A stretch of 64,000 nucleotides of DNA from assembly GCA_963839615.1 (NCBI GenBank), contig CAWIVY010000008.1, positions 535 to 64,534 of the forward strand, given 5' to 3'. A program made the position numbers and the translations under genes. This document shows positions 1 through 64,000 of this stretch, one piece after another. This stretch comes from an uncultured Solirubrobacteraceae bacterium. GTDB lineage: Bacteria; Actinomycetota; Thermoleophilia; Solirubrobacterales; Solirubrobacteraceae. Positions within the stretch are counted from its first letter, which is position 1, and each line of letters starts with the position of its first letter. The notes under the pieces were generated by a model. The model did not search any database and had not been told where the DNA came from. It worked only from the letters and a program-made list of their open reading frames with translations.

Positions 1-1
1 T

Positions 2-712
2 CCCATCCGCGACGATGGCTACCGGCTGAGCGAAACCCGGATCTCGTCGGGCATCGCGCCGCTCGACCGGATGCTCGCCGAGGGGTACACGCCCGGGAGC
101 TCCACGCTGGTGGCCGGGCCGTCCGGTGCCGGCAAGACCCTGATGGGACTCCACTTCATCTTCAGCGGCGCCGCGAATGGCGAGCCCGGCGTGATCGCGA
201 CGCTGCAGGAGAACCCGATCCAGCTCCAGCGGATCGCCCGCGGCTTCGGCTGGTCGCTGGAGGACGAGCGGGTGGCCGTGATGCACCGCTCACCCAACGA
301 CGTCTACATCGACGAATGGGTCTACGAGCTGCTGGAGCTCATCGAGACCACCGGCGCCACGCGCGTGATGATCGACAGCCTCAGCGACCTGCAGTACGCA
401 ACCCCCGATCCCGTGCGCTTCCGCGAGTTCGTCTACTCGCTCACGCAACGCCTCTCACGCGCCGGCATCAGCCCGATCATGACCAGCGAGATCCCCGACC
501 TGTTCCACGTCGGCCGGCTCGCCGAGTACGGCATCTCGCACCTCTCCGACAACGTGGTGCTGCTCCAGTACCTGCGCGCCGAATCACGCCTCCTGCGCAC
601 GGTCACGATCCTCAAGTCACGCGCGAGCGCTCACGACCCCGAGATCCGCGAGTTCGACATCACCCCCGACGGGATCGTCCTCGGAGACCCGATCAGCGGC
701 GACCACGCCTAG
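2..712 (+). CDS. KaiC-like RecA-superfamily ATPase, C-terminal part (5' end outside window)
   Basis: The frame is open from the window edge. It has Walker A GPSGAGKT and KaiC-domain-like organisation (..LQENP..; ..ILKSRASAHDPEIREF..) in the 71..712 ORF. Confidence 0.7.
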   Translation, partial: PIRDDGYRLSETRISSGIAPLDRMLAEGYTPGSSTLVAGPSGAGKTLMGLHFIFSGAANGEPGVIATLQENPIQLQRIARGFGWSLEDERVAVMHRSPNDVYIDEWVYELLELIETTGATRVMIDSLSDLQYATPDPVRFREFVYSLTQRLSRAGISPIMTSEIPDLFHVGRLAEYGISHLSDNVVLLQYLRAESRLLRTVTILKSRASAHDPEIREFDITPDGIVLGDPISGDHA

Positions 713-839
713 CTGGCGCGAGGACGGGGAACCGGCGATCTCCGTCGTGCCCGCCAACGAGGCGAGCTGGGACGACCTGCAGGCGGTCTTCGGCACGCAC
801 GGCCAGGGTCGTGATGCGGGTCGACTTCTGAGGCCTCCG

Positions 840-2063
840 TCATCGCCCGCCGTCGATCTCGTCGCGAGCCACCTGGGGCACGACGTGGAACGCCGCGGCA
901 GCGACCGCGAGCAGCAGCAGCACGACGCCGAGCGCGAGCCCGGCGCCGCGATCCGAGAAGAGCATGAGCGGCACGCCGAGCGTCGCTCCCGCGGCAGCCA
1001 CGACGCCCGCCCGGCGCCCGGGCTCGTGCCCGGCGATGCGCTCGAGCGAGCCGGGCTCGGCCGGCGGCTCGTCGAAGCGCCCGCGCAGCACGAGCCCGAA
1101 CAGCAGCGCGAGCGACGGGATCAGGATCACGGCCCCGATCGCCAGCGACACGAGCAGCGCGACCATCGTTCCGTCGCTCGCGGCGGCCTGCTCGACGGTC
1201 AGCCCGGGCAGCAGCAGCGGTTGCTGCGCCAGCGCCCAGCCCGCGACGATCGCGCCGACCGCGACCGCGGCCGACCAGCGCGCCGGCTCGAGCCTGCGGC
1301 GGGCGACGAAGACCATCGTCGCGACCCCTGCGGCAGCGGATGCGAGTACCGCCGCGAGCCCGCCGCCCGCCGTGAGGCCGTCGTAGACGCGCTCGGCGTC
1401 CGAGCGGAGCACGAACAGCCCGGCAAGTGAGATCGCACCCGCGACGGCCCCCGTGGCGAGCGCGCGCTTGCGGAACGCTTCGACGAGGTCGTCGTGGCCG
1501 GCGCGAGCGGCGTCGGCGGTCAGCCAGACCGCGGCCAGGTAGCTGCTGGTGGCGACGGCCAGCACCCCGATCAGCATCGAGGTCGGGTTCAGCCACGAGT
1601 CGATCGCGTCGCCCGCCGCATTCCCGAGCGGAACCCGCCCGGACGCGATCCCGCCGATCGCCGCGCCGAGCGCGAACGGCGTCAACACCGACGAGGCGCC
1701 GAAGATCGCGCCGAGGACCCGCTCCTCGCGCGGCCCGGACACCGAGCCGCGCACGGCGTAGCACGCGCCGCGCAGGATGATCCCCAGCGCGGCCGCGAAC
1801 AGCGGCACGTACAACGTCGAGAAGATCGCGCCGAACGCGCGCGGATACGCGGTCCACACGACGACGAGGACGAAGATCAGCCAGACGTGGTTCGCCTCCC
1901 ACACCGGACCCATGGCGTGGTAGGTGTGATCGCGCAGCGGCCGCCGTCGCTCGCCCGGCAGCAGCATGTACCAGAGCCCCGCGCCGAAGTCGGCGCCGCC
2001 GAGCACGACGTACGCGGCAAGGCCGACGAGCGCGAGCAGCAGCGGCAGCTCAGCGAGCCCCAT
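840..2063 (-). CDS. cydB: Cytochrome bd ubiquinol oxidase subunit II, with about 70 aa of extra C-terminal hydrophobic extension
   Basis: The N-terminus MGLAELPLLLALVGLAAYVVLGGADFGAG is typical CydB. The protein is polytopic and its start overlaps the cydA stop by 14 nt. Confidence 0.85.
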   Translation of the reverse strand: MGLAELPLLLALVGLAAYVVLGGADFGAGLWYMLLPGERRRPLRDHTYHAMGPVWEANHVWLIFVLVVVWTAYPRAFGAIFSTLYVPLFAAALGIILRGACYAVRGSVSGPREERVLGAIFGASSVLTPFALGAAIGGIASGRVPLGNAAGDAIDSWLNPTSMLIGVLAVATSSYLAAVWLTADAARAGHDDLVEAFRKRALATGAVAGAISLAGLFVLRSDAERVYDGLTAGGGLAAVLASAAAGVATMVFVARRRLEPARWSAAVAVGAIVAGWALAQQPLLLPGLTVEQAAASDGTMVALLVSLAIGAVILIPSLALLFGLVLRGRFDEPPAEPGSLERIAGHEPGRRAGVVAAAGATLGVPLMLFSDRGAGLALGVVLLLLAVAAAAFHVVPQVARDEIDGGR

Positions 2064-3411
2064 CGTCCGCCTCCAGCACGAGCGGCGTGCGCGCGAGCCG
2101 TCGCAGCAGCCAGACGGTGGCCGCGACGAGCGCCGCGTAGATGATCACCAGTGCGGCATAGCCGAGCGGGATGCCGCCGGCGCCGGTGACGGCCTCCTCG
2201 GTACGCATGCGGCCGTAGACGACCCACGGCTGGCGGCCGACCTCGGTCGTCACCCAGCCGGCGATCAGCGCGACCACCGACAGCGGTCCGAGCGCGACCA
2301 CCGTCCGCAGGAACCAGCGTCCGTCGGGCAGCGCGCGGCGCCGCCACCAGACGACCAGCAGCGCGACTCCGAAGCACGCCATCAAGATGCCGATGCCGAC
2401 CATCGTCGCGAATGCGAGCCGCACCACGTTCACGGGCGGACGGTCGTCGGGCGCGACCTCGTCGAGCCCGCGCACCGTCGCGTCCGGGTCATGGAACGCG
2501 AGCAGCGACAGCAGCTTGGGGACGGCGATGCCGCCGCGCACGTCGCCGCGCTCCTCGTCGTACCAGCCGCCGATGCGGAGCGGCGCGCCCGCCTGGGTCT
2601 CGCCGAGGCCCTCGAACGCCGCGAGCTTCGTCGGCTGGTTCGCGGCGACCTCGCGCGCCGCCCAGTCGCCGACGACGACCTGCGCGGGAGCCGTGATCGC
2701 CGCGACCACCAGCGGCACCGCCATCGCCACGCGGACGTAGCGGTCGCTCCGTCCGCGCAGCCGGGCGGCGGCGTAGATGCTCGCGGTGACGAAGCCGGCG
2801 ACCAGGAACGCCGCCAGGTACATGTGCACCAGCTCGTGCCAGAAGTAGGAGTTGCCGAACAGCGCCTTGAACGGCTCGACGTCGACCGCGCGCCCGTTCT
2901 CCAGCCGGAAGCCCGACGGGTGGTTCATCCAGCCGTTGACGCTGATCACCATCAGCGACCCGCTGAAGCCGGCGATCACCACCGGGATGCCGGCGAGCAT
3001 GTGCGCGCGCGCCGACAGCCGGTCCCAGCCATAGACGTAGATCGCGATGAAGATCGCCTCGACGAAGAACGAGAATCCCTCGAGCGCGAACGCCAGCCCG
3101 AACACGTCGCCGTATGTCGCCATGAACTCCGGCCACAACAGCCCGAGCTCGAACGACAGGATCGTCCCTGTGACGACCCCGATCGCGAACAGCGCGACCA
3201 TCGCCTTCGACCAGCGGCGGGCCAGCGCGACCAGGAGCGCGTCCCCGCGGCGGCGGCCGAGCCACTCCATCCCCAGCACGAACGCCGGGAACGCGACGCC
3301 GAAGCAGACGAGCGGGATGTGCACGGCGAACGACAGCGCCTGCATCTGGCGCGCCTCGAGGAGGTAGTCCTGCTCGACCGGGCCGAGCGCCTGGGCGATC
3401 TCGACGAGCAT
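2050..3411 (-). CDS. cydA: Cytochrome bd ubiquinol oxidase subunit I
   Basis: 453-aa polytopic protein with the CydA signature GWVTTEVGRQPWVVYG, directly upstream of cydB. Confidence 0.9.
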   Translation of the reverse strand: MLVEIAQALGPVEQDYLLEARQMQALSFAVHIPLVCFGVAFPAFVLGMEWLGRRRGDALLVALARRWSKAMVALFAIGVVTGTILSFELGLLWPEFMATYGDVFGLAFALEGFSFFVEAIFIAIYVYGWDRLSARAHMLAGIPVVIAGFSGSLMVISVNGWMNHPSGFRLENGRAVDVEPFKALFGNSYFWHELVHMYLAAFLVAGFVTASIYAAARLRGRSDRYVRVAMAVPLVVAAITAPAQVVVGDWAAREVAANQPTKLAAFEGLGETQAGAPLRIGGWYDEERGDVRGGIAVPKLLSLLAFHDPDATVRGLDEVAPDDRPPVNVVRLAFATMVGIGILMACFGVALLVVWWRRRALPDGRWFLRTVVALGPLSVVALIAGWVTTEVGRQPWVVYGRMRTEEAVTGAGGIPLGYAALVIIYAALVAATVWLLRRLARTPLVLEADDGAR

Positions 3412-3437
3412 GCGCTATGTCATACAAGACGCGGGCC

Positions 3438-3650
3438 TCAGGCGGCCCGCGACATCGCCACGGGCGTGGCCTCGCGGTCGGCGAGCACGCTCGAGTTGGG
3501 CCCGATCACGGCGGCGACGACGAGCTGGACTCCCTCCGTCGCGGCTCGCGCGGAGGCGATCCGCGTAGCGGTCGTGATGTCGCCTGCCAGGACGTTCCGG
3601 TGCCAGGGGGCGAATGTGGGCCGGTCGATTCCGACGATGAGGTAGGTCAT
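3438..3650 (-). CDS. Small hypothetical protein (70 aa) upstream of cydA
   Basis: ATG start at 3650. Third-position GC is about 90%, versus clearly lower GC3 in the overlapping plus frame. No recognisable family. Confidence 0.35.
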   Translation of the reverse strand: MTYLIVGIDRPTFAPWHRNVLAGDITTATRIASARAATEGVQLVVAAVIGPNSSVLADREATPVAMSRAA

Positions 3651-3731
3651 GCCTGGATAGAGGCGCGACGTCAGGGCAGAAATACGTGCGAGGGTTGCGC
3701 GAGCAGGAGCTACCTGAGATCTATCGCTCCT

Positions 3732-5783
3732 GTGAGACACGAGGAGCGCCCGGACGACCTGCCCGCGCTCGGCGCGGGCAGGGCCAGCGAGACCATCCGC
3801 GGGCTTCCGGGCGGCGAACGGATCCCCGCGCTCGGACGCGCCGGCATCGCCTTCGGGTTGCTCGCGCTCCTGTTCGTAGTCGCCCTCGTGGCCGCGTCGT
3901 GGGCGTTCATCGTGCTCGGCGCCGGCGTCGGGCTGCTCGTCGCCGCGGGGATCCCCGCGGCGCGCGCCGGGCTCCGGCCGGTGGGCGCGCTCGCGCGGGC
4001 CGCGATGCCGCTGCTGCTGCCGCTCTTCGTGTTCGTCGCGGCGGGCGTCGTGAAGTCGCCGGCGGGACTTCAGTTCGCCGTCGGGCTGGCCACGCTGCTC
4101 GCCGCCTGGTTCTGGCTGATCCGTCCGGACTGGGACCGGATCGCCGAGATCCTCGCGCCGCGCCAGCGCTGGCGCTCGCCCGCGCGGGCGGCCGCCCAGG
4201 TCGTGCTGCCCGCCCTGATCGCCGCCGCCGGCCTCGCCTATCTCGCCAGCTCCCTGATCGACCTCCTGAGCGACAGCCAGGAGACGGCTCGGCGCCTGTT
4301 CGTGGTCGCGGCGGCCTGTCTCGCCGCGGCGGCGCTGCTGCGGATCTTCGGCTACGCGCGGACCGCCTTCCGAGCGCTGGTCGCGCTCGCGCTGATCCTT
4401 CTGCTTGTGCGGCTGGCCGTCGACGTCGGGCTGATCCACGGCGGCGCGCTGCTCGATCACGTCGATGCCCGCACGCTCGCCGTCGTCGCGGGCGGGCTGC
4501 TCGTGCTGACCTCGGTTGCGGAGATCGCGAGCGCGCTGCTGTCGCGCGGCGCCGGGGAGCTGCAGCTCGGGCCCGGCGGCGAGCTCCCGTTGCGGATCCG
4601 TGCCGCCGCGCTGCTCGAGACCCCGGTCGTGGCCCGCTGGCTCACCGATCGAGCAGGGCTCGCCGGGCTCGGGCTCGCGCTGCTCTCCTCGGCGCTGCTG
4701 CTGGTCGCCGTCTACGCCGCGGCGGCCGAGGGCGGGAGCGAGGAGCAGGCCTCCGCTGCGCCGCGGGCGGGGCAGCCTGCTACTCCGCCGGGCAGCATGG
4801 ACGACCAGGCCCTGGCCGAGACGTTCTCCCCGGTCCTGCTCTTCACCGAGGACCAGCGCTGGACGCCGATCGCCGTCGACGACTACGTGCGCGACGCGAC
4901 GGTCTCCGACTGGGAGGGCCGCCCGGGCGGGGTCGCGACGGTCGACGACCTCGAGACGGAATGTCCCGGCGTCGTGCAGCGCCCCTGCTACGTGTTGCGG
5001 CAGGCCTGCCCGGAGCAGCCGGACGAGGCCCGCTGCGCGGAGGCGCTCGCCGACGACAAGGCGGTGTACGTCCGGGTCGCACGGCGCGAGCAGTGGGAGG
5101 GTTGCGATCCACGGAAGCGGTGCGCCGACGGCTCGCCCGACCCGTTCGGCCGCGCGCGGGGGCGATACGCCGAGGAAACCACGATCCTGCTCGAGTACTG
5201 GTACTTCTACCCCTACAACGAGTGGGTGGCCCCGGTCGCGATCGGCGAGCTCGAGCAGATCCATCCGGCCGACTGGGAGGCCGTGACGATCGGGCTGTCG
5301 CGCGACGAGCCACTCTGGGTGGCGTACTCGGCGCACTGCGGCGGCAGCTTCGCGGACTGGTCGCGGGTCCGGGTCGCGAAGTCGGATCCCGACCGGCTGC
5401 GTCCCCTGGTTGCCGTCGCGTACGGGTCGCAGGCCAACTACCGAGTCGCCGAGGAGCGCCGCGTCCCCAACTTCGCCGAGTGCTCGGGCATCGCGCGCGA
5501 CCGCCTCGCGCTGGCCAGCTACGCGGCGAACATCCGCGACCGGACCGACGACCACACGACCTGGGAGCCCGCCCCGACGGACCTCCGGCTGGTCACCGCC
5601 GAGACGCCGCCGATGGGCTTCCCCGGTCGCTGGGCGACCTACAGCCGGATGCGGCTCGAGACCGGCTACAAGGCGCTCCCGCTCGGAGGCGCGACGAAGG
5701 GCCCGTCGACGCCGTCACTGCAGGCGCTCTGGCAGACCCCGATGAGGACGATCTTCGGCGGCGGGGCCTGGCAGGAGGGCTAG
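3732..5783 (+). CDS. Polytopic membrane protein with C-terminal Vps62/DUF946-like domain (start uncertain; GTG at 3732 proposed)
   Basis: About 300 aa of hydrophobic helices precede a soluble domain with FSPVLLFTEDQRWTPIAVDDYV and LLEYWYFYPYNEW, which resemble the Vps62/DUF946 (PF06101) signature. The 5' part of the 3417 ORF has low GC3 and overlaps the minus-strand small ORF. Confidence 0.55.
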   Translation: MRHEERPDDLPALGAGRASETIRGLPGGERIPALGRAGIAFGLLALLFVVALVAASWAFIVLGAGVGLLVAAGIPAARAGLRPVGALARAAMPLLLPLFVFVAAGVVKSPAGLQFAVGLATLLAAWFWLIRPDWDRIAEILAPRQRWRSPARAAAQVVLPALIAAAGLAYLASSLIDLLSDSQETARRLFVVAAACLAAAALLRIFGYARTAFRALVALALILLLVRLAVDVGLIHGGALLDHVDARTLAVVAGGLLVLTSVAEIASALLSRGAGELQLGPGGELPLRIRAAALLETPVVARWLTDRAGLAGLGLALLSSALLLVAVYAAAAEGGSEEQASAAPRAGQPATPPGSMDDQALAETFSPVLLFTEDQRWTPIAVDDYVRDATVSDWEGRPGGVATVDDLETECPGVVQRPCYVLRQACPEQPDEARCAEALADDKAVYVRVARREQWEGCDPRKRCADGSPDPFGRARGRYAEETTILLEYWYFYPYNEWVAPVAIGELEQIHPADWEAVTIGLSRDEPLWVAYSAHCGGSFADWSRVRVAKSDPDRLRPLVAVAYGSQANYRVAEERRVPNFAECSGIARDRLALASYAANIRDRTDDHTTWEPAPTDLRLVTAETPPMGFPGRWATYSRMRLETGYKALPLGGATKGPSTPSLQALWQTPMRTIFGGGAWQEG

Positions 5784-5807
5784 CCCCGGCGAGCCCGCGA
5801 GCTCAGA

Positions 5808-6767
5808 TCAGCGGACGTGGACCTTGCGCCGGCGGTGGCGCCCGTCGTACATCGCGCGATCGGCCGCCACGAGCAGCTCGCTCAGGCTCTCGCGGCTTCC
5901 GGCCGCAGCCATGGCGACTCCGATGCTCACCGAGATGGGGTGCGGCGAAGCCTCGTCCGCCACGGTCTCGGTGCGGACGCGGTCGCAGAGCTTGTCGACC
6001 GCCGTCGACGACAGACCGGCGACCACCGCCGCGAACTCGTCGCCCCCGATCCGCCCGACGACGTCGGTCGAGCGCACGGCGGCGCGCAGCGTCTTCGCCA
6101 CGTGGATCAGCGCCTGGTCGCCCGCGGCGTGGCCGAAGCGATCGTTGATCGCCTTGAGCCCGTCCAGGTCCATGAAGAGCACGCAGATCTCGGTCTCGCC
6201 CTGGCGCGCGGCTCCGATGGCGGCGTCGCCCAACTGCTCGAAGCCGCGGCGGTTGAAGAGAGCGGTGAGCTCGTCGCGCAGGGAGAGCTGCTCGAGCTCG
6301 CCGGCGAGCGTGGCGAGCGCTTCAGCCTGCTCCTGCTCCCGTGCCTCCAACAGCTTGCGCGGCGTGATGTCGCGCGACGTGCCGAAGATGCCCACGACTC
6401 GCTCCTCGCGGTCGTACAGCGCCACCTTCGTCGTCGACACCCACGAGATGTGGCCGTCCAGCCAGATCTCCTTCTCCTCGACCCCGACGATCGACTCTCC
6501 CGTGCGCATGACCTCGAGCTCCTGCCTGCGAGCCGGGCCGGCGTGCTCGGCGGCGAAAACATCGGCGTCGGCCGAGCCGATCGCCGCGGTGATGTCCTCG
6601 AATCCCAGCCAGAGAGCGAGCGAATGGCTGAGCTGGGTGAACCGGCCCTCGAGGTCCTTGAAGTAGACGTGATCCGGCGTGTTGTCCAGGAACGTCTGCA
6701 GCAGGTGGGCGGCGTCGAGGGAGCTCTCGATGGGTCGACTCGACCCGGTGTTGACACCGCGCGGCAT
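5808..6767 (-). CDS. PAS-GGDEF diguanylate cyclase
   Basis: PAS-like N-terminus (FLDNTPDHVYFKDLEGRF..), then DELTALFNRRGF and an intact RIGGDEFAAV active-site motif. Confidence 0.85.
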   Translation of the reverse strand: MPRGVNTGSSRPIESSLDAAHLLQTFLDNTPDHVYFKDLEGRFTQLSHSLALWLGFEDITAAIGSADADVFAAEHAGPARRQELEVMRTGESIVGVEEKEIWLDGHISWVSTTKVALYDREERVVGIFGTSRDITPRKLLEAREQEQAEALATLAGELEQLSLRDELTALFNRRGFEQLGDAAIGAARQGETEICVLFMDLDGLKAINDRFGHAAGDQALIHVAKTLRAAVRSTDVVGRIGGDEFAAVVAGLSSTAVDKLCDRVRTETVADEASPHPISVSIGVAMAAAGSRESLSELLVAADRAMYDGRHRRRKVHVR

Positions 6768-6836
6768 AACCGCGTGATCGGCGCGTCGCGCGCCGTCTTT
6801 AGGGCTGCGACGGAAACCTGGGCCGCGAGCGCCGCG

Positions 6837-7217
6837 TCAGCTCGTTACGAGCGTGACGGCCTGCTCGCGTGTCTCGACGATGTCGAGGCAGCGCGGCATG
6901 CCGGCGACCTCGAGGATGAGCCGGATGTAGGAGTCGGGATCGACCACGACGCCCATCCGTCCCTCGTCACCGAGCCGCGACCTGGTCTGGAGGAGCGTCG
7001 CGACCGCGACCGAGTCCAGGAACGACAGCGAGCGCAGGTCGACGACGAGCCGGGTGACGCCCTGCTCGAGCGCGGTCGTCAGGCGGGTGCGCAGCTCCGG
7101 CGCCGTCGCGATGTCGAGCTCGCCGAAGACGGTCAGCACGAGGACGGAGGGCTCGAGCAGCTCCTCCGTCACCTGGAAGGACCGATCGTCGGCGATGGGG
7201 GGCTCTGACGTGTGCAT
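6837..7217 (-). CDS. STAS-domain anti-sigma-factor antagonist
   Basis: Internal ATG at 7217 gives a 126-aa protein with the SpoIIAA-like pattern VLTVFGELDIATAPELR..LVVDLRSLSFLDSVAVATL. The longer upstream extension is Arg/Ala-rich junk. Confidence 0.75.
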   Translation of the reverse strand: MHTSEPPIADDRSFQVTEELLEPSVLVLTVFGELDIATAPELRTRLTTALEQGVTRLVVDLRSLSFLDSVAVATLLQTRSRLGDEGRMGVVVDPDSYIRLILEVAGMPRCLDIVETREQAVTLVTS

Positions 7218-7347
7218 TCTTGATCCATCTGTCGTCAGGATCGGCGCCGACCTTGACCTGCCGCGGCTGCGAACAACCTGTCCGTCCGGTCGCGGTGGCC
7301 GGAAAGCCGAGTGTGCCGCCGCCCTGGGCGCAGGTAGCGTGTGCCGC

Positions 7348-8523
7348 ATGCGCAGACCCTGCATCGCCCTCGTCCTGTTCCTCGCTGCCGCCGTTCTCGC
7401 GGCGCCGGCCGCCGCCAAGGTCAAGCCTGGGCCGAAAGGCGCGGCCTTCTACACGCCGCCGGCGCAATCGACGGGCAAGCACGGTTCGCTCGTGTGGGCG
7501 CGCAAGCACACGGGACCCGATGCCCTCAAGGGCGCCTCGCGCAACGAGTTGCTCCTCTATCGATCGACCGGCGTGGACGGTGACGACATCGTCGTCTCCG
7601 GCTCGCTCGCGCTGCCCAAGGGGAAGGCGCCGAAGCGCGGCTGGCCGCTGATCACCTACGCCCACGGCACCACCGGCGCGGCCGATGGTTGCGCACCGAG
7701 CCGCGGCTATGACGCCGACGACCTCACGAGCTACGCGTACCCGCTGCTGCGGCGCTGGCTGAAGGCCGGGTACGCCGTAGCCCGGACGGACTACGAGGGG
7801 CTCGGCACGCCCGGCGTGCATCACTACCTGCTCGGCGTCTCCGAGGGCCGCAGCGTGCTCGACGCGGCGCGCGCGGCGCGCGCGTTCGCGCCCGGCAAGC
7901 TCTCGAAGCGGGTCATCATCGCGGGCCACTCCCAGGGCGGCCACGCCGCGCTGTTCGCGGCCGCGCTGGCCCCGGCGTGGACGCCCGAGCTGCGGCTTCG
8001 CGGCACCGTCGCGTTCGCGCCGGCCTCGCACCTGTCGGACCAGTTCAAGGCGACGCTCGCCATCGACACGCCCGGCGGCGGCCTCGGGGCGATCGTCGGC
8101 CTCGGCCTGCGCGCGCTGGACCTGTCGGACCCGAGCCTGGGTGTCGCCGGGCTCCTCACCGCTCAGGCGGCCGCGCTGTACCCGCAGACCGAGACCACCT
8201 GCTACGACGCGCTGTCGGAGGGCTCCTCGTTCGGCGGGCTGCCGCTCAACCAGATCCTGCGGTCCGACGCCGATCTCAACCCGCTGCTGGCCGCCGTCGG
8301 ACGGAGCGACCCCGAGCACCTGGCGATCCAGAAGCCGGTCCGCATCGAGCAGGGCGAGGCGGACGGGACCGTGTTCAAGGCGTTCACCGACCAGCTCGTC
8401 GACGCCTACGAGCAGACTGGCGTGAAGGTGAGCTACACGACATACCCCGGCGTCAGCCACGGCGGCGTGGTCGACTCGGGCGCGAAGGACGCCACCCGCT
8501 TCATCAGGAAGCGCCTGAAGTAG
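7348..8523 (+). CDS. Secreted alpha/beta hydrolase, secretory-lipase (LIP) family-like
   Basis: Signal peptide MRRPCIALVLFLAAAVLAAPAAA, nucleophile elbow GHSQGG, and an ATG at 7348 in frame with the 7054 ORF. Confidence 0.7.
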   Translation: MRRPCIALVLFLAAAVLAAPAAAKVKPGPKGAAFYTPPAQSTGKHGSLVWARKHTGPDALKGASRNELLLYRSTGVDGDDIVVSGSLALPKGKAPKRGWPLITYAHGTTGAADGCAPSRGYDADDLTSYAYPLLRRWLKAGYAVARTDYEGLGTPGVHHYLLGVSEGRSVLDAARAARAFAPGKLSKRVIIAGHSQGGHAALFAAALAPAWTPELRLRGTVAFAPASHLSDQFKATLAIDTPGGGLGAIVGLGLRALDLSDPSLGVAGLLTAQAAALYPQTETTCYDALSEGSSFGGLPLNQILRSDADLNPLLAAVGRSDPEHLAIQKPVRIEQGEADGTVFKAFTDQLVDAYEQTGVKVSYTTYPGVSHGGVVDSGAKDATRFIRKRLK

Positions 8524-8596
8524 GCGCCGGGTCAGAGCGCTTGCCGCCGCGGGCGTGTGGCCGTGTGGCCGTGCGGCGAGCGGGTAGGGCGGGCGG

Positions 8597-9340
8597 ATGC
8601 TGCACAAGGCCGTCGCCGAGGGGATCCACATGGTCGACGACGCCTACGTGAACTGGTTCCTCGTCGAGGAAGCGGGCAGGCTGACCGTGGTCGACACCGG
8701 GCACCCGTCCTCGTGGCGCTCGCTGGAGCTGGCGCTCGCGGAGCTCGGGCGATCGCTCGGTGACATCGAGGCGGTCGTGCTCACGCACGCGCATTTCGAT
8801 CACATGGGCTTCGCCAGGCGCGCGCACGAGCAGCTCGGCGTGCCCGTCTGGGCACACGAGCTCGAGACGCCCGTCGTCGCGCGTCCCTGGTCCTACGACC
8901 ACGAGCGCAGCCGCCTGCCCTACCTCGTCCGCCATCCCGGCTTCGCGCGGATCTTCGCCGCCATGGGGGCCGCCGGAGCGCTCCGGGTCAAGGGCCTGGA
9001 GGAGGTCCGGACCTACGCACCGGGCGTGCGGCTCGACGTGCCGGGGTGCCCGGAGATCGTCTTCACCCCGGGGCACACGGACGGTCACTGCTCGCTCGCG
9101 TTCCGCGATCGCGGGACCGTGATCGCCGGCGACGCGATCGTGACGCTGAACCCCTACACGGCGAGGACGGGCCCCCAGATCGTCGCCGGAGCGGCGACCG
9201 CCGACAGCGCCCGGGCGCTGTCCTCGCTCGAGGCGCTCGCGGCGACGCGCGCGCAGACCCTGCTGCCCGGCCACGGACCCGTCTGGACGCAGGGGGTCGA
9301 GCTCGCCGTCGAGCGCGCACGCGCGGCCGGGCCGTCATAG
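8597..9340 (+). CDS. MBL-fold metallo-hydrolase
   Basis: THAHFDHMGF (HxHxDH) motif and a later PGHTDGH motif. Confidence 0.8.
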   Translation: MLHKAVAEGIHMVDDAYVNWFLVEEAGRLTVVDTGHPSSWRSLELALAELGRSLGDIEAVVLTHAHFDHMGFARRAHEQLGVPVWAHELETPVVARPWSYDHERSRLPYLVRHPGFARIFAAMGAAGALRVKGLEEVRTYAPGVRLDVPGCPEIVFTPGHTDGHCSLAFRDRGTVIAGDAIVTLNPYTARTGPQIVAGAATADSARALSSLEALAATRAQTLLPGHGPVWTQGVELAVERARAAGPS

Positions 9341-9369
9341 CCCGCGCGCGGTTCGGGTAGCCCCGCGGC

Positions 9370-10248
9370 ATGACCCAGCATCAGGACCCGAGACAGGCCG
9401 AGCCCGAACCGCCCTTCCCCGAGCAGGAGCAGGAGCCGCCCGGACGCGAGGCCGACATGCAGCCCCACGCCGATCACGGCGAGGAGACCTACGTCGGCCA
9501 CGGCCGGCTCGAGGGCAAGGCCGCGCTGATCACCGGCGCCGACTCGGGCATCGGCCGCGCGGTGGCGCTCGCGTTCGCGCGCGAGGGCGCCGACATCGTG
9601 TGCTCCTACTGGAACGAGCACGACGACGCCGCCGAGACGAGGCGACTGGTCGAGGAGGCGGGCCGCCGCTGCGAGACCGTGCCCGGCGACGTCGGCGAGC
9701 GCGAGCACTGCCGCGGGCTCGTCGAAAGCGCGTTCGACGCCTTCGGCCGGCTCGACGTGCTGGTCAACAACGCGGCCTTCCAGATGTCCTACGACTCGTT
9801 CCTGGAGATCCCGCCCGAGGAGATCGACTTCGTCTTCCGCACGAACATCATCGCGATGTTCCACCTCTGCCAGGCCGCCGTCCCGCGCATGCCGGCCGGC
9901 TCGACGATCATCAACACGACGTCGATCCAGGCCGCGCAGCCGAGCCCGCAGCTACTGCACTACGCGGCCACCAAGGGCGCGATCAGCACGTTCACGAAGG
10001 GCCTCGCCCAAGAGGTCGCCGAGCGCGGGATCCGCGTCAACGCGGTTGCCCCGGGGCCGATCTGGACGCCGCTGGTGATCATGAGCTTCCCGGCCGACAA
10101 GAACGCCGAGTTCGGCGCCGACACGCCGCTCGGCCGTCCCGGCCAGCCCGGCGAGCTGGCGCCGCTGTACGTGTTCCTCGCAACCGACGACTCGCGCTAC
10201 ATCAGCGGCGAGGTGATCGGCGCCACCGGCGGCAAGCCACTGCACTAG
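9370..10248 (+). CDS. SDR-family oxidoreductase (general-stress-protein-39-like)
   Basis: Rossmann motif ITGADSGIGRAVA, NNAA motif and YAATKGA catalytic motif. Confidence 0.85.
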   Translation: MTQHQDPRQAEPEPPFPEQEQEPPGREADMQPHADHGEETYVGHGRLEGKAALITGADSGIGRAVALAFAREGADIVCSYWNEHDDAAETRRLVEEAGRRCETVPGDVGEREHCRGLVESAFDAFGRLDVLVNNAAFQMSYDSFLEIPPEEIDFVFRTNIIAMFHLCQAAVPRMPAGSTIINTTSIQAAQPSPQLLHYAATKGAISTFTKGLAQEVAERGIRVNAVAPGPIWTPLVIMSFPADKNAEFGADTPLGRPGQPGELAPLYVFLATDDSRYISGEVIGATGGKPLH

Positions 10249-11408
10249 CCGAACGCGAGCACGCCGTCGAGCCCGCGCTTGGTCACGTCGTTGGCGACGA
10301 TCAGGCGCTGGATCTCCGACGTGCCCTCCCAGATCCGGTCGACCCGGATGTCGCGGTAGAGCCGCTCGCAGGGGTTCTCGCGCATGTAGCCGCGGCCGCC
10401 GAGGATCTGCACCGAGCGGTCGACCACGCGGCCGGCGGCCTCGGAGGCGGCGAGCTTGACGACCGCGGCCTTGGCGTGCAGCTGCTTGCGGTCGAGCCCG
10501 CGATCCGCCTCCCACGCGACCTGGTGCACGAGCGCCCGGTTCGTCGCGATGTCGACCACGCTGTCGGCGACCATCGCGCCGATCAGCTGGTGCTCGATGA
10601 TCGGGCGGCCGAACTGCACGCGCTCGGCGGCCCACGCGCTCGCGGTGCGCAGCGCGCGCTCGGAGGCGCCGATCGCGCGCGCGGCGATCATCAGGCGCTC
10701 CTCGACGAACCAGTCGCGCGTGAGCTCGTAGCCCTGGCCGATGCCGCCGAGCACGGCGTCCTCGCCCACGTGCACGTCGCTGAACCCGAACTCCGGGTGC
10801 TCGTAGACGAAGGTGTGCATGTAGCGCGGGGTGCGCAGCACGGAGACTCCGGGCGCGTCCTTGTCGATCAGGAACATCGTCGGCGCGCGCTCGGGCAGCA
10901 CGAGGGCGAGCACGAGCATGTAGTCGGCGACGTCGCCGACGGTGACGAACCACTTCTCGCCGTTGATGCGGAAGCCGTCATCCACGCGCTCGGCGACGCT
11001 GGCGATCGCGCTCGGGTCCGAGCCCGCGTCGCGCTCGGTGACCGCGACGCAGTCGCGCCGCTCGCCGCGGATGCCCGGCAGCAGGTAGCGCTCGCGCTGC
11101 GAGTCGTCGCAGGCCCGCAGCGCGTTCGCCGGCCGCCAGACCGTGTCCCAGAGCGCGTTGGTGAGGTGGCCGAGCTGCTCCTGAACGATCACCTGGTCGA
11201 GCACGCCAAGGCCCTGGCCGCCCCACTCGGCGGGCATGTTGATCGCGCCGAGGCGATGGTGGCGCACGCGCTCGGCGATCGCGGCGAGCACCTCGCCCGA
11301 CAGCCCGTTGCCCGCCTCGCACGCCTCCTCGTGGACCATGATGTCGGCGGCCAGGGCGGCGGCGCGAGCGCGTAGCTCGAGCTGCTCCGGGCTGTAGGCG
11401 AAATCCAT
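10245..11408 (-). CDS. Acyl-CoA dehydrogenase
   Basis: 387 aa with an ACAD-like pattern throughout (..IWEGTSEIQRLIVA.. near the C-terminus). Confidence 0.85.
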   Translation of the reverse strand: MDFAYSPEQLELRARAAALAADIMVHEEACEAGNGLSGEVLAAIAERVRHHRLGAINMPAEWGGQGLGVLDQVIVQEQLGHLTNALWDTVWRPANALRACDDSQRERYLLPGIRGERRDCVAVTERDAGSDPSAIASVAERVDDGFRINGEKWFVTVGDVADYMLVLALVLPERAPTMFLIDKDAPGVSVLRTPRYMHTFVYEHPEFGFSDVHVGEDAVLGGIGQGYELTRDWFVEERLMIAARAIGASERALRTASAWAAERVQFGRPIIEHQLIGAMVADSVVDIATNRALVHQVAWEADRGLDRKQLHAKAAVVKLAASEAAGRVVDRSVQILGGRGYMRENPCERLYRDIRVDRIWEGTSEIQRLIVANDVTKRGLDGVLAFG

Positions 11409-11464
11409 GCTTGCTCTCCCTCGACCACGTTCGTATAGTGCGACAGCGGTAGCACAGTCTGAAC

Positions 11465-12238
11465 ATGGTGTTTTCGCCTGTCAATCACCCCGGCGCCACC
11501 GGCCGCATCCAGTCGGTCGACCGCGCGGTCGAGCTGCTCGGCGCGATCGCCTCCGCGCCGGAGCCGGAGACCGCGCCCGCGCTCGCAGACCGCTGTGCGC
11601 TCAACCGCAGCACGGCGTGGCGCATTCTCGCGACGCTCGAGCATCACGGGCTCGTCGAGCGCGACCCTGCGAGCAACCGCTACAGCCTCGGCTTCGCGGT
11701 GCTCCGGCTCGCGGCGGCCGCGGGCCACGAGCCGCTCGTGCGGCTCGCTCACCCGCTGCTGCGCCGGCTCGCCGAGGAGACCGGCGAGACCGTGAACCTC
11801 GCAGTCGCGCGGCGGCTGGAGCTCGTCTACGCCGACCAGGTCCAGGCACCGCACGTGATGGCGCCGAACTGGCTCGGGCACGCGGTGCCCCTGCATGCGA
11901 CGTCGACCGGCAAGGCGTTCCTCGCGGCGCTGCCGCCGCAGGAGCTCGACGTCCTGCTGCGCCCGGGGCTCGAGCGCTACACCGACGCGACGATCACGGA
12001 CGAGCGGGTCCTGCGTGAGGAGCTCGGCGCGGTGCGCGCCCGCGGCTACGCGGTCTCGCACGGCGAGCTCGAGGCGGCGCTCTGGGGGGTGTCCGTGGCC
12101 ACCATCGACACGGCGCTGCGGCCCGTGGCGGTGGTCAGCGTCTGGGGCTCCGACGCGCGGGTGCGCGAGCGGATCGAGCCGCTCGGCACGCTGGCAGCGG
12201 AGGCCGCGCGCGAGCTCGAAACCCTGCTCGGTGACTGA
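11465..12238 (+). CDS. IclR-family transcriptional regulator
   Basis: N-terminal wHTH (IQSVDRAVELLGAIA) plus an IclR effector domain. It is divergent from the ACAD gene. An imperfect palindrome at 11429..11464 abuts the start codon. Confidence 0.85.
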   Translation: MVFSPVNHPGATGRIQSVDRAVELLGAIASAPEPETAPALADRCALNRSTAWRILATLEHHGLVERDPASNRYSLGFAVLRLAAAAGHEPLVRLAHPLLRRLAEETGETVNLAVARRLELVYADQVQAPHVMAPNWLGHAVPLHATSTGKAFLAALPPQELDVLLRPGLERYTDATITDERVLREELGAVRARGYAVSHGELEAALWGVSVATIDTALRPVAVVSVWGSDARVRERIEPLGTLAAEAARELETLLGD

Positions 12239-12243
12239 CTAAG

Positions 12244-14322
12244 GTGCCGCCGATGGCTGAGCGCGCGGGCCTCGAGACGCTCTTCGACCCGCGCTCCGTC
12301 GCGATCGTCGGCGCGTCCGACGACCCGGTCAAGTGGGGCCACTGGATCGCCTTGCGCGCGCAGCGTGGAGCGCACCGGCGCGCCGTCCACTTCGTCAACC
12401 GCCGCGGCGGCACGGTGCTGGGCCAGCCGGCCCACCGCGCGCTGGCGGAGCTGCCGGAGGCGATCGATCTCGCCGTCCTCTCGGTGCCGGCGGCGGCGCT
12501 GGAGCAGGGCGTGAGGGACGCCGTCGCGGCGGGCGCGCGCGCGATCGTCGCGATCTCCGGCAGCGAGCGCGACGGCGATGCCGGCGGGGCGCTCGACGCG
12601 GCCCTCGCCGCGACCGCGCGGGCCGGCGGCGCGCGCCTGCTGGGACCCAACTGCCTCGGCGTCTTCGACGCCGGCGCCGAGCTCGAGCTGGTCTCCGAGG
12701 ACCTGCCGCGCGGCGCGATCGGCTTCATCTCCCAGAGCGGCAACCTCGCGCTCGAGATCGGCGCGAAGGCGGCCCGGGTCGGCCTCGGCTTCTCGCGCTT
12801 CATCTCGCTGGGCAACCAGGCGGACATCGAGGCGGCCGAGCTCGTCGGTGCGCTAGCCGGGCACCCCGAGACGCGCGCGATCGCCGTCTACGCGGAGGAC
12901 TTCCGCGACGGCCGCGCGTTCGCCGCGGCGGCCGAGCACGCGGCCGCCGCCGGCAAGCCGATGCTGCTGCTCGCGATCGAGCACACGGAGGCGACCGCCC
13001 GGGCGGTCCGGTCGCACACCGGCGCGCTGGCGACTGACGGCGCCACGATCGACGCCGCCTGCCGCGCCGCCGGGATCGAGCGCGTGCGCTCCCCGCAGGA
13101 GCTCGTCGACGTCGCCGCGGCGCTCCTGGACGCTCCCCGGCCGCGCGGGCGGCGCGTCGCGGTCGTAGCCGACGGCGGCGGACACGGAGGGGTCGCCGCC
13201 GCCTTGGCGCACGGCGCCGGGCTCGACGTCCCGGCGCTGAGCGACGCGCTCGCCGCGCGCGTCCGGGCGATGCTGCCGCCGTCGGCGGCCGTGACGAATC
13301 CGATCGACCTGGCCGGCGGCGGCGAGCAGGACGTCTCCTGCTTCGGCCGGATCGTCGACGCACTCCTGGAGTCCGCCGAGGTCGATGCCGTGCTGCTCAC
13401 CGGCTACTTCGGCGGCTACGCGGCGTACGCGAGCGACCTCGCCGAGCAGGAGTCGGCGGCCGCGCGGGCGATGGCCGCGGCGGTGGCGGCGAGCGAGCGG
13501 CCGCTGATCGTGCACAGCATGCACGAGACGGGGACGGCGCTGACCGCGCTGGGCGCGAGCGGGGTGCCCGTCTACGGCGCGATCGAGCGCGCCGTCGATG
13601 TGCTCGGGCGCCTTGCCGGGACACGCGACCGGCCGGCGACGGGCGTCCCGCCGCTGCCGCCCCCGGCGCCGCCGGCGACAGACACGGGCTACGCGGCCGT
13701 GCGCTCCCTGCTCGCTGCGGGCGGCGTCCCGTTCGTCGCGGCGGAGACGGCCACGACGACCGCGGACGCTGTCGCGGCCGCGACCCGGCTCTCCTATCCC
13801 GTGGTCCTCAAGGCGCTCGGCGCGCTGCACAAGTCCGACGCGGGCGGCGTCGTGCTCGGCATCGCGGACGAGGCGCAGCTGCGTACCGCCGTCGAGGTCG
13901 TGGAGCGGAGGCTCGCTCCGGCGGCGATGTCGGTCGAGCGCATGGCGCCGCTCCACGAGGGCATCGAGCTGATCGCGGGCTGCCGTTGGGACGCGCGCTT
14001 CGGCCCGGTTGTGATGGTCGGCATCGGCGGCGTCCACACGGAGACGCTGGCCGACGTCGGGCTGGCTCTCGCCCCGATCGACGAAGCCGCGGCCGAGCGG
14101 CTGCTGCGCGCGCTGCGCGGCGCTCCGCTGCTGCTCGGCGCGCGCGGTCGCGTGCCGCTCGACGTTCGCGCGGCCGCAGGCGCGGTCGCCGCGCTCTCGC
14201 GTGTCGCCGCCGAGCATCCGGAGCTCGCGGAGATCGAGGTCAACCCGCTCCTCGTCACGGCCGCGGGCGCGCTCGGCCTCGACGCGCGGGCGATCAGTTT
14301 CGCCGCGTCCGGCAGTCTCTAG
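12244..14322 (+). CDS. ADP-forming acyl-CoA synthetase (acetate--CoA ligase family: CoA-binding plus ATP-grasp domains)
   Basis: SVAIVGASDDPVKWG CoA-binding N-terminus, a GPNCLGV motif and a C-terminal ATP-grasp (YPVVLKA..HKSDAGGV). Confidence 0.8.
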   Translation: MPPMAERAGLETLFDPRSVAIVGASDDPVKWGHWIALRAQRGAHRRAVHFVNRRGGTVLGQPAHRALAELPEAIDLAVLSVPAAALEQGVRDAVAAGARAIVAISGSERDGDAGGALDAALAATARAGGARLLGPNCLGVFDAGAELELVSEDLPRGAIGFISQSGNLALEIGAKAARVGLGFSRFISLGNQADIEAAELVGALAGHPETRAIAVYAEDFRDGRAFAAAAEHAAAAGKPMLLLAIEHTEATARAVRSHTGALATDGATIDAACRAAGIERVRSPQELVDVAAALLDAPRPRGRRVAVVADGGGHGGVAAALAHGAGLDVPALSDALAARVRAMLPPSAAVTNPIDLAGGGEQDVSCFGRIVDALLESAEVDAVLLTGYFGGYAAYASDLAEQESAAARAMAAAVAASERPLIVHSMHETGTALTALGASGVPVYGAIERAVDVLGRLAGTRDRPATGVPPLPPPAPPATDTGYAAVRSLLAAGGVPFVAAETATTTADAVAAATRLSYPVVLKALGALHKSDAGGVVLGIADEAQLRTAVEVVERRLAPAAMSVERMAPLHEGIELIAGCRWDARFGPVVMVGIGGVHTETLADVGLALAPIDEAAAERLLRALRGAPLLLGARGRVPLDVRAAAGAVAALSRVAAEHPELAEIEVNPLLVTAAGALGLDARAISFAASGSL

Positions 14323-14325
14323 GTC

Positions 14326-14592
14326 ATGTTGAAGGAATTCTCCGCCCGCCTCCAGAAAGGCGAGAACAAGGGCGCTTGGACGTGCGTCGTCTGGGACGGC
14401 GCCGCCGAGTTCTTCGGCACGAGGGGCCTGGTCAAGGTCCGCGGCACGATCGACGGGGCGCCGTTCGAGAGCGCGTTCATGGCGCAGGGAGACGGGACGC
14501 ACCGGCTCCCGGTGAAGGCCGACCTGCGCAAGGCGATCGGCAAGGGCGCCGGCGACACGGTCGTCGTGCGGCTGGAGGAGCGCATCGGCTAG
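14326..14592 (+). CDS. DUF1905-domain protein
   Basis: 88 aa with [20 protein letters not shown]...LPV, characteristic of DUF1905. It starts 3 nt after the upstream stop. Confidence 0.7.
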
Positions 14593-14607
14593 CAGGGGCT
14601 TGCTCGA

Positions 14608-14647
14608 ACATTGTTGCAATGTATCGGGCTATTGATACAATCAGCGC
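14608..14647 (+). promoter_or_regulatory. Probable leaderless promoter with nested inverted repeats (candidate GntR operator)
   Basis: This is a locally AT-rich island. TTGCAA (14614-14619), N16, then TACAAT (14636-14641), with 6 nt to the ATG at 14648. Palindrome ACATTG-ttg-CAATGT at 14608-14622, and GTATC/GATAC arms at 14621-14625 and 14634-14638. Confidence 0.5.
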
Positions 14648-15529
14648 ATGTCGGCCCCGCTTCTCCTGGCGATCGTGCTCGCAGTCGCGATCCCGGTGCA
14701 GCTGTTGCGCGCGTACCGCTCCGATGGGTCGCTCGTCGAGCGCTGGGCGGACGAGCATGGCCTCGCACTGACGCCGGAGAACCGACCGCTGGTCGCCAGG
14801 TACCTGCGCAACTCGCGCGTGCTGCGGACCTGGGGCGGCATCGCGGGTGCGCTGCTGCCGTCGCTGATCGAGTACGCCTGGAGTGGCAGGGTGCAGGTGC
14901 TCGGGTTCGGGACCGACGGCGAGAACGCCCCGCTCGGCTTCGGCACGATCTTCCTCGGCTACCTCGTCGGCGCCCTCTGCGCCGAGCTCTCGCTCGCGCG
15001 CCCGGCAAAGGGCGCGCGGCGGACGGCGAGCCTCGTGCGACGCGAGCTCGGGCACTACCTGCCGCGCCGCGTGATCATCGCGCAGCGCGCGGCCGCGGTT
15101 GCCGGGGGGCTCGGTGCGCTCGCCATCGGCCTCGTGCCCTACCCCGAGTCCGTCTCGGACCCGGGCCTCGCCGCGCCCGCCGTAGGTGCCGTCGTCGTGC
15201 TGGCGTCCGGCGCAGGCCTCGAGGCGATCGAGCGCTGGCTCGTACGCCGCCCGCAACCGTTCACGAGCCCGCCGCTGGTCGCTGCCGACGACGCGATCCG
15301 GGCGCAGTCGATCCACGCGCTGGCCGGGGCCGGCCTCGCCCTGCAGCTGCTGTTCTGCTCCGGCGTCGCGCTCGGCCTGCACGCCTCCGACGTGCCCGCG
15401 CTGCAGGTGACGATGGTCGTTCCCGCGGTCGCCTGCCTGGTGCTCTCGATCTACTCGTACCGGAACGTCGGCGAGCGCCCCTGGCGCGTACGGCGGCCGG
15501 CCGCCGTCAGCGGCGCCGCCTCGACATGA
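14648..15529 (+). CDS. Integral membrane protein, unknown function
   Basis: 293 aa with multiple hydrophobic helices. Its stop overlaps the GntR start (ATGA). Confidence 0.6.
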   Translation: MSAPLLLAIVLAVAIPVQLLRAYRSDGSLVERWADEHGLALTPENRPLVARYLRNSRVLRTWGGIAGALLPSLIEYAWSGRVQVLGFGTDGENAPLGFGTIFLGYLVGALCAELSLARPAKGARRTASLVRRELGHYLPRRVIIAQRAAAVAGGLGALAIGLVPYPESVSDPGLAAPAVGAVVVLASGAGLEAIERWLVRRPQPFTSPPLVAADDAIRAQSIHALAGAGLALQLLFCSGVALGLHASDVPALQVTMVVPAVACLVLSIYSYRNVGERPWRVRRPAAVSGAAST

Positions 15530-15900
15530 TCCTCGAGGTCGATTCCCGCTCGCCGGTGCCGCCGTACGAGCAGCTGCGCCAGCACGTCACGGCGCTCGTG
15601 CTGGGAGGCGGCCTGGCGCCCGGCGATCGGCTGCCCTCGATCCGGCAGCTCGCCAACGACCTCGGGCTCGCGGGCGGGACGGTCGCCCGCGCCTACCGCG
15701 AGCTCGAGTCCGACGGCGTCGTGACGACACACGGGCGTCACGGCACGGTCGTGGAGGGCCCGCCGCGCCGCCCGGCGCCGGCGCCCGAGCTGATCGAGGC
15801 GGCGCACTCCTACGCCGACCGCGCCGCACGGACGGGCGCCAGCCTCGAGGACGCCCTGATCGCGGTCCGCGTCGCGTTCGCTTCCGAGCTCTCCGCCTAG
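15526..15900 (+). CDS. GntR-family (YtrA-like, short) transcriptional regulator
   Basis: The ATG at 15526 gives 124 aa with PPYEQLRQHV..GDRLPSIRQLANDLGLAGGTVARAYRELE, a wHTH. Confidence 0.8.
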   Translation: MILEVDSRSPVPPYEQLRQHVTALVLGGGLAPGDRLPSIRQLANDLGLAGGTVARAYRELESDGVVTTHGRHGTVVEGPPRRPAPAPELIEAAHSYADRAARTGASLEDALIAVRVAFASELSA

Positions 15901-16850
15901 CGCAGCTGGAACTCGGCGATCTTGTTCGCCGACATCATCGTGTACCACGGGTCGCCGCCGGCGTCGACGGTGATCCCGAACGGCTCGCTGCCCTTGACCG
16001 CCTTGGTCTCGGTGATCACGCCTGCGTCCGTGATGCGGGCGATGTTCCCCTTGGTCGTCTGGGTGAACCAGATCGAACCGTCGGGCGACGCCGCGATGCC
16101 CTCGGGGCCGGCTCCCGCGGCCACCGCGAACTGCGTCACCTCGTTCGTCGCGGGATCCAGCCGGCCGACGGACTGCGGCGTGAAGCGCACCGTGAACCAG
16201 ATGTCGCCGTCCGCGGCGATGGCGAGCTGGCGGGGGAAGCCCGTCGTCGGGACCAGCGTCACGATGCCCGTCGCCGGGTCGAGGCGGCCGATCGCCTGCT
16301 CGAGGCTCGCCGTGAACCACACGATCCCCGCGTCGTCGACGACGACGTCAGCGGGCTCCGGGACGGGGAACTGGGTGAACTGGCCTGAGCCGATGTCATA
16401 GCGCCACAGGTTGTCGCCGTTGAAGTCCGTGATCCAGATCTCGTCCCCGTGCACGGCGAGGTTGCCGGCGAGCACGTTCGATTCGGGCATCGGGATCGGA
16501 TCGAGGAACTCGCCGGATGTCGTGATGCGCCCGAGGAACGGGTCGTTGGACGTGAAGTAGAGGATGTCGCCCGGTCCCTGGACGATGTCGTTGAGGATGC
16601 AGAACTCGCACGCCGGCCCGAACTCGGTCACCGCGCCGCCAGGCGTGATGCGCCCGATCGTGGCGGGCAGGAACTCGGAGCTCTCGGTGAACCACAGGTT
16701 CCCGTCCGATCCGTTCGTGATGTACCTCGGTGCACTGTCGGCGGTGGGAAGGCGATGCTGCTTGAGCGACCCGACCGGCGCGGCCTGCGCCGGGCCGACC
16801 AGCAGCACGGAGAGTCCGATTGTCAGCAGGACGAGGCGTAGGACCGGCAT
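15897..16850 (-). CDS. Secreted beta-propeller protein, virginiamycin B lyase (Vgb)-like repeats
   Basis: Signal peptide plus repeated ..DG.LWFTE....IGR(I/L).P..G..T.F units. Confidence 0.65.
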   Translation of the reverse strand: MPVLRLVLLTIGLSVLLVGPAQAAPVGSLKQHRLPTADSAPRYITNGSDGNLWFTESSEFLPATIGRITPGGAVTEFGPACEFCILNDIVQGPGDILYFTSNDPFLGRITTSGEFLDPIPMPESNVLAGNLAVHGDEIWITDFNGDNLWRYDIGSGQFTQFPVPEPADVVVDDAGIVWFTASLEQAIGRLDPATGIVTLVPTTGFPRQLAIAADGDIWFTVRFTPQSVGRLDPATNEVTQFAVAAGAGPEGIAASPDGSIWFTQTTKGNIARITDAGVITETKAVKGSEPFGITVDAGGDPWYTMMSANKIAEFQLR

Positions 16851-16946
16851 ATGAGCTCCTCCAGGGGTGTGGAAAGAGCCATACGCACGCGGCCGCGGCC
16901 CGGATCGCCGGAGTGCCTGCGAAGTCCGCGGCCGGACCGCGCGAGC

Positions 16947-19547
16947 TCAGCCGCCGCCGTCGCGGCCGAGCCGGATCGACACGTCCGCGGGCCCGCCGGG
17001 TCCGGTCTCGAGGTCCAGGTCGATCGGATCGCCCGGCTGCAGGGGATCGCGCCCGAGCGAGAAGGGCACCAAGCGGACGCCGCCGGCGGCGAGCGCGGCG
17101 GCCACGAACAGCTCGTTGCCGTCCCCGCTCACGTCGAGGACGCTGACCGCCTTTCCGAAGACGGCGCCAGCGGGAGCTTCGGGCAGGCCGGAACGATCGT
17201 GTCCCGTGGGCGCGATGCCGTCACGACCGCCGCGGATCACCGTGAACCTGCCGATCTCATCCTCGCCCGGCACCTCGATGACGTCGCCCGGCGCGCCGAC
17301 GATGATGTCCCCGAAGCGGTCGCTGTCCACCCGGGCGACCGACACGGTGGAGCCGAACTCGTCGCCGTCCTGCTCCTCGCCGGGGACCTCCGCGGTCTCC
17401 TGGTTGATGACCAGCGGCTGCGTCGCGGGGCCGTCGCCGCCGCCGAGCAGCACGCGCACCTCGCCGGCGGTCGCCGCGGGGTCAGGGCCGGTGTCGCCCT
17501 GGATGACGTCCGCGGCGCCGTCCCCGTCGACGTCGCCGACGGCCAGCGCGGTGCCGCCGTCGGAGTTCACGGCCGTGCACGACCTTGGCCCGCTGTCCGA
17601 GCCGGCGCAGAAGGTCGTGTGCCCCTCGTCGGATCGATTCGCGGCTCCCGACTCGACGATGTCGAGGGTGCCGTCCGCGTTCACGTCGCCGAGCCGTGCG
17701 CGGGCGCCGAAGCCGGCGGCGGCGCCGTCGGGCGGTGCGATCGAGCGGGCGGCGTCGCCGAGCCCCTCCGGCCCGCCGAATCGGATCTGAAGCTCGCCTC
17801 CCGAGTCGCCCGTGCCCGGCGCGCCGATCACGAGGTCGTCGCGCCCGTCGTCGTTCAGGTCGCCCGCCGCGAGCGCCGAGCCGTAGCGCGCGGCGTCGTC
17901 GTCGAACGCCTGCTCCCTGTCCGGGTCGAGGCCCTCGCCCGACCCGTAGAGGACCGCGACGGCGCCGGCGTCGCGGGCGCCGATCGCGAGGTCGGCCGAG
18001 CCGTCACCGTCGAAGTCCCCGCTCGCGAGGCTCGCGCCGAACTGCCCGACCTCGCCGGACAGGCCCGCGGCGGCCGGGTCGATCGTCCGTGGGCCGGGCT
18101 CGAGCACGGCGATCGCGCCCGCGCCGGCATCGGGGACGCCGACCACCAGCTCCTGGCGACCGTTGCCATCGAAGTCGTATGCGGCCGCGCGCGCGGCCGC
18201 GGGCGCTGGCGCCGGGGGTGGGCTCGGGGAGTCATCCGAGCGCAGCAGGAGCAGCGCCACGATCGCCGCGATCGCGCCCACCGCGGCGGCGGCCAGTTCC
18301 ACGTTGCGGCGGCCGTGCCCGGCGCGGCGAGCCGGCACGACGCCGCCGGCGGGAGTCGCCTCGTCAGCGACGGGGAGCGCGGTGGTCGGTGCGGACTCGG
18401 GAGTCACCTCCCGGGGCGCCAGGGTCGGCGCGGACCACTCCGGCGGCAACTCAGGCTCGGCAGGGGTTGCCTCCGGCGCGGGCGGGTCCGGCTCTGGCTC
18501 GGGTGCGGGCGGCGGCTCGGGTTCCGGGACCGGGTCGGGCTCCGGAGTCGGCTCGGGCTCCGGGACCGGCTCGGGCTCCGGGACCGGCTCGGGCTCCGGC
18601 TCCGGGAGCGGCTCGGGCTCGGGCTCGGGCGCCGGGGGCGCCGCCGGCGTCTCGTGGGCGAACGTCGTCCAGCCCGTGTCGGACGGGGCGATCGGCTCCA
18701 GGATCGGCGCCTGCCGGCGCCAGAACGGCCCGAGCTCCGCGACGGCGAGGTGCTCGAGCGCCTCCGAGGCCTCCGCGGCGGACTGCGGTCGATCGGACGG
18801 CGCCTTCGCGAGCAGCCATTCGACCCACCTGCACAGCTCCTCCGGAACGTCCGGCGCAAGGCCGGTCAGCGGCGGCACCGGCTGGTTCACGTGCGCGAAG
18901 AGGACGGCCAGGGGCGTGTCGGAAGCCTCGAAGGGAGGACGGCCGGCCAGCATCTCGAACGCCATCACGCCGATCGCGTAGAGGTCGGTGGAGGGGGAGA
19001 GGTCCTCGTTGAGCGCCTGCTCCGGCGCCATGTACGTCGGCGTCCCCACCGCGATGCCGGTGTTCGTGAGCCGTCCGGTGAGCGCGTTGTAGGCGCGCGC
19101 GATGCCGAAGTCGGCGAGCTTGACCGCGCCCCGCGTGGTGACGAGCACGTTCTCGGGCTTGAGGTCGCGGTGCGCGACCCCGTGCCCCTCGGCGTGATCG
19201 AGCCCGGCGAGCACGCCCTCGAGCACGCCGAACACCTGCGCGCGCGTCAGCGACGGGATGAAGGGACGCAGCGAGCCGCCGGAGATGTACTCCATCGCGA
19301 TGTACGGGACGCCGTCCGCTTCGAGGAAGTCGTACAGCGTGACGATGTTCGGGTGCGCGAGCGCTCCCGCGAGCTGCGCCTCGCGCACGAAGCGCTGCGC
19401 GATCGTCGGATCGCGGCTATCGAGGTCTACGCGCTTGAGCGCGACGTCGCGATCGAGCGCAGGCTGGCGCGCCAGGTACACCACGGCCATGCCACCGCGC
19501 GCGAGGACCCGGACGATCTCGTAGCTGCCGACGCGTTGCCCGGTCAC
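16947..19547 (-). CDS. Transmembrane Ser/Thr protein kinase with Pro/Glu-rich linker and FG-GAP repeat ectodomain
   Basis: Hanks kinase motifs (HRDLKPENVL, DFGIA, APE), a PEPEPxP linker, one TM helix, then at least 6 FG..GD.dGDG..D FG-GAP repeats. Confidence 0.9.
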   Translation of the reverse strand: MTGQRVGSYEIVRVLARGGMAVVYLARQPALDRDVALKRVDLDSRDPTIAQRFVREAQLAGALAHPNIVTLYDFLEADGVPYIAMEYISGGSLRPFIPSLTRAQVFGVLEGVLAGLDHAEGHGVAHRDLKPENVLVTTRGAVKLADFGIARAYNALTGRLTNTGIAVGTPTYMAPEQALNEDLSPSTDLYAIGVMAFEMLAGRPPFEASDTPLAVLFAHVNQPVPPLTGLAPDVPEELCRWVEWLLAKAPSDRPQSAAEASEALEHLAVAELGPFWRRQAPILEPIAPSDTGWTTFAHETPAAPPAPEPEPEPLPEPEPEPVPEPEPVPEPEPTPEPDPVPEPEPPPAPEPEPDPPAPEATPAEPELPPEWSAPTLAPREVTPESAPTTALPVADEATPAGGVVPARRAGHGRRNVELAAAAVGAIAAIVALLLLRSDDSPSPPPAPAPAAARAAAYDFDGNGRQELVVGVPDAGAGAIAVLEPGPRTIDPAAAGLSGEVGQFGASLASGDFDGDGSADLAIGARDAGAVAVLYGSGEGLDPDREQAFDDDAARYGSALAAGDLNDDGRDDLVIGAPGTGDSGGELQIRFGGPEGLGDAARSIAPPDGAAAGFGARARLGDVNADGTLDIVESGAANRSDEGHTTFCAGSDSGPRSCTAVNSDGGTALAVGDVDGDGAADVIQGDTGPDPAATAGEVRVLLGGGDGPATQPLVINQETAEVPGEEQDGDEFGSTVSVARVDSDRFGDIIVGAPGDVIEVPGEDEIGRFTVIRGGRDGIAPTGHDRSGLPEAPAGAVFGKAVSVLDVSGDGNELFVAAALAAGGVRLVPFSLGRDPLQPGDPIDLDLETGPGGPADVSIRLGRDGGG
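18478..18640. repeat. Coding tandem repeat (6/18-nt periodicity, GGCTCGGGCTCCGGGACC-like) encoding (PEPEPV/T/L)n
   Basis: The repeat is directly visible in the sequence and lies inside the kinase linker. Confidence 0.85.
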
Positions 19548-19599
19548 CCGTCTCTCGTCGCAGCCTAGTCGGGCCGCAGGCTCGCACGCAACACGCGCG

Positions 19600-20097
19600 C
19601 TACTTCGAGGCGCGGAAAGAGCCGCGCATCGTCACCGTCTCGCCGCCGAAGAACTCGCTCCCGAGCACCGCATCGACGCGGAACCGGACGGCGAGCCGGC
19701 GGCCGCAGCGGACCGCGCCGAAGGTCATGCGGCCGCTCGCCTCCTCCTCCGAGGAGGACAGCTCGTTCTCGCGTTCGACCGCGAAGAGCTGCGCGCCGGT
19801 CGGCTTGTCGAAGACGAACGAGTGGGGGAAGCGCACGACGGGATGGCGCTTGACGTCGGCGACCACGGCGTTGAGCTGCCAGAACGGGCCCGAGCGTGCC
19901 CCGGCCCGGATGTGCAGCGCTCGCACCGCGACGTCCGGTTCCCAGCGGCCGCACCACACGCGCAGGTTCTGCGCGACCTGCACCGCGGTGCCGTCCATGC
20001 GCGTGATCTCGACGGAGTTGGAGACCCTCAGCTCGGCTGCCGCGGCCTCCGGCCACGCCACGAGCGCGAGCAGCACGACGAGGGGGAGGCGGCGCAT
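19600..20097 (-). CDS. Secreted hypothetical protein
   Basis: 165 aa with signal peptide MRRLPLVVLLALVAWPEAAAA. No family recognised. Confidence 0.55.
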   Translation of the reverse strand: MRRLPLVVLLALVAWPEAAAAELRVSNSVEITRMDGTAVQVAQNLRVWCGRWEPDVAVRALHIRAGARSGPFWQLNAVVADVKRHPVVRFPHSFVFDKPTGAQLFAVERENELSSSEEEASGRMTFGAVRCGRRLAVRFRVDAVLGSEFFGGETVTMRGSFRASK

Positions 20098-20117
20098 GTC
20101 GAGGCGAGTATCCCGTT

Positions 20118-20675
20118 TCAGGCGATCGCGGCGCGGACGCCGGCCTCGACGGAGTCCGCGTCCTGGGCGCCTTCGACACGGCGCAGCAGCCCGCGCTCGC
20201 CGTAGTAGCTCACGAGCGGCTCCGTCTGGCAGTGGTAGACGCGCAAGCGCTCCCTGACCGTCTCGGGGTCGTCGTCGTCGCGGTCCTGGCGGCGGCCGCT
20301 GATCCGCTCGACGACCACGTCGTCGGGCACGTCGATCAGGATCGCCGCCGTCATCTCCCGCTCATGTGCCGCGAGCGCGTCGGCGAGCGCGTCGGCCTGC
20401 GCCACGGTGCGCGGAAAGCCGTCGAGGACGATCGGCTCGCCGTCCCGGCTCGCGATCGCGTCGCGGATCATCGCGATCATCACCTCGTCCGGCACGAGGT
20501 CACCGCGATCCATGTACTCCGCGGCCCGGCGGCCGAGATCGGTGCCCGCCGCCCGTGCCTCGCGCAGCAGGTCGCCGGTGGCGAGCGCGGCGAACCCGAG
20601 CCGGTCACGGAGGCGCTCCGCCTGGGTGCCCTTGCCGCTGCCCGGCGGTCCGAGGAGCGCGATCGTCGGTTCCAT
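20118..20675 (-). CDS. adk: Adenylate kinase, short-LID type
   Basis: P-loop GPPGSGKGTQ, a DGFPRT motif and a short LID (ISGRRQDRDDDDPETVRERL). Confidence 0.85.
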   Translation of the reverse strand: MEPTIALLGPPGSGKGTQAERLRDRLGFAALATGDLLREARAAGTDLGRRAAEYMDRGDLVPDEVMIAMIRDAIASRDGEPIVLDGFPRTVAQADALADALAAHEREMTAAILIDVPDDVVVERISGRRQDRDDDDPETVRERLRVYHCQTEPLVSYYGERGLLRRVEGAQDADSVEAGVRAAIA

Positions 20676-20722
20676 CGCCGACCATCATCCCGCGCCCGCG
20701 GAAAAGCGTCCCGGGAACGACA

Positions 20723-20745
20723 AGAGCCGCCTCTCGGGCGGCTCT
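20723..20745. other. Perfect 9-bp stem / 5-nt loop hairpin in a divergent intergenic region
   Basis: AGAGCCGCC-tctcg-GGCGGCTCT. No strong U-tract follows on either strand. Confidence 0.5.
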
Positions 20746-20827
20746 AGGGCTCTTATCGGCAGCGCTGGTCGCGGACTTGAGCCCAATCGCAAAGCTGGCG
20801 CGTTGCCGCTCATCGTAGACTCCGCGC

Positions 20828-21583
20828 ATGCTCGCGCCGACCGTCATCCCGCCCCGCGGCGGCGAGGTCATCGGCGACTCGGCCGACCGCCGGGTCGAGC
20901 TCCTCTCCGACCACGAGGCCGTGCACGCGACCTGGTCGCGGTTCGGGCCGCACCGCGACGGCGCGGATCTGCACGTCCATCGCCACCACACCGATCTCTT
21001 CTACGTCCTCGCCGGCGAGCTGACCGTGCGGCTGGGTCCCGAGGGGGAGGGGACGGTCGTGCCGGCAGGGATGCTCGCGCGCGTGCCGCCGCTCGTGGTG
21101 CACGGCTTCCGCAACGCGAGCGACGAGGAGCTCCGCTACCTCAACCTCCACGCTCCCGGCCAGGGCTTCGCGGACTACATGCGCGCGCTGCGCGACGGCC
21201 GCAAGCTCGTCTACGACCAGGAGGAGCCGCCCGCGGACGGTGGCCGCCCGGCGACGGAGGCCGTCGTCGGCGGCGGCGAGGAGCGCGACGGCCACGTGGT
21301 GCTCGCGGACGTCGACGAGCTCGGCATCGCGGAGGCGTGGGGCCGGCCCGGCGCCGCGTCGCCGCCCCCGCACGTGCACGAGCGCCACGTCGAGTCGCTG
21401 TACGTGCTCGAGGGCGAGGTCGGGCTCACGCTCGGCGACCGCGGGATCCGGGCGCAGGCGGGCACGTGGGTGCAGGTGCCGCCGGGCGTCCGGCACGCCT
21501 TCTCGTTCCCCGGGTCCGAGCCGGCGCGGTACCTCAGCCTGCACACGCCGAACTGCGGCTTCGGGGCGCTCGACCAGGTCTGA
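20828..21583 (+). CDS. Bicupin-domain protein
   Basis: Two cupin-like halves (..HVHRHHTDLFYVLAGE.. and ..PHVHERHVESLYVLEGE..). TAGACT lies 6 nt upstream of the ATG, suggesting a leaderless transcript. Confidence 0.7.
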   Translation: MLAPTVIPPRGGEVIGDSADRRVELLSDHEAVHATWSRFGPHRDGADLHVHRHHTDLFYVLAGELTVRLGPEGEGTVVPAGMLARVPPLVVHGFRNASDEELRYLNLHAPGQGFADYMRALRDGRKLVYDQEEPPADGGRPATEAVVGGGEERDGHVVLADVDELGIAEAWGRPGAASPPPHVHERHVESLYVLEGEVGLTLGDRGIRAQAGTWVQVPPGVRHAFSFPGSEPARYLSLHTPNCGFGALDQV

Positions 21584-21598
21584 CGAGGGCGCCGCGCG

Positions 21599-22537
21599 TC
21601 AGGCCCGCGCGCCGCTGGCCCGCAGCTGCTCGCGCAGCCGCAGCAGCGCGAGGTCCTTCGCCTTGGCCTCGAGCATGACGTCGAAGTCGTGACCCGTGGC
21701 GACCTCCTCGAGGAACCACTCGAAGCCGATCGGGTCGATCAGGTCGGCGTGTGCCCGCAGCTGCGGCAGGACGATCGTCCGCTCGACGCGCCGTCCCACT
21801 CGCCGCGTGCGCTCCTCGAGCGCCGTCTTCGGCGTCGAGTAGTGGATCTTCGGCGCCACTCCGTCCGGCCACGTGTCGAGCGCGAGCCCGAGCGCCTCGC
21901 GGTCCGGGATCCCGTGCGGATCGTGGCAGTGGTGGTGCAGCGTGTCCCAGACGACCGGACGGGCGATCGCCGCGGCGAGTCGCAGCACGTCGCCCAGGCC
22001 GTACGAGCGGTCGTCGTTCTCCACGACGAGGCGTGCGCGGGCGGCGTCGGAGAGCAGCTCGAAGCCCTGCTCGAAGCGCTCGATCCCGGCGTCGACGCCG
22101 CCGGCCGCGCCGCCGACGTGGAGCACCACGACGGATTCCTCGCCCAGGCCCATGCCGTCCATGAGCTCGGCCTGGACCTCGAGCTCGGCGGCGGCGAGCC
22201 GGCGCGTCTCCGGGTTCTCGGAGTTCAGCACCGTGTACTGACCGGGATGGCTGGTCAGGCGGATCCCCAGCTCGCGGGCGCGCGCGCCGACCGCGGCGAG
22301 ACGCTCGGCACAGCGCGCCGGCTGATCGCGGAACTGCGTCAGCTCGGGGTGGCTGGCGTAGGGCGCCAGGCTGGTCGCCATCCGGTAGAAGCGGATGTCG
22401 TTGTCGTCGAGGTAGGACACGATCGCCTCGAGGCGGTCGAGCGACACCGAGAGGTCCGGTCCCGACTGCCAGCGGCGCGTGTCGTGCGACGGGAGCCCGC
22501 CGGCGCCGAGCACCTTGACGGCGAATCCGAGGCGCAC
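21599..22537 (-). CDS. uvsE: UV-damage endonuclease
   Basis: MRLGFAVKVLG..., TIM-barrel UvdE pattern. The GTG start at 22537 is 1 nt after the upstream TAG. Confidence 0.85.
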   Translation of the reverse strand: MRLGFAVKVLGAGGLPSHDTRRWQSGPDLSVSLDRLEAIVSYLDDNDIRFYRMATSLAPYASHPELTQFRDQPARCAERLAAVGARARELGIRLTSHPGQYTVLNSENPETRRLAAAELEVQAELMDGMGLGEESVVVLHVGGAAGGVDAGIERFEQGFELLSDAARARLVVENDDRSYGLGDVLRLAAAIARPVVWDTLHHHCHDPHGIPDREALGLALDTWPDGVAPKIHYSTPKTALEERTRRVGRRVERTIVLPQLRAHADLIDPIGFEWFLEEVATGHDFDVMLEAKAKDLALLRLREQLRASGARA

Positions 22538-22538
22538 G

Positions 22539-23492
22539 CTAGCCCAGCACCGCCGCGAGCGGCACGAGCGCGTACTCGAGGAAGAAGAGCTTCCAGACGC
22601 GCATGTAGAACGTGGTGAACGACGCGGGATCCAGCGGATCGGTCGCCGCGCTCATGCCCCAGAGCAGCGCGAGCGCGGCCAAGTGGGTGGCGGCGAGCAC
22701 GACCGGCGCGACGGAGTCGAGCAGGAGCGGCCCGGCGACCGCCATCCCGAGGTAGGCGACGCTCAGGGCGGCGAGCCCGATCCGCAGGACGCGCCCGGCG
22801 CCGAGCCGCAGCGTGAAGGTCGCGATGCGGAAGCGGCGGTCGCCCTCGGCATCGGGGACGTCCTTGAGGATCGCGATCGCGAACGAGAACGGGACCACGA
22901 ACAGCGTCAGCGCCCACACCGGGTCCGGCACCGACCAGCCGCCGTCGCCGAGCGACTGCGTGAAGTGCAGCGCGACGCCGAGGTTCACCACCAGCGACCG
23001 CACCGCCGTGATGCTCAGCGAGGCCAGCGCGGGATATCGCTTCAGCCGCAGCGGCGGCACGGAGTACGCGGTGCCGACGGCGAGCCCGGCGAGCACCGCG
23101 AGCGTCTCGACCGCGCCCTGGGTGAGGCCGAGCACGACCGGGAGGACGCCGCAGACCGCGACGATGCGGCGCGCCGCGGCGATCGTGAGCTCGCCGCTCG
23201 CGAGCGGGAGGAACGGCTTGTTGACGCGGTCGATCTCGACGTCCTCGAGCTGGTTGACGCCGACGATGTAGACGTTGACGCAGAAGCCGGCGAGCAGCGT
23301 CCAGGCGAGGTCTCCGATCCCGTCCGCGAAGCCGACGCCGGGGAGCGCGTCGATGCAGAGCACGTAGAGCCCCGCGATGCTCGCGGCCGTGCCGATGACG
23401 GTGTGCGGCCTGGTGAAGCGCCAGAACGCCGTGGCCCGGGCCGCCAGCACGGCGCCGCCGGCCGCTTGCAGCCTCGTGGCGCGGCCCGTCAC
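22539..23492 (-). CDS. UbiA-superfamily aromatic prenyltransferase, homogentisate phytyl/geranylgeranyl-transferase-like
   Basis: NQLEDVEIDRVNKPFLPLASGE and KDVPDAEGDRRF motifs. The GTG at 23492 overlaps the upstream TGA (GTGA). The longer 420-aa ORF extension overlaps the methyltransferase and is Arg/Ala junk. Confidence 0.8.
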   Translation of the reverse strand: MTGRATRLQAAGGAVLAARATAFWRFTRPHTVIGTAASIAGLYVLCIDALPGVGFADGIGDLAWTLLAGFCVNVYIVGVNQLEDVEIDRVNKPFLPLASGELTIAAARRIVAVCGVLPVVLGLTQGAVETLAVLAGLAVGTAYSVPPLRLKRYPALASLSITAVRSLVVNLGVALHFTQSLGDGGWSVPDPVWALTLFVVPFSFAIAILKDVPDAEGDRRFRIATFTLRLGAGRVLRIGLAALSVAYLGMAVAGPLLLDSVAPVVLAATHLAALALLWGMSAATDPLDPASFTTFYMRVWKLFFLEYALVPLAAVLG

Positions 23493-24292
23493 CTCGCGTG
23501 GCGCTCCTGCAGCCTGTGGCGGAGCGCGAGCGCCGCCGCGAGCGGCACGAAGAGCGCGCCCGCCAGCGATCCGCCGGCGAAGCGCAGCGACGAGCGCACG
23601 ACGCCGGCCCGCGCCGGCTCGGCCGGCGGCGGGAGCGCCAGCGGCGAGGCGCCGGCGGCCGGCTTGCGCCCGCTCACGGCGACCGCGTACGCGCCTTGTC
23701 CGCGATACCAGGTCGGCGCCAGGGTCCGCAGCTCGATGTCGGCGAAGCCCGCCCGGCTGAGCAGCTCCACGTACTGCGCCTCCGTCGGGAAGAGCATCCA
23801 CGCCTCCGCGAGCCGCCGCGCCAGCGCGTTGGCCGGCCGTACCGGGCCGATGACGACCGCCCGCCCCTCAGCGCGCAGGACGCGGTAGGCCTCGGTGATC
23901 GCGCGCTGCGGCTCGGGCCAGTACTCGATGCTGCCGGCCGACACGTAGCGATCGAAGCTGTCGGCCGCGAAGGGCAGGTCCTCGGCGTCGCCGATCACCT
24001 TCGCGCAGCGCTCGAGCGCCGGCTTCGCCCGCGCGCGCGCCAGCTGGTGCGGGCTCTGGTCGAGCATCGTGACGTGCTCGGGATCGACGTGCTCGACGAT
24101 CCCCTCGGTCGTGAAGCCGGTGCCGGCGCCGACGTCGAGCGTGCGCAGCGCGCGCTCGTCCAACCCGGCCGCGACGAGCGCGCTCGCGCGCATCGCCGGC
24201 GTCCAGAACAACGGGTTGACCCAGCGGTCGTAGACGAGCGAGAGCACCCGGTAGAACCAGTACGCCTCGGTCTTGTGCTGCAGCAGCCGCAC
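23489..24292 (-). CDS. SAM-dependent methyltransferase, VTE3-like (MPBQ/MSBQ methyltransferase type)
   Basis: LLQHKTEAYWFYRVLSLVYDRWVNP..W N-terminus, SAM motif LDVGAGTGFTT and a C-terminal hydrophobic tail. Confidence 0.75.
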   Translation of the reverse strand: MRLLQHKTEAYWFYRVLSLVYDRWVNPLFWTPAMRASALVAAGLDERALRTLDVGAGTGFTTEGIVEHVDPEHVTMLDQSPHQLARARAKPALERCAKVIGDAEDLPFAADSFDRYVSAGSIEYWPEPQRAITEAYRVLRAEGRAVVIGPVRPANALARRLAEAWMLFPTEAQYVELLSRAGFADIELRTLAPTWYRGQGAYAVAVSGRKPAAGASPLALPPPAEPARAGVVRSSLRFAGGSLAGALFVPLAAALALRHRLQERHAR

Positions 24293-24314
24293 CCGTCGGG
24301 CACTCTACGACGCA

Positions 24315-24857
24315 GTGTCGCCCTCGCCCCCCGATCTCGATCGCTGGCTCCCCGACGCGACCGTCCGCACCGAGCATCGGCGCACCGCGGCCGCCGGGCC
24401 CGATGCGCTCTGGCGCGCCGCCCAGGAGATCCGGATCGCCGACACGCGGAGGCTCGGACGCCTGGTCCGCTGGCGGATCCCGGGCACGCCCGCGAAGCGG
24501 CGCTACGCCCAGCTCTTCCGCGGCTATCCGTTCACCGTGCTCGACGAGGGCGAGCGCCACCTCGTCTCCGGGCTGTGCGGCCGGATCTGGACCGTGGACC
24601 GCGACTACCCGCGGCTCGACGGGCCCGCCGACTTCACGGCCTGGGATCAGCCGTGCACGGTGCGCGTGCTGTTCGCGCACTGGGTCACGCCCGCCGGGGA
24701 CGAGCGGGCGCAGCTGAGCAGCGAGACGCGCGTCGAGGCGGTCGACCGTCAGGCGTCGGTGCGGCTCAAGGCGCTGTGGACCGTGATCGGCCGCTTCGAG
24801 CCACTTGTCGGCGCCGAGCCGCTCAAGCTGGCCGCTCGCCGTGCGGAGACCGGCTGA
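24315..24857 (+). CDS. Hypothetical protein, SRPBCC/DUF2867-like (start uncertain, GTG 24315 proposed)
   Basis: The ORF is divergent from the methyltransferase. The composition and pattern resemble ligand-binding SRPBCC proteins, but family assignment is weak. Confidence 0.4.
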   Translation: MSPSPPDLDRWLPDATVRTEHRRTAAAGPDALWRAAQEIRIADTRRLGRLVRWRIPGTPAKRRYAQLFRGYPFTVLDEGERHLVSGLCGRIWTVDRDYPRLDGPADFTAWDQPCTVRVLFAHWVTPAGDERAQLSSETRVEAVDRQASVRLKALWTVIGRFEPLVGAEPLKLAARRAETG

Positions 24858-25806
24858 GCGGAAGGCCGAGCTCGAGCCCCGCGAGCGGCGAGCGGCCGTC
24901 GAAGAGCAGGCGCCCTCCGCGTCGCACCCGCAGCGCGAGGCTGCCGGCCAGATGCTGGCGCGACCGCGGCTCGCCGCGCTCCTCGGCGGCGACGGGGACG
25001 AGCAGCTCGTGCGGATCGCCGCCGTCGGCGTCGCCCGCGATCTCGACGTCGTAGCCGCGCCCGCGCGTTCGCAGCAGCCAGCTTCCCGGCGCCAGGGTGA
25101 CGCGCGTGCTGTCCAGGGGCGGCGCCAGCGCGATGACCCGGCGGCCCAGCCGGACCACCACCGCCGTCGGCGCGACCTCTGCGCCGGCGAGCGGGATGCG
25201 GCCGCCCGCGAACGAGACCGAGACGTCATCGTCGCCGAACGTCGCGGCGTGGCCCCACCACCAGCGCCCGGGAAAGCCGTGACCCCAGTTCTTCTCGGCG
25301 TAGCCCACGGCCCCGTCGAGGTCGAGCTCGAGGTCGCCGGCGCGGACCCGGCCACGCACCCGGGCCGAGAGCACGACCGGATGCCAGTACTGCGGCAGCC
25401 ACGGGATCGCATGCGCGAGGCCGATCGCCCCGAACGCCCGGCGCGGCCATGCGACGACGTCGTGCAGCGAGACGTCCAGCCGCGCGTCCGCGCCCATGTC
25501 CACCGACAGCGACGCGGAATCTCCGCGCAGCACCCGCCCGGCAGTCACGCCGAACGCCCGCGGGTCCGCCGCAGCGGTCCGCGTGATCTCGGTCCGCGCG
25601 AAGCCGCCGGGGTGCGCGGCGAGCGTGCTCAGTCCCCAAGGCCCGTCCGGCCCGCGGCAGACTGCGCTCAGGGCGACGACGACCGCTCCGCTCGCGGGAT
25701 CGACGATGCGCCAGTAGCAGCCCTCGAAGGGAACGCCGTGGGCCGCGGCGGGATCGCCGAACGGGAGGTCCGCGCCGCGGGCACGGTACGCGCTCGTCCA
25801 GCTCAT
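24823..25806 (-). CDS. Tocopherol-cyclase-family protein
   Basis: YAEKNWGHGFPGRWWWG motif, as in VTE1/PF14249. The ATG at 25806 (MSWTSAY..) avoids overlap with ligA. Confidence 0.75.
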   Translation of the reverse strand: MSWTSAYRARGADLPFGDPAAAHGVPFEGCYWRIVDPASGAVVVALSAVCRGPDGPWGLSTLAAHPGGFARTEITRTAAADPRAFGVTAGRVLRGDSASLSVDMGADARLDVSLHDVVAWPRRAFGAIGLAHAIPWLPQYWHPVVLSARVRGRVRAGDLELDLDGAVGYAEKNWGHGFPGRWWWGHAATFGDDDVSVSFAGGRIPLAGAEVAPTAVVVRLGRRVIALAPPLDSTRVTLAPGSWLLRTRGRGYDVEIAGDADGGDPHELLVPVAAEERGEPRSRQHLAGSLALRVRRGGRLLFDGRSPLAGLELGLPLSRSPHGERPA

Positions 25807-25825
25807 CTCACCTACCGTACGGGGC

Positions 25826-27832
25826 ATGAGCACGAGCACGGACCCCCGCGAGCGCATCGAGGACCTCGCCGCCCGGATCGTCGCGCTCCGCGAGGCCTAC
25901 TACCAGGGCGACCCGCTCGTCGCCGACGCGGACTACGACGCGCTCGAGGACGAGTTGCGCGCCCTGATCGCAGCGCACCCGAAGCTCGCGCCCGACCCCA
26001 ACCCGCTCGAGACCGTCGGCGCGCCGGCGGTGCTGCACTCGCCGGTGCGCCACTCGCGGCCGATGCTGTCGCTCGAGAAGGCGAGCAGGCCGGAGCAGGT
26101 CGCCGCCTTCTTCGACCGCTTCCCGGGCCAGCCGGTCGTCGTGATGCCGAAGCTCGACGGGCTCTCGCTCGCGCTCGTGTACGAGGGCGGCCGCCTGCGC
26201 TGCGCGATCACGCGCGGCGACGGCACGACCGGCGATGACGTGACGATGCTCGTGCGCGCGCTCGCCGACGGCGTGCCCGAGACCGTCGACGCCACCGGCC
26301 GCGTCGAGGTCCGCGGCGAGCTCGTGATGCTGCGCTCGACCTTCGCGGCCTACAACGCCGCGCATCCCGACAAGCCGCTGATCAACCCGCGCGGCGCGGC
26401 GGCGGGGACGATCCGCGCCAAGGACCCGGCCGTCGTCGCGGAGCGCCGGCTGCGGTTCTTCGCCTTCGACCTCGACACCGACGACGGCGTCCAGGCCGAC
26501 GTGGAGGCGGCGCTGCGCACGCTCGGGTTCGAGGCGGCCGACATGCGCCACTGCGACGACGCGGCCGCGGCGCAGGAGGTGATCGGCGCGATCGAGGCGG
26601 AGCGGGCGGACCTCGACTACGACCTCGACGGCGCGGTGCTGCGGCTCGCCGACCGCAACGCCTACGCCGCGGCCGGCACGCGGTCCAACAGCCCGCGCGG
26701 GGCGCTCGCGTTCAAGTACGCCGCCGAGGAGAAGACGACCGTGCTCGCCGACGTCATCTGGGACGTCGGCAAGATCGGCAAGGTCGCCCCGGTCGCAGTG
26801 CTCGAGCCGGTGTTCGTCGGCGGCACGACGGTGACGCGGGCGACGCTGGCCAACCAGGAGGTGATCCGCGCGCGTGACGTCCGCATCGGCGACACCGTGC
26901 TCGTGCGCCGCGCCGGCGACGTGATCCCGTTCGTGGCCGGCGTCCTCGACGCAGCGGGCCGCACCGGCGCGGAGCGCGAGATCGTCGCGCCCGCCGAGTG
27001 CCCTTCCTGCGCCCAGCCGCTGACCGAGCAGGGAAACAGCCGCGAGCTGTACTGCACGAACGTCGCCTGCCCCGCCCAGACCGTGCGGCGGCTGATCCAC
27101 TGGGCGTCGCGCGCGGCCGCGGACATCGAGGCGGTCGGCCCGGTCTGGATCGAGCGCCTCTGCGAGGCCGGGCTGCTCGAGCGCCCGTCGGACTTCTACG
27201 CGCTCGGGCGCGACGACCTGCTCGCGTTCGACGGCATCGCGGAGATCTCGGCCGACCGGATGCTCGAGTCGATCGCCGCCAGCCGCGGGGTCGGGCTGCG
27301 CCGCGCGCTGATCGGCATGGCGATCCCGATGGCCTCCGAGGCCGCCGCCACGCGCCTCTGCCGCGCCGGGTACCGCAACCTCGAGGAGGTCGCCGACGCG
27401 GGCGAGGACGCCCTGCAGCAGGTCGAGGACATCGGGCCGAAGGTCGCGGCGAGCCTGTACTCGCATCTCGCGCGCGACAGCACCCGCGCCGAGATCGCGC
27501 GCCTGCGCGAGCTCGGCGTCGACCTCGACGTCCGCGAGGAGGACCTGCCGCCGGAGGTCGTGTCCGGCGCGCCGCTCGCCGGCAAGACGGTCGTGGTCAC
27601 CGGCACGATCGCCGATCCGCGCAGCGGCGAGAAGGTCGCACGGCCCGTCTTCCAGCGGCTCTGCGAGCGCGCGGGCGCGACAACCGCCTCGTCCGTATCG
27701 GCCAACACCGACATCCTGATCTGCGGCGCCGACGTCGGCGCCGCGAAGACCGCGAAGGCGGAGAAGCTCGGCGTCGACGTCGTCGACCAGGCGGAGATCT
27801 GGCAGCTGCTGATCGGCGCCGGGGTCGCCTGA
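25826..27832 (+). CDS. ligA: NAD-dependent DNA ligase
   Basis: Adenylation motif VMPKLDG, Zn finger CPSCAQPL..C.N..CPAQ, HhH repeats and a BRCT C-terminus. Confidence 0.95.
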   Translation: MSTSTDPRERIEDLAARIVALREAYYQGDPLVADADYDALEDELRALIAAHPKLAPDPNPLETVGAPAVLHSPVRHSRPMLSLEKASRPEQVAAFFDRFPGQPVVVMPKLDGLSLALVYEGGRLRCAITRGDGTTGDDVTMLVRALADGVPETVDATGRVEVRGELVMLRSTFAAYNAAHPDKPLINPRGAAAGTIRAKDPAVVAERRLRFFAFDLDTDDGVQADVEAALRTLGFEAADMRHCDDAAAAQEVIGAIEAERADLDYDLDGAVLRLADRNAYAAAGTRSNSPRGALAFKYAAEEKTTVLADVIWDVGKIGKVAPVAVLEPVFVGGTTVTRATLANQEVIRARDVRIGDTVLVRRAGDVIPFVAGVLDAAGRTGAEREIVAPAECPSCAQPLTEQGNSRELYCTNVACPAQTVRRLIHWASRAAADIEAVGPVWIERLCEAGLLERPSDFYALGRDDLLAFDGIAEISADRMLESIAASRGVGLRRALIGMAIPMASEAAATRLCRAGYRNLEEVADAGEDALQQVEDIGPKVAASLYSHLARDSTRAEIARLRELGVDLDVREEDLPPEVVSGAPLAGKTVVVTGTIADPRSGEKVARPVFQRLCERAGATTASSVSANTDILICGADVGAAKTAKAEKLGVDVVDQAEIWQLLIGAGVA

Positions 27833-27841
27833 GGCGGCGCG

Positions 27842-28300
27842 TCAGCGCCCGAAAGTGCGCAGGAACTCGCGCCCCTGCCCGCTCACGCCGCCGACGATCT
27901 CGCGCACCTCGGCGAGGCCCGCGCGCAGCTCCGGGTCGCCGACCTCGACCGGGCGCATCGAGTCCTGCAGCTCCGCGAGGATGCTGTCGGCCTCGCCGAC
28001 CGCCTGGACAGCGCGATCGAGGAAGCCCTTCACGCCCTGGGAGGGAAGACCTGCCGACGGCTGCTCGAAGCTCCTGCCCTGCAGCCCGTGGCGCTCCGCG
28101 AAGCCGGCGTGCGTTCGCTGCGCGCGGCCGTAGGCCATCTGCACCGGGCGGAAGAGCCGCTCCTCGAGCCTGTCGGCGCTCTGCTCGTCGAGCTGCTCGT
28201 AGGCCGCGCCGAGCGCCGCCAGGGCCAGCCCGAGCTCGCCGATCGCATCGGCGATCGTCTCGAGCAGCTCCTGCCTGGCCTCACCGGCGATGTATGCCAT
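27842..28300 (-). CDS. Hypothetical helical protein
   Basis: 152 aa, 12 nt downstream of the ABC-2 permease stop. No family recognised. Confidence 0.5.
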   Translation of the reverse strand: MAYIAGEARQELLETIADAIGELGLALAALGAAYEQLDEQSADRLEERLFRPVQMAYGRAQRTHAGFAERHGLQGRSFEQPSAGLPSQGVKGFLDRAVQAVGEADSILAELQDSMRPVEVGDPELRAGLAEVREIVGGVSGQGREFLRTFGR

Positions 28301-28312
28301 CCGACTGTCTCC

Positions 28313-29080
28313 TCACGCCCGCAGGCGGTAGCCGCGCGCGAACAGCTTGTAGTTGAGCGTGAACAGCATCACGGCCGCCGCGAACAGGAACAAGAGCGAG
28401 AGCGCGATGCTCGTGTCCGAATAGCCCAGGAACCCGTAGCGCACGAGCCCGATCATGTAGTAGACCGGATCGAAGTAGGTCAGCGTGCGGAACGGCTCGG
28501 GCAGCAGCTCCGCGGAGTAGAACACGCCGCCGAGGAAGATCAGCGGCGTGAGCAGGAACGTCTGGTAGAAGGACACGTCGTCGAACTGCTCGGCGCGCAC
28601 GCCCACGAGCACGCCGAGCTGCGCGAAGAAGAAGCCGACGAGGAAGAGCGACGGGATCAGCACGAGCACGTGGTCGACCGGGATCGATACGAGGATCGCG
28701 GCGGCGGTGAACGTGATCACCGCGACGATCATCCCGCGCAGGAACCCCCCGAGCGAGAACGCGAGCAGCAGCTCGAGCGGCGAGGCGGGGGAGGAGAGCT
28801 GGTCGTCGATCGAGCGCTGGAACTTCTGCTGCAGGATCGACGAGGCGTTGTTCGAGAACGCGTTCATCGCCCAGGCCATCATGATCAGCCCCGGCACGAT
28901 GAAGACGACGTAGTCGACGCCGTGCAGCTTGTCGATGCGCGACCCGAGCGCGGCCCCGAAGACCGAGATGTAGAGGAAGGTCTCGAGCATCGGCGCGCCG
29001 AGCGTCTGGCGCTTGATCTTGAGGAAGCGGGTGACCTCGCGCCGCACGAGCGTGAAGAACCGCACCTGCGTCGCGGTCAC
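28313..29080 (-). CDS. ABC-2 type exporter permease
   Basis: 255-aa polytopic protein. Its GTG start overlaps the ATPase stop (GTGA at 29077-29080). Confidence 0.8.
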   Translation of the reverse strand: MTATQVRFFTLVRREVTRFLKIKRQTLGAPMLETFLYISVFGAALGSRIDKLHGVDYVVFIVPGLIMMAWAMNAFSNNASSILQQKFQRSIDDQLSSPASPLELLLAFSLGGFLRGMIVAVITFTAAAILVSIPVDHVLVLIPSLFLVGFFFAQLGVLVGVRAEQFDDVSFYQTFLLTPLIFLGGVFYSAELLPEPFRTLTYFDPVYYMIGLVRYGFLGYSDTSIALSLLFLFAAAVMLFTLNYKLFARGYRLRA

Positions 29081-29844
29081 GGCACGTCCCCCGCGATGTG
29101 CGCGCGCGAGAGCTCCTTGCGGCCGACGAGCGCGAGGTAGGCGTCCTCGAGGCTCTCGACGCCGTAGGTGTCGGCCAGCTCGCGGCTCGATCCCTGCGCG
29201 ACGATCTGGCCGTCGCTGATGAACGCGATCCGGTCGCACAGCCGCTCGGCCTCTTCGAGGTAGTGCGTCGTCAGCAGGATCGTCGTGCCCTCGGCGTTGA
29301 TCCGCTGGACGTACTGCCACAGCTCGAGCCGCAACTCGACGTCGACGCCCGCCGTCGGCTCGTCGAGGATCAGTAGCCGCGGCCGGTGCATCAGCGCCCG
29401 CGCGAGGATCAGCCTGCGCTTCATGCCGCCCGAGAGCGTGCGCGTCCGCTCGTCGCGCTTCGAGGTCAGCGAGAAGGCGTCGAGCAGCTCGGCGGCGCGC
29501 TCCTTGCGCTCGCGCCGCGGCATCCCGAAGTAGCCGCCGTGGTAGTCGAGCGTCTCCTCGACCGTGAGGAACCAGTCGAGGTTGAGGTCCTGGGGAGCGA
29601 GCCCGACCGCCAGGCGCGCCTCGCCGTAGTGGTGGATCGCGTCATGCCCGAACACGCGGATCTCGCCGGCGGTCGGCTGGGCGAGCCCGGTCGTGCAGTG
29701 GATCAGCGTCGATTTTCCGGCTCCGTTGGGGCCCAGCAGGCCGAAGAACTCGCCCTCGGCGATCTCCAGCGAGACGCTCTTCAGCGCCTCGGTGCCGGTC
29801 GGGTATCGCTTGACGAGGTCGGCGACATGGAGCGCGGGGGCCAT
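29077..29844 (-). CDS. ABC transporter ATP-binding protein (DrrA-like)
   Basis: Walker A GPNGAGKST, signature LSGGMKRR and Walker B LLILDEPT. The ATG at 29844 gives MAPALHVADLVKRY. Confidence 0.9.
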   Translation of the reverse strand: MAPALHVADLVKRYPTGTEALKSVSLEIAEGEFFGLLGPNGAGKSTLIHCTTGLAQPTAGEIRVFGHDAIHHYGEARLAVGLAPQDLNLDWFLTVEETLDYHGGYFGMPRRERKERAAELLDAFSLTSKRDERTRTLSGGMKRRLILARALMHRPRLLILDEPTAGVDVELRLELWQYVQRINAEGTTILLTTHYLEEAERLCDRIAFISDGQIVAQGSSRELADTYGVESLEDAYLALVGRKELSRAHIAGDVP

Positions 29845-29977
29845 CTGCCCCGCGGTGATAGCGCATCGACGGGCCCGTTCCAGTGTGGCTGGCCGCACGT
29901 GCGGGGATCGGAGGTGTTACCGCTCAGATACGGGGTACGGGTGCCGCGGCAGGGGTCGGCAGCGGAAGGGGAGGCAT

Positions 29978-32290
29978 ATGTCCAGGTTCAGGCATCGGGC
30001 TGCGATCGCGGTTGCGGCGCTCGCGGTCAGTGCGGCGGCGGCCGGCGGCGTGGTCGCGGCGACGCAGCCGAGCGATGAGGCGGCGCTGCAACCCGCGCGC
30101 CAACCCGCCGACCCGGCGATCGAGACGCGGGTCAACGAGCTGCTCGCGAAGATGTCGACCGACGAGAAGCTGCAGCAGGTGTCGCTGCTGCCGGACTTCA
30201 AGGCAACGGACGACGTTATCCGCAAGGGGCTCGGCTCGGTCCTGAGCGTCACCGACCCGGTGACGATCAGGCGGATGCAGCGCATCGCCGTGGAGGAGAC
30301 GCGTCTGAAGATCCCGCTGCTGTTCGCGTTCGACACGATCCACGGGTTCCGGACCGTCTTCCCGATCCCGCTCGGCACCGGCGCGAGCTTCGATCCGAAC
30401 GTCGCGAGCACCGACGCCAGGTTCGGCGCCCGCGAGTCCGCGGCCGTCGGCCTCAAGCAGACCTACGCGCCGATGGTCGACGTCTCGCACGAGCCGCGCT
30501 GGGGTCGCATCTCGGAGGCCGCCGGGGAGGATCCCTACCTGAACTCGGTGATGGGCGCCGCGCGCGTCAAGGGCACGCAGGGGCCGAACTACAGCGCGCG
30601 CGACAGGCTGATCGCCAGCCCGAAGCACTTCGCCGCGTACGGGGAGCCGGAGGCCGGGCGCGACTACGCCACCACCGACATGTCCGAGCAACGGCTGTGG
30701 AACATGTACCTGCCGCCGTTCAAGGCGGCGCTCGACGCCGGCGCCGACACCTTCATGTGCTCGTTCAACTCGCTGAACGGCTCGCCGGGATGCGGCAACA
30801 GCTACCTGATGAACGACATCCTCAAGGGTCAGTGGGACTTCGACGGCTTCGTCGAGAGCGACTGGACCGCCGTCGCCGAGCTGCGCGCGTGCCCGCCGAA
30901 GAACCCCGACGCGGGCGAGTGTGGCCACGGCGTGGCCGCCGACGGCCCGGAGGCCGCGGCGCTCGCGCTCAACTCCGGCGTGGATTCCGAGATGACCAGC
31001 ACGCTGATCCCCGACTTCGGCAAGCAGCTCCTCGCCGACGGCCGGATCTCCATGGACCGGCTCGATGACGCGGTGCGCAGGATCCTGCGCGTGAAGTTCC
31101 GCGCCGGCCTGTTCGAGAACCCGTACTCGCCCTTCCTGCCGGAGGAGACCGAGGCCGAGATGCTCAAGCCGGACGCGCGCAAGGCCGCCCGGGACGCCGC
31201 GGGCCGTTCGATGGTGCTGCTCAAGAACTCCGGCGGCACGCTTCCGTTCAACCCCGCGAAGAAGACGGCCGTGATCGGCCCGCTCGGCAAGAACCAGCAC
31301 GACCTGCTCGGCCCATGGTGGGGACGCGGCGACGACAACGACGTCGTCACGGTCTTCGACGGGATCGACGAGCAGAACACCGGGCGCACGACGTTCTCGC
31401 AGGGCTGCACGCTCTCGAACACCGAGGTGCCGCACACCGATCCGGAGGGCTGCGGCTCGAGCGCTGGGTTCGCTCGCGCGGTCGCGACCGCGAGGGCGGC
31501 GGACCAGGTCGTGATCGCCGTCGGCGAGACGCGCGAGATGAGCGGTGAGGCGAATGCCCGCAGCAAGCTGGATCTGCCCGGCATGCAGGAGGAGCTGATC
31601 AAGCGGATCAGCGCCACCGGCAAGCCGGTCGCCGTCGTGCTCTTCAGCGGCCGTCCGCTGGCGCTGGAGGAGATCGTCGACGACGCGCCCGCGATCCTCG
31701 AGGCGTGGTTCCCCGGCGTCGAGGGCGGCAACGCGGTCGCCGACGTCGTCTTCGGCAAGGTCAATCCCGGCGGCAAGCTGCCGGCATCGTTCCCGTACCG
31801 GGTCGGGCAGGTGCCGATCTACTACAACCACGATCCGGCCGGGCGCCCGTGCAACAAGGACGTCAAGTGGAATTCGCAGCACCGCGACATCCCGAGCTGC
31901 GACCCGCTGTTCAACTTCGGGTTCGGGCTGAGCTACACGACGTTCGAGGTCTCGAACCTGCAGCTGAGCTCGTCGCAGGTGTCGCCCGAGGGCAGCGTGA
32001 AGGCGACGGTGAGCGTGAAGAACACGGGCAGCAAGAAGGGCGACGAGGTCGTGCAGGTGTACATCCACGATCCGGTCGCGAGCCTCTCGCAGCCGGTTCG
32101 GCGGCTGCGCGGGTTCGAGCGCGTGACGCTCGCGCCGGGCGAGTCGCGGAAGGTGACGTTCACGCTCGACAAGAGCGACTTCGGGTTCTACGACAACCGC
32201 GGGAAGTTCGTCGTCGAGCCGGGCCGGATCGACGTCTACGCGGGCAACAGCTCGAAGGCCGAGATGAAGGAGTCGTTCACGGTCGGGTGA
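29978..32290 (+). CDS. bglX: Secreted GH3 beta-glucosidase
   Basis: RBS GGAAGGGGAGG precedes the ATG at 29978. Signal peptide and GH3 motifs (KHFAAYG, GFVESDW) are present, with an Fn3-like C-terminus. Confidence 0.9.
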   Translation: MSRFRHRAAIAVAALAVSAAAAGGVVAATQPSDEAALQPARQPADPAIETRVNELLAKMSTDEKLQQVSLLPDFKATDDVIRKGLGSVLSVTDPVTIRRMQRIAVEETRLKIPLLFAFDTIHGFRTVFPIPLGTGASFDPNVASTDARFGARESAAVGLKQTYAPMVDVSHEPRWGRISEAAGEDPYLNSVMGAARVKGTQGPNYSARDRLIASPKHFAAYGEPEAGRDYATTDMSEQRLWNMYLPPFKAALDAGADTFMCSFNSLNGSPGCGNSYLMNDILKGQWDFDGFVESDWTAVAELRACPPKNPDAGECGHGVAADGPEAAALALNSGVDSEMTSTLIPDFGKQLLADGRISMDRLDDAVRRILRVKFRAGLFENPYSPFLPEETEAEMLKPDARKAARDAAGRSMVLLKNSGGTLPFNPAKKTAVIGPLGKNQHDLLGPWWGRGDDNDVVTVFDGIDEQNTGRTTFSQGCTLSNTEVPHTDPEGCGSSAGFARAVATARAADQVVIAVGETREMSGEANARSKLDLPGMQEELIKRISATGKPVAVVLFSGRPLALEEIVDDAPAILEAWFPGVEGGNAVADVVFGKVNPGGKLPASFPYRVGQVPIYYNHDPAGRPCNKDVKWNSQHRDIPSCDPLFNFGFGLSYTTFEVSNLQLSSSQVSPEGSVKATVSVKNTGSKKGDEVVQVYIHDPVASLSQPVRRLRGFERVTLAPGESRKVTFTLDKSDFGFYDNRGKFVVEPGRIDVYAGNSSKAEMKESFTVG

Positions 32291-32312
32291 TCGCGCCGTA
32301 TGCTCGCGCGGC

Positions 32313-33731
32313 GTGGACCTCCGCACCGCCTCCTTCCTGCGCCACGCGCGCGAGCTGACCGAGCTCGGCCGCCACGACGAGGCGGCCGGGCTCGAGCGCC
32401 AGGCGCGTGACGCGGCGGCGCGCGCCGGCGATCCGCCGGATGCGCTGCTCGCCTGGAACGCCCAGGTCGGCCGCCGCGCCTTCCTGCAGTCGGACTGGGC
32501 GGCGGCGGAGAGCGCGCTCGAGCAGGCGATCGCGCTCGCCGTCCCGGCCGGCGCGACGCCGCGCGACCGCTTCGACCTCGAGCTGCGGCTCGGCCTCGTG
32601 CTGCAGCGGCTCGGGCGGACCGGCGACGCCGTCGCGCAGCTCGAGCGCACGCTGGCGCTCGCGCAGGGCGTCGGGCCCGCGTTCTCGCCCCCGCCGGCCG
32701 TCTACCGCGCGCTGGCCGAGAGCCTGCGCGCTGCCGGCCGCGAGCAGGACGCCGAGCGCGCCGAGGCCGCGCTCGCCGAGACCGAGCGGATCGCCGCCGA
32801 GCGGAGCGGCGCCGAGCGCCCGCGCGAAGCCGCGGCCCCGGCCGCTCCGCAGCGGCCGCGTGCACCGCTCCCGCCGCCGCTGGAGGCGCCGCGCGACGAC
32901 AGCTTCGACGCCGTCTTCCGCGACCTCGACGCGCTGATCGGGCTCGCCGACGCGAAGGCGCAGTTCCGCCGCCTCGCCGACCTGCTGCGCGTCAACCAGC
33001 AGCGTCGCCGTCACGGGCTCAAGACCGCCGGCGTGGTCCTGCACATGGTGTTCGTCGGCGGCCCCGGCACCGGCAAGACGACGCTCGCGCGGCTGGTCGG
33101 CCGGCTCTACCACGCGCTCGAGCTGCTCGAGACCGGCGACGTGGTCGAGGTGACGCGCGCCGACCTCGTCTCCGGCTTCGTCGGCCAGACGGCGCAGCGC
33201 ACGAACGACGTGATCGACTCGGCGCTCGGCAAGGTCCTGTTCGTCGACGAGGCGTATGCGCTGTCGCGCCCGGGCGCGGACGGCGACTTCGGCCCGGAGG
33301 CGGTCGCCGAGCTGCTGAAGCGGATGGAGGACGACCGCGAGCGGCTCGCGGTGATCATCGCCGGCTACCCCGATGAGATCGACGCGTTCCTCGCCACCAA
33401 CCCGGGCCTCGCCAGCCGCTTCGGCGAGACGCTCACGTTCGCCGACTTCTCGCCCGCCGAGCTCGCCGAGATCTTCGAGCGCAGCTTCTGCCTGCCGACG
33501 GACTACCGCCTCTCCGAGCCCGCGCGCGCCGAGCTCGCGCGCACCACCGCCGAGCTGCACGCGGCGCGCGACCGCTCGTTCGCGAACGCGCGCACGATGC
33601 GCAACCTGTTCGACGACGCGATCGCGCATCAGGCGCAGCGGCTCGGCGCGGATGCCACCCGCGACGAGCTGATGACGCTGCAGCCCGAGGACCTCAGTGC
33701 CGCACTACGGTCCGGCTCTGCTCGCGCATGA
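32313..33731 (+). CDS. TPR-like N-domain plus CbbX/SpoVK-type AAA+ ATPase
   Basis: Walker A GGPGTGKTT, Walker B LFVDEAY, and the CbbX-like segments LIGL..K and IIAGY. Confidence 0.8.
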   Translation: MDLRTASFLRHARELTELGRHDEAAGLERQARDAAARAGDPPDALLAWNAQVGRRAFLQSDWAAAESALEQAIALAVPAGATPRDRFDLELRLGLVLQRLGRTGDAVAQLERTLALAQGVGPAFSPPPAVYRALAESLRAAGREQDAERAEAALAETERIAAERSGAERPREAAAPAAPQRPRAPLPPPLEAPRDDSFDAVFRDLDALIGLADAKAQFRRLADLLRVNQQRRRHGLKTAGVVLHMVFVGGPGTGKTTLARLVGRLYHALELLETGDVVEVTRADLVSGFVGQTAQRTNDVIDSALGKVLFVDEAYALSRPGADGDFGPEAVAELLKRMEDDRERLAVIIAGYPDEIDAFLATNPGLASRFGETLTFADFSPAELAEIFERSFCLPTDYRLSEPARAELARTTAELHAARDRSFANARTMRNLFDDAIAHQAQRLGADATRDELMTLQPEDLSAALRSGSARA

Positions 33732-35238
33732 ACTGCTGCACGTAGTAGGGCCCGAGGCCTCCCTTGCCGGTCGACCCGCTGCTCTTCCAGCCGCAGAACG
33801 ACTGGAACCCCGGCCAGGCGCCGGTCGTCGCGCCCGCGCGGCGGTTGACGTAGACCACGCCGGCCTCGATCTCGTCGAGGAAGCGCGCCAGCTCGGCGTC
33901 GTCGGAGCTGAACACGCCGGCGGTCAAGCCGTAGTCGATCGCGTTCGCCTCGGCCAGCGCCTCGTCGAACGAGCCGACGCGCGTGACCGCCACGAACGGC
34001 ACGAACAGCTCGTCGCGCGTGAGCCGGTGACCGGCCGGCAGGCCGGTCACGACCGTCGGCGCGACGAAGTGGCCGGGCAGGTCGAGCAGGCTGCCGCCGA
34101 CCGCCACCGCGCCGTCGCGCGCGGCGTCCGCGACCGCCGCCTCGAAGCGCTCGACCGCGCGCTCGTCGATCACCGGGCCGGTGAAGGCGGCGCGGTCGCC
34201 GGGGTCGCCGACGACCAGCTCGGTCGCGCGCGCGGCCAGCCGCTCGACCAACTCGTCGTGGACGGAGTCGAGCACGATCGCGCGCGAGCAGGCGCTGCAC
34301 TTCTGGCCCGAGAAGCCGTACGCGGACGAGGCGATGCCGGCCGCCGCCGCGTCGAGGTCGGCGCTGTCGCACACGATCGCCGGGTTCTTGCCGCCCATCT
34401 CGGTGATCGCCGGACGCGCGTACGGGCCTTCCTGGAAGCGGCGGCCGAGCGCCCGGCCGACCTCGGCCGAGCCGGTGAAGACGACACCGTCGAGCGCGCC
34501 CTCGGCGAGCGCGCGGCCGGTCGCGGCACCGCCGTGCACGAGCCCCACGACGCCGTCGGGCAGCCCCGCGGCCGCGAACGCCTCGCCGATCAGCGCGCCC
34601 GAGAGCGGCGTCTGCTCGGACGGCTTGAGCACGACGGTGTTGCCGGCGACGAGCGCGCCGGCGGCCATGCCGGTGACGAGCGCGACGGGGAAGTTGAACG
34701 GCCCGATCACGCCGAAGACGCCGAACGGCCGCAGCACGCTCTGGTTCGTCTCCTCGGGCGAGAGCTGGCCGAGCGCCACCTCGAAGCCGCCGTGGCGCTC
34801 GATCTGCTCGCAGTAGGCCTCGATCAGGTCGACCGCCTCCTGGACCTCGGCGATCGACTCGGTGCGGCTCTTGCCGGTCTCGACCGTGACCGCCGCGGCC
34901 AGCTCCATGTGGCGCTCGGCGATCGCCGCGCCGGCGCGGCGCAGTGCGGCGCAGCGATCCTCGACGCCGGCGCGGCGCCACCCGGGCTGCGCGGCCCGCG
35001 CTCGCTCGACGGCCTCGGCGACAAGCCCTTCCGGTGCCTCGTGGGCGCGGCTGGCGACCGCATGCGAGCGGCTCGGGTCGTGGCGCTCGAACGGCGTGCC
35101 GTCGAACGATGCGGCGCCGCCGATCACGTGCGGCAGCGGATCCGCGGGGCCGCCGCGGACGGCCTCGAGCGCCGCCTCGAAGGCGCTGTCGGTCTCGGGC
35201 GCGGCGGTTCCGCTCGTATAGGTCAGACGGGCGCTCAA
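33694..35238 (-). CDS. Aldehyde dehydrogenase, 1-pyrroline-5-carboxylate dehydrogenase-like
   Basis: ALDH motifs ([17 protein letters not shown]) and the C-terminal [23 protein letters not shown] lies 7 nt before the TTG at 35238, which overlaps the oppF-like stop (TTGA). Confidence 0.85.
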
Positions 35239-36251
35239 GCGGACACTCCTTCCTCGCGGGGGGCAGCGGTGACAGCGTGGCAGGCGGCGGCGTGGGCGGA
35301 TCCCGGGGCCGCGCCTGGGACCGGCTCGAGGCCGAGGTCCTCGCCGCGGCAGCGCTGCTCGATCCCGATCCGCTCGGCCTCGCCGGAGGCGACGAGCGGG
35401 CAGCGTGGATGGAAGCGGCAGCCCGCCGGGATGCGCGTCGGGTCGGGGGCTTCGCCGCTGAGGATCTGCGGCTCGCGATGCGCGGTCTCGGGCACGACGG
35501 AGAGCAGCGCCTGGGTGTAGGGATGGCGCGGCGCGGCCAGCAGCTCCTCGGTGGTGCCCTGCTCGACGATCCTGCCGAGGTACATGACTGCGATCCGGTC
35601 GGCGATGTTCCACGCGAGCCCGAGGTCGTGGGTGACGACGAGGATCGTGACCCCCGTCTCGCGCACGAGTCGGAGCATGAGCGCGAGGATCTCGCCGCGC
35701 ACCGACGCGTCGAGGCTCGAGACCGGCTCGTCGGCTACGACCAGCCCCGGCTCCAGGACCATCGCGCCGGCGATCACGACGCGCTGGCGCTGCCCGCCCG
35801 AGACCTCATAGGGGTAGCGGGCGAAGAAGCGCTCGGGCGGGCGCAGGCCGGCGCGGGAGAGCGCCTCGGCGACCTGCGCCTCCTCGTCGCCGCCGGTCTT
35901 CTGGACCCGCAGCCCCTCGGCCACCGCCTCGTAGATCGTCTGGCGCACGTTGAGCGCGCCGGTCGGATCCTGGAAGACCATCTGCACGTCGCGCCGGTAG
36001 GCGCGCAGCGAGCGGCGGTCGTAGCGCAGCGGCTCACCGCGATAGAGCACCTCGCCGGCCGCGGGCCGCTCCAGCCCCATGATCGCCCGCGCGAGCGTCG
36101 TCTTGCCGCAGCCCGACTCGCCGACGAGCGCGAGCACCTCGCCCGCGGGCAGCGCCAGGTCGACGCCGTCGACGGCGCGCGCGACGCTGCCGCGGCGCCC
36201 GCGGTAGCGGACATGCAGGTCGCGCAGCTCGAGCAGCGGCGTCGCAGTCAT
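35235..36251 (-). CDS. Peptide ABC transporter ATP-binding protein (OppF/DppF-like)
   Basis: Walker [10 protein letters not shown] and signature SGGQRQR. The ATG at 36251 overlaps the upstream stop (ATGA). Confidence 0.85.
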
Positions 36252-37195
36252 TGCCCGAGCACCTCGACGCACGCGGCACGCCGGGACTGGCCGGCCGGCC
36301 ACAGCTCGACGGCCGTGCGCGGGCACTGCTCGCGCACGACGGGACAGCGCGGGTGGAACGTGCAGCCCGTCGGCAGCTCGCGCGGGTCGGGAGGATCGCC
36401 GGGCAGGCCGGACGGGTTGTGGCGGAAGGCGGGGTCGCCGATCACCGGGAAGGCCGCGGCGAGCGCGCGCGTGTAGGGATGCGCGGGCGCGGCGAAGACC
36501 TCGCGCGCCGGGCCCTCCTCGACGATCCGCCCGGCGTACATCACCGCGAGCCGCCGGCAGGCCGCCGCGAGCGTCGACAGGTCGTGGGTGATGAACAGGA
36601 CGGCGAGCCCGAGCTCGGCTTGGAGCGTCGCGAGCAGCCGCAGGATCTGCGCCTGCACCATCACGTCGAGCGCGGTCGTCGGCTCGTCGGCGACGAGCAG
36701 CTTCGGGTCGCACGCGAGCGCGAGCGCGATCAGCACGCGCTGGCGCTGGCCGCCGGAGAGCTGGTGCGGATGGTCGGCCGCGCGGCGCGCGGGCAGCCCG
36801 ACCAGCTCCAGCAGCTCCGCCACCCGCTTGCGCGTCGGGCCCTTGCCGGGCGTCGGGTGCAGCTCGATCGCCTCGCCGATCTGGCGCCCGATCCGCTGCA
36901 CCGGGTTGAGCGTGTGCAGTGCGCCCTGGAACACGATCGCCATGCCCGACCAGCGGACCGCGCGCAGCCGGCCGGGCTTCATCGCCAGCACGTCCTCGCC
37001 CTCGAGCAGGACCTCGCCGGTGATCGTGGTGCCCTGCGGCAGCAGCCGCAGCAGCGCGCCGGCCAGGGTCGACTTGCCGCAACCGGACTCTCCCGCCAGC
37101 CCGAGCGTCTCGCCGGCGGCCAGGTCGAGATCGACCCCGCGCACCGCGGGCAGCGGGCCGGCGCCGGTGCGGTAGGTCACGTGCAGGTCGCGCAC
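36248..37195 (-). CDS. Peptide ABC transporter ATP-binding protein (OppD/DppD-like)
   Basis: Walker [10 protein letters not shown], signature SGGQRQR and a C-terminal oligopeptide-ABC CxxHPRC motif. Confidence 0.85.
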
Positions 37196-37240
37196 CGACA
37201 GCAGCGGCGGCGGCTCCGGGCGCGGGCAGCGGCTCGGCGC

Positions 37241-38155
37241 TCACGAGGACGGCTCCCGCAGCCGCGGATCGAGGATCTCCTCCAGCGCTCGCCCGCAGAG
37301 CGTGAACGCGAGCACGACCAGCACGATCGCGACGCCCGGCGGCACGTACCACCACCAGGCCTGCTCGGTCAGCGCGCCCTGCGCGAACGCCTCCTCGAGC
37401 ATCTTGCCCCACGACGGGCGCGTCGGGTCGCCGAAGCCGAGGAACGCGAGCGTCGTCTCGGACAGGATCGCGATCGGGACCGTGAGCGTCGTGTTGGCGA
37501 GGATCAGCCCGGACACGCTGGGCAGGATGTGGCGGAACATCAGATGGGCCTGGGACGCGCCGAGCGACCGGCTGCGGTCGACGTAGAGGCGCTGCTTGAG
37601 CGTGAGCACCTGTGCGCGCACGATCCGCGCCATCGAGGGCCACGATGTGATCCCGATCACGAGGATGATGTTCCGGATCGACGGCCCGAGCACGGCGGCG
37701 AGCACGATCGCCAGCGGCAGGAAGGGGATCACCAGGAACCACTCCGTCAGCCGCATCAGGACGGCGCCGGTGCGCCTGCCGTAGAAGCCGGCGGCGATCC
37801 CGACGACCATCCCGATCAGCGTCGCGATCAGCGTCGCGGCGAGCCCGACGAGCAGGCTGATGCGCGAGCCCCAGACGATCTGCGTCCAGATGCTGCGGCC
37901 CAGCTTGTCGGTGCCGAGCGGGCCGAACTCGCTCGGGCTCAACCAGGGATCGTTGGCGGTCGTGTTGACGGCGCTCAGCCCCTCCTCGTCGGCCAGCAAG
38001 GGCGCCGCGAGCGCCATCGCGACGAACACGACCAGCACGGCGAGCCCGATCATCCCGGGGCGGCTGCGCCGGTAGCTCGACCACGCCCCGGCGAGCGCGC
38101 GGCGCCGGCGCAGCCACGCGATCCGTCGGGCGGAGGGGAGCGCGACGCTGCTCAC
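37241..38155 (-). CDS. Peptide ABC transporter permease (OppC/DppC-like)
   Basis: The GTG at 38155 overlaps the oppB-like stop (GTGA). BPD-transporter permease pattern. Confidence 0.85.
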
Positions 38156-39120
38156 GCCGTGCGCACCCTCGGGTCGAGCGCGACGTAGAGCAGGTCGGCC
38201 AGCAGGTTGAACAGGATCACGGCGGCGCTGAAGACGAGGAACAGCCCCTGGAGCATCGGCAGGTCGGGGCCCTGCAGCGCTTCGTAGGTGGCGAGCCCGA
38301 GGCCGGGCCAGGAGAAGATCGTCTCGACCGCGATCGCGCCCGAGAGCACGAAGCCGAAGTTGATCGCGACCAGCGTGACGACGGGCAGCAGCGCGTTCGG
38401 GACGGCGTGGCGGTTGCGCACCAGAACATCGCGCAGCCCCTTGGCGCGCGCGAGCACGAGGAAGTCCTCGCGCATCGTGTCGATCAGCGAGGAGCGCATC
38501 ACGAGCGCGTACTCGCCGAGGTAGCCGATCGTGAGCGTGAGCGCAGGCAGCAGCATGTGCTCGCCCTGGTCGAGCAGCTTCGCGATGCCCGAGTCCGGCC
38601 CGTTGGGATCGACGATGCCGCCGACCGGCAGCCAGCCGAGCGCGACCGAGAAGATCGACAGCAGCAGCATCCCGAGCCAGAAGTCCGGCATCGAGTAGGT
38701 CGTCATCGTCAGCGTCGTGGCCGTGTAGTCGGTCTTCGAGTTGCGCCGCCAGGCGGCCGCGATGCCGATCAGGATCCCGAACACGGCCGAGAGCACGGCC
38801 GCGACTCCGACGAGCGCGATCGTCGCCGGCGCCTTCGCCGTGATCTCGTCGATCACCGGCTGGTTGGTGACGTAGGAGCGGCCGAAGTTCAGGCTCGCCG
38901 TCTGGGTGATGTAGCTCCAGAACTGGTCGAGCTTGGAGCCGTCGAGGCCGAACTCGCGCGTCAGCTCGTCGCGCTGCGAGTCGGACAGGTTGCGCCCGCG
39001 GAACAGGTTCGCCACCGGATCCTGCTCCACGACGCGGAACAGGAAGAAGTTGAACACCACCACGAAGGCCAGGGTCGCGAGCGACCCCAGCAGCTTCGTG
39101 ATGAGGATCCTCGGACTCAC
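38152..39120 (-). CDS. Peptide ABC transporter permease (OppB/DppB-like)
   Basis: 322-aa polytopic protein. Its GTG start overlaps the SBP stop (GTGA at 39117-39120). Confidence 0.85.
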
Positions 39121-40925
39121 TCGCGCTCGTCCGCACTGCGGCGGCGCATCACCACCCAGGCGGCCGCGCCGGCGAGCGCGAGCGCGAGCACGACGATCAC
39201 GGCTATGCCTGCGCCGCCGATGCCGCCGTCGTCACCTGCCGTGGCGGTCCCGGTCGCCCCGCCGGTGCTCTTCGACACCGGCTTCAGGCTTATGTAGCTC
39301 GGCGACGAGTTGGAGAACAGCACCGGCCCGGTGCCTTCGGGCTGGCGCACGAAGCCCTCGAACTTGTCGGTCCGGTACGCCTGCAGGTCCGGGTACGTGT
39401 AGAGCGCGTTGTAGACGCCGGTGCGCGCGAAGCGGATGAGCATCTCGTGCACGATCTCCATGCGCTTGTCCTGGTCGAGCTCGACCTTCTGCTGCTGGTA
39501 GAGCTTGTCGTAGCCCGGGTCGCACAGGTTCGCGTCGTTGTAGTAGTTCGTCGGGTTCTCCGGGTCCTGGCTGACCTGGTCGCAGGTCATGTACGACAGC
39601 ATCGGGTCGGGATCGACGAACGGCACCCAGCCCCACACGAACATGTCGTAGTCGCCCTTGCCGATCAGCTCGGTGAGCTGGCCGTCGTCGTAGACCTTCT
39701 GCGTCGTCGCGATCCCGATGTCCTTCAGCCAGCCGGTGATGAACTCGGCGCTCGGCTGCGACGACGGGCTCTCCGAGCGCACGGCGTAGCGCATCTTCAG
39801 CGGCTGGCCGCCGCCGGGCATCTCGCGCACACCGTCGCCGTCGGTGTCCTCGTAGCCGCCCTCGTCGAGCAGCGCCTTGGCCTTGTCGAGGTCGAACTCG
39901 TACTTCTGGTCGTCGGGCACCTCCGGCATCCAGGCCGGGTTCGCCGACGGGGCGATCGTGTCCGCCGGGGTCGCGTGCCCGCTCTCGACCCGGTCGACGA
40001 TCGTCTGCTTGTCGATCGCGTGGGCGATCGCCTGGCGCACGAGCGGGTCCGCGAGCGCGGGGTGGCCCTTCTTCAGGCCGTCGCCGCCGTTGATCGCGAA
40101 CTCCTGGAACGCGCCCTGGTTGCCCTCGACGACCTCGATCCCCTCGGCGTCCTTGAGCCGGTCGTACGCGGCGCCGGTCACGCCGTGCGCGGCATCGATC
40201 TCACCGCTGCGCAGCGCCGCGACCATCGTCTCCGCGTTGTTGAAGTTGCGGATCACGACCGCGGCGAGCGGCGGCTTGCCGCGCCAGTAGTTCGGGTTCG
40301 CCTCGAAGCGCGCGAACTGGCCCTTCTTGAACTCGGTCAGGTGGTAGGCGCCGGAGCCGACCCCATCCTGCCCGTTGTACTTGGTGACCTCCTTCGCGTT
40401 GTACTTCTCGTAGATGTGCTTCGGGACGATGTAGACGTCCAGCACGGGCAGCTTCGGGTCCGGCACCGATGATTTGACCTCGACCGTGGTGGGGTCGATC
40501 GCCTTCGCCTTGAGGTTCGCGGTGACCGAGCTGTGGTTGAGCCACTCCTCCTCGCGCGAGCGGTTGATCGTGTAGACGATGTCGTCGGCGGTCAGCGGCT
40601 TGCCGTCCGACCACTTGAGGTTCGGGCGCAGCTTGTAGGTCCAGGTCTTGCCGTCATCCGACCCCTCCCACGACTCGGCGAGTCCCGGCTGGACCGAGAA
40701 GTCCTTCGCGGCCTTGTCGGTCAGCCCGGCGTACTGGATGTTCCAGGCCTCGTAGGCGGCGACCGTCACGCCGACCGTCGGGTTCATGCTGTCGACGTCC
40801 TGCCAGTAGCCGACGGTGAACACCGGGGGCTTGCCGTCCTGCCCGCTCGCCGTCCCTCCGCCGCCGGTGAATACGAACGCTGCCGCCACGGCCGTGGCGG
40901 CCAGAATCCCTCCGATGAATCTCAC
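39117..40925 (-). CDS. Family-5 (peptide/nickel) ABC substrate-binding protein with extra C-terminal Gly-rich segment, TM helix and basic tail
   Basis: RBS GAGGAGGG before the GTG at 40925. N-terminal signal peptide, an SBP_bac_5-like body, and the tail ...[48 protein letters not shown]. Confidence 0.85.
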   Translation of the reverse strand: MRFIGGILAATAVAAAFVFTGGGGTASGQDGKPPVFTVGYWQDVDSMNPTVGVTVAAYEAWNIQYAGLTDKAAKDFSVQPGLAESWEGSDDGKTWTYKLRPNLKWSDGKPLTADDIVYTINRSREEEWLNHSSVTANLKAKAIDPTTVEVKSSVPDPKLPVLDVYIVPKHIYEKYNAKEVTKYNGQDGVGSGAYHLTEFKKGQFARFEANPNYWRGKPPLAAVVIRNFNNAETMVAALRSGEIDAAHGVTGAAYDRLKDAEGIEVVEGNQGAFQEFAINGGDGLKKGHPALADPLVRQAIAHAIDKQTIVDRVESGHATPADTIAPSANPAWMPEVPDDQKYEFDLDKAKALLDEGGYEDTDGDGVREMPGGGQPLKMRYAVRSESPSSQPSAEFITGWLKDIGIATTQKVYDDGQLTELIGKGDYDMFVWGWVPFVDPDPMLSYMTCDQVSQDPENPTNYYNDANLCDPGYDKLYQQQKVELDQDKRMEIVHEMLIRFARTGVYNALYTYPDLQAYRTDKFEGFVRQPEGTGPVLFSNSSPSYISLKPVSKSTGGATGTATAGDDGGIGGAGIAVIVVLALALAGAAAWVVMRRRSADERE

Positions 40926-40968
40926 GCGACCCTCCTCAAGGTGTGCGGCTGCTGATCATTCCTGATTC

Positions 40969-42816
40969 TCAGATCAGGTACCAGTCGAGGAAGCGCTCGA
41001 GCCGGCGATAGAAGTGGATCTGGGGGCCCGCGCGCAGGAACCCGTGCGCCTCGGTCGGGTAGGTCAGGTACTCGAACGTCTTGCCGAGACGGCGCAGCTC
41101 CGCCACGAGCTCCTCGGACTGCTTCGGGCTCACGCGCTCGTCGCGTTCGCCGTGGGCGATCAGCAGCGGCGCGCGCAGGTTCTCGAGCCGGTGGACGGGC
41201 GAGCCGGCGCGGTAGGCCGCGCGCGCGGTGGACGGGTGGCCCATCATGCGCTCGAGGTCCTGCACGCCCTCGCGGTCGCCCTGCGCCCAGGAGCTCAGGA
41301 TGTCGCAGTCGCCGTACTTCGCCACAGCGCAGCGGAAGCGGTGCTCGGGGTCGTCGGTGACCGCGAGCAGCGCCATGTAGGAGCCGTAGCTGCCGCCGAA
41401 GATCCCGAGCCGCTCGCCGTCGACCCAGTCGAGCGTGCGCAGGTGATCGGCCGCCGCGAGGCAGTCCCACACGTCCTCGACGCCCCAGACGCCGTGGTTG
41501 GCCCGCTCGAACTCGCGGCCGTAGCCGGTCGAGCCGCGGAAGTTGACCGCGAGCCAGCCATAGCCCTTGTCGACGAAGTACTGCGCGTGGCCGTCCCAGT
41601 CGTCGATGTAGGCGTCGGTCGGGCCGCCGTGGGGATACACGACCGCCGGGACGGGCCGGTCGGCCGACGCGTTCGCGGGACGGAACAGGAAGGCGGGGAT
41701 CTCGAGCCCGTCGCGCGAGCGGAACAGGACCTCCTCGGGGCTGACGTGCGGCGCGCGCCGGATCGCCAGCGGTGCGGGCGCGAGCAGCTCGCTCGTCGCG
41801 CCGCTCGCGGACACGACGCGCAGCTGCGGCGGCGTGGCGTGATCCTCGTAGCACCCGATCACGTCGCCGCGGGCGGTCCACAGCGGCGCGGCCCACGCGC
41901 CTCCGGGAGCGAGCTCGCGCACGGCGCCCGAGCCGGCGTCGACCGCGGCGAGGCCGAAGCGGTTGCGGACCCCGCGCGTGACGAGGATGCGGTCGCCGTC
42001 CGGGTGCCAGGCCGGCTCGCCGTAGTCGGCGCCGTCGCTCGTGAGCTGACGCTCGCCGGCGCCGTCGCGGCCGATCAGGTGCAGCGCCCAGGCGCCGGAC
42101 TGCTCCGACACGAAGGCGAGCGCGGAGCCGTCCGGAGACCACGCCGGCTGCCGGTCCTGGATCCGGTCCGTGCCGGTGAGCGCCCGCACCGCGCCGGTCG
42201 CGAGCGACGCGACGCGGATCTCGGAGCGGTTGAGGTCGGCGCGCGGTGTGAAGACGTAGGCGACCTCGGAGCGATCGGGTGAGACGGCCGGCGCCCACTC
42301 GTCGCCGTGATCCGCCGCGGCGGCGAGCCGGCGCGGCCACGGGTCCGCGATGTCCACGACCGCGAGCCGCGTCGCGTCGCCGCGCTCCATGCTCACGAGC
42401 AGCGTCGCGTCGTCGATCCACACCGGGTTGCCGGCCTCCAGCAGCTTGCGCGGCGGCCCGCCGGCCGTCGCCACGAGCCAGACATGGCCGTCGTCGGCGT
42501 ACGCGACCTCCGCGCCGCCGGGCGCGAGCCGCGGCGCGGCGTCCTCCCAGTAGGGCAGCAGCGCACGGCCGGCCGTCAGCCGCCGCGGCACGGGGCACGG
42601 TTCCTCGAGGTCGAGCAGCCACACGTCGGAGGTGTCGCGATCCTGGATGAAGACCGCGTGCCGGCGGTCCACGCCGAGCGTGAGCGAGCGCGGACGCTCG
42701 GTGGCGGCGATCGCCTCCAGCCGCCAGTGCGGTGGCGGCGCCACGTCCTTGCGCGGCTGGACGGGGATCCCCTCGGACTCGTCGCGTCCGACCCAGTGGG
42801 CGAGCGGGTCAGCCAC
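40969..42816 (-). CDS. S9-family serine peptidase (beta-propeller plus alpha/beta hydrolase; acylaminoacyl-peptidase/DPP-like)
   Basis: TolB-like propeller repeats (SPDGS..AF), the nucleophile motif GGSYGSYM and a C-terminal ..EAHGF. Confidence 0.85.
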   Translation of the reverse strand: MADPLAHWVGRDESEGIPVQPRKDVAPPPHWRLEAIAATERPRSLTLGVDRRHAVFIQDRDTSDVWLLDLEEPCPVPRRLTAGRALLPYWEDAAPRLAPGGAEVAYADDGHVWLVATAGGPPRKLLEAGNPVWIDDATLLVSMERGDATRLAVVDIADPWPRRLAAAADHGDEWAPAVSPDRSEVAYVFTPRADLNRSEIRVASLATGAVRALTGTDRIQDRQPAWSPDGSALAFVSEQSGAWALHLIGRDGAGERQLTSDGADYGEPAWHPDGDRILVTRGVRNRFGLAAVDAGSGAVRELAPGGAWAAPLWTARGDVIGCYEDHATPPQLRVVSASGATSELLAPAPLAIRRAPHVSPEEVLFRSRDGLEIPAFLFRPANASADRPVPAVVYPHGGPTDAYIDDWDGHAQYFVDKGYGWLAVNFRGSTGYGREFERANHGVWGVEDVWDCLAAADHLRTLDWVDGERLGIFGGSYGSYMALLAVTDDPEHRFRCAVAKYGDCDILSSWAQGDREGVQDLERMMGHPSTARAAYRAGSPVHRLENLRAPLLIAHGERDERVSPKQSEELVAELRRLGKTFEYLTYPTEAHGFLRAGPQIHFYRRLERFLDWYLI

Positions 42817-43918
42817 GCGCCACCTCCGCGCCGCGCGCCCCGGCGGCCGTCGCGAGGCCGTCGTCGAGCCCCTCCAGCGCCGCGCGCACGAGCGCGCCGA
42901 TCCTCGCCAGGTCGTAGCCGCCCTCCTGAACCACGACCGTCGGCAGCCCGAGCGCGCCGAGCGCGCGGCCGGCCGCGCGCAGACCGTCGGCGGTCACCCG
43001 CAGGGGGCTCTCGGGGTCGCCGGCGGCGGCGTCGACGCCGAGGGCGATCACCAGCGCCCGCGGCCCGAAGCTGCGCGCCCATCGCGCGAGCTCGCCGACC
43101 GCGGCGACCCACGGCGCGTCGCCGGACCCGGGAGCGAGCGCGACGTTGCGGTTCGCGCCCGTGCCCGCGCCGCTCCCGTCCTCGCCGGCGAAGCCGAGGA
43201 AGTGCGGGAACCAGCCGGCGCCGGGGTCGACGTGGACCGATCCCGTCACGACCTCGGCGCTGTCGTAGAAGATCGCCTGCGCGCCGTTGCCGTGGTGCGC
43301 GTCGACGTCGAGCAGCGCGACCGGCCCGCCGAGCGCCTCGAGCAGCCGCGCGGCGGCGATGGCGCCGTTGTTGAGGTAGCAGCAGCCGCCGTAGGCGCTG
43401 CGCGTGACGTGGTGGCCCGGCGGGCGGCAGCATGCGTAAGCGGCGGGCGCGCCGGCGAGTACGAGCTCCGCGGCGGTCAGGGCGGCGTCGGCCGCGCCGC
43501 GCGCCGCCTCCCAGGTGCCCGGGCCGATCAGGGTCATCGTGTCGAAGGCGAAGTGACCGGTGCGCGCCCAGGTCGCGGCCGGGAGTGCGGGCGCCAGCGT
43601 CCCGAGCAGCCCGGGGTGGGCAAAGAAGTACGGCACGACACGATCCTGGCCGGGATCCTGCATCAGCCCGGATTCCTCCCACTCCCGCCACGCGCCTGCC
43701 AGGAAGTCGAGCAGCGCCCGGTCGTGCACCGCCGCCAGCGCTCGGTCGGGCTGCGGCGCGGCGGTGACGACAGGGTGCCCGGCGCGCTCGAGCTCGGCCC
43801 GGATCGCGTCGGCACGCGCCGCGACCTCGACCGCCGGCGTCCGCACGCCGACCCAGATCTCCGCCCCCGGATCGTGGAGCCGCTGCGCTTCGCTCCAGAC
43901 GAGGGGGATCGCGGCCAC
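42809..43918 (-). CDS. Histone-deacetylase-family amidohydrolase (acetylpolyamine/acetoin-utilisation type)
   Basis: RPPGHH, DVDAHHGNGAQ and EGGY motifs. GTG at 43918 is proposed as the start. The stop overlaps the S9 peptidase start by 8 nt. Confidence 0.8.
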   Translation of the reverse strand: MAAIPLVWSEAQRLHDPGAEIWVGVRTPAVEVAARADAIRAELERAGHPVVTAAPQPDRALAAVHDRALLDFLAGAWREWEESGLMQDPGQDRVVPYFFAHPGLLGTLAPALPAATWARTGHFAFDTMTLIGPGTWEAARGAADAALTAAELVLAGAPAAYACCRPPGHHVTRSAYGGCCYLNNGAIAAARLLEALGGPVALLDVDAHHGNGAQAIFYDSAEVVTGSVHVDPGAGWFPHFLGFAGEDGSGAGTGANRNVALAPGSGDAPWVAAVGELARWARSFGPRALVIALGVDAAAGDPESPLRVTADGLRAAGRALGALGLPTVVVQEGGYDLARIGALVRAALEGLDDGLATAAGARGAEVARG

Positions 43919-43968
43919 GGGCCGCGAGCCTACATAAAGGGGGGCTGGCACCGTTAAGGTTGCGCGCC

Positions 43969-45073
43969 GTGTCCGGGCCGCCAGCACCGCGAGGTCCGCG
44001 CCTGCGTGAGCTGGGGCTGCGGATCGGCGCGTTCGCGCCGGGGCCGGAGAACGCGATCACCGACGTCGCCGGCGTCCGGGTCGGCCACGTCACGGTCTGG
44101 CGCGACGAGCCCGGCGGGCGCGGGATCGCGCGCACCGGCGTGACCGCGATCCTGCCGGGACCCGCCGAGGGGCTCTATCCGCGAACCCGTAGCGGCGGGG
44201 ACGGCGGTGCTCAACGGGGCGGGGGAGATGACCGGCAGCGTGGCGATCGCGGAGTGGGGACTCGTCGAGACGCCGGTCTACCTCACCTCGACGATGGCCG
44301 TCGGGCGCATCCTCGACGGCGCCGTCGCCGCGGCGGTCGCCGCCGATCCCGCAGTCGGGACCGAGGAAGTCGTCATCCCGGTCGTGGCGGAGTGCGACGA
44401 CAGCTGGCTCTCCGACAGCGCCGTCGTGCAGGTCGAGGCGCAGGACGCGGGACGGGCGCTGGCGCAGGCGCGCGGCGGCCCCGTCGCCGAAGGCGCGGTC
44501 GGCGCCGGGACGGGCATGGTCTGCTTCGGCTGGAAGGGCGGCATCGGCACGGCGAGCCGGCTCGAGCCGGACACGGGCGCCACCGTCGGCGTCCTGGTGC
44601 TCGCGAACTTCGGCACGGCGGCCGACCTGCGGATCGACGGGGTCCCCGCCGGCCGCGCGCTGCCGGATCCGGGGGCGGGCGTGCGCCCGCCCGCCGGCAG
44701 CTGCATCGCGATCGTCGCGACCGACGCGCCGCTCGCGCCCGCACAGCTCACGCGGCTCGCGCGCCGCGCCGGGCTCGGCCTCGGCCGCACCGGCTCGGTC
44801 GCGCACCACGGCAGCGGCGAGATCTTCCTTGCGTTCGCGACCTCTGGCCGCCGCCCTCGGGCGGAGTTCGGCCGCCGCGCGGCCGAGCATTCGCTGCCGG
44901 ACTCAGAGCTCGATCCGCTCTTCGGCGCGACCGTGGACGCGACCGAGGAGGCCGTCCTGAACGCGCTCTGGGCGGCCGCCGACGTCACCGGACGCGGCGG
45001 GCACGTCGCGCCCGGGCTGCCGCACGCCGCCGTGCTCGAGCTGCTGCGCTCGCACCGCCGGCTCGTGACGTGA
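43969..45073 (+). pseudogene. DmpA/S58 (P1-family) aminopeptidase with one apparent frameshift near 44180
   Basis: The N-terminal 70 aa (..ITDVAGVRVGHVTV..TGVTAILPGP..) are in the 43960 frame. The remainder (VLNGAGEMTG..GTGMVCFGWKGGIGTASR..) is in the 44207 frame. The join is around LY(P)REPVAAG. Confidence 0.7.
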
Positions 45074-45080
45074 GGCGGGT

Positions 45081-45980
45081 CTAGGACGCTAGAGCAGCGC
45101 CCGCGTCGCGCGCGAGCCGCGCGGGCGTGTCGTCGTCGAAGCTCGCGAAGAAGCCCCCGACGCGGTCGGTCAGCTCGCCCATGCCGTCACAGGCGAAGAG
45201 GATCGGCTGGTAGTGGGTGATGTCGTACTCGAGCGTCGCCATGACGTGGAAGTCGACCGGCCGGATGTCGGCCGCGCGGAACTCCTCGATCTCGCCGTAG
45301 GAGGACAGCAGCCCGGCGCCGTAGCAGCGCAGCTCGCCCTCCTCGCGCATGACGCCGAACTCGATCGTGAACCAGAAGACGTCGGCGAGGTACTGCAGGC
45401 CCTCGGCGGTCTCGCAGCGCCGCGCGGCCTCGCCGGCGAGCCGCTTGACGGTGGCGATCTGCGGATCGGCGAGCAGGTTCCCATGCCCGATCACCTCGTG
45501 CACGATGTCGGGCTCGGGCGTGTAGAGCGGGCTGCTCGGATGGCGCAGGTACTGCGTCGAGTGGAACACCCGGTCGGCCAGCGCGCCGTAGAACTCGTCG
45601 AGCGGGACGAGGCCGGCAGCGGGGTGGAACTCGAAGCCGGTGAGCGGCTCGAGCCGGGCCGTCACCTCGTCGAGCTGGGGCACGTAGTCGGCGGGCAGCG
45701 CGAGCGCGGCCTTGGCCTCGCGGAACGCGCGGCAGGCGAGCCGCTCGTGCTTCGGGGCGAGCTCGCGGCAGACCGTGCGCCAGATCTCGTGCTCGGCCTC
45801 CGTGTAGTCCACGCGCGGGATCGGCTCGCCCGGCTGCCAGGAGAAGGCTCCGGCGGCGATCTCGTTGCGGCGTAGGCGGTAGTCGGGATCGCCGGCTCCG
45901 GGATGGTCGTCGGCGAGGTGGACCTTGACGCCGTCAGGGCCGTCGGTCACAGGTGCGTAGAGCTGCCCTTCTTCGAACAT
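45081..45980 (-). CDS. phhA: Phenylalanine-4-hydroxylase (aromatic amino acid hydroxylase)
   Basis: PEPDIVHEVIGHGNLL iron-binding motif; 299 aa, the bacterial PAH size. Confidence 0.85.
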   Translation of the reverse strand: MFEEGQLYAPVTDGPDGVKVHLADDHPGAGDPDYRLRRNEIAAGAFSWQPGEPIPRVDYTEAEHEIWRTVCRELAPKHERLACRAFREAKAALALPADYVPQLDEVTARLEPLTGFEFHPAAGLVPLDEFYGALADRVFHSTQYLRHPSSPLYTPEPDIVHEVIGHGNLLADPQIATVKRLAGEAARRCETAEGLQYLADVFWFTIEFGVMREEGELRCYGAGLLSSYGEIEEFRAADIRPVDFHVMATLEYDITHYQPILFACDGMGELTDRVGGFFASFDDDTPARLARDAGAALAS

Positions 45981-46041
45981 GCCCGGGTTCTACGCGCGCG
46001 CTCCGGCCGCCACAAGCACGCAGTGCGTATCGTTACGCGCC

Positions 46042-46506
46042 ATGACAACAATGGAACGACTCGGCGACATGGATCGCAAGATTCTTGTGCTTCTGCAGCG
46101 AGAAGGGCGCCGGTCGTTCGCGGACATCGGGCGCGAGGTGGGCCTGTCGACCCCTGCGGTCAAGCGCCGCGTCGACCGGCTCGAGGCCGCCGGCGTGATC
46201 CGCGGCTACGCCGCGGTGGTCGACGCGTCCAAGCTCGGCTTCGGCTTCGAGGCGATCGCCGAGGTCTACTGCGCCGATCGCACCGCGCCGCACGACGTGC
46301 TCGAGAGCGTCGTCGGGATCCCCGAGGTCGTGAGCGCGGTGACGGTGTCGGGCGAGCCCGACGCGGTCCTGCGCGTGCAGGTCGACGACATCCGCCATCT
46401 CGAGCGCCTGATCGAGACGCTGCGCAGGCGACCTAACGTCGTGCGCACGCGGACGATGATCGTCCTCTCGGTGCTGGTGGACAGGCCGTCGGCCTTGCCC
46501 ATGTAA
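46042..46506 (+). CDS. Lrp/AsnC-family transcriptional regulator
   Basis: LDRKILVLLQREGRRSFADIGREVGLSTPAVKRRVDRLE HTH plus a RAM domain. Divergent from phhA. Confidence 0.85.
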   Translation: MTTMERLGDMDRKILVLLQREGRRSFADIGREVGLSTPAVKRRVDRLEAAGVIRGYAAVVDASKLGFGFEAIAEVYCADRTAPHDVLESVVGIPEVVSAVTVSGEPDAVLRVQVDDIRHLERLIETLRRRPNVVRTRTMIVLSVLVDRPSALPM

Positions 46507-46555
46507 CGTCGCCGAAGGCGAGCGCGACTCGTAACGTCGCCGAACGCGAGCGCGA
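46503..46555. repeat. 25-nt direct repeat x2 (1 mismatch, 28-nt period), straddling and following the lrp stop
   Basis: GTAACGTCGCCGAAGGCGAGCGCGA at 46503-46527 and GTAACGTCGCCGAACGCGAGCGCGA at 46531-46555. Confidence 0.85.
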
Positions 46556-46572
46556 GGTACGAGCACTCGCGT

Positions 46573-46602
46573 GGCAGGCGAAACCGATACCGGCAGGCGA
46601 AA
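46573..46602. repeat. 11-nt direct repeat GGCAGGCGAAA x2 (19-nt period) just upstream of the 46615 gene
   Basis: Copies at 46573-46583 and 46592-46602, read directly. Confidence 0.8.
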
Positions 46603-46614
46603 TCCTTATCCAGC

Positions 46615-47223
46615 ATGGTGAAGTACGACGAGTTCGAGCACGGGTTCTCCTGGTTCCCCGGGGGGACGCTGACGCGCACCGCCCACGCGCTCGATACGGG
46701 GGAAGGCGTGTGGATCATCGATCCGGTCGACGTGTCCGAGGCGCTCGACCGCGCGGCAGCGCTCGGCGCTCCGGCGGGCGTGCTCCAGCTGCTCGACCGC
46801 CACGACCGCGACTGCGCCGCGATCGCCGCGCGGCTCGGGGTGCCGCACTTGCGCCTGCCCACGGCCGTCCCCCGCAGCCCGTTCGAGGTAGTGCCCGTGC
46901 TCAAGCTCCCGGGCTGGCACGAGATCGCCCTCTGGTGGCCAGAGGCGCGGGTGCTCGTCGTCGCCGAGATGATCGGGACGAACTCGACGTACACGCTCAG
47001 CGGCGGCCCCGCGGGCGTGCACGCGCTGCTGCGGCTGGCGCCGCCGGGCGCGTTGCGCCGCTACGAGCCGGAGCACCTGCTCGTCGGCCATGGCCGTGGC
47101 GTTCACGGCCCAGCCGCGGCGACCGCGCTCGCGGACGCCTACGCACAGTCGCGCACGGACCTGCCACGGCTCGCCACCATGCTGCCCAAGCTCGTGCGCG
47201 GCGCGGTGACGAGGCGCCGTTGA
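46615..47223 (+). CDS. Hypothetical protein (possibly a degenerate MBL-like fold)
   Basis: 202-aa ORF with high GC3. No confident family. Confidence 0.5.
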   Translation: MVKYDEFEHGFSWFPGGTLTRTAHALDTGEGVWIIDPVDVSEALDRAAALGAPAGVLQLLDRHDRDCAAIAARLGVPHLRLPTAVPRSPFEVVPVLKLPGWHEIALWWPEARVLVVAEMIGTNSTYTLSGGPAGVHALLRLAPPGALRRYEPEHLLVGHGRGVHGPAAATALADAYAQSRTDLPRLATMLPKLVRGAVTRRR

Positions 47224-47227
47224 GCGC

Positions 47228-48664
47228 TCAGAGCCCGGCCTCCCGCAGCGCGGCTGCCAGGCCGGCGACGGCCGCGTCCACGCCGGCCGTCGGCACGCGG
47301 CCGTAGCCGAGCACCAGCCGGGTCGGCCCGGGCGCGCCGTCCGGGGCGCGCAGGCGGTCGCCGATGTCGTCGACGACGACGCCGTGCGCGGCGGCCGCGC
47401 GGCGCAGCCGCGTCGGGTCCAGCGCGACCGGCAGCGCGAGCACGAGGTGCACGCCCGCGGCCGCGCCCTCGATCCGCCCCTCGGGGATCGCGCGCGCCAG
47501 CGCGGCTACGAGCCGGTCGCGCCGCTGCGCGTACGTGCGGCGCACGCGGCGCAGGTGACGGTCGTGCTCGCCGGTCGCGATCAGGTGCGCCAGGGCGAGC
47601 TGGTCGAGCGCGGGCGACCCCGAGTCGGCCGCCAGCTTCTCGACCGCCAGCGCCGGGGCGAGCGCCGCCGGAGCAAGGATCCAGCCCACCCGCAGCGCCG
47701 GCGCGAGGACCTTCGAGGCGGTGCCGACGTAGACGACGCGGGCGGGGTCCATACCCTGGAGCGCGGCGAGCGGCCGGCGGTCGTAGCGGAACTCCGCGTC
47801 GTAGTCGTCCTCGACGATCAGCCGGTCGCCGTCATGCGCCCAGGCGAGCAGCGCATGGCGACGCTCCGGCCCCATCACGGCGCCGGTCGGGAACTGGTGG
47901 CTGGGCGTGACGACGACGACGTCGGCATCGGCTGCCGCGAGCGCGTCGACCCGCAGGCCGTCGCCGTCGAGCGCGATCGGGACCGGCTCGAGCCCCGCGC
48001 GCAGCGCGGTGTCCCAGTGGTCGGCGAGCGACGGGTCCTCGAACGCGACGCGCCGTACGCCGCGATCCGCCAGCACCCCGAACAGGAGGCGGGTCGCCTG
48101 CAGGTAGCCCGCGCAGACGATGATCCCGCCGGGCTCCGCGGCGGTCGCGCGGACCCGGCCGAGGTAGCCCGCCAGCGCCTCGCGCAGCGCGAGGCTCCCG
48201 AACCCGCTGCCGTAGTCGAGCTCGGCGTCGGGCGCCTCCGCCGCCGCGTGCGCGACGGCGCGGGCCCACTGGCGGCGAGGGAAGAGCGAGACGTCGGGCG
48301 TGGTCGGCGTGAAGTCGAAGCGCACGACGGCACGGCGCGGGGCCTCCTCGCGCGGCGGCGCGGCGGCCGGCGCGGCGGCCACGGTCGTGCCGGCGCCGCG
48401 CCGCGCGGCGAGCCAGCCCTCGGCCGTCAGCTGCTCGTAGGCGTCGGTGACGACGCCGCGCGAGACGCCGAGCTCCGCGGCGAGCGCACGCGACGCGGGC
48501 AGGCGAACGCCGGTGCGGAGCCGGCCCGCACGGATCGCGTCGCGCAGCTCGCCGGCGAGCTGGCGCCGCAGCGGCACGGCCGATCCGTGCTCGAGCGCGA
48601 GCAGCATGCGGGGACGGGCGTCGCCGTCGCCGTCGCCGTCGCCGGCGGTCTCGTCGACTTCCAT
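47228..48664 (-). CDS. MocR/PdxR-type regulator (GntR HTH fused to a PLP aminotransferase-like domain)
   Basis: The internal ATG at 48664 (MEVDE..) is used. HTH LPASRALAAELGVSRGVVTDAYEQL followed by an AAT-fold domain. Confidence 0.85.
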   Translation of the reverse strand: MEVDETAGDGDGDGDARPRMLLALEHGSAVPLRRQLAGELRDAIRAGRLRTGVRLPASRALAAELGVSRGVVTDAYEQLTAEGWLAARRGAGTTVAAAPAAAPPREEAPRRAVVRFDFTPTTPDVSLFPRRQWARAVAHAAAEAPDAELDYGSGFGSLALREALAGYLGRVRATAAEPGGIIVCAGYLQATRLLFGVLADRGVRRVAFEDPSLADHWDTALRAGLEPVPIALDGDGLRVDALAAADADVVVVTPSHQFPTGAVMGPERRHALLAWAHDGDRLIVEDDYDAEFRYDRRPLAALQGMDPARVVYVGTASKVLAPALRVGWILAPAALAPALAVEKLAADSGSPALDQLALAHLIATGEHDRHLRRVRRTYAQRRDRLVAALARAIPEGRIEGAAAGVHLVLALPVALDPTRLRRAAAAHGVVVDDIGDRLRAPDGAPGPTRLVLGYGRVPTAGVDAAVAGLAAALREAGL

Positions 48665-48741
48665 CCGCACATGATTGGACCTGACGACAGTCCCGTCAAT
48701 GGCTCTAGACGCAGGACCACTTCGCAGCGCATCCTTCCCTG

Positions 48742-49458
48742 GTGAGCTCCCCACGCACCCGCCGCCGCACTGCGGCGCCATCCGAGCGGGTGCGCGTGCG
48801 CCGCGTGCACGAGAAGGCCTCCTACGAGCGCGACGCCGTCAAGGCGATCCTCGACGAGGCGCTGGTCGCGCACGTCGGCTTCGTGCACGACGGCCATCCG
48901 CTCGTGATCCCCACGCTGCACGCGCGGCTCGGGGAGGACGTCTACGTCCACGGCTCCTCGGCCAGCCGCACGCTGCGCACGCTCGCGACGACGGTGCCGG
49001 TCTGCATCACGGTCACGCTGCTCGACGGCATGGTGTTCGCGCGCTCGATGTTCGAGATGAGCGTGAACTACCGCTCCGTCGTCGCGGTCGGCGAGGCTCG
49101 GCCGGTGACGGACGCCGAAGAGAAGCTGCGCGCGCTCGAGGCGTTCTCCGAGCAGGTGCTGCCCGGCCGCTGGGAGCAGGCGCGCCGACCGTCGCGCAAG
49201 GAGCTCAAGGCGACCGCCGTGCTGGCGCTCTCGCTCGACGAGGCGTCGGCCAAGATCTCCACCGGCGGCCCGGACGACGGCGAGAGCGAGGATGCCGCGC
49301 TCGATGTCTGGGCCGGCCACCTGCCGCTCCGGCTCGTCGCGGGCGAGCCGGTCCCCTGCCCGCACCTGCGTCCCGGGATCGAGGTGCCCGACGACATCGC
49401 GGGCTATCAGCGGCGCCTGGAGCCGAACGGCCGGAGCGAGACGGTCACCGTCCGCTGA
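48742..49458 (+). CDS. Pyridoxamine-5'-phosphate-oxidase-family (FMN-binding split-barrel) protein
   Basis: Divergent from the MocR gene, a classic pairing. ..DGHPLVIPTLHARLGEDVYVHGS.. pattern. Confidence 0.75.
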   Translation: MSSPRTRRRTAAPSERVRVRRVHEKASYERDAVKAILDEALVAHVGFVHDGHPLVIPTLHARLGEDVYVHGSSASRTLRTLATTVPVCITVTLLDGMVFARSMFEMSVNYRSVVAVGEARPVTDAEEKLRALEAFSEQVLPGRWEQARRPSRKELKATAVLALSLDEASAKISTGGPDDGESEDAALDVWAGHLPLRLVAGEPVPCPHLRPGIEVPDDIAGYQRRLEPNGRSETVTVR

Positions 49459-49573
49459 AGGCCCTGACGCGCGACCAGAGCCAGCGCGCCAGCAGCTCCG
49501 CCCAGTCGGCGACGCCGGCCCAGAGATGACCGAGCGGGCCGGTGACCAGCCATGCCGCGAGCCGGGAGAGCAC
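49445..49573 (-). CDS. Possible 42-aa Trp-rich small protein antisense to the tig leader
   Basis: GTG start, GC3 about 90%. The N-terminal 27 aa are conserved in duplication copy B (53024..), where the ORF loses its stop. Confidence 0.25.
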   Translation of the reverse strand: MLSRLAAWLVTGPLGHLWAGVADWAELLARWLWSRVRAFSGR

Positions 49574-49600
49574 GGGGCGACGGTATCGTGAGGGCCGCCC

Positions 49601-51001
49601 ATGGCCGCCCCGACCGTCTCCACATCCGTCACCGAGCTGCCCGAGTCGCGCGTGCGCGTCGAGGCGCAGGTGCCGCCAGAGGAGGTCGAGAAGAGCATCG
49701 CGCAGGCGGCGCGCGCGCTCGGCCGCAACATGCGCGTGCCCGGCTTCCGCGCCGGCAAGGCGCCGGCGCCGGTGGTGATCAAGCGGGTCGGGCGCGATGC
49801 CGTGCTCGACGAGGCCGTGCGCGACTCGATCGGCGCCTGGTACTCGGCGGCGATCGACGCCGCCGCGATCGTCCCGGTCGGCGAGCCCCAGCTCGACATG
49901 GGCGAGCTGCCCGGCCAGGGCCAGCCGCTGACGTTCTCGATCGAGATCGGCGTCCGCCCCACGGCGAAGCTCGGCGAGTACAAGGGCCTCGAGGTCGGCA
50001 AGCGCGAGCCCGGCGCCGCCGACGAGGCCGTCGACGCCGAGGTCGAGCGGCTGCGCGAGCGCTCCGGCCGGCTCGAGACCGTCGAGCGCGCGGCGGCCGA
50101 GGGCGACTTCGTGGTGATGGACTACCTGGGCACGCTCGACGGCGAGGCGTTCGCCGGCGGCGAGGGCCGCGACCAGATGGTCGAGCTCGGCTCGGGCCGG
50201 CTCGTCCCGGGCTTCGAGGAGCAGCTCACCGGCGCGACGCGCCGGCGAGGAGCGCACGGTCAAGGTCACGTTCCCCGACGACTACGGCGCCGCGGAGCTG
50301 GCCGGCAAGGAGGCCGAGTTCGCCGTCACGGTCAAGGAGATCAAGGCCAAGGAGCTGCCCGAGCGTCGACGACGAGCTCGCCGCCGAGGCCGGCTTCGAC
50401 ACGCTCGACGAGCTGCGCGACGACATCCGCGAGCGGCTCGCCGAGGGCGAGGAGAAGCGGATCGAGGCCGAGTTCCGCGAGGCGGTGCTCGACGCCGCCG
50501 TCGCCGGCGCCGACGATCGACGTGCCCGACGCGCTGGTCGAGGCGCGCGCGCGCGAGCTGTGGGACCAGATGCTGCACTCGCTCTCCCACCAGGGGATCT
50601 CGAAGGAGATGTACCTGCAGATCTCCGGGGGCGCACGGAGGAGGACATCGTCGAGGAGGGCAAGGCCGACGCCGAGCGGCAGCTCAAGCGCGAGGCGGTG
50701 CTCGCCGCGGTGGTCGCGGCCGAGGTCGATCGAGCCGTCCGAGGAGCGAGGTCCTCGCGGCGCTCGAGGAGGCCGCGCCGTCGGAGCGCACGAGCGCCAA
50801 GAAGCTGCTCGAGCGGATGCGGTCCGCCGGCCGCCTGGACGCCTTCAAGGCCGAGCTCGCGCAGCCGCAAGGCGCTCGACCTCCTGGCCGACTCCGCGAC
50901 CGCGATCACGCGTCGAGCAGGCGCAGGCGCGAGACAAGCTCTGGACCCCCGGACAGGACGCCGAGGAGCGCTCCCGGCAGCTCTGGACTCCCGGGTCGTG
51001 A
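49601..51001 (+). pseudogene. tig: Trigger factor, copy A, disrupted by eight 1-nt indels
   Basis: The first 208 aa are about 90% identical to copy B. After that the translation alternates between sense and nonsense. Indels relative to copy B lie near 50238, 50364, 50512 (+1 each), 50635 (-1), 50726 (+1), and 50747, 50866, 50911 (+1 each). Confidence 0.8.
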
Positions 51002-51009
51002 CCCCAGTC

Positions 51010-51036
51010 TTGACGGCCCTTCCCGATTGCTAGACT
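51010..51036 (+). promoter_or_regulatory. Candidate clpP promoter (TTGACG-N15-TAGACT), copy A
   Basis: The hexamers and their spacing are conserved in copy B, whereas the flanking intergenic sequence diverges. Confidence 0.4.
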
Positions 51037-51112
51037 CGCGCCGAGACGAGCGGGCGGCGAGAGCTGCTCGCCGTGCAGGATTAGGCGCCGAACGCGAAAC
51101 GAAGCGAGGACC

Positions 51113-51697
51113 GTGAGCCCACTCGTCCCAATGGTCGTCGAACAGACCTCTCGCGGAGAGCGCGCGTTCGACATCTACACCCGGCTGCTCAGCGAGCGCA
51201 TCATCTTCCTGGGCACGCCGGTGGACGACCAGATCGCGAACCTCGTCGTGGCCCAGCTGCTGCACCTGGAGTCCGAGGATCCCGACAAGGACATCTCGCT
51301 CTACATCAACTCGCCGGGCGGCTCGGTCTACGCCGGCCTCGCGATCTACGACACGATGCAGTTCATCAAGCCGGACGTGTCGACGATCTGCGTCGGCATC
51401 GCGATGTCGATGGGCGCGCTGCTGCTCGGCGGCGGGGCGAAGGGCAAGCGCATGGCGCTGCCGAACGCGAAGATCCTGATCCACCAGGTGTCCTCCGGCT
51501 TCCAGGGCCAGGCGACCGACATCGAGATCCACGCGCGCGAGGTCATCGACCTCCGCCGGCGCCTCGACGAGATCATCGCCGAGCACTCGGGCCAGACGAT
51601 CGAGAAGGTCAGGCAGGACACCGAGCGCGACTACTTCATGTCCTCCGAGGAGGCCAAGGAGTACGGGATCATCGACCGGGTGATCTCGGAGCACTAG
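51113..51697 (+). CDS. clpP: ATP-dependent Clp protease proteolytic subunit, copy A
   Basis: 194 aa with the catalytic-Ser context [11 protein letters not shown] and His IHQ. Intact. Confidence 0.95.
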
Positions 51698-51713
51698 GCT
51701 CGCGGAGGACTTC

Positions 51714-52984
<1,271 letters not shown>

Positions 52985-52988
<4 letters not shown>

Positions 52989-53023
52989 CTTTTTGGTGGA
53001 TGAGGGAAGGGGGGAGGTAGAGC
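52985..53023. other. 39-nt unique junction filler between duplication copies
   Basis: CTAGCTTTTTGGTGGATGAGGGAAGGGGGGAGGTAGAGC. It is almost C-free and purine/T-rich, unlike its surroundings, and has no counterpart at the outer ends of the duplication. Confidence 0.8.
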
Positions 53024-53132
53024 GCAGCTCCGCCCAGTCGGCGACGCCGGCCCAGAGATGACCGATCGGGCCGGTGACGAGCCATGCCGCTAGCCGGGAT
53101 CGCACGAGGCGACGGTATCGTGAGGGCCGCCG

Positions 53133-54527
53133 ATGGCCACCCCCACCGTCTCCACATCCGTCACCGAGCTGCCCGAGTCGCGCGTGCGCGTCGAGGCCCA
53201 GGTGCCGCCCGAGGAGGTCGAGAAGAGCATCGCGCAGGCGGCGCGGGTGCTCGGCCGCAACATGCGCGTGCCCGGCTTCCGCGCCGGCAAGGCGCCGGCC
53301 CCCGTGGTGATCAAGCGGGTGGGGCGCGATGCCGTGCTCGACGAGGCGGTGCGGGACTCGATCGGGTCCTGGTACACCGCCGCGATCGACGCCGCCGCGA
53401 TCGTCCCCGTCGGCGAGCCCGACCTCGACATGGGCGAGCTTCCCGGCCACGGCCAGCCGCTGACGTTCTCGATCGAGATCGGCGTCCGCCCGGAGGCGAA
53501 GCTCGGCGATTACAAGGGGCTCGAGGTCGGCAAGCGCGAGCCCGGCTCCTCCGACGAGGAGGTCGAGGCCGAGGTCGAGAAGGTCCGCGAGCGCGCCGGA
53601 CGGCTCGAGACCGTGGACCGCGCGGCGGCCGCGGGCGACTTCGTCGTGATGGATTACAAGGGCACCCTCGACGGCGAGGTGTTCGCCGGCGGCGAGGGCC
53701 GCGACCAGATGATCGAGCTCGGCTCCGGCCGGCTCGTGCCCGGGTTCGAGGAGCAGCTCACCGGCGCGAGCGCCGGCGAGGAGCGCACCGTGAAGGTGAC
53801 GTTCCCCGAGGACTACGGCGCCGAGGAGCTCGCCGGCAACGACGCCGAGTTCGCCGTCACGGTCAAGGAGGTCAAGGCGAAGGAGCTGCCGGCGGTCGAC
53901 GACGAGCTCGCGACCGAAGCCGGGTTCGACACGCTCGACGAGCTGCGCGAGGACATCCGCGCGCGGCTGTCCGAGGGCGAGGAGAAGCGGATCGAGGCCG
54001 AGTTCCGCGAGACCGTGCTCGACGCCGCCGTCGCCGCCGCCACGATCGACGTGCCCGAGGCGCTGGTCGAGGCGCGCTCGCGCGAGCTCTGGGACCAGAT
54101 GCTGCACTCGCTTTCGCACCAGGGGATCTCGAAGGAGATGTACCTGCAGATCGCCGGAGGACGCTCGGAGGAGGAGATCGTCGCCGAGGGCAAGTCCGAC
54201 GCCGAGCGGCAGCTCAAGCGCGAGGCCGTGCTCGCCGCCGTCGTCGCCGCCGAGGCGATCGAGCCGTCCGAGGAGGAGTTGCTCGAGGCGCTCGAGGAGG
54301 CCGCCCCGTCGGAGCGCACGAACTCCAAGAAGCTGCTCGACCGGATGCGCTCCGCCGGCCGCCTGGATGCCTTCAAGGCCGAGGTCGCGCAGCGCAAGGC
54401 GCTCGATCTCCTGACCGACTCCGCGACCGCGATCACGGTCGAGCAGGCGCAGGCTCGCGACAAGCTCTGGACCCCCGGTTCCGACGCCGAGAAGCGCACT
54501 TCGGAGCTCTGGACACCCGGGTCCTGA
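53133..54527 (+). CDS. tig: Trigger factor, copy B (intact)
   Basis: 464 aa with a ribosome-binding N-domain (..GFRAGKAP..), a PPIase-like middle and a C-terminal arm domain, all in one frame. Confidence 0.95.
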   Translation: MATPTVSTSVTELPESRVRVEAQVPPEEVEKSIAQAARVLGRNMRVPGFRAGKAPAPVVIKRVGRDAVLDEAVRDSIGSWYTAAIDAAAIVPVGEPDLDMGELPGHGQPLTFSIEIGVRPEAKLGDYKGLEVGKREPGSSDEEVEAEVEKVRERAGRLETVDRAAAAGDFVVMDYKGTLDGEVFAGGEGRDQMIELGSGRLVPGFEEQLTGASAGEERTVKVTFPEDYGAEELAGNDAEFAVTVKEVKAKELPAVDDELATEAGFDTLDELREDIRARLSEGEEKRIEAEFRETVLDAAVAAATIDVPEALVEARSRELWDQMLHSLSHQGISKEMYLQIAGGRSEEEIVAEGKSDAERQLKREAVLAAVVAAEAIEPSEEELLEALEEAAPSERTNSKKLLDRMRSAGRLDAFKAEVAQRKALDLLTDSATAITVEQAQARDKLWTPGSDAEKRTSELWTPGS

Positions 54528-54534
54528 CCCCAGT

Positions 54535-54561
54535 TTGACGGCCCCCACCGATTGCTAGACT
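54535..54561 (+). promoter_or_regulatory. Candidate clpP promoter (TTGACG-N15-TAGACT), copy B
   Basis: Same hexamers and spacing as copy A. Confidence 0.4.
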
Positions 54562-54639
54562 CGCGGCGAGACGAGCGGGCAGAGGGTTGGGGCTCGCCGT
54601 GCAGGATTCAGGCGCCGAACGCGAAACGAAGCGAGGACC

Positions 54640-55224
54640 GTGAGCCCACTCGTCCCAATGGTCGTCGAACAGACCTCTCGCGGAGAGCGTGCGTTCGACA
54701 TCTACTCCCGGCTGCTCTCGGAGCGCATCATCTTCCTCGGGACGCCGGTGGACGACCAGATCGCGAACCTCGTCGTGGCGCAGCTGCTGCACCTCGAGTC
54801 CGAGGATCCCGACAAGGACATCTCGCTCTACATCAACTCGCCCGGCGGCTCGGTCTACGCCGGCCTCGCGATCTACGACACGATGCAGTTCATCAAGCCG
54901 GACGTGTCGACGATCTGCGTCGGCATCGCGATGTCGATGGGCGCGCTGCTGCTCGGCGGCGGCGCGCACGGCAAGCGCATGGCGCTGCCGAACGCGAAGA
55001 TCCTGATCCACCAGGTCTCCTCCGGCTTCCAGGGTCAGGCGACGGACATCGAGATCCACGCGCGCGAGGTGATCGACCTCCGCCGGCGCCTCGACGAGAT
55101 CATCGCGCAACACTCAGGTCAGTCGATCGAGAAGGTCAAGACGGACACCGAGCGTGATTACTTCATGAGCTCCGAAGAAGCCAAGGAGTACGGGATCATC
55201 GACAGGGTGATCTCGGAGCACTAG
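54640..55224 (+). CDS. clpP: ATP-dependent Clp protease proteolytic subunit, copy B
   Basis: 194 aa, with 6 aa differences from copy A. Confidence 0.95.
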
Positions 55225-55226
55225 CA

Positions 55227-56507
<1,281 letters not shown>

Positions 56508-56564
56508 CCTCGCTGGGCGGCGTGCCGCTCAAGTGCGGCGCGCACGGGGCGATCGGAATGGTTG

Positions 56565-58509
56565 ATGCCCCGTCCGGTGAAGGTCCTCGTGCTTGCGGTG
56601 ATCGCCGCTGGCGCCGCGGTGCTCGCGGCTGCCTGGTGGTGGCGGCCGGGCGGCCGCTCGAGGAACGGCGCCTTCGTCGCGCTGCTCGCCGCCGGCATCC
56701 TGCTCGCCGAGCTGTACCCGGTCCGCCTTCCGGGGATCGGGGCCGAGACGAGCTTCTCGGCCTCGTTCTCGTTCGCGCTGCTCGTCACGCACGGGACCGC
56801 GGTGGCGGTGCCCGTGACGGTCCTGTGCCTGCTGGCCGCGGATGCGATCCGGCGCCGGGCGGCCGTCAAGGTCCTCTACAACGGCGCGCAGTACGGCATC
56901 TCCTGGCTGGTGGCCGGCTCGTCTACGGCGTGCTCGCCGGTGCGCCGGGGCTCGAGGCCGCCGGGACGACGGAGTTCCTCGCGCTGGTGCCCGCCGCCGT
57001 CGTGTTCGCGGTCGTCAACACCACGCTGGCCATGCTCCCGGCGGCGCTGCTCCGGGGCGAGTCGCTCTGGCGCCGCTGTGCCGACGAGGCACCGTTCGTC
57101 GCCTTCACCACGCTCCTGCTGGTCGCGTTCGCGCCGATCGTCGTGGCCGTCGGCGGCGCGCGACCTCCTGCTCGTGCCGCTGCTCGGGCTGCCGCTCGCG
57201 GGGATCCAGCTCGGCAGCCGCCAGGCGCTGCTCGTGGAGGCGCAGGCGCGGGTCGACTCGCTCACCGGCGTCGCGTCGCGCCACGCGGTCGAGCAGGCGC
57301 TCGCGCGCCGGCTGGCCGACCGGCGGACGCGCCGGCGGTGGTCGTGCTCGACCTCGTCGGGTTCGCGGACGTCAACGACGCGCTCGGCCACCGCGCCGGC
57401 GATGCGCTGCTGTGCGCCGTCGCGGAGCGGCTGACCCGCGCGCCGGCCACGAGGAGCTCGTCGCGCGCACGGGCGGGGACACGTTCGCGGTGGTCTGCGA
57501 CGACGACCGCGCCGAGGCCGTCGTCGCCGCGGCCGCAGCGGCGCTCGAGCGGCCGGTCGCGATCGCCGGGCTCGAGATCGACGTGCGGGCCGTCGCGGGC
57601 ATCGCCGCCGCGCCCGCCGACAACGCCGGCACGCTGCTGCGCCAGGCCGACGTCGCGCTGCGCGCCGCGAAGGAGCGCCGCGCGGCTGGGTCCGCGTTCG
57701 AGCCGGCCATGACGCCGGCGCCGCCGAGCGGCTCGCCCTCGCGCCCGAGCTGCGGCGCGCGATCCCGGCCGGCGAGCTCGTGCTGCACTACCAGCCCAAG
57801 CTCGACGTCCGCACCGGACTGCCGGCCGGCGTCGAGGCGCTCGTCCGCTGGGACCGGCCGGGGCACGGGCTCGTCGCCGCCCGACGTGTTCATCGGCCTG
57901 GCCGAGCGCACGGGCCTGATCCGGAACCTCACGACGTGGGTGCTCGAGCGCGCCGTCGCCGACCAGGCGCGCTGGGCCGCGGCCGGGCACCGGATCGCCG
58001 TCGCGGTCAACCTCTCCACGCGCGCGATCGGCCGGGCGTCGTCGACGACGTCGTCCGGCTGCTCGCCGGCGGCGCCGGGAGAGCTCGAGCTGGAGATCAC
58101 CGAGTCGGCGGCGATGCACGACCTCGAGGGCAGCCTCGCCGTGCTCGAGCGCCTCGCGGCGCTCGGCGTCCGGCTCAGCGTCGACGACTTCGGCACGGGC
58201 CACTCGTCGCTCGCCTACCTGGAGCGGCTGCCGGTCGCCGCGCTGAAGATCGACCGCGCGTTCGTCGCCGGGCTCGAGCCGGGACCGCGAACCGCAGCAT
58301 CGTCGACACGACGATCGAGCTCGCCCACCGGCTCGGGCTCGAGGTCGTGGCCGAGGGCGTCGAGGACGACGCCACGCTCGCCGTCCTGCGCGCGCTGGGC
58401 TGCGACCTCGCGCAGGGCTTCGGCATCGCCCGGCCGATGCCCTCGGCCTACCGTGGCCACGTGGGCGGACGCGCTCGCCGCGGGCAGCGCCGGCAGGTCG
58501 CTGAGTTGA
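56565..58509 (+). pseudogene. Membrane-anchored GGDEF(degenerate GGDTF)-EAL signalling protein with at least 9 apparent frameshifts
   Basis: Recognisable segments hop among all three plus frames: TM region, VVLDLVGFADVNDALGHRAGD, ARTGGDTFAVV, LHYQPK, ELEITES, DDFGTGHSSLAYL, KIDRAFV, VAEGVE. Shift points lie near 56918, 57158, 57328, 57445, 57708, 57875, 58028, 58072 and 58290. Confidence 0.7.
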
Positions 58510-58586
58510 CCGCGGTATCCGCGGCGAACTCGACACCCACCTGCGCTCGCCGACTTCGCGTCGGATAGCAGAAGCCAACTCGTCGC

Positions 58587-60718
58587 CTAGTTCCGCCGGC
58601 GCTCGTCGGGCACCGCGTCGGCGCCGGCGGCGCGCGCGCCTGCACCGGCTGCCGCGGCGCCCGCCGCGTCCGCTCCAGCGGCCGCGCCCGCACCGGCCGC
58701 GGCGGCGGCATCGGCCGCTGCCGCCTGCGCGCCTGCCGGGGCCGCCGCCGCCGCCCCCGCCGCGGCTGCACCGGCGGCCTGTGCCTCGGCCCCGCCCGGC
58801 CGCACCGGGGCCCGCCGCGCGCTCGGGCTCCGCGCTCCGGCCGCCGCCGTCGTCGCCGCCGCCGCCGCCGCGCCCACGCCGCCGCCGGGCGCCCCGCCCC
58901 GGCCGCTGCGACCGCCCGCGGCACCGCCGCCGCCGTTCGGGCTCCCACCGCCCGCACCGTCGCCGCCACCGTCGGGCGGCTCGGCCGGCGGCGCCGCGAA
59001 CACGGGCGCCGACGCGGGGGGCGCGGGCGCCGGGCCGCCACCGGAGGCCGAGTCGCGCAGGCCCTCGGCCCGCACCAGGATCGCCTCGTCGATCATCGTG
59101 CCGACCTCCTGCCAGCCCTCGCGGACGTCCTCGACCTTGAAGTCCGACTCGACGCCGAGCATCTCGAAGACCTGCTGGACGATCAGGTTGACGACGTCCT
59201 CGAAGTTGTTGCATTGCTCCAGGGCCGCGGTGAAGCTGGCGATCTTCGCCTGGGCGAAGGCGATCTGCTCGCCGGCCTGGTCGACGACGATCTGCATGAA
59301 CGCGGCGACGTCGTCGGCGCCGGCCTTGAGCTCCTGGATGGGCGCGCGCAGGGTGGCCTTGGCGGCCTCGACCTCCTCGTTGATCTCCGCCACGAGCACC
59401 TCGATCCCCGCGTTCGCGACCCCGCCGGCGGTGTCGGCCACCGCCTCGGCGGCGTCGGCGAGCACGCCCTCGCCGAGGTCGGCCTCGGGGATCTTCACGT
59501 CCGGGACCACGAGCACGTCGATCGCGGCGAGCGCCTCGTCGCTGAACTCCTTGAGCCCGGTCGCCTTCTCCTTCGCCGTCGTCGACATCGCCTTCATCTG
59601 CGTCAGCTCGCCGATCCGCGCCTCGAGCGAGTGGAGCCCCTCGGCGGCGGCGTCGCGGGCGACGATGAACGGGTCCTGGCCGCCGAGCACCGTGGTCGCG
59701 ATCTGGTTGAGCTCGTCGAGCTGCTGGCTCACGTAGTCCGAGGCCGCGCCGAGCAGCGCGTCGCCGGTCTCGTAGGCGCCCTTCATCTGGCCGAGCTCGA
59801 GCAGGATCGCCTCGGCGGCCACGCGGCGCGCGATGTCGGTGACCGCGCCCGTCGCCTCCGGCGACGCCTCGAGCCGCGCCACGGCCGGCCCGCCGGGCGG
59901 GGCGGCCGCCGGCTTGGTGACCCCCTCGAGCCCCGTGCCGCCCCAGACGTTGTACCAGCCCTGGATGACCGCGACGGCGACCTGCTTGATGAACTTCGAC
60001 TGCCGCAGCAGGCCGCGGAGCACGACGTGCCCTGCTTGATCGGCTCGCAGTTGCCGAAGCCGCCCGTCACCATGTCGATCAGGTCGAGCACGCCCTGCAC
60101 CAGGTCGCCGAGCGCGTTGGCCTCGAAGTTCGTCGTCGTCTCGTGCCAGGCCTTGGCCGAGGGGGAGCCCGGCGGCGCCTTCGTCGTCCGGTAGAGGGCG
60201 CCGCAGGAGAGGCCGAAGTCGAACAGGAACTGCCAGGCGTCGAGGTAGGTCTTGCCCAGCTTGATCATGTCCTGCGTCGCCGCGCTCACCGGGGTGAACT
60301 CGACGAACACGACGGACACGGCCATCCCGTCCTGCACGAGCTGGTTGACGTAAGCGAGGTGGCCCAGCCCGTTGTTGAGGACCATGATCCCGCTGCGCAG
60401 GCCCAGGAACATCTTGAACCAGGGCGCTTCCTCGCCCGCGATCTTGTCGAAGTCCTGGTAGACGTTGATGCCGTCCGCCGTGAACCCGGCGAACAGGCCG
60501 TAGCCGGGGTACAGGCGCGCCACCTCGAGCGCCGTGCGGGCGAAGTCGAGCTTGTGCTCGTCCCAGATCGCGCCCCAGTCGGTGCTGCTCGACACGTCCG
60601 CGAGCGGTGTCGTGCCGGTCGGCGCAGGGGGCGCGGCCGTGGGCGCGCGCGCCAGCAGCGGCGCGACCGCGTGGTTGCCCGCCGCGCGCTGCAGGGCGAT
60701 CACCGTGCCGGGCGCCAT
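58587..60718 (-). pseudogene. Large helical protein with N-terminal LQRAAGNHAV motif and Gly/Ala/Pro-rich C-terminal tail; one apparent frameshift near 60035 (start uncertain, could be up to 60890)
   Basis: The N-part is in the 59783..60985 frame (..IALQRAAGNHAVAPLL.., then a hydrophobic/aromatic domain). The C-part is in the 58587..60890 frame (long helical Ala/Glu/Gln-rich region, then about 150 aa of low complexity). Confidence 0.5.
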
Positions 60719-60983
60719 CCCGCCCGCCAGGCCGGGTGCGCCCAGGCGGTTGAAGGTGCTCACCGCGGCGTAGGCGGCGGGCGTGAGGGCGACGCCCGGG
60801 CGGCGCGGGCGCGGCGACGACCGGCGCCGCGACCGGCGGCTGCTCTGGCTCGTGGGTGGTGGCAGGTGATTCGGACACACCCGGGGGCATGGCCCGTCAG
60901 CGGGCGCTGCCCGGAAACCTAGCCGTCCGGCGGCCGCGTGCGACAGGGACCATCGGGCAGGCGAACGGACCGAACGTCCTGCC

Positions 60984-61867
60984 ATGGTGGAGGCGGTGGC
61001 CCGGCGACTTCTCTGCTACGCGCTCGGCGGCGGGCTCGGGCACGTGACCCGCACCGTGGCGGTCCTCGCGGCGAGCGGGCTGGGAGGGCGAGGCGGTGCT
61101 GCTCGCCGCGCCCGAGCACCGGCGCGCCGCCGGCGGCCTGGAGGGTCTGCACGCCCGGCTACGACGACGCGGCCGATCCTGCCGCGCTCGGGGCGCTGGG
61201 TGGCGCGGGCGGATCGCGGAGCGGGGACGCCCGACGCGCTGCTCGTCGACGCGTTCCCCGGCGGGGTGATGGGCGAGCTGTGCGGGCTCCGGGCGCTGGC
61301 CGGCCTGGAGCTGCGCCGCACCGCGCGGCTGCTGCGCTGGGGGCGTCTACGCGCGCCGGTGCGAGGGCGCCGCTTCCCGCGCTACGACGCCATCGCGGTG
61401 GTCGAGGCGCTCCAGCCCGGCCATGCGCGGGCGCTCGCCGCGCTGAGCGGGAACGTCGCGCCGCTCGGGGCTCCCCGTCCCCGGCGCCGGATCCGCGTCC
61501 GCTGCCCGGGCCGGCGCGCCGGTGGCTCGTCGTGCACTCCGGCCCGGCCCGCGAGGTCCGCGCGCTCGCCCGGATCGCCGACGAGCGCCGCTGCGGGGGC
61601 GCCGCTCGGCGTCGTCACCCCGATCACCGTCGACGACCTGCCCGCCGGCGCCGAGACGGTCGACGCGATCCCCGCCGCGCCGCTGTACCCCGGCGCCGCC
61701 GGGATCGTCGCCGGGGCGGCGTTCAACACCGTGCGCGAGCTCGCGCCGTACCGCGACCGGCACGTCTGCGTCCCGTTCGACCGGCGGCTCGACGACCAGC
61801 ACGCGGGTGCAGCGCCAAGCGGCTGCTCCGCGGGGGGGGGGCGTCCGGGAGCCGGACTATCGACTGA
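60984..61867 (+). pseudogene. Hypothetical protein (GT-B/MurG-like N-terminus GGGLGH?) with several apparent frameshifts
   Basis: Sensible peptide stretches are scattered over three frames: RLLCYALGGGLGHVTRTVAVL, PDALLVDAFPGGVMGEL, WLVVHSGPAREV, PLYPGAAGIVAGAAFNTVREL. The function call is weak. Confidence 0.3.
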
Positions 61868-62808
61868 ATCTGGGGAGCACCTCGCGCTCGAGCCGTCGAA
61901 GAACTCGGCGTACCAGTCGCCGATCTGCTGGATGTAGAGCTCGTCGTGCCCGCGTCGGCGAACGCCTGGAGCGTCGCGACGATGGCGGTCGATGTCCGGC
62001 CCGCACGGCATCGCCTCGGCGACCATCTCCTCGGTCACGAGCTCCGTGGCCTGCTCGAAGTGCGCGGGCGTGGGGAGGACCTGGGGAGCTCGCCCGGGAG
62101 CCCGTCGTTCGGCCAGAGCCGGTGGGCGGTGGCGCGGGCGGCCGCCTCGTCCGGTCCGCAGCAGACCTTCGTGCCCGCCCTGGACCGGCCTTGTCGCCGC
62201 CGCCGCTCGCGCGGAAGCGCGTCGACCGTCCGCGTCGGGCTGACGGTGCAGAAGCCGTCGCCGATCCGGCCGGCCAGCTCGCCCGCCTTCGGCCCGAACC
62301 CGGAGACGTAGACCGGCGGCGGTGGTCCGGGACCGTGTAGATCCGCGCGTTCTGGACCGTGTAGTGCTCGCCCTGATGGCTGACCGGTCGCCGGCCCACA
62401 GCGCGCGAATCACGTCGATCGGCCTCCTCGAGCATCTCCAGCCGCACGTCGACCGCGGGCCAGCGGTCGCCGAGGATGTGCTCGTTGAGCGCCTCGCCGG
62501 TGCCGACGCCGAACGTGAAGCGGCCCTCGAGCAGCACCGCCGCGGTTGCCGCGGCCTGCGCGATGATCGCCGGGTGGATGCGGACGGTCGGGCAGGTCAC
62601 CGCCGTCGTCGACGGCAGGCCGGGGACGGCCTGCGCGAGCGCCCCGATCACCGACCAGACGAACGGGCTCTCGCCCTGCTCGTCGTTCCAGGGGTGGAAG
62701 TGGTCGGAGATCCAGAGCCGCTCGAAGCCCGCCCGCGGGCGAGTGTCGCCTGTCGACCAGCTCGCGCGGTCCGAACTCCTCGCAGGACAGGAAGTAGCCG
62801 ATACGCAT
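61857..62808 (-). pseudogene. LLM-class F420-dependent oxidoreductase (G6PDH-family-like) with at least 8 apparent frameshifts
   Basis: MRIGYFLSCEEFGPRELV, ..GFERLWISDHFHPWNDEQGESPFVWSVIGALA.., ..GRFTFGVGTGEALNEH.., ..YVSGFGPKAGELAGRIGDGF.. and ..EREVLPRFSR are found in different minus frames. Confidence 0.65.
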
Positions 62809-62892
62809 GGTCACGCGCTACCCGCGAACATCCGTTAGGGTCACCTAAGTTAGGGCCGCCTAACGTTTTTGTCCACCGCTCCCCAGAGGCCC

Positions 62893-64000
62893 ATGCTCAC
62901 CGACACCTGGCAGAAAGCCGAGCTACCGTCGCCGGCTGCGCGGCCGCCGCGCTCGTCGCGCTCACGGCGCTCGTCCTCCTGCCCGCCGCCGCGGCCGCCG
63001 CGCCCACCGCGACGCTCACCCCGGCGACCGCGTTCAGCGCCGGCAACCGGCAGGTCGACGCCGGGCCCGGGACGCCGCGGACCTACACCGTCACGAGCAC
63101 GGGCACAGACCCGCTCGCCGTCACGGGCGTGACGCTCACCGGCGTCGGCGCCGGCCAGTTCACGGTCACCGATGACACCTGCACGGCCCGCGGCGCCGGC
63201 CAGCCGCTGGCCACGGGCGAGACGTGCCGCGTCCTCGTGGCGTTCGACCCGGACGCGACGGGAGCCGCCACCGCGGCCCTGGAGATCGGGACGAACGGCC
63301 CGGCGCTGACGTCCGCCGCGCTCACCGGCACGGGCCGTGACCTCGCGCTGTCGGCGACCGCCCACGCGTTCGGCGCCGTCCCCGTCGGAGGGGCCGCCGA
63401 GCCGTTCACGGTGACGATCACGAACGAGGACGCCGCCGCCTACACCCTGGGGGCGCTCAGCGTCAGCTACGGGCTTCGCCCGTGGCCGGGCACACCTGCG
63501 CCGCCGCGCTCGCGCCGGCCGCCAGCTGCACGGCCACGATCGAGTTCGCGCCCGGCGACCTCGGGCCGTTCGCGTCGGCGCTGGCGATCAGCGGCTACGG
63601 CCCGGCGCCGCTGGCGCTCACGGCCGAGGCCACGCAGCCCGCGGCGGCGGTCACCCCGGCCGGCTGGGAGTTCGGCCGGGGCCCCGGCACGCGCCACTTC
63701 ACGGTCCGCAACGGCGGCAACGCGCCGCTGCGGCTCGGCGCCGCGGCGATCGACGGCGGGGGCCCGTTCGCGCTCGGCGACGACGCGTGCTCCGGCGCGG
63801 TCGTCGCGCCCGGGCCGGCGTGCAGCCTGACGGTCGGCTTCGCGCCGGCCGGGCCCGGCTGGCGCACGGCGATGCTCCGCGTGCCGGCCGAGGACGGCGT
63901 GCCGGCGGTCCTTGCGCGGCTCTCCGGGCGTGGTGCCGGCACGGGCCTCGACGCCCGACCCGCTGCGGCCGGTCGACCTCGCCGGCCAGCCGCTGGTGCG
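62893..64000 (+). pseudogene. Secreted repeat protein with choice-of-anchor-D-like beta-sandwich domains (3' end outside window; at least 1-2 apparent frameshifts)
   Basis: Signal-like AALVALTALVLLPAAAAAAP, then repeated ..F.V.N.G..PL.....L.G....F.....C....L..G..C...V.F.P...G modules. The frame changes near 63470-63490, and the ATG at 62893 is not in frame with the signal peptide. Confidence 0.45.

What the first reader, a model, noticed from the sequence alone, without database searches (positions are those of the whole stretch)
21599..25806. Vitamin-E-type (tocochromanol) gene set in a genome segment with no phototrophy genes, chained to a UV-damage endonuclease
Three neighbouring minus-strand genes carry hallmark motifs of the plant/cyanobacterial tocopherol pathway.
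- 22539..23492 has the homogentisate-prenyltransferase signatures NQLEDVEIDRVNKPFLPLASGE and KDVPDAEGDRRF.
- 23489..24292 begins LLQHKTEAYWFYRVLSLVYDRWVNP..W, has LDVGAGTGFTT and a C-terminal hydrophobic tail, like the Arabidopsis/archaeal-type MPBQ/MSBQ methyltransferase VTE3.
- 24823..25806 has YAEKNWGHGFPGRWWWG, as in tocopherol cyclase (VTE1, PF14249).

The methyltransferase and prenyltransferase overlap by GTGA. The prenyltransferase TAG is 1 nt from the GTG start of uvsE. A lipid-antioxidant pathway and UV-lesion repair therefore look co-transcribed. NAD-ligase ligA is divergent from the cyclase with only a 19-nt gap. An SRPBCC-like (lipid-binding?) gene sits between the methyltransferase and the cyclase. 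No HPPD or gamma-TMT is in the window; phhA at 45 kb could feed the tyrosine/homogentisate branch. Tocochromanol synthesis is classically regarded as restricted to oxygenic phototrophs. An actinobacterial-type operon of this composition would be unusual and, to my knowledge, uncharacterised.
Basis: partly seen in the sequence, partly recalled or inferred. Interest (0 to 1): 0.75.

Follow-up and report, generated by a model that had tools for sequence, protein, structure and literature searches.

The report
Vitamin-E-type lipid genes in soil actinobacteria
A non-photosynthetic soil actinobacterium (Solirubrobacteraceae-like) carries a conserved gene cluster matching the three core enzymes of plant and cyanobacterial vitamin E synthesis plus an uncharacterised lipid-binding-type protein, which suggests that vitamin-E-like antioxidant lipids are made outside phototrophs; the link to a UV-repair gene is a local accident of gene order.

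Summary
The prenyltransferase (22539-23492) passes NCBI's homogentisate phytyltransferase model (348.6 bits, cutoff 226). The methyltransferase (23489-24292) is 52% identical over its full length to Arabidopsis VTE3. The cyclase-like protein (24823-25806) passes PF14249 and keeps the YxEKNWG motif, but it is only a distant relative of plant VTE1.

The set is conserved, not a chance grouping.
- In HPT-seeded metagenome contigs with room to judge, the methyltransferase is adjacent in 41/41 and the cyclase in 24/25.
- In some lineages the three genes form one co-directional operon.
- A fourth gene (24315-24857, + strand, no Pfam family, helix-grip/SRPBCC-like predicted fold) accompanies the cyclase in about three quarters of loci.

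- That fourth gene lies on the opposite strand. In this window the cyclase is therefore not co-transcribed with the methyltransferase and prenyltransferase.
- uvsE adjacency occurs only in close relatives (3/45 and 1/39 loci).
- No HPPD, gamma-TMT or prenyl-diphosphate genes are linked.

In other Thermoleophilia the cyclase/SRPBCC pair sits beside a MenA-type prenyltransferase instead.

Most likely product: a homogentisate-derived dimethyl-prenyl-benzoquinol cyclised to a gamma-type chromanol. I found no paper describing this.

The parts
22539..23492 (-). Homogentisate prenyltransferase (HPT/VTE2-type UbiA enzyme), 317 aa
   Evidence: - NF009525 'homogentisate phytyltransferase' equivalog: 348.6 bits against a cutoff of 226, covering model positions 13-308 of 310. 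The next best model is ChlG at 54 bits.
- PF01040: 120 bits.
- Asp-rich motifs NQLEDVEID and KDVPDAEGD are read directly from the sequence.
- An independent gene call in near-identical contig L161 also gives 317 aa.
- 47% identity over the full length to Synechocystis slr1736.
23489..24292 (-). VTE3-type MPBQ/MSBQ C-methyltransferase with a C-terminal hydrophobic tail, 267 aa
   Evidence: - BLASTP against At3g63410 (P0122, retrieved from the database): 52% identity over 267 aa, E 3e-86. The match includes the N-terminal QHKxEAYWFYR block and the C-terminal tail.
- Class I SAM methyltransferase domains.
- No NCBIfam model reaches its cutoff; UbiE/MenG models score only 52-59 bits.
- It lies directly upstream of HPT in 41 of 41 metagenome loci with room to judge.
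24315..24857 (+). Conserved uncharacterised 180-aa protein with a helix-grip (SRPBCC/Bet v1-like) predicted fold; a partner of the cyclase
   Evidence: - GC3 of 0.93 marks it as coding.
- 3654 homologue clusters, all named 'hypothetical', with no Pfam family.
- AF2 model: pLDDT 93.4, pTM 0.88.
- The best Foldseek PDB hits are the ZhuI and WhiE aromatase/cyclases, norcoclaurine synthase, PR-10 and PYR/PYL. E is 3e-5 and probability 1.0, but TM-scores are only 0.3-0.44.
- It lies next to the cyclase in 58 of 80 genome loci and in 26 of 34 HPT-seeded loci.
24823..25806 (-). Tocopherol-cyclase-family protein of the bacterial 'TC-like' clade, 327 aa
   Evidence: - PF14249: 65.8 bits against a cutoff of 26.6, covering profile positions 126-334.
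- Y169, E171, K172, N173, W174 and W182-G185 are invariant in 40 homologues.
- AF2 model: pLDDT 88.3, pTM 0.89.
- Foldseek places it in the AttH / kievitone hydratase / decalin synthase double beta-barrel group; 2ich scores E 1e-9.
- It is within reach of HPT in 24 of 25 HPT-seeded loci.
21599..22537 (-). uvsE/uvdE UV-damage endonuclease, appended downstream of HPT in this lineage only
   Evidence: - PF03851, E 6e-48; TIGR00629, 141.9 bits against a cutoff of 124.45.
- A 1-nt spacer separates it from the HPT stop.
- The adjacency is seen only in L001, L081, L082 and L161, all close relatives.

Best explanation
The window carries the Thermoleophilia version of the core tocochromanol/prenyl-benzoquinol pathway.

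Inferred steps, taken from the known chemistry of the three families:
1. The HPT-type UbiA enzyme condenses homogentisate with a prenyl diphosphate of unknown chain length and saturation, with decarboxylation. The product is a 2-methyl-6-prenyl-1,4-benzoquinol.
2. The VTE3-type methyltransferase adds the second ring methyl, giving a 2,3-dimethyl-prenyl-benzoquinol.
3. The tocopherol-cyclase-family beta-barrel protonates the first prenyl double bond, and the phenolic oxygen closes the chromanol ring. The product is a gamma-type chromanol, that is, a tocotrienol- or tocopherol-like membrane antioxidant.

The conserved 180-aa helix-grip protein most likely binds or presents the hydrophobic quinol, as Coq10/START-type proteins do.

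Homogentisate and the prenyl donor must come from unlinked genes. No gamma-TMT is linked, so an alpha-type product is not predicted.

uvsE is a recent downstream addition in this lineage. It is probably co-transcribed here but is not part of the conserved unit.

What is shown: family membership and conserved linkage. What is inferred: substrates, product and physiological role.
For: Family membership:
- HPT equivalog model at 348.6 bits against a cutoff of 226.
- MT is 52% identical over its full length to authentic At3g63410.
- The cyclase is above the PF14249 cutoff and its YxEKNWG motif is invariant.

Linkage:
- Of the 80 best TC-seeded genome loci, 40 carry HPT and 39 carry MT in the same order.
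- Seeded from HPT, MT is adjacent in 41/41 loci and TC in 24/25.
- Where the 180-aa gene is absent (L098, L130), TC, MT and HPT are co-directional and abutting, so they form an operon.

Mechanism:
- The cyclase model matches enzymes that act on prenyl or polyene C=C bonds: kievitone hydratase, the AttH fold and decalin synthases.

Stress context:
- Mn-catalase and UvdE lie upstream of the cluster in L130.
- AhpC/AhpF lie beside the TC-like gene in Rhodococcus maanshanensis.
- TC is listed among oxidative-stress neighbours of heliorhodopsins (10.1101/2021.02.16.431466).
Against: - The cyclase is only distantly related to VTE1.
- In the motif FP+xWxW+QxNxF, the Q and N are replaced (read directly).
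- The same TC-like clade occurs without HPT/MT within 10 kb in Rhodococcus and Mycobacterium, and beside MenA in 8 loci. Its substrate need not be a benzoquinol.
- No HPPD, gamma-TMT, GGPP synthase or geranylgeranyl reductase is in the window or conserved nearby.
- There are no lipid data, and no cultured strain carrying the HPT-linked cluster was identified.
Confidence: 0.6

Rival explanations
1. The end product is a plastoquinone-like dimethyl-prenyl-benzoquinone, used as a redox carrier or quinol antioxidant. HPT and the VTE3-type MT suffice to make it, as HST and VTE3 do in plants. The TC-like and helix-grip proteins then do something other than chromanol ring closure, such as hydrating or cyclising the prenyl tail, or chaperoning the quinone.
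For: - In plants HST plus VTE3 yields plastoquinol without a cyclase (established pathway knowledge).
- The TC-like protein is a distant family member.
- Its structural neighbours include hydratases and lyases as well as cyclases.
- The TC/helix-grip pair also sits in operons with a MenA-type naphthoquinone prenyltransferase and occurs alone in Rhodococcus and Mycobacterium.
- A quinol oxidase, cydAB, is in the window.
Against: - TC is linked to HPT in 24 of 25 loci and forms a tight TC-MT-HPT operon in some lineages.
- The YxEKNWG motif, proposed as catalytic in genuine cyclases (PMC4963081), is invariant.
- HPT scores as the cyanobacterial phytyltransferase equivalog. No bacterial solanesyltransferase model was available for comparison.
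Confidence: 0.22
2. One reading: the lipid-antioxidant genes and uvsE form one functional UV-protection operon, selected as a unit.
For: - MT/HPT overlap by 4 nt and HPT/uvsE are 1 nt apart.
- No terminator-like site lies in 21000-26200.
- A second, different arrangement in L130 has UvdE and Mn-catalase upstream of TC-MT-HPT.
Against: - uvsE follows HPT in only 1 of 39 HPT-bearing genome loci and 3 of 45 metagenome loci, all close relatives.
- What lies downstream of HPT varies: ligA in L098, unrelated genes elsewhere.
- ligA adjacency is likewise confined to close relatives.
Confidence: 0.1
3. The prenyltransferase uses an aromatic acceptor other than homogentisate, and the cluster makes an unrelated meroterpenoid natural product.
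For: - No HPPD is linked.
- UbiA enzymes shift substrate readily (general knowledge).
- The helix-grip fold resembles polyketide aromatase/cyclases.
Against: - The equivalog-level HMM score for HPT and 52% identity of the MT to VTE3 argue for conserved substrates.
- No polyketide, NRPS or tailoring genes are conserved nearby.
- The cluster sits among housekeeping genes.
Confidence: 0.08

Closest known systems
Cyanobacterial and plant tocopherol core pathway (HPT/VTE2 = slr1736, MPBQ methyltransferase VTE3, tocopherol cyclase VTE1 = slr1737)
   Same: The same three enzyme families are present, and the predicted reaction order is the same. HPT scores as an equivalog of the cyanobacterial enzyme. 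The MT is 52% identical to plant VTE3. The cyclase is in PF14249 and carries YxEKNWG.
   Different: - The host is a non-phototrophic Thermoleophilia bacterium.
- The genes are clustered. From my own knowledge, in Synechocystis only slr1736 and slr1737 are neighbours, and the plant genes are dispersed.
- The MT is of the plant VTE3 type, not the cyanobacterial Sll0418 type.
- The cyclase is a distant, shorter (327 aa) bacterial clade.
- An extra conserved helix-grip protein is present.
- No linked HPPD or gamma-TMT was found.
Plant plastoquinone/plastochromanol branch (HST, VTE3, VTE1)
   Same: The same enzyme families would give a dimethyl-prenyl-benzoquinol and, with the cyclase, a chromanol. 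Chain length alone decides which.
   Different: The window prenyltransferase matches the phytyltransferase model. The chain length is unknown, and there is no photosynthetic electron transport to serve.
Bacterial 'tocopherol cyclase-like' proteins of heterotrophs (PMC4963081, 2016)
   Same: The window cyclase belongs to this group. Rhodococcus and Mycobacterium homologues are 44-47% identical, and the YxEKNWG motif is shared.
   Different: That paper left the function open and reported no linkage to HPT or VTE3. Here the Thermoleophilia clade is physically linked to both.
Coq10/START (SRPBCC) quinone-binding proteins and polyketide aromatase/cyclases
   Same: The predicted helix-grip fold of the 180-aa protein, and its genomic association with prenylquinone enzymes.
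   Different: There is no detectable sequence similarity. TM-scores are only 0.3-0.44, and the model has fewer strands than the canonical fold.
AttH/CrtC-like beta-barrel enzymes (kievitone hydratase, Fsa2/Phm7/CghA decalin synthases)
   Same: The overall double beta-barrel fold of the cyclase model, and chemistry on prenyl or polyene double bonds.
   Different: Sequence identity is 9-13%. By sequence the window protein belongs to a different Pfam family (PF14249).

Membership tests
Homogentisate prenyltransferase (HPT/VTE2, UbiA superfamily) | Scores above the curated cutoff of an HPT-specific model and well above sister UbiA clades (ChlG, MenA, DGGGP synthase) | tested here: met
   NF009525 scores 348.6 bits against a cutoff of 226. 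ChlG scores 54 bits against a cutoff of 313. GGGP-type models score 40-52 bits. No MenA model is listed.
Homogentisate prenyltransferase (HPT/VTE2, UbiA superfamily) | Two Asp-rich motifs, NQxxDxxxD and KDxxDxxGD | tested here: met
   NQLEDVEID and KDVPDAEGD, read from the translation.
Homogentisate prenyltransferase (HPT/VTE2, UbiA superfamily) | Phylogenetic placement inside the HPT clade relative to HST and HGGT, and choice of prenyl donor | not tested
No reference set for HST or HGGT was available.
Homogentisate prenyltransferase (HPT/VTE2, UbiA superfamily) | Homogentisate-dependent prenylation activity | not testable with these tools
   Needs an enzyme assay.
VTE3-type MPBQ/MSBQ methyltransferase | Full-length colinear similarity to At3g63410, including the N-terminal QHKxEAYWFYR block and the C-terminal membrane tail | tested here: met
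   52% identity over 267 aa, E 3e-86, against P0122 'At3g63410'.
VTE3-type MPBQ/MSBQ methyltransferase | Class I SAM-binding domain | tested here: met
   PF08241 at 73 bits, PF13649 at 66 bits.
VTE3-type MPBQ/MSBQ methyltransferase | C-methylation of 2-methyl-6-prenyl-benzoquinol | not testable with these tools
   Needs an enzyme assay.
Tocopherol cyclase (VTE1/Slr1737, PF14249) | Pfam PF14249 above the gathering score | tested here: met
   65.8 bits against 26.6, E 4.8e-18. Only profile positions 126-334 are aligned.
Tocopherol cyclase (VTE1/Slr1737, PF14249) | Conserved motifs YxEKNWG and FP+xWxW+QxNxF (PMC4963081) | tested here: inconclusive
   YAEKNWG is present and invariant in homologues. 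The second motif reads FPGRWWWGHAATF: FP, W.W and F are kept, Q and N are replaced.
Tocopherol cyclase (VTE1/Slr1737, PF14249) | Orthology with the VTE1 of phototrophs, meaning close and full-length similarity | tested here: inconclusive
No NCBIfam hit. The clade also occurs without HPT.
Tocopherol cyclase (VTE1/Slr1737, PF14249) | Chromanol ring closure activity | not testable with these tools
   Needs an assay or lipidomics.
Complete tocopherol pathway | Presence of HPPD, gamma-TMT (VTE4) and a phytyl/GGPP supply | tested here: not met
   None was found among about 57 window proteins. No HPPD motif occurs in the window or in 1.84 Mb of related loci. The rest of the genome could not be searched.
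SRPBCC (Bet v1/START) superfamily, for the 180-aa protein | Sequence-profile membership | tested here: not met
   No Pfam family at E up to 10. No PDB sequence match.
SRPBCC (Bet v1/START) superfamily, for the 180-aa protein | Helix-grip fold | tested here: inconclusive
   The AF2 model has pLDDT 93.4. The top Foldseek hits are all SRPBCC proteins (E 3e-5, probability 1.0), but TM-scores are 0.3-0.44 and rmsd is 8-11 A.
UvsE/UvdE UV-damage endonuclease | Above the equivalog cutoff | tested here: met
   TIGR00629 at 141.9 bits against 124.45; PF03851 at 163.8 bits.

The most novel reading that the evidence does not exclude
Non-phototrophic soil Thermoleophilia make genuine tocochromanols (vitamin-E-type chromanols) from a compact four-gene module. 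The same cyclase plus helix-grip pair has also been re-coupled to a MenA-type prenyltransferase in Baekduia/Capillimicrobium-type genomes. That would imply a second, undescribed lipid class: chromanol-type cyclised menaquinols. Vitamin E synthesis would then not be restricted to oxygenic phototrophs. The plant-type VTE3 methyltransferase, which is unlike the cyanobacterial Sll0418 type, would have close actinobacterial relatives that bear on its origin.
Probability: 0.4. Interest if true: 0.85.

Novelty: new variant of a known kind. Interest (0 to 1): 0.66.

Why it matters
Textbooks and reviews state that tocochromanols are made only by photosynthetic organisms (for example PMC5745509 and PMC5789312, listed). 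This cluster is conserved and widespread in soil Actinomycetota: 219 TC-type loci in species-representative genomes and 273 HPT-type stretches in metagenomes. It makes the opposite claim directly testable by expressing four genes.

If confirmed, it would:
- change the view of who produces vitamin-E-type antioxidants in soils;
- give compact bacterial genes for tocotrienol engineering;
- assign a function to a family of more than 3,600 hypothetical-protein clusters (the 180-aa helix-grip protein) and to the bacterial 'tocopherol cyclase-like' proteins left unexplained since 2016;
- inform the non-cyanobacterial ancestry of plant VTE3.

Tried and rejected
- Conserved extra pathway genes. Clustering ORFs from 80 loci found no family beyond TC, the 180-aa protein, MT and HPT in more than 12 loci. 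The commoner neighbours are transporters, nadC, prfB and an M16 peptidase.
- HPPD. Regex searches for HPPD C-terminal motifs over the window and 160 loci (1.84 Mb) found nothing. The whole genome cannot be searched with these tools.
- Sequence-based identification of the 180-aa protein. A Pfam scan of 17 members at E up to 10 and a profile search of PDB sequences gave nothing meaningful.
- Profile search of PDB sequences with the cyclase family: no hit, so no solved structure exists.
- Consensus promoter and terminator scan of 21000-26200: no sites. This says little for a genome with about 73% GC.
- Exact-sequence look-up of the window MT: not on record. The nearest contig is L161, at 96-98% amino-acid identity.
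- Literature. Ten full-text searches found no paper on HPT/VTE3/TC clusters in Thermoleophilia or other non-phototrophic bacteria. Cheng et al. 2003 (the VTE3 paper) is not held.
- uvsE as a core member: rejected on conservation.
- ligA divergence as meaningful: rejected, because it is seen only in close relatives.
- Not used: the search of protein representatives, because it returns neither names nor taxonomy.

Full report
ORGANISM AND OBSERVATION

The window has about 73% GC. Its closest protein relatives come from Solirubrobacteraceae and Thermoleophilaceae metagenome-assembled genomes.

- uvsE, 21599-22537 (-)
- A UbiA prenyltransferase, 22539-23492 (-)
- A methyltransferase, 23489-24292 (-)
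- A tocopherol-cyclase-family gene, 24823-25806 (-)
- ligA, 25826-27832 (+)

The junctions are exact.
- The HPT stop TAG (22541-22539) is followed by one nucleotide and then the uvsE GTG (22537).
- The MT stop TGA overlaps the HPT GTG, giving GTGA at 23492-23489.
- Nineteen nucleotides separate the cyclase ATG (25806) from the ligA ATG (25826).

One correction matters. The gene between the methyltransferase and the cyclase is on the + strand. Codon-position GC marks it as coding, with GC3 of 0.93. Its homologues are about 180 aa, so it most likely starts at the GTG at 24315 and ends at 24857. It therefore diverges from the methyltransferase across a 22-nt gap. It also overlaps the cyclase gene's 3' end by 35 nt in convergent orientation. 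In this organism the cyclase is not on the MT-HPT-uvsE transcript.

WHAT EACH PROTEIN IS

Prenyltransferase. It scores 348.6 bits on NCBIfam NF009525, 'homogentisate phytyltransferase' (equivalog, cutoff 226), aligned over nearly the whole model. The next best UbiA clade is chlorophyll synthase at 54 bits. The two Asp-rich motifs are present. A BLASTP to Synechocystis slr1736 gave 47% identity over the full length.

Methyltransferase. It has only generic SAM-MT Pfam domains and reaches no NCBIfam cutoff. The collection returned P0122, 'At3g63410 [Arabidopsis thaliana]', at 100% identity and coverage. That validates the reference. The window protein is 52% identical to P0122 over all 267 residues (E 3e-86), including the N-terminal QHKxEAYWFYR block and the C-terminal hydrophobic tail. 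It is a VTE3-type MPBQ/MSBQ methyltransferase, not a UbiE/MenG type; those models score 52-59 bits.

Cyclase-like protein. It passes PF14249 (65.8 bits, cutoff 26.6), but only profile positions 126-334 align. It matches no NCBIfam model. The YxEKNWG motif, proposed as catalytic in PMC4963081, is invariant in 40 homologues. The neighbouring FP+xWxW+QxNxF motif is only partly kept. An AlphaFold model (pLDDT 88.3, pTM 0.89) is an all-beta double barrel. Its best PDB matches are AttH (2ich, E 1e-9), kievitone hydratase, the decalin-forming Fsa2/Phm7/CghA enzymes and 25-phosphosteroid lyase. These enzymes act on prenyl or polyene double bonds. That fits the protonation-initiated ring closure of a tocopherol cyclase, but it does not prove it. 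The family has no solved structure.

THE FOURTH GENE

The 180-aa protein has 3654 homologue clusters. All are unnamed and none has a Pfam domain. Its AlphaFold model is confident (pLDDT 93.4). The top Foldseek hits are all helix-grip (SRPBCC/Bet v1) proteins: the ZhuI and WhiE aromatase/cyclases, norcoclaurine synthase, PR-10 and PYR/PYL. E is 3e-5 and probability 1.0, but TM-scores are only 0.3-0.44. By analogy with Coq10/START proteins, a role in binding a hydrophobic quinol is the most economical inference.

CONSERVATION

A scan of 185,579 species-representative genomes with the cyclase family found 219 relatives. I examined the best 80, each with 10-kb flanks.
- The 180-aa gene is present near the cyclase in 58.
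- HPT is present in 40 and the VTE3-type MT in 39, nearly always in the window's order and orientation: TC, then the opposite-strand 180-aa gene, then MT, then HPT.
- All HPT-linked loci are Thermoleophilia or unclassified Actinomycetota MAGs.

The reciprocal scan was seeded with HPT in metagenome contigs. It returned 273 relatives, of which the best 80 were kept. Among loci with enough flanking DNA to judge:
- MT is directly upstream in 41 of 41.
- The cyclase is present in 24 of 25.
- The 180-aa gene is present in 26 of 34.

Where the 180-aa gene is missing (for example L098 and L130), TC, MT and HPT are co-directional and abutting. They then form a true three-gene operon. No other gene family is conserved around the cluster. 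A rough neighbour-joining tree of the cyclases shows that genomic context follows phylogeny.

VARIANTS THAT QUALIFY THE INTERPRETATION

In eight HPT-less loci from Baekduia, Capillimicrobium and other Solirubrobacterales, a MenA-type prenyltransferase sits beside the cyclase/180-aa pair. It scores 125.9 bits on TIGR00751 against a cutoff of 102. In L040 the order is TC-MenA-180aa and in L065 it is MenA-180aa-TC, all on one strand. An alpha/beta hydrolase lies upstream in L065.

In Rhodococcus and Mycobacterium the cyclase-like gene stands alone. In R. maanshanensis it lies next to AhpC/AhpF. In R. oryzae it lies next to a 4HBT thioesterase and an isochorismatase.

The cyclase/helix-grip pair is therefore a module that attaches to different aromatic prenyltransferases. 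Its substrate in this window is inferred from linkage, not from close orthology to VTE1.

uvsE AND ligA

uvsE follows HPT only in close relatives.
- L001 among the 39 HPT-bearing genome loci.
- L081 and L082 among 45 metagenome loci with room downstream.
- The near-identical contig L161.

ligA adjacency is likewise confined to close relatives. One diverged contig, L130, has a UvdE fragment and a Mn-catalase upstream of TC-MT-HPT. Together with the AhpC/AhpF neighbour in Rhodococcus and the heliorhodopsin-neighbourhood survey, this gives a weak, recurring stress theme. It does not make a conserved operon. Co-transcription of MT-HPT-uvsE in this organism is a reasonable inference from the 4-nt overlap and the 1-nt spacer. 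The consensus scan found no terminator or promoter, which says little at this GC content.

MISSING PARTS

About 57 window proteins were scanned. None is an HPPD, a gamma-TMT, a polyprenyl synthase, a geranylgeranyl reductase or a phototrophy gene. phhA is real (PF00351, 242 bits) and has an AsnC-type regulator beside it, but it lies 20 kb away and is unlinked. HPPD motifs are absent from the window and from 1.84 Mb of related loci. Substrate supply must be encoded elsewhere, and I could not search the rest of the genome.

MECHANISM AND RIVALS

The best-supported reading has confidence of about 0.6. Homogentisate plus a prenyl diphosphate gives a methyl-prenyl-benzoquinol (HPT). This is methylated to a dimethyl-prenyl-benzoquinol (VTE3-type MT). 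It is then cyclised to a gamma-type chromanol (TC-like), with the helix-grip protein handling the lipid.

The main rival has confidence of about 0.2. In that reading the quinol or quinone itself is the product, as in plant plastoquinone synthesis, and the TC-like and helix-grip proteins modify or chaperone prenylquinones more generally. The MenA-linked variants and the distance from VTE1 favour this rival. The near-invariant TC-HPT linkage and the operon variants oppose it.

The UV-operon reading and an unrelated-meroterpenoid reading are less likely.

NOVELTY

Reviews state that tocochromanols are made only by photosynthetic organisms (for example PMC5745509 and PMC5789312). PMC4963081 (2016) noted tocopherol-cyclase-like proteins in heterotrophic bacteria and left their function open. 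Ten full-text searches found no paper describing an HPT/VTE3/TC cluster in non-phototrophic bacteria. Source annotations already name the parts; one homologue is labelled 'tocopherol cyclase family protein'. The genes are therefore not unseen, but the pathway is uncharacterised.

I rate it a new variant of a known kind. The chemistry is known. What is new is an unexpected lineage, a distant cyclase clade, a conserved accessory protein and a MenA-coupled sister arrangement.

LIMITS

- Everything about substrates and products is inference.
- The trees are rough.
- My gene calling in related loci used a GC3 filter that loses some genes.

Noticed in passing
window 49492-56507: The trigger factor-clpP-clpX block of about 3.5 kb is duplicated in tandem (49.5-53.0 kb and 53.0-56.5 kb) at 92-97% nucleotide identity. 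The Pfam domain scores of the two ClpX copies are nearly identical. This is either a real recent duplication or an assembly artefact.
   Followed up: partly
L018, L024, L025, L039, L040, L061, L064, L065 (about 10 kb around the cyclase): In these Baekduia, Capillimicrobium and other Solirubrobacterales genomes the cyclase-like and 180-aa genes lie beside a MenA-type DHNA prenyltransferase instead of HPT and MT. TIGR00751 scores above its cutoff. In L040 and L065 all three genes are on one strand and tightly packed. This hints at a cyclised-menaquinol product.
   Followed up: partly
L060 7412-11023; L069 8843-11020: In Rhodococcus the TC-like gene stands without HPT or MT. In R. maanshanensis it lies next to AhpC and AhpF. 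In R. oryzae it overlaps a 4HBT-family thioesterase and lies next to an isochorismatase.
   Followed up: partly
L130 2461-8900: A diverged metagenome contig has a Mn-catalase and a UvdE (apparently frameshifted) upstream of a co-directional TC-MT-HPT operon. This is a second, independent juxtaposition of UV and oxidative-stress genes with the cluster.
   Followed up: partly
window 24293-24314: Only 22 nt separate the divergent start codons of the methyltransferase (GTG 24292, - strand) and the 180-aa gene (GTG 24315, + strand). Both promoters must therefore lie inside the neighbouring coding regions, or the mRNAs are leaderless.
   Followed up: no
window 20828-21583 (+): A bicupin protein (two Cupin_2 domains, E 1.8e-30) converges on the uvsE 3' end with a 15-nt gap. 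It is not conserved next to the cluster.
   Followed up: partly
window 2-3414: A KaiC-family ATPase fragment lies at the window edge (2-712). Cytochrome bd quinol oxidase subunits II and I follow (840-2144 and 2050-3414, - strand).
   Followed up: no
window 45081-46506: phhA, a biopterin-dependent aromatic amino acid hydroxylase (PF00351, 242 bits), has a divergent AsnC/Lrp-type regulator. No hppD or hmgA lies beside it.
   Followed up: partly
window 56508-62596: Several long ORFs with high GC3 (56508-57434, 57372-58214, 59783-61015, 61382-62596) have no Pfam match at E 1e-4. Their second-codon-position GC is unusually high, so some may not be genes.
   Followed up: no
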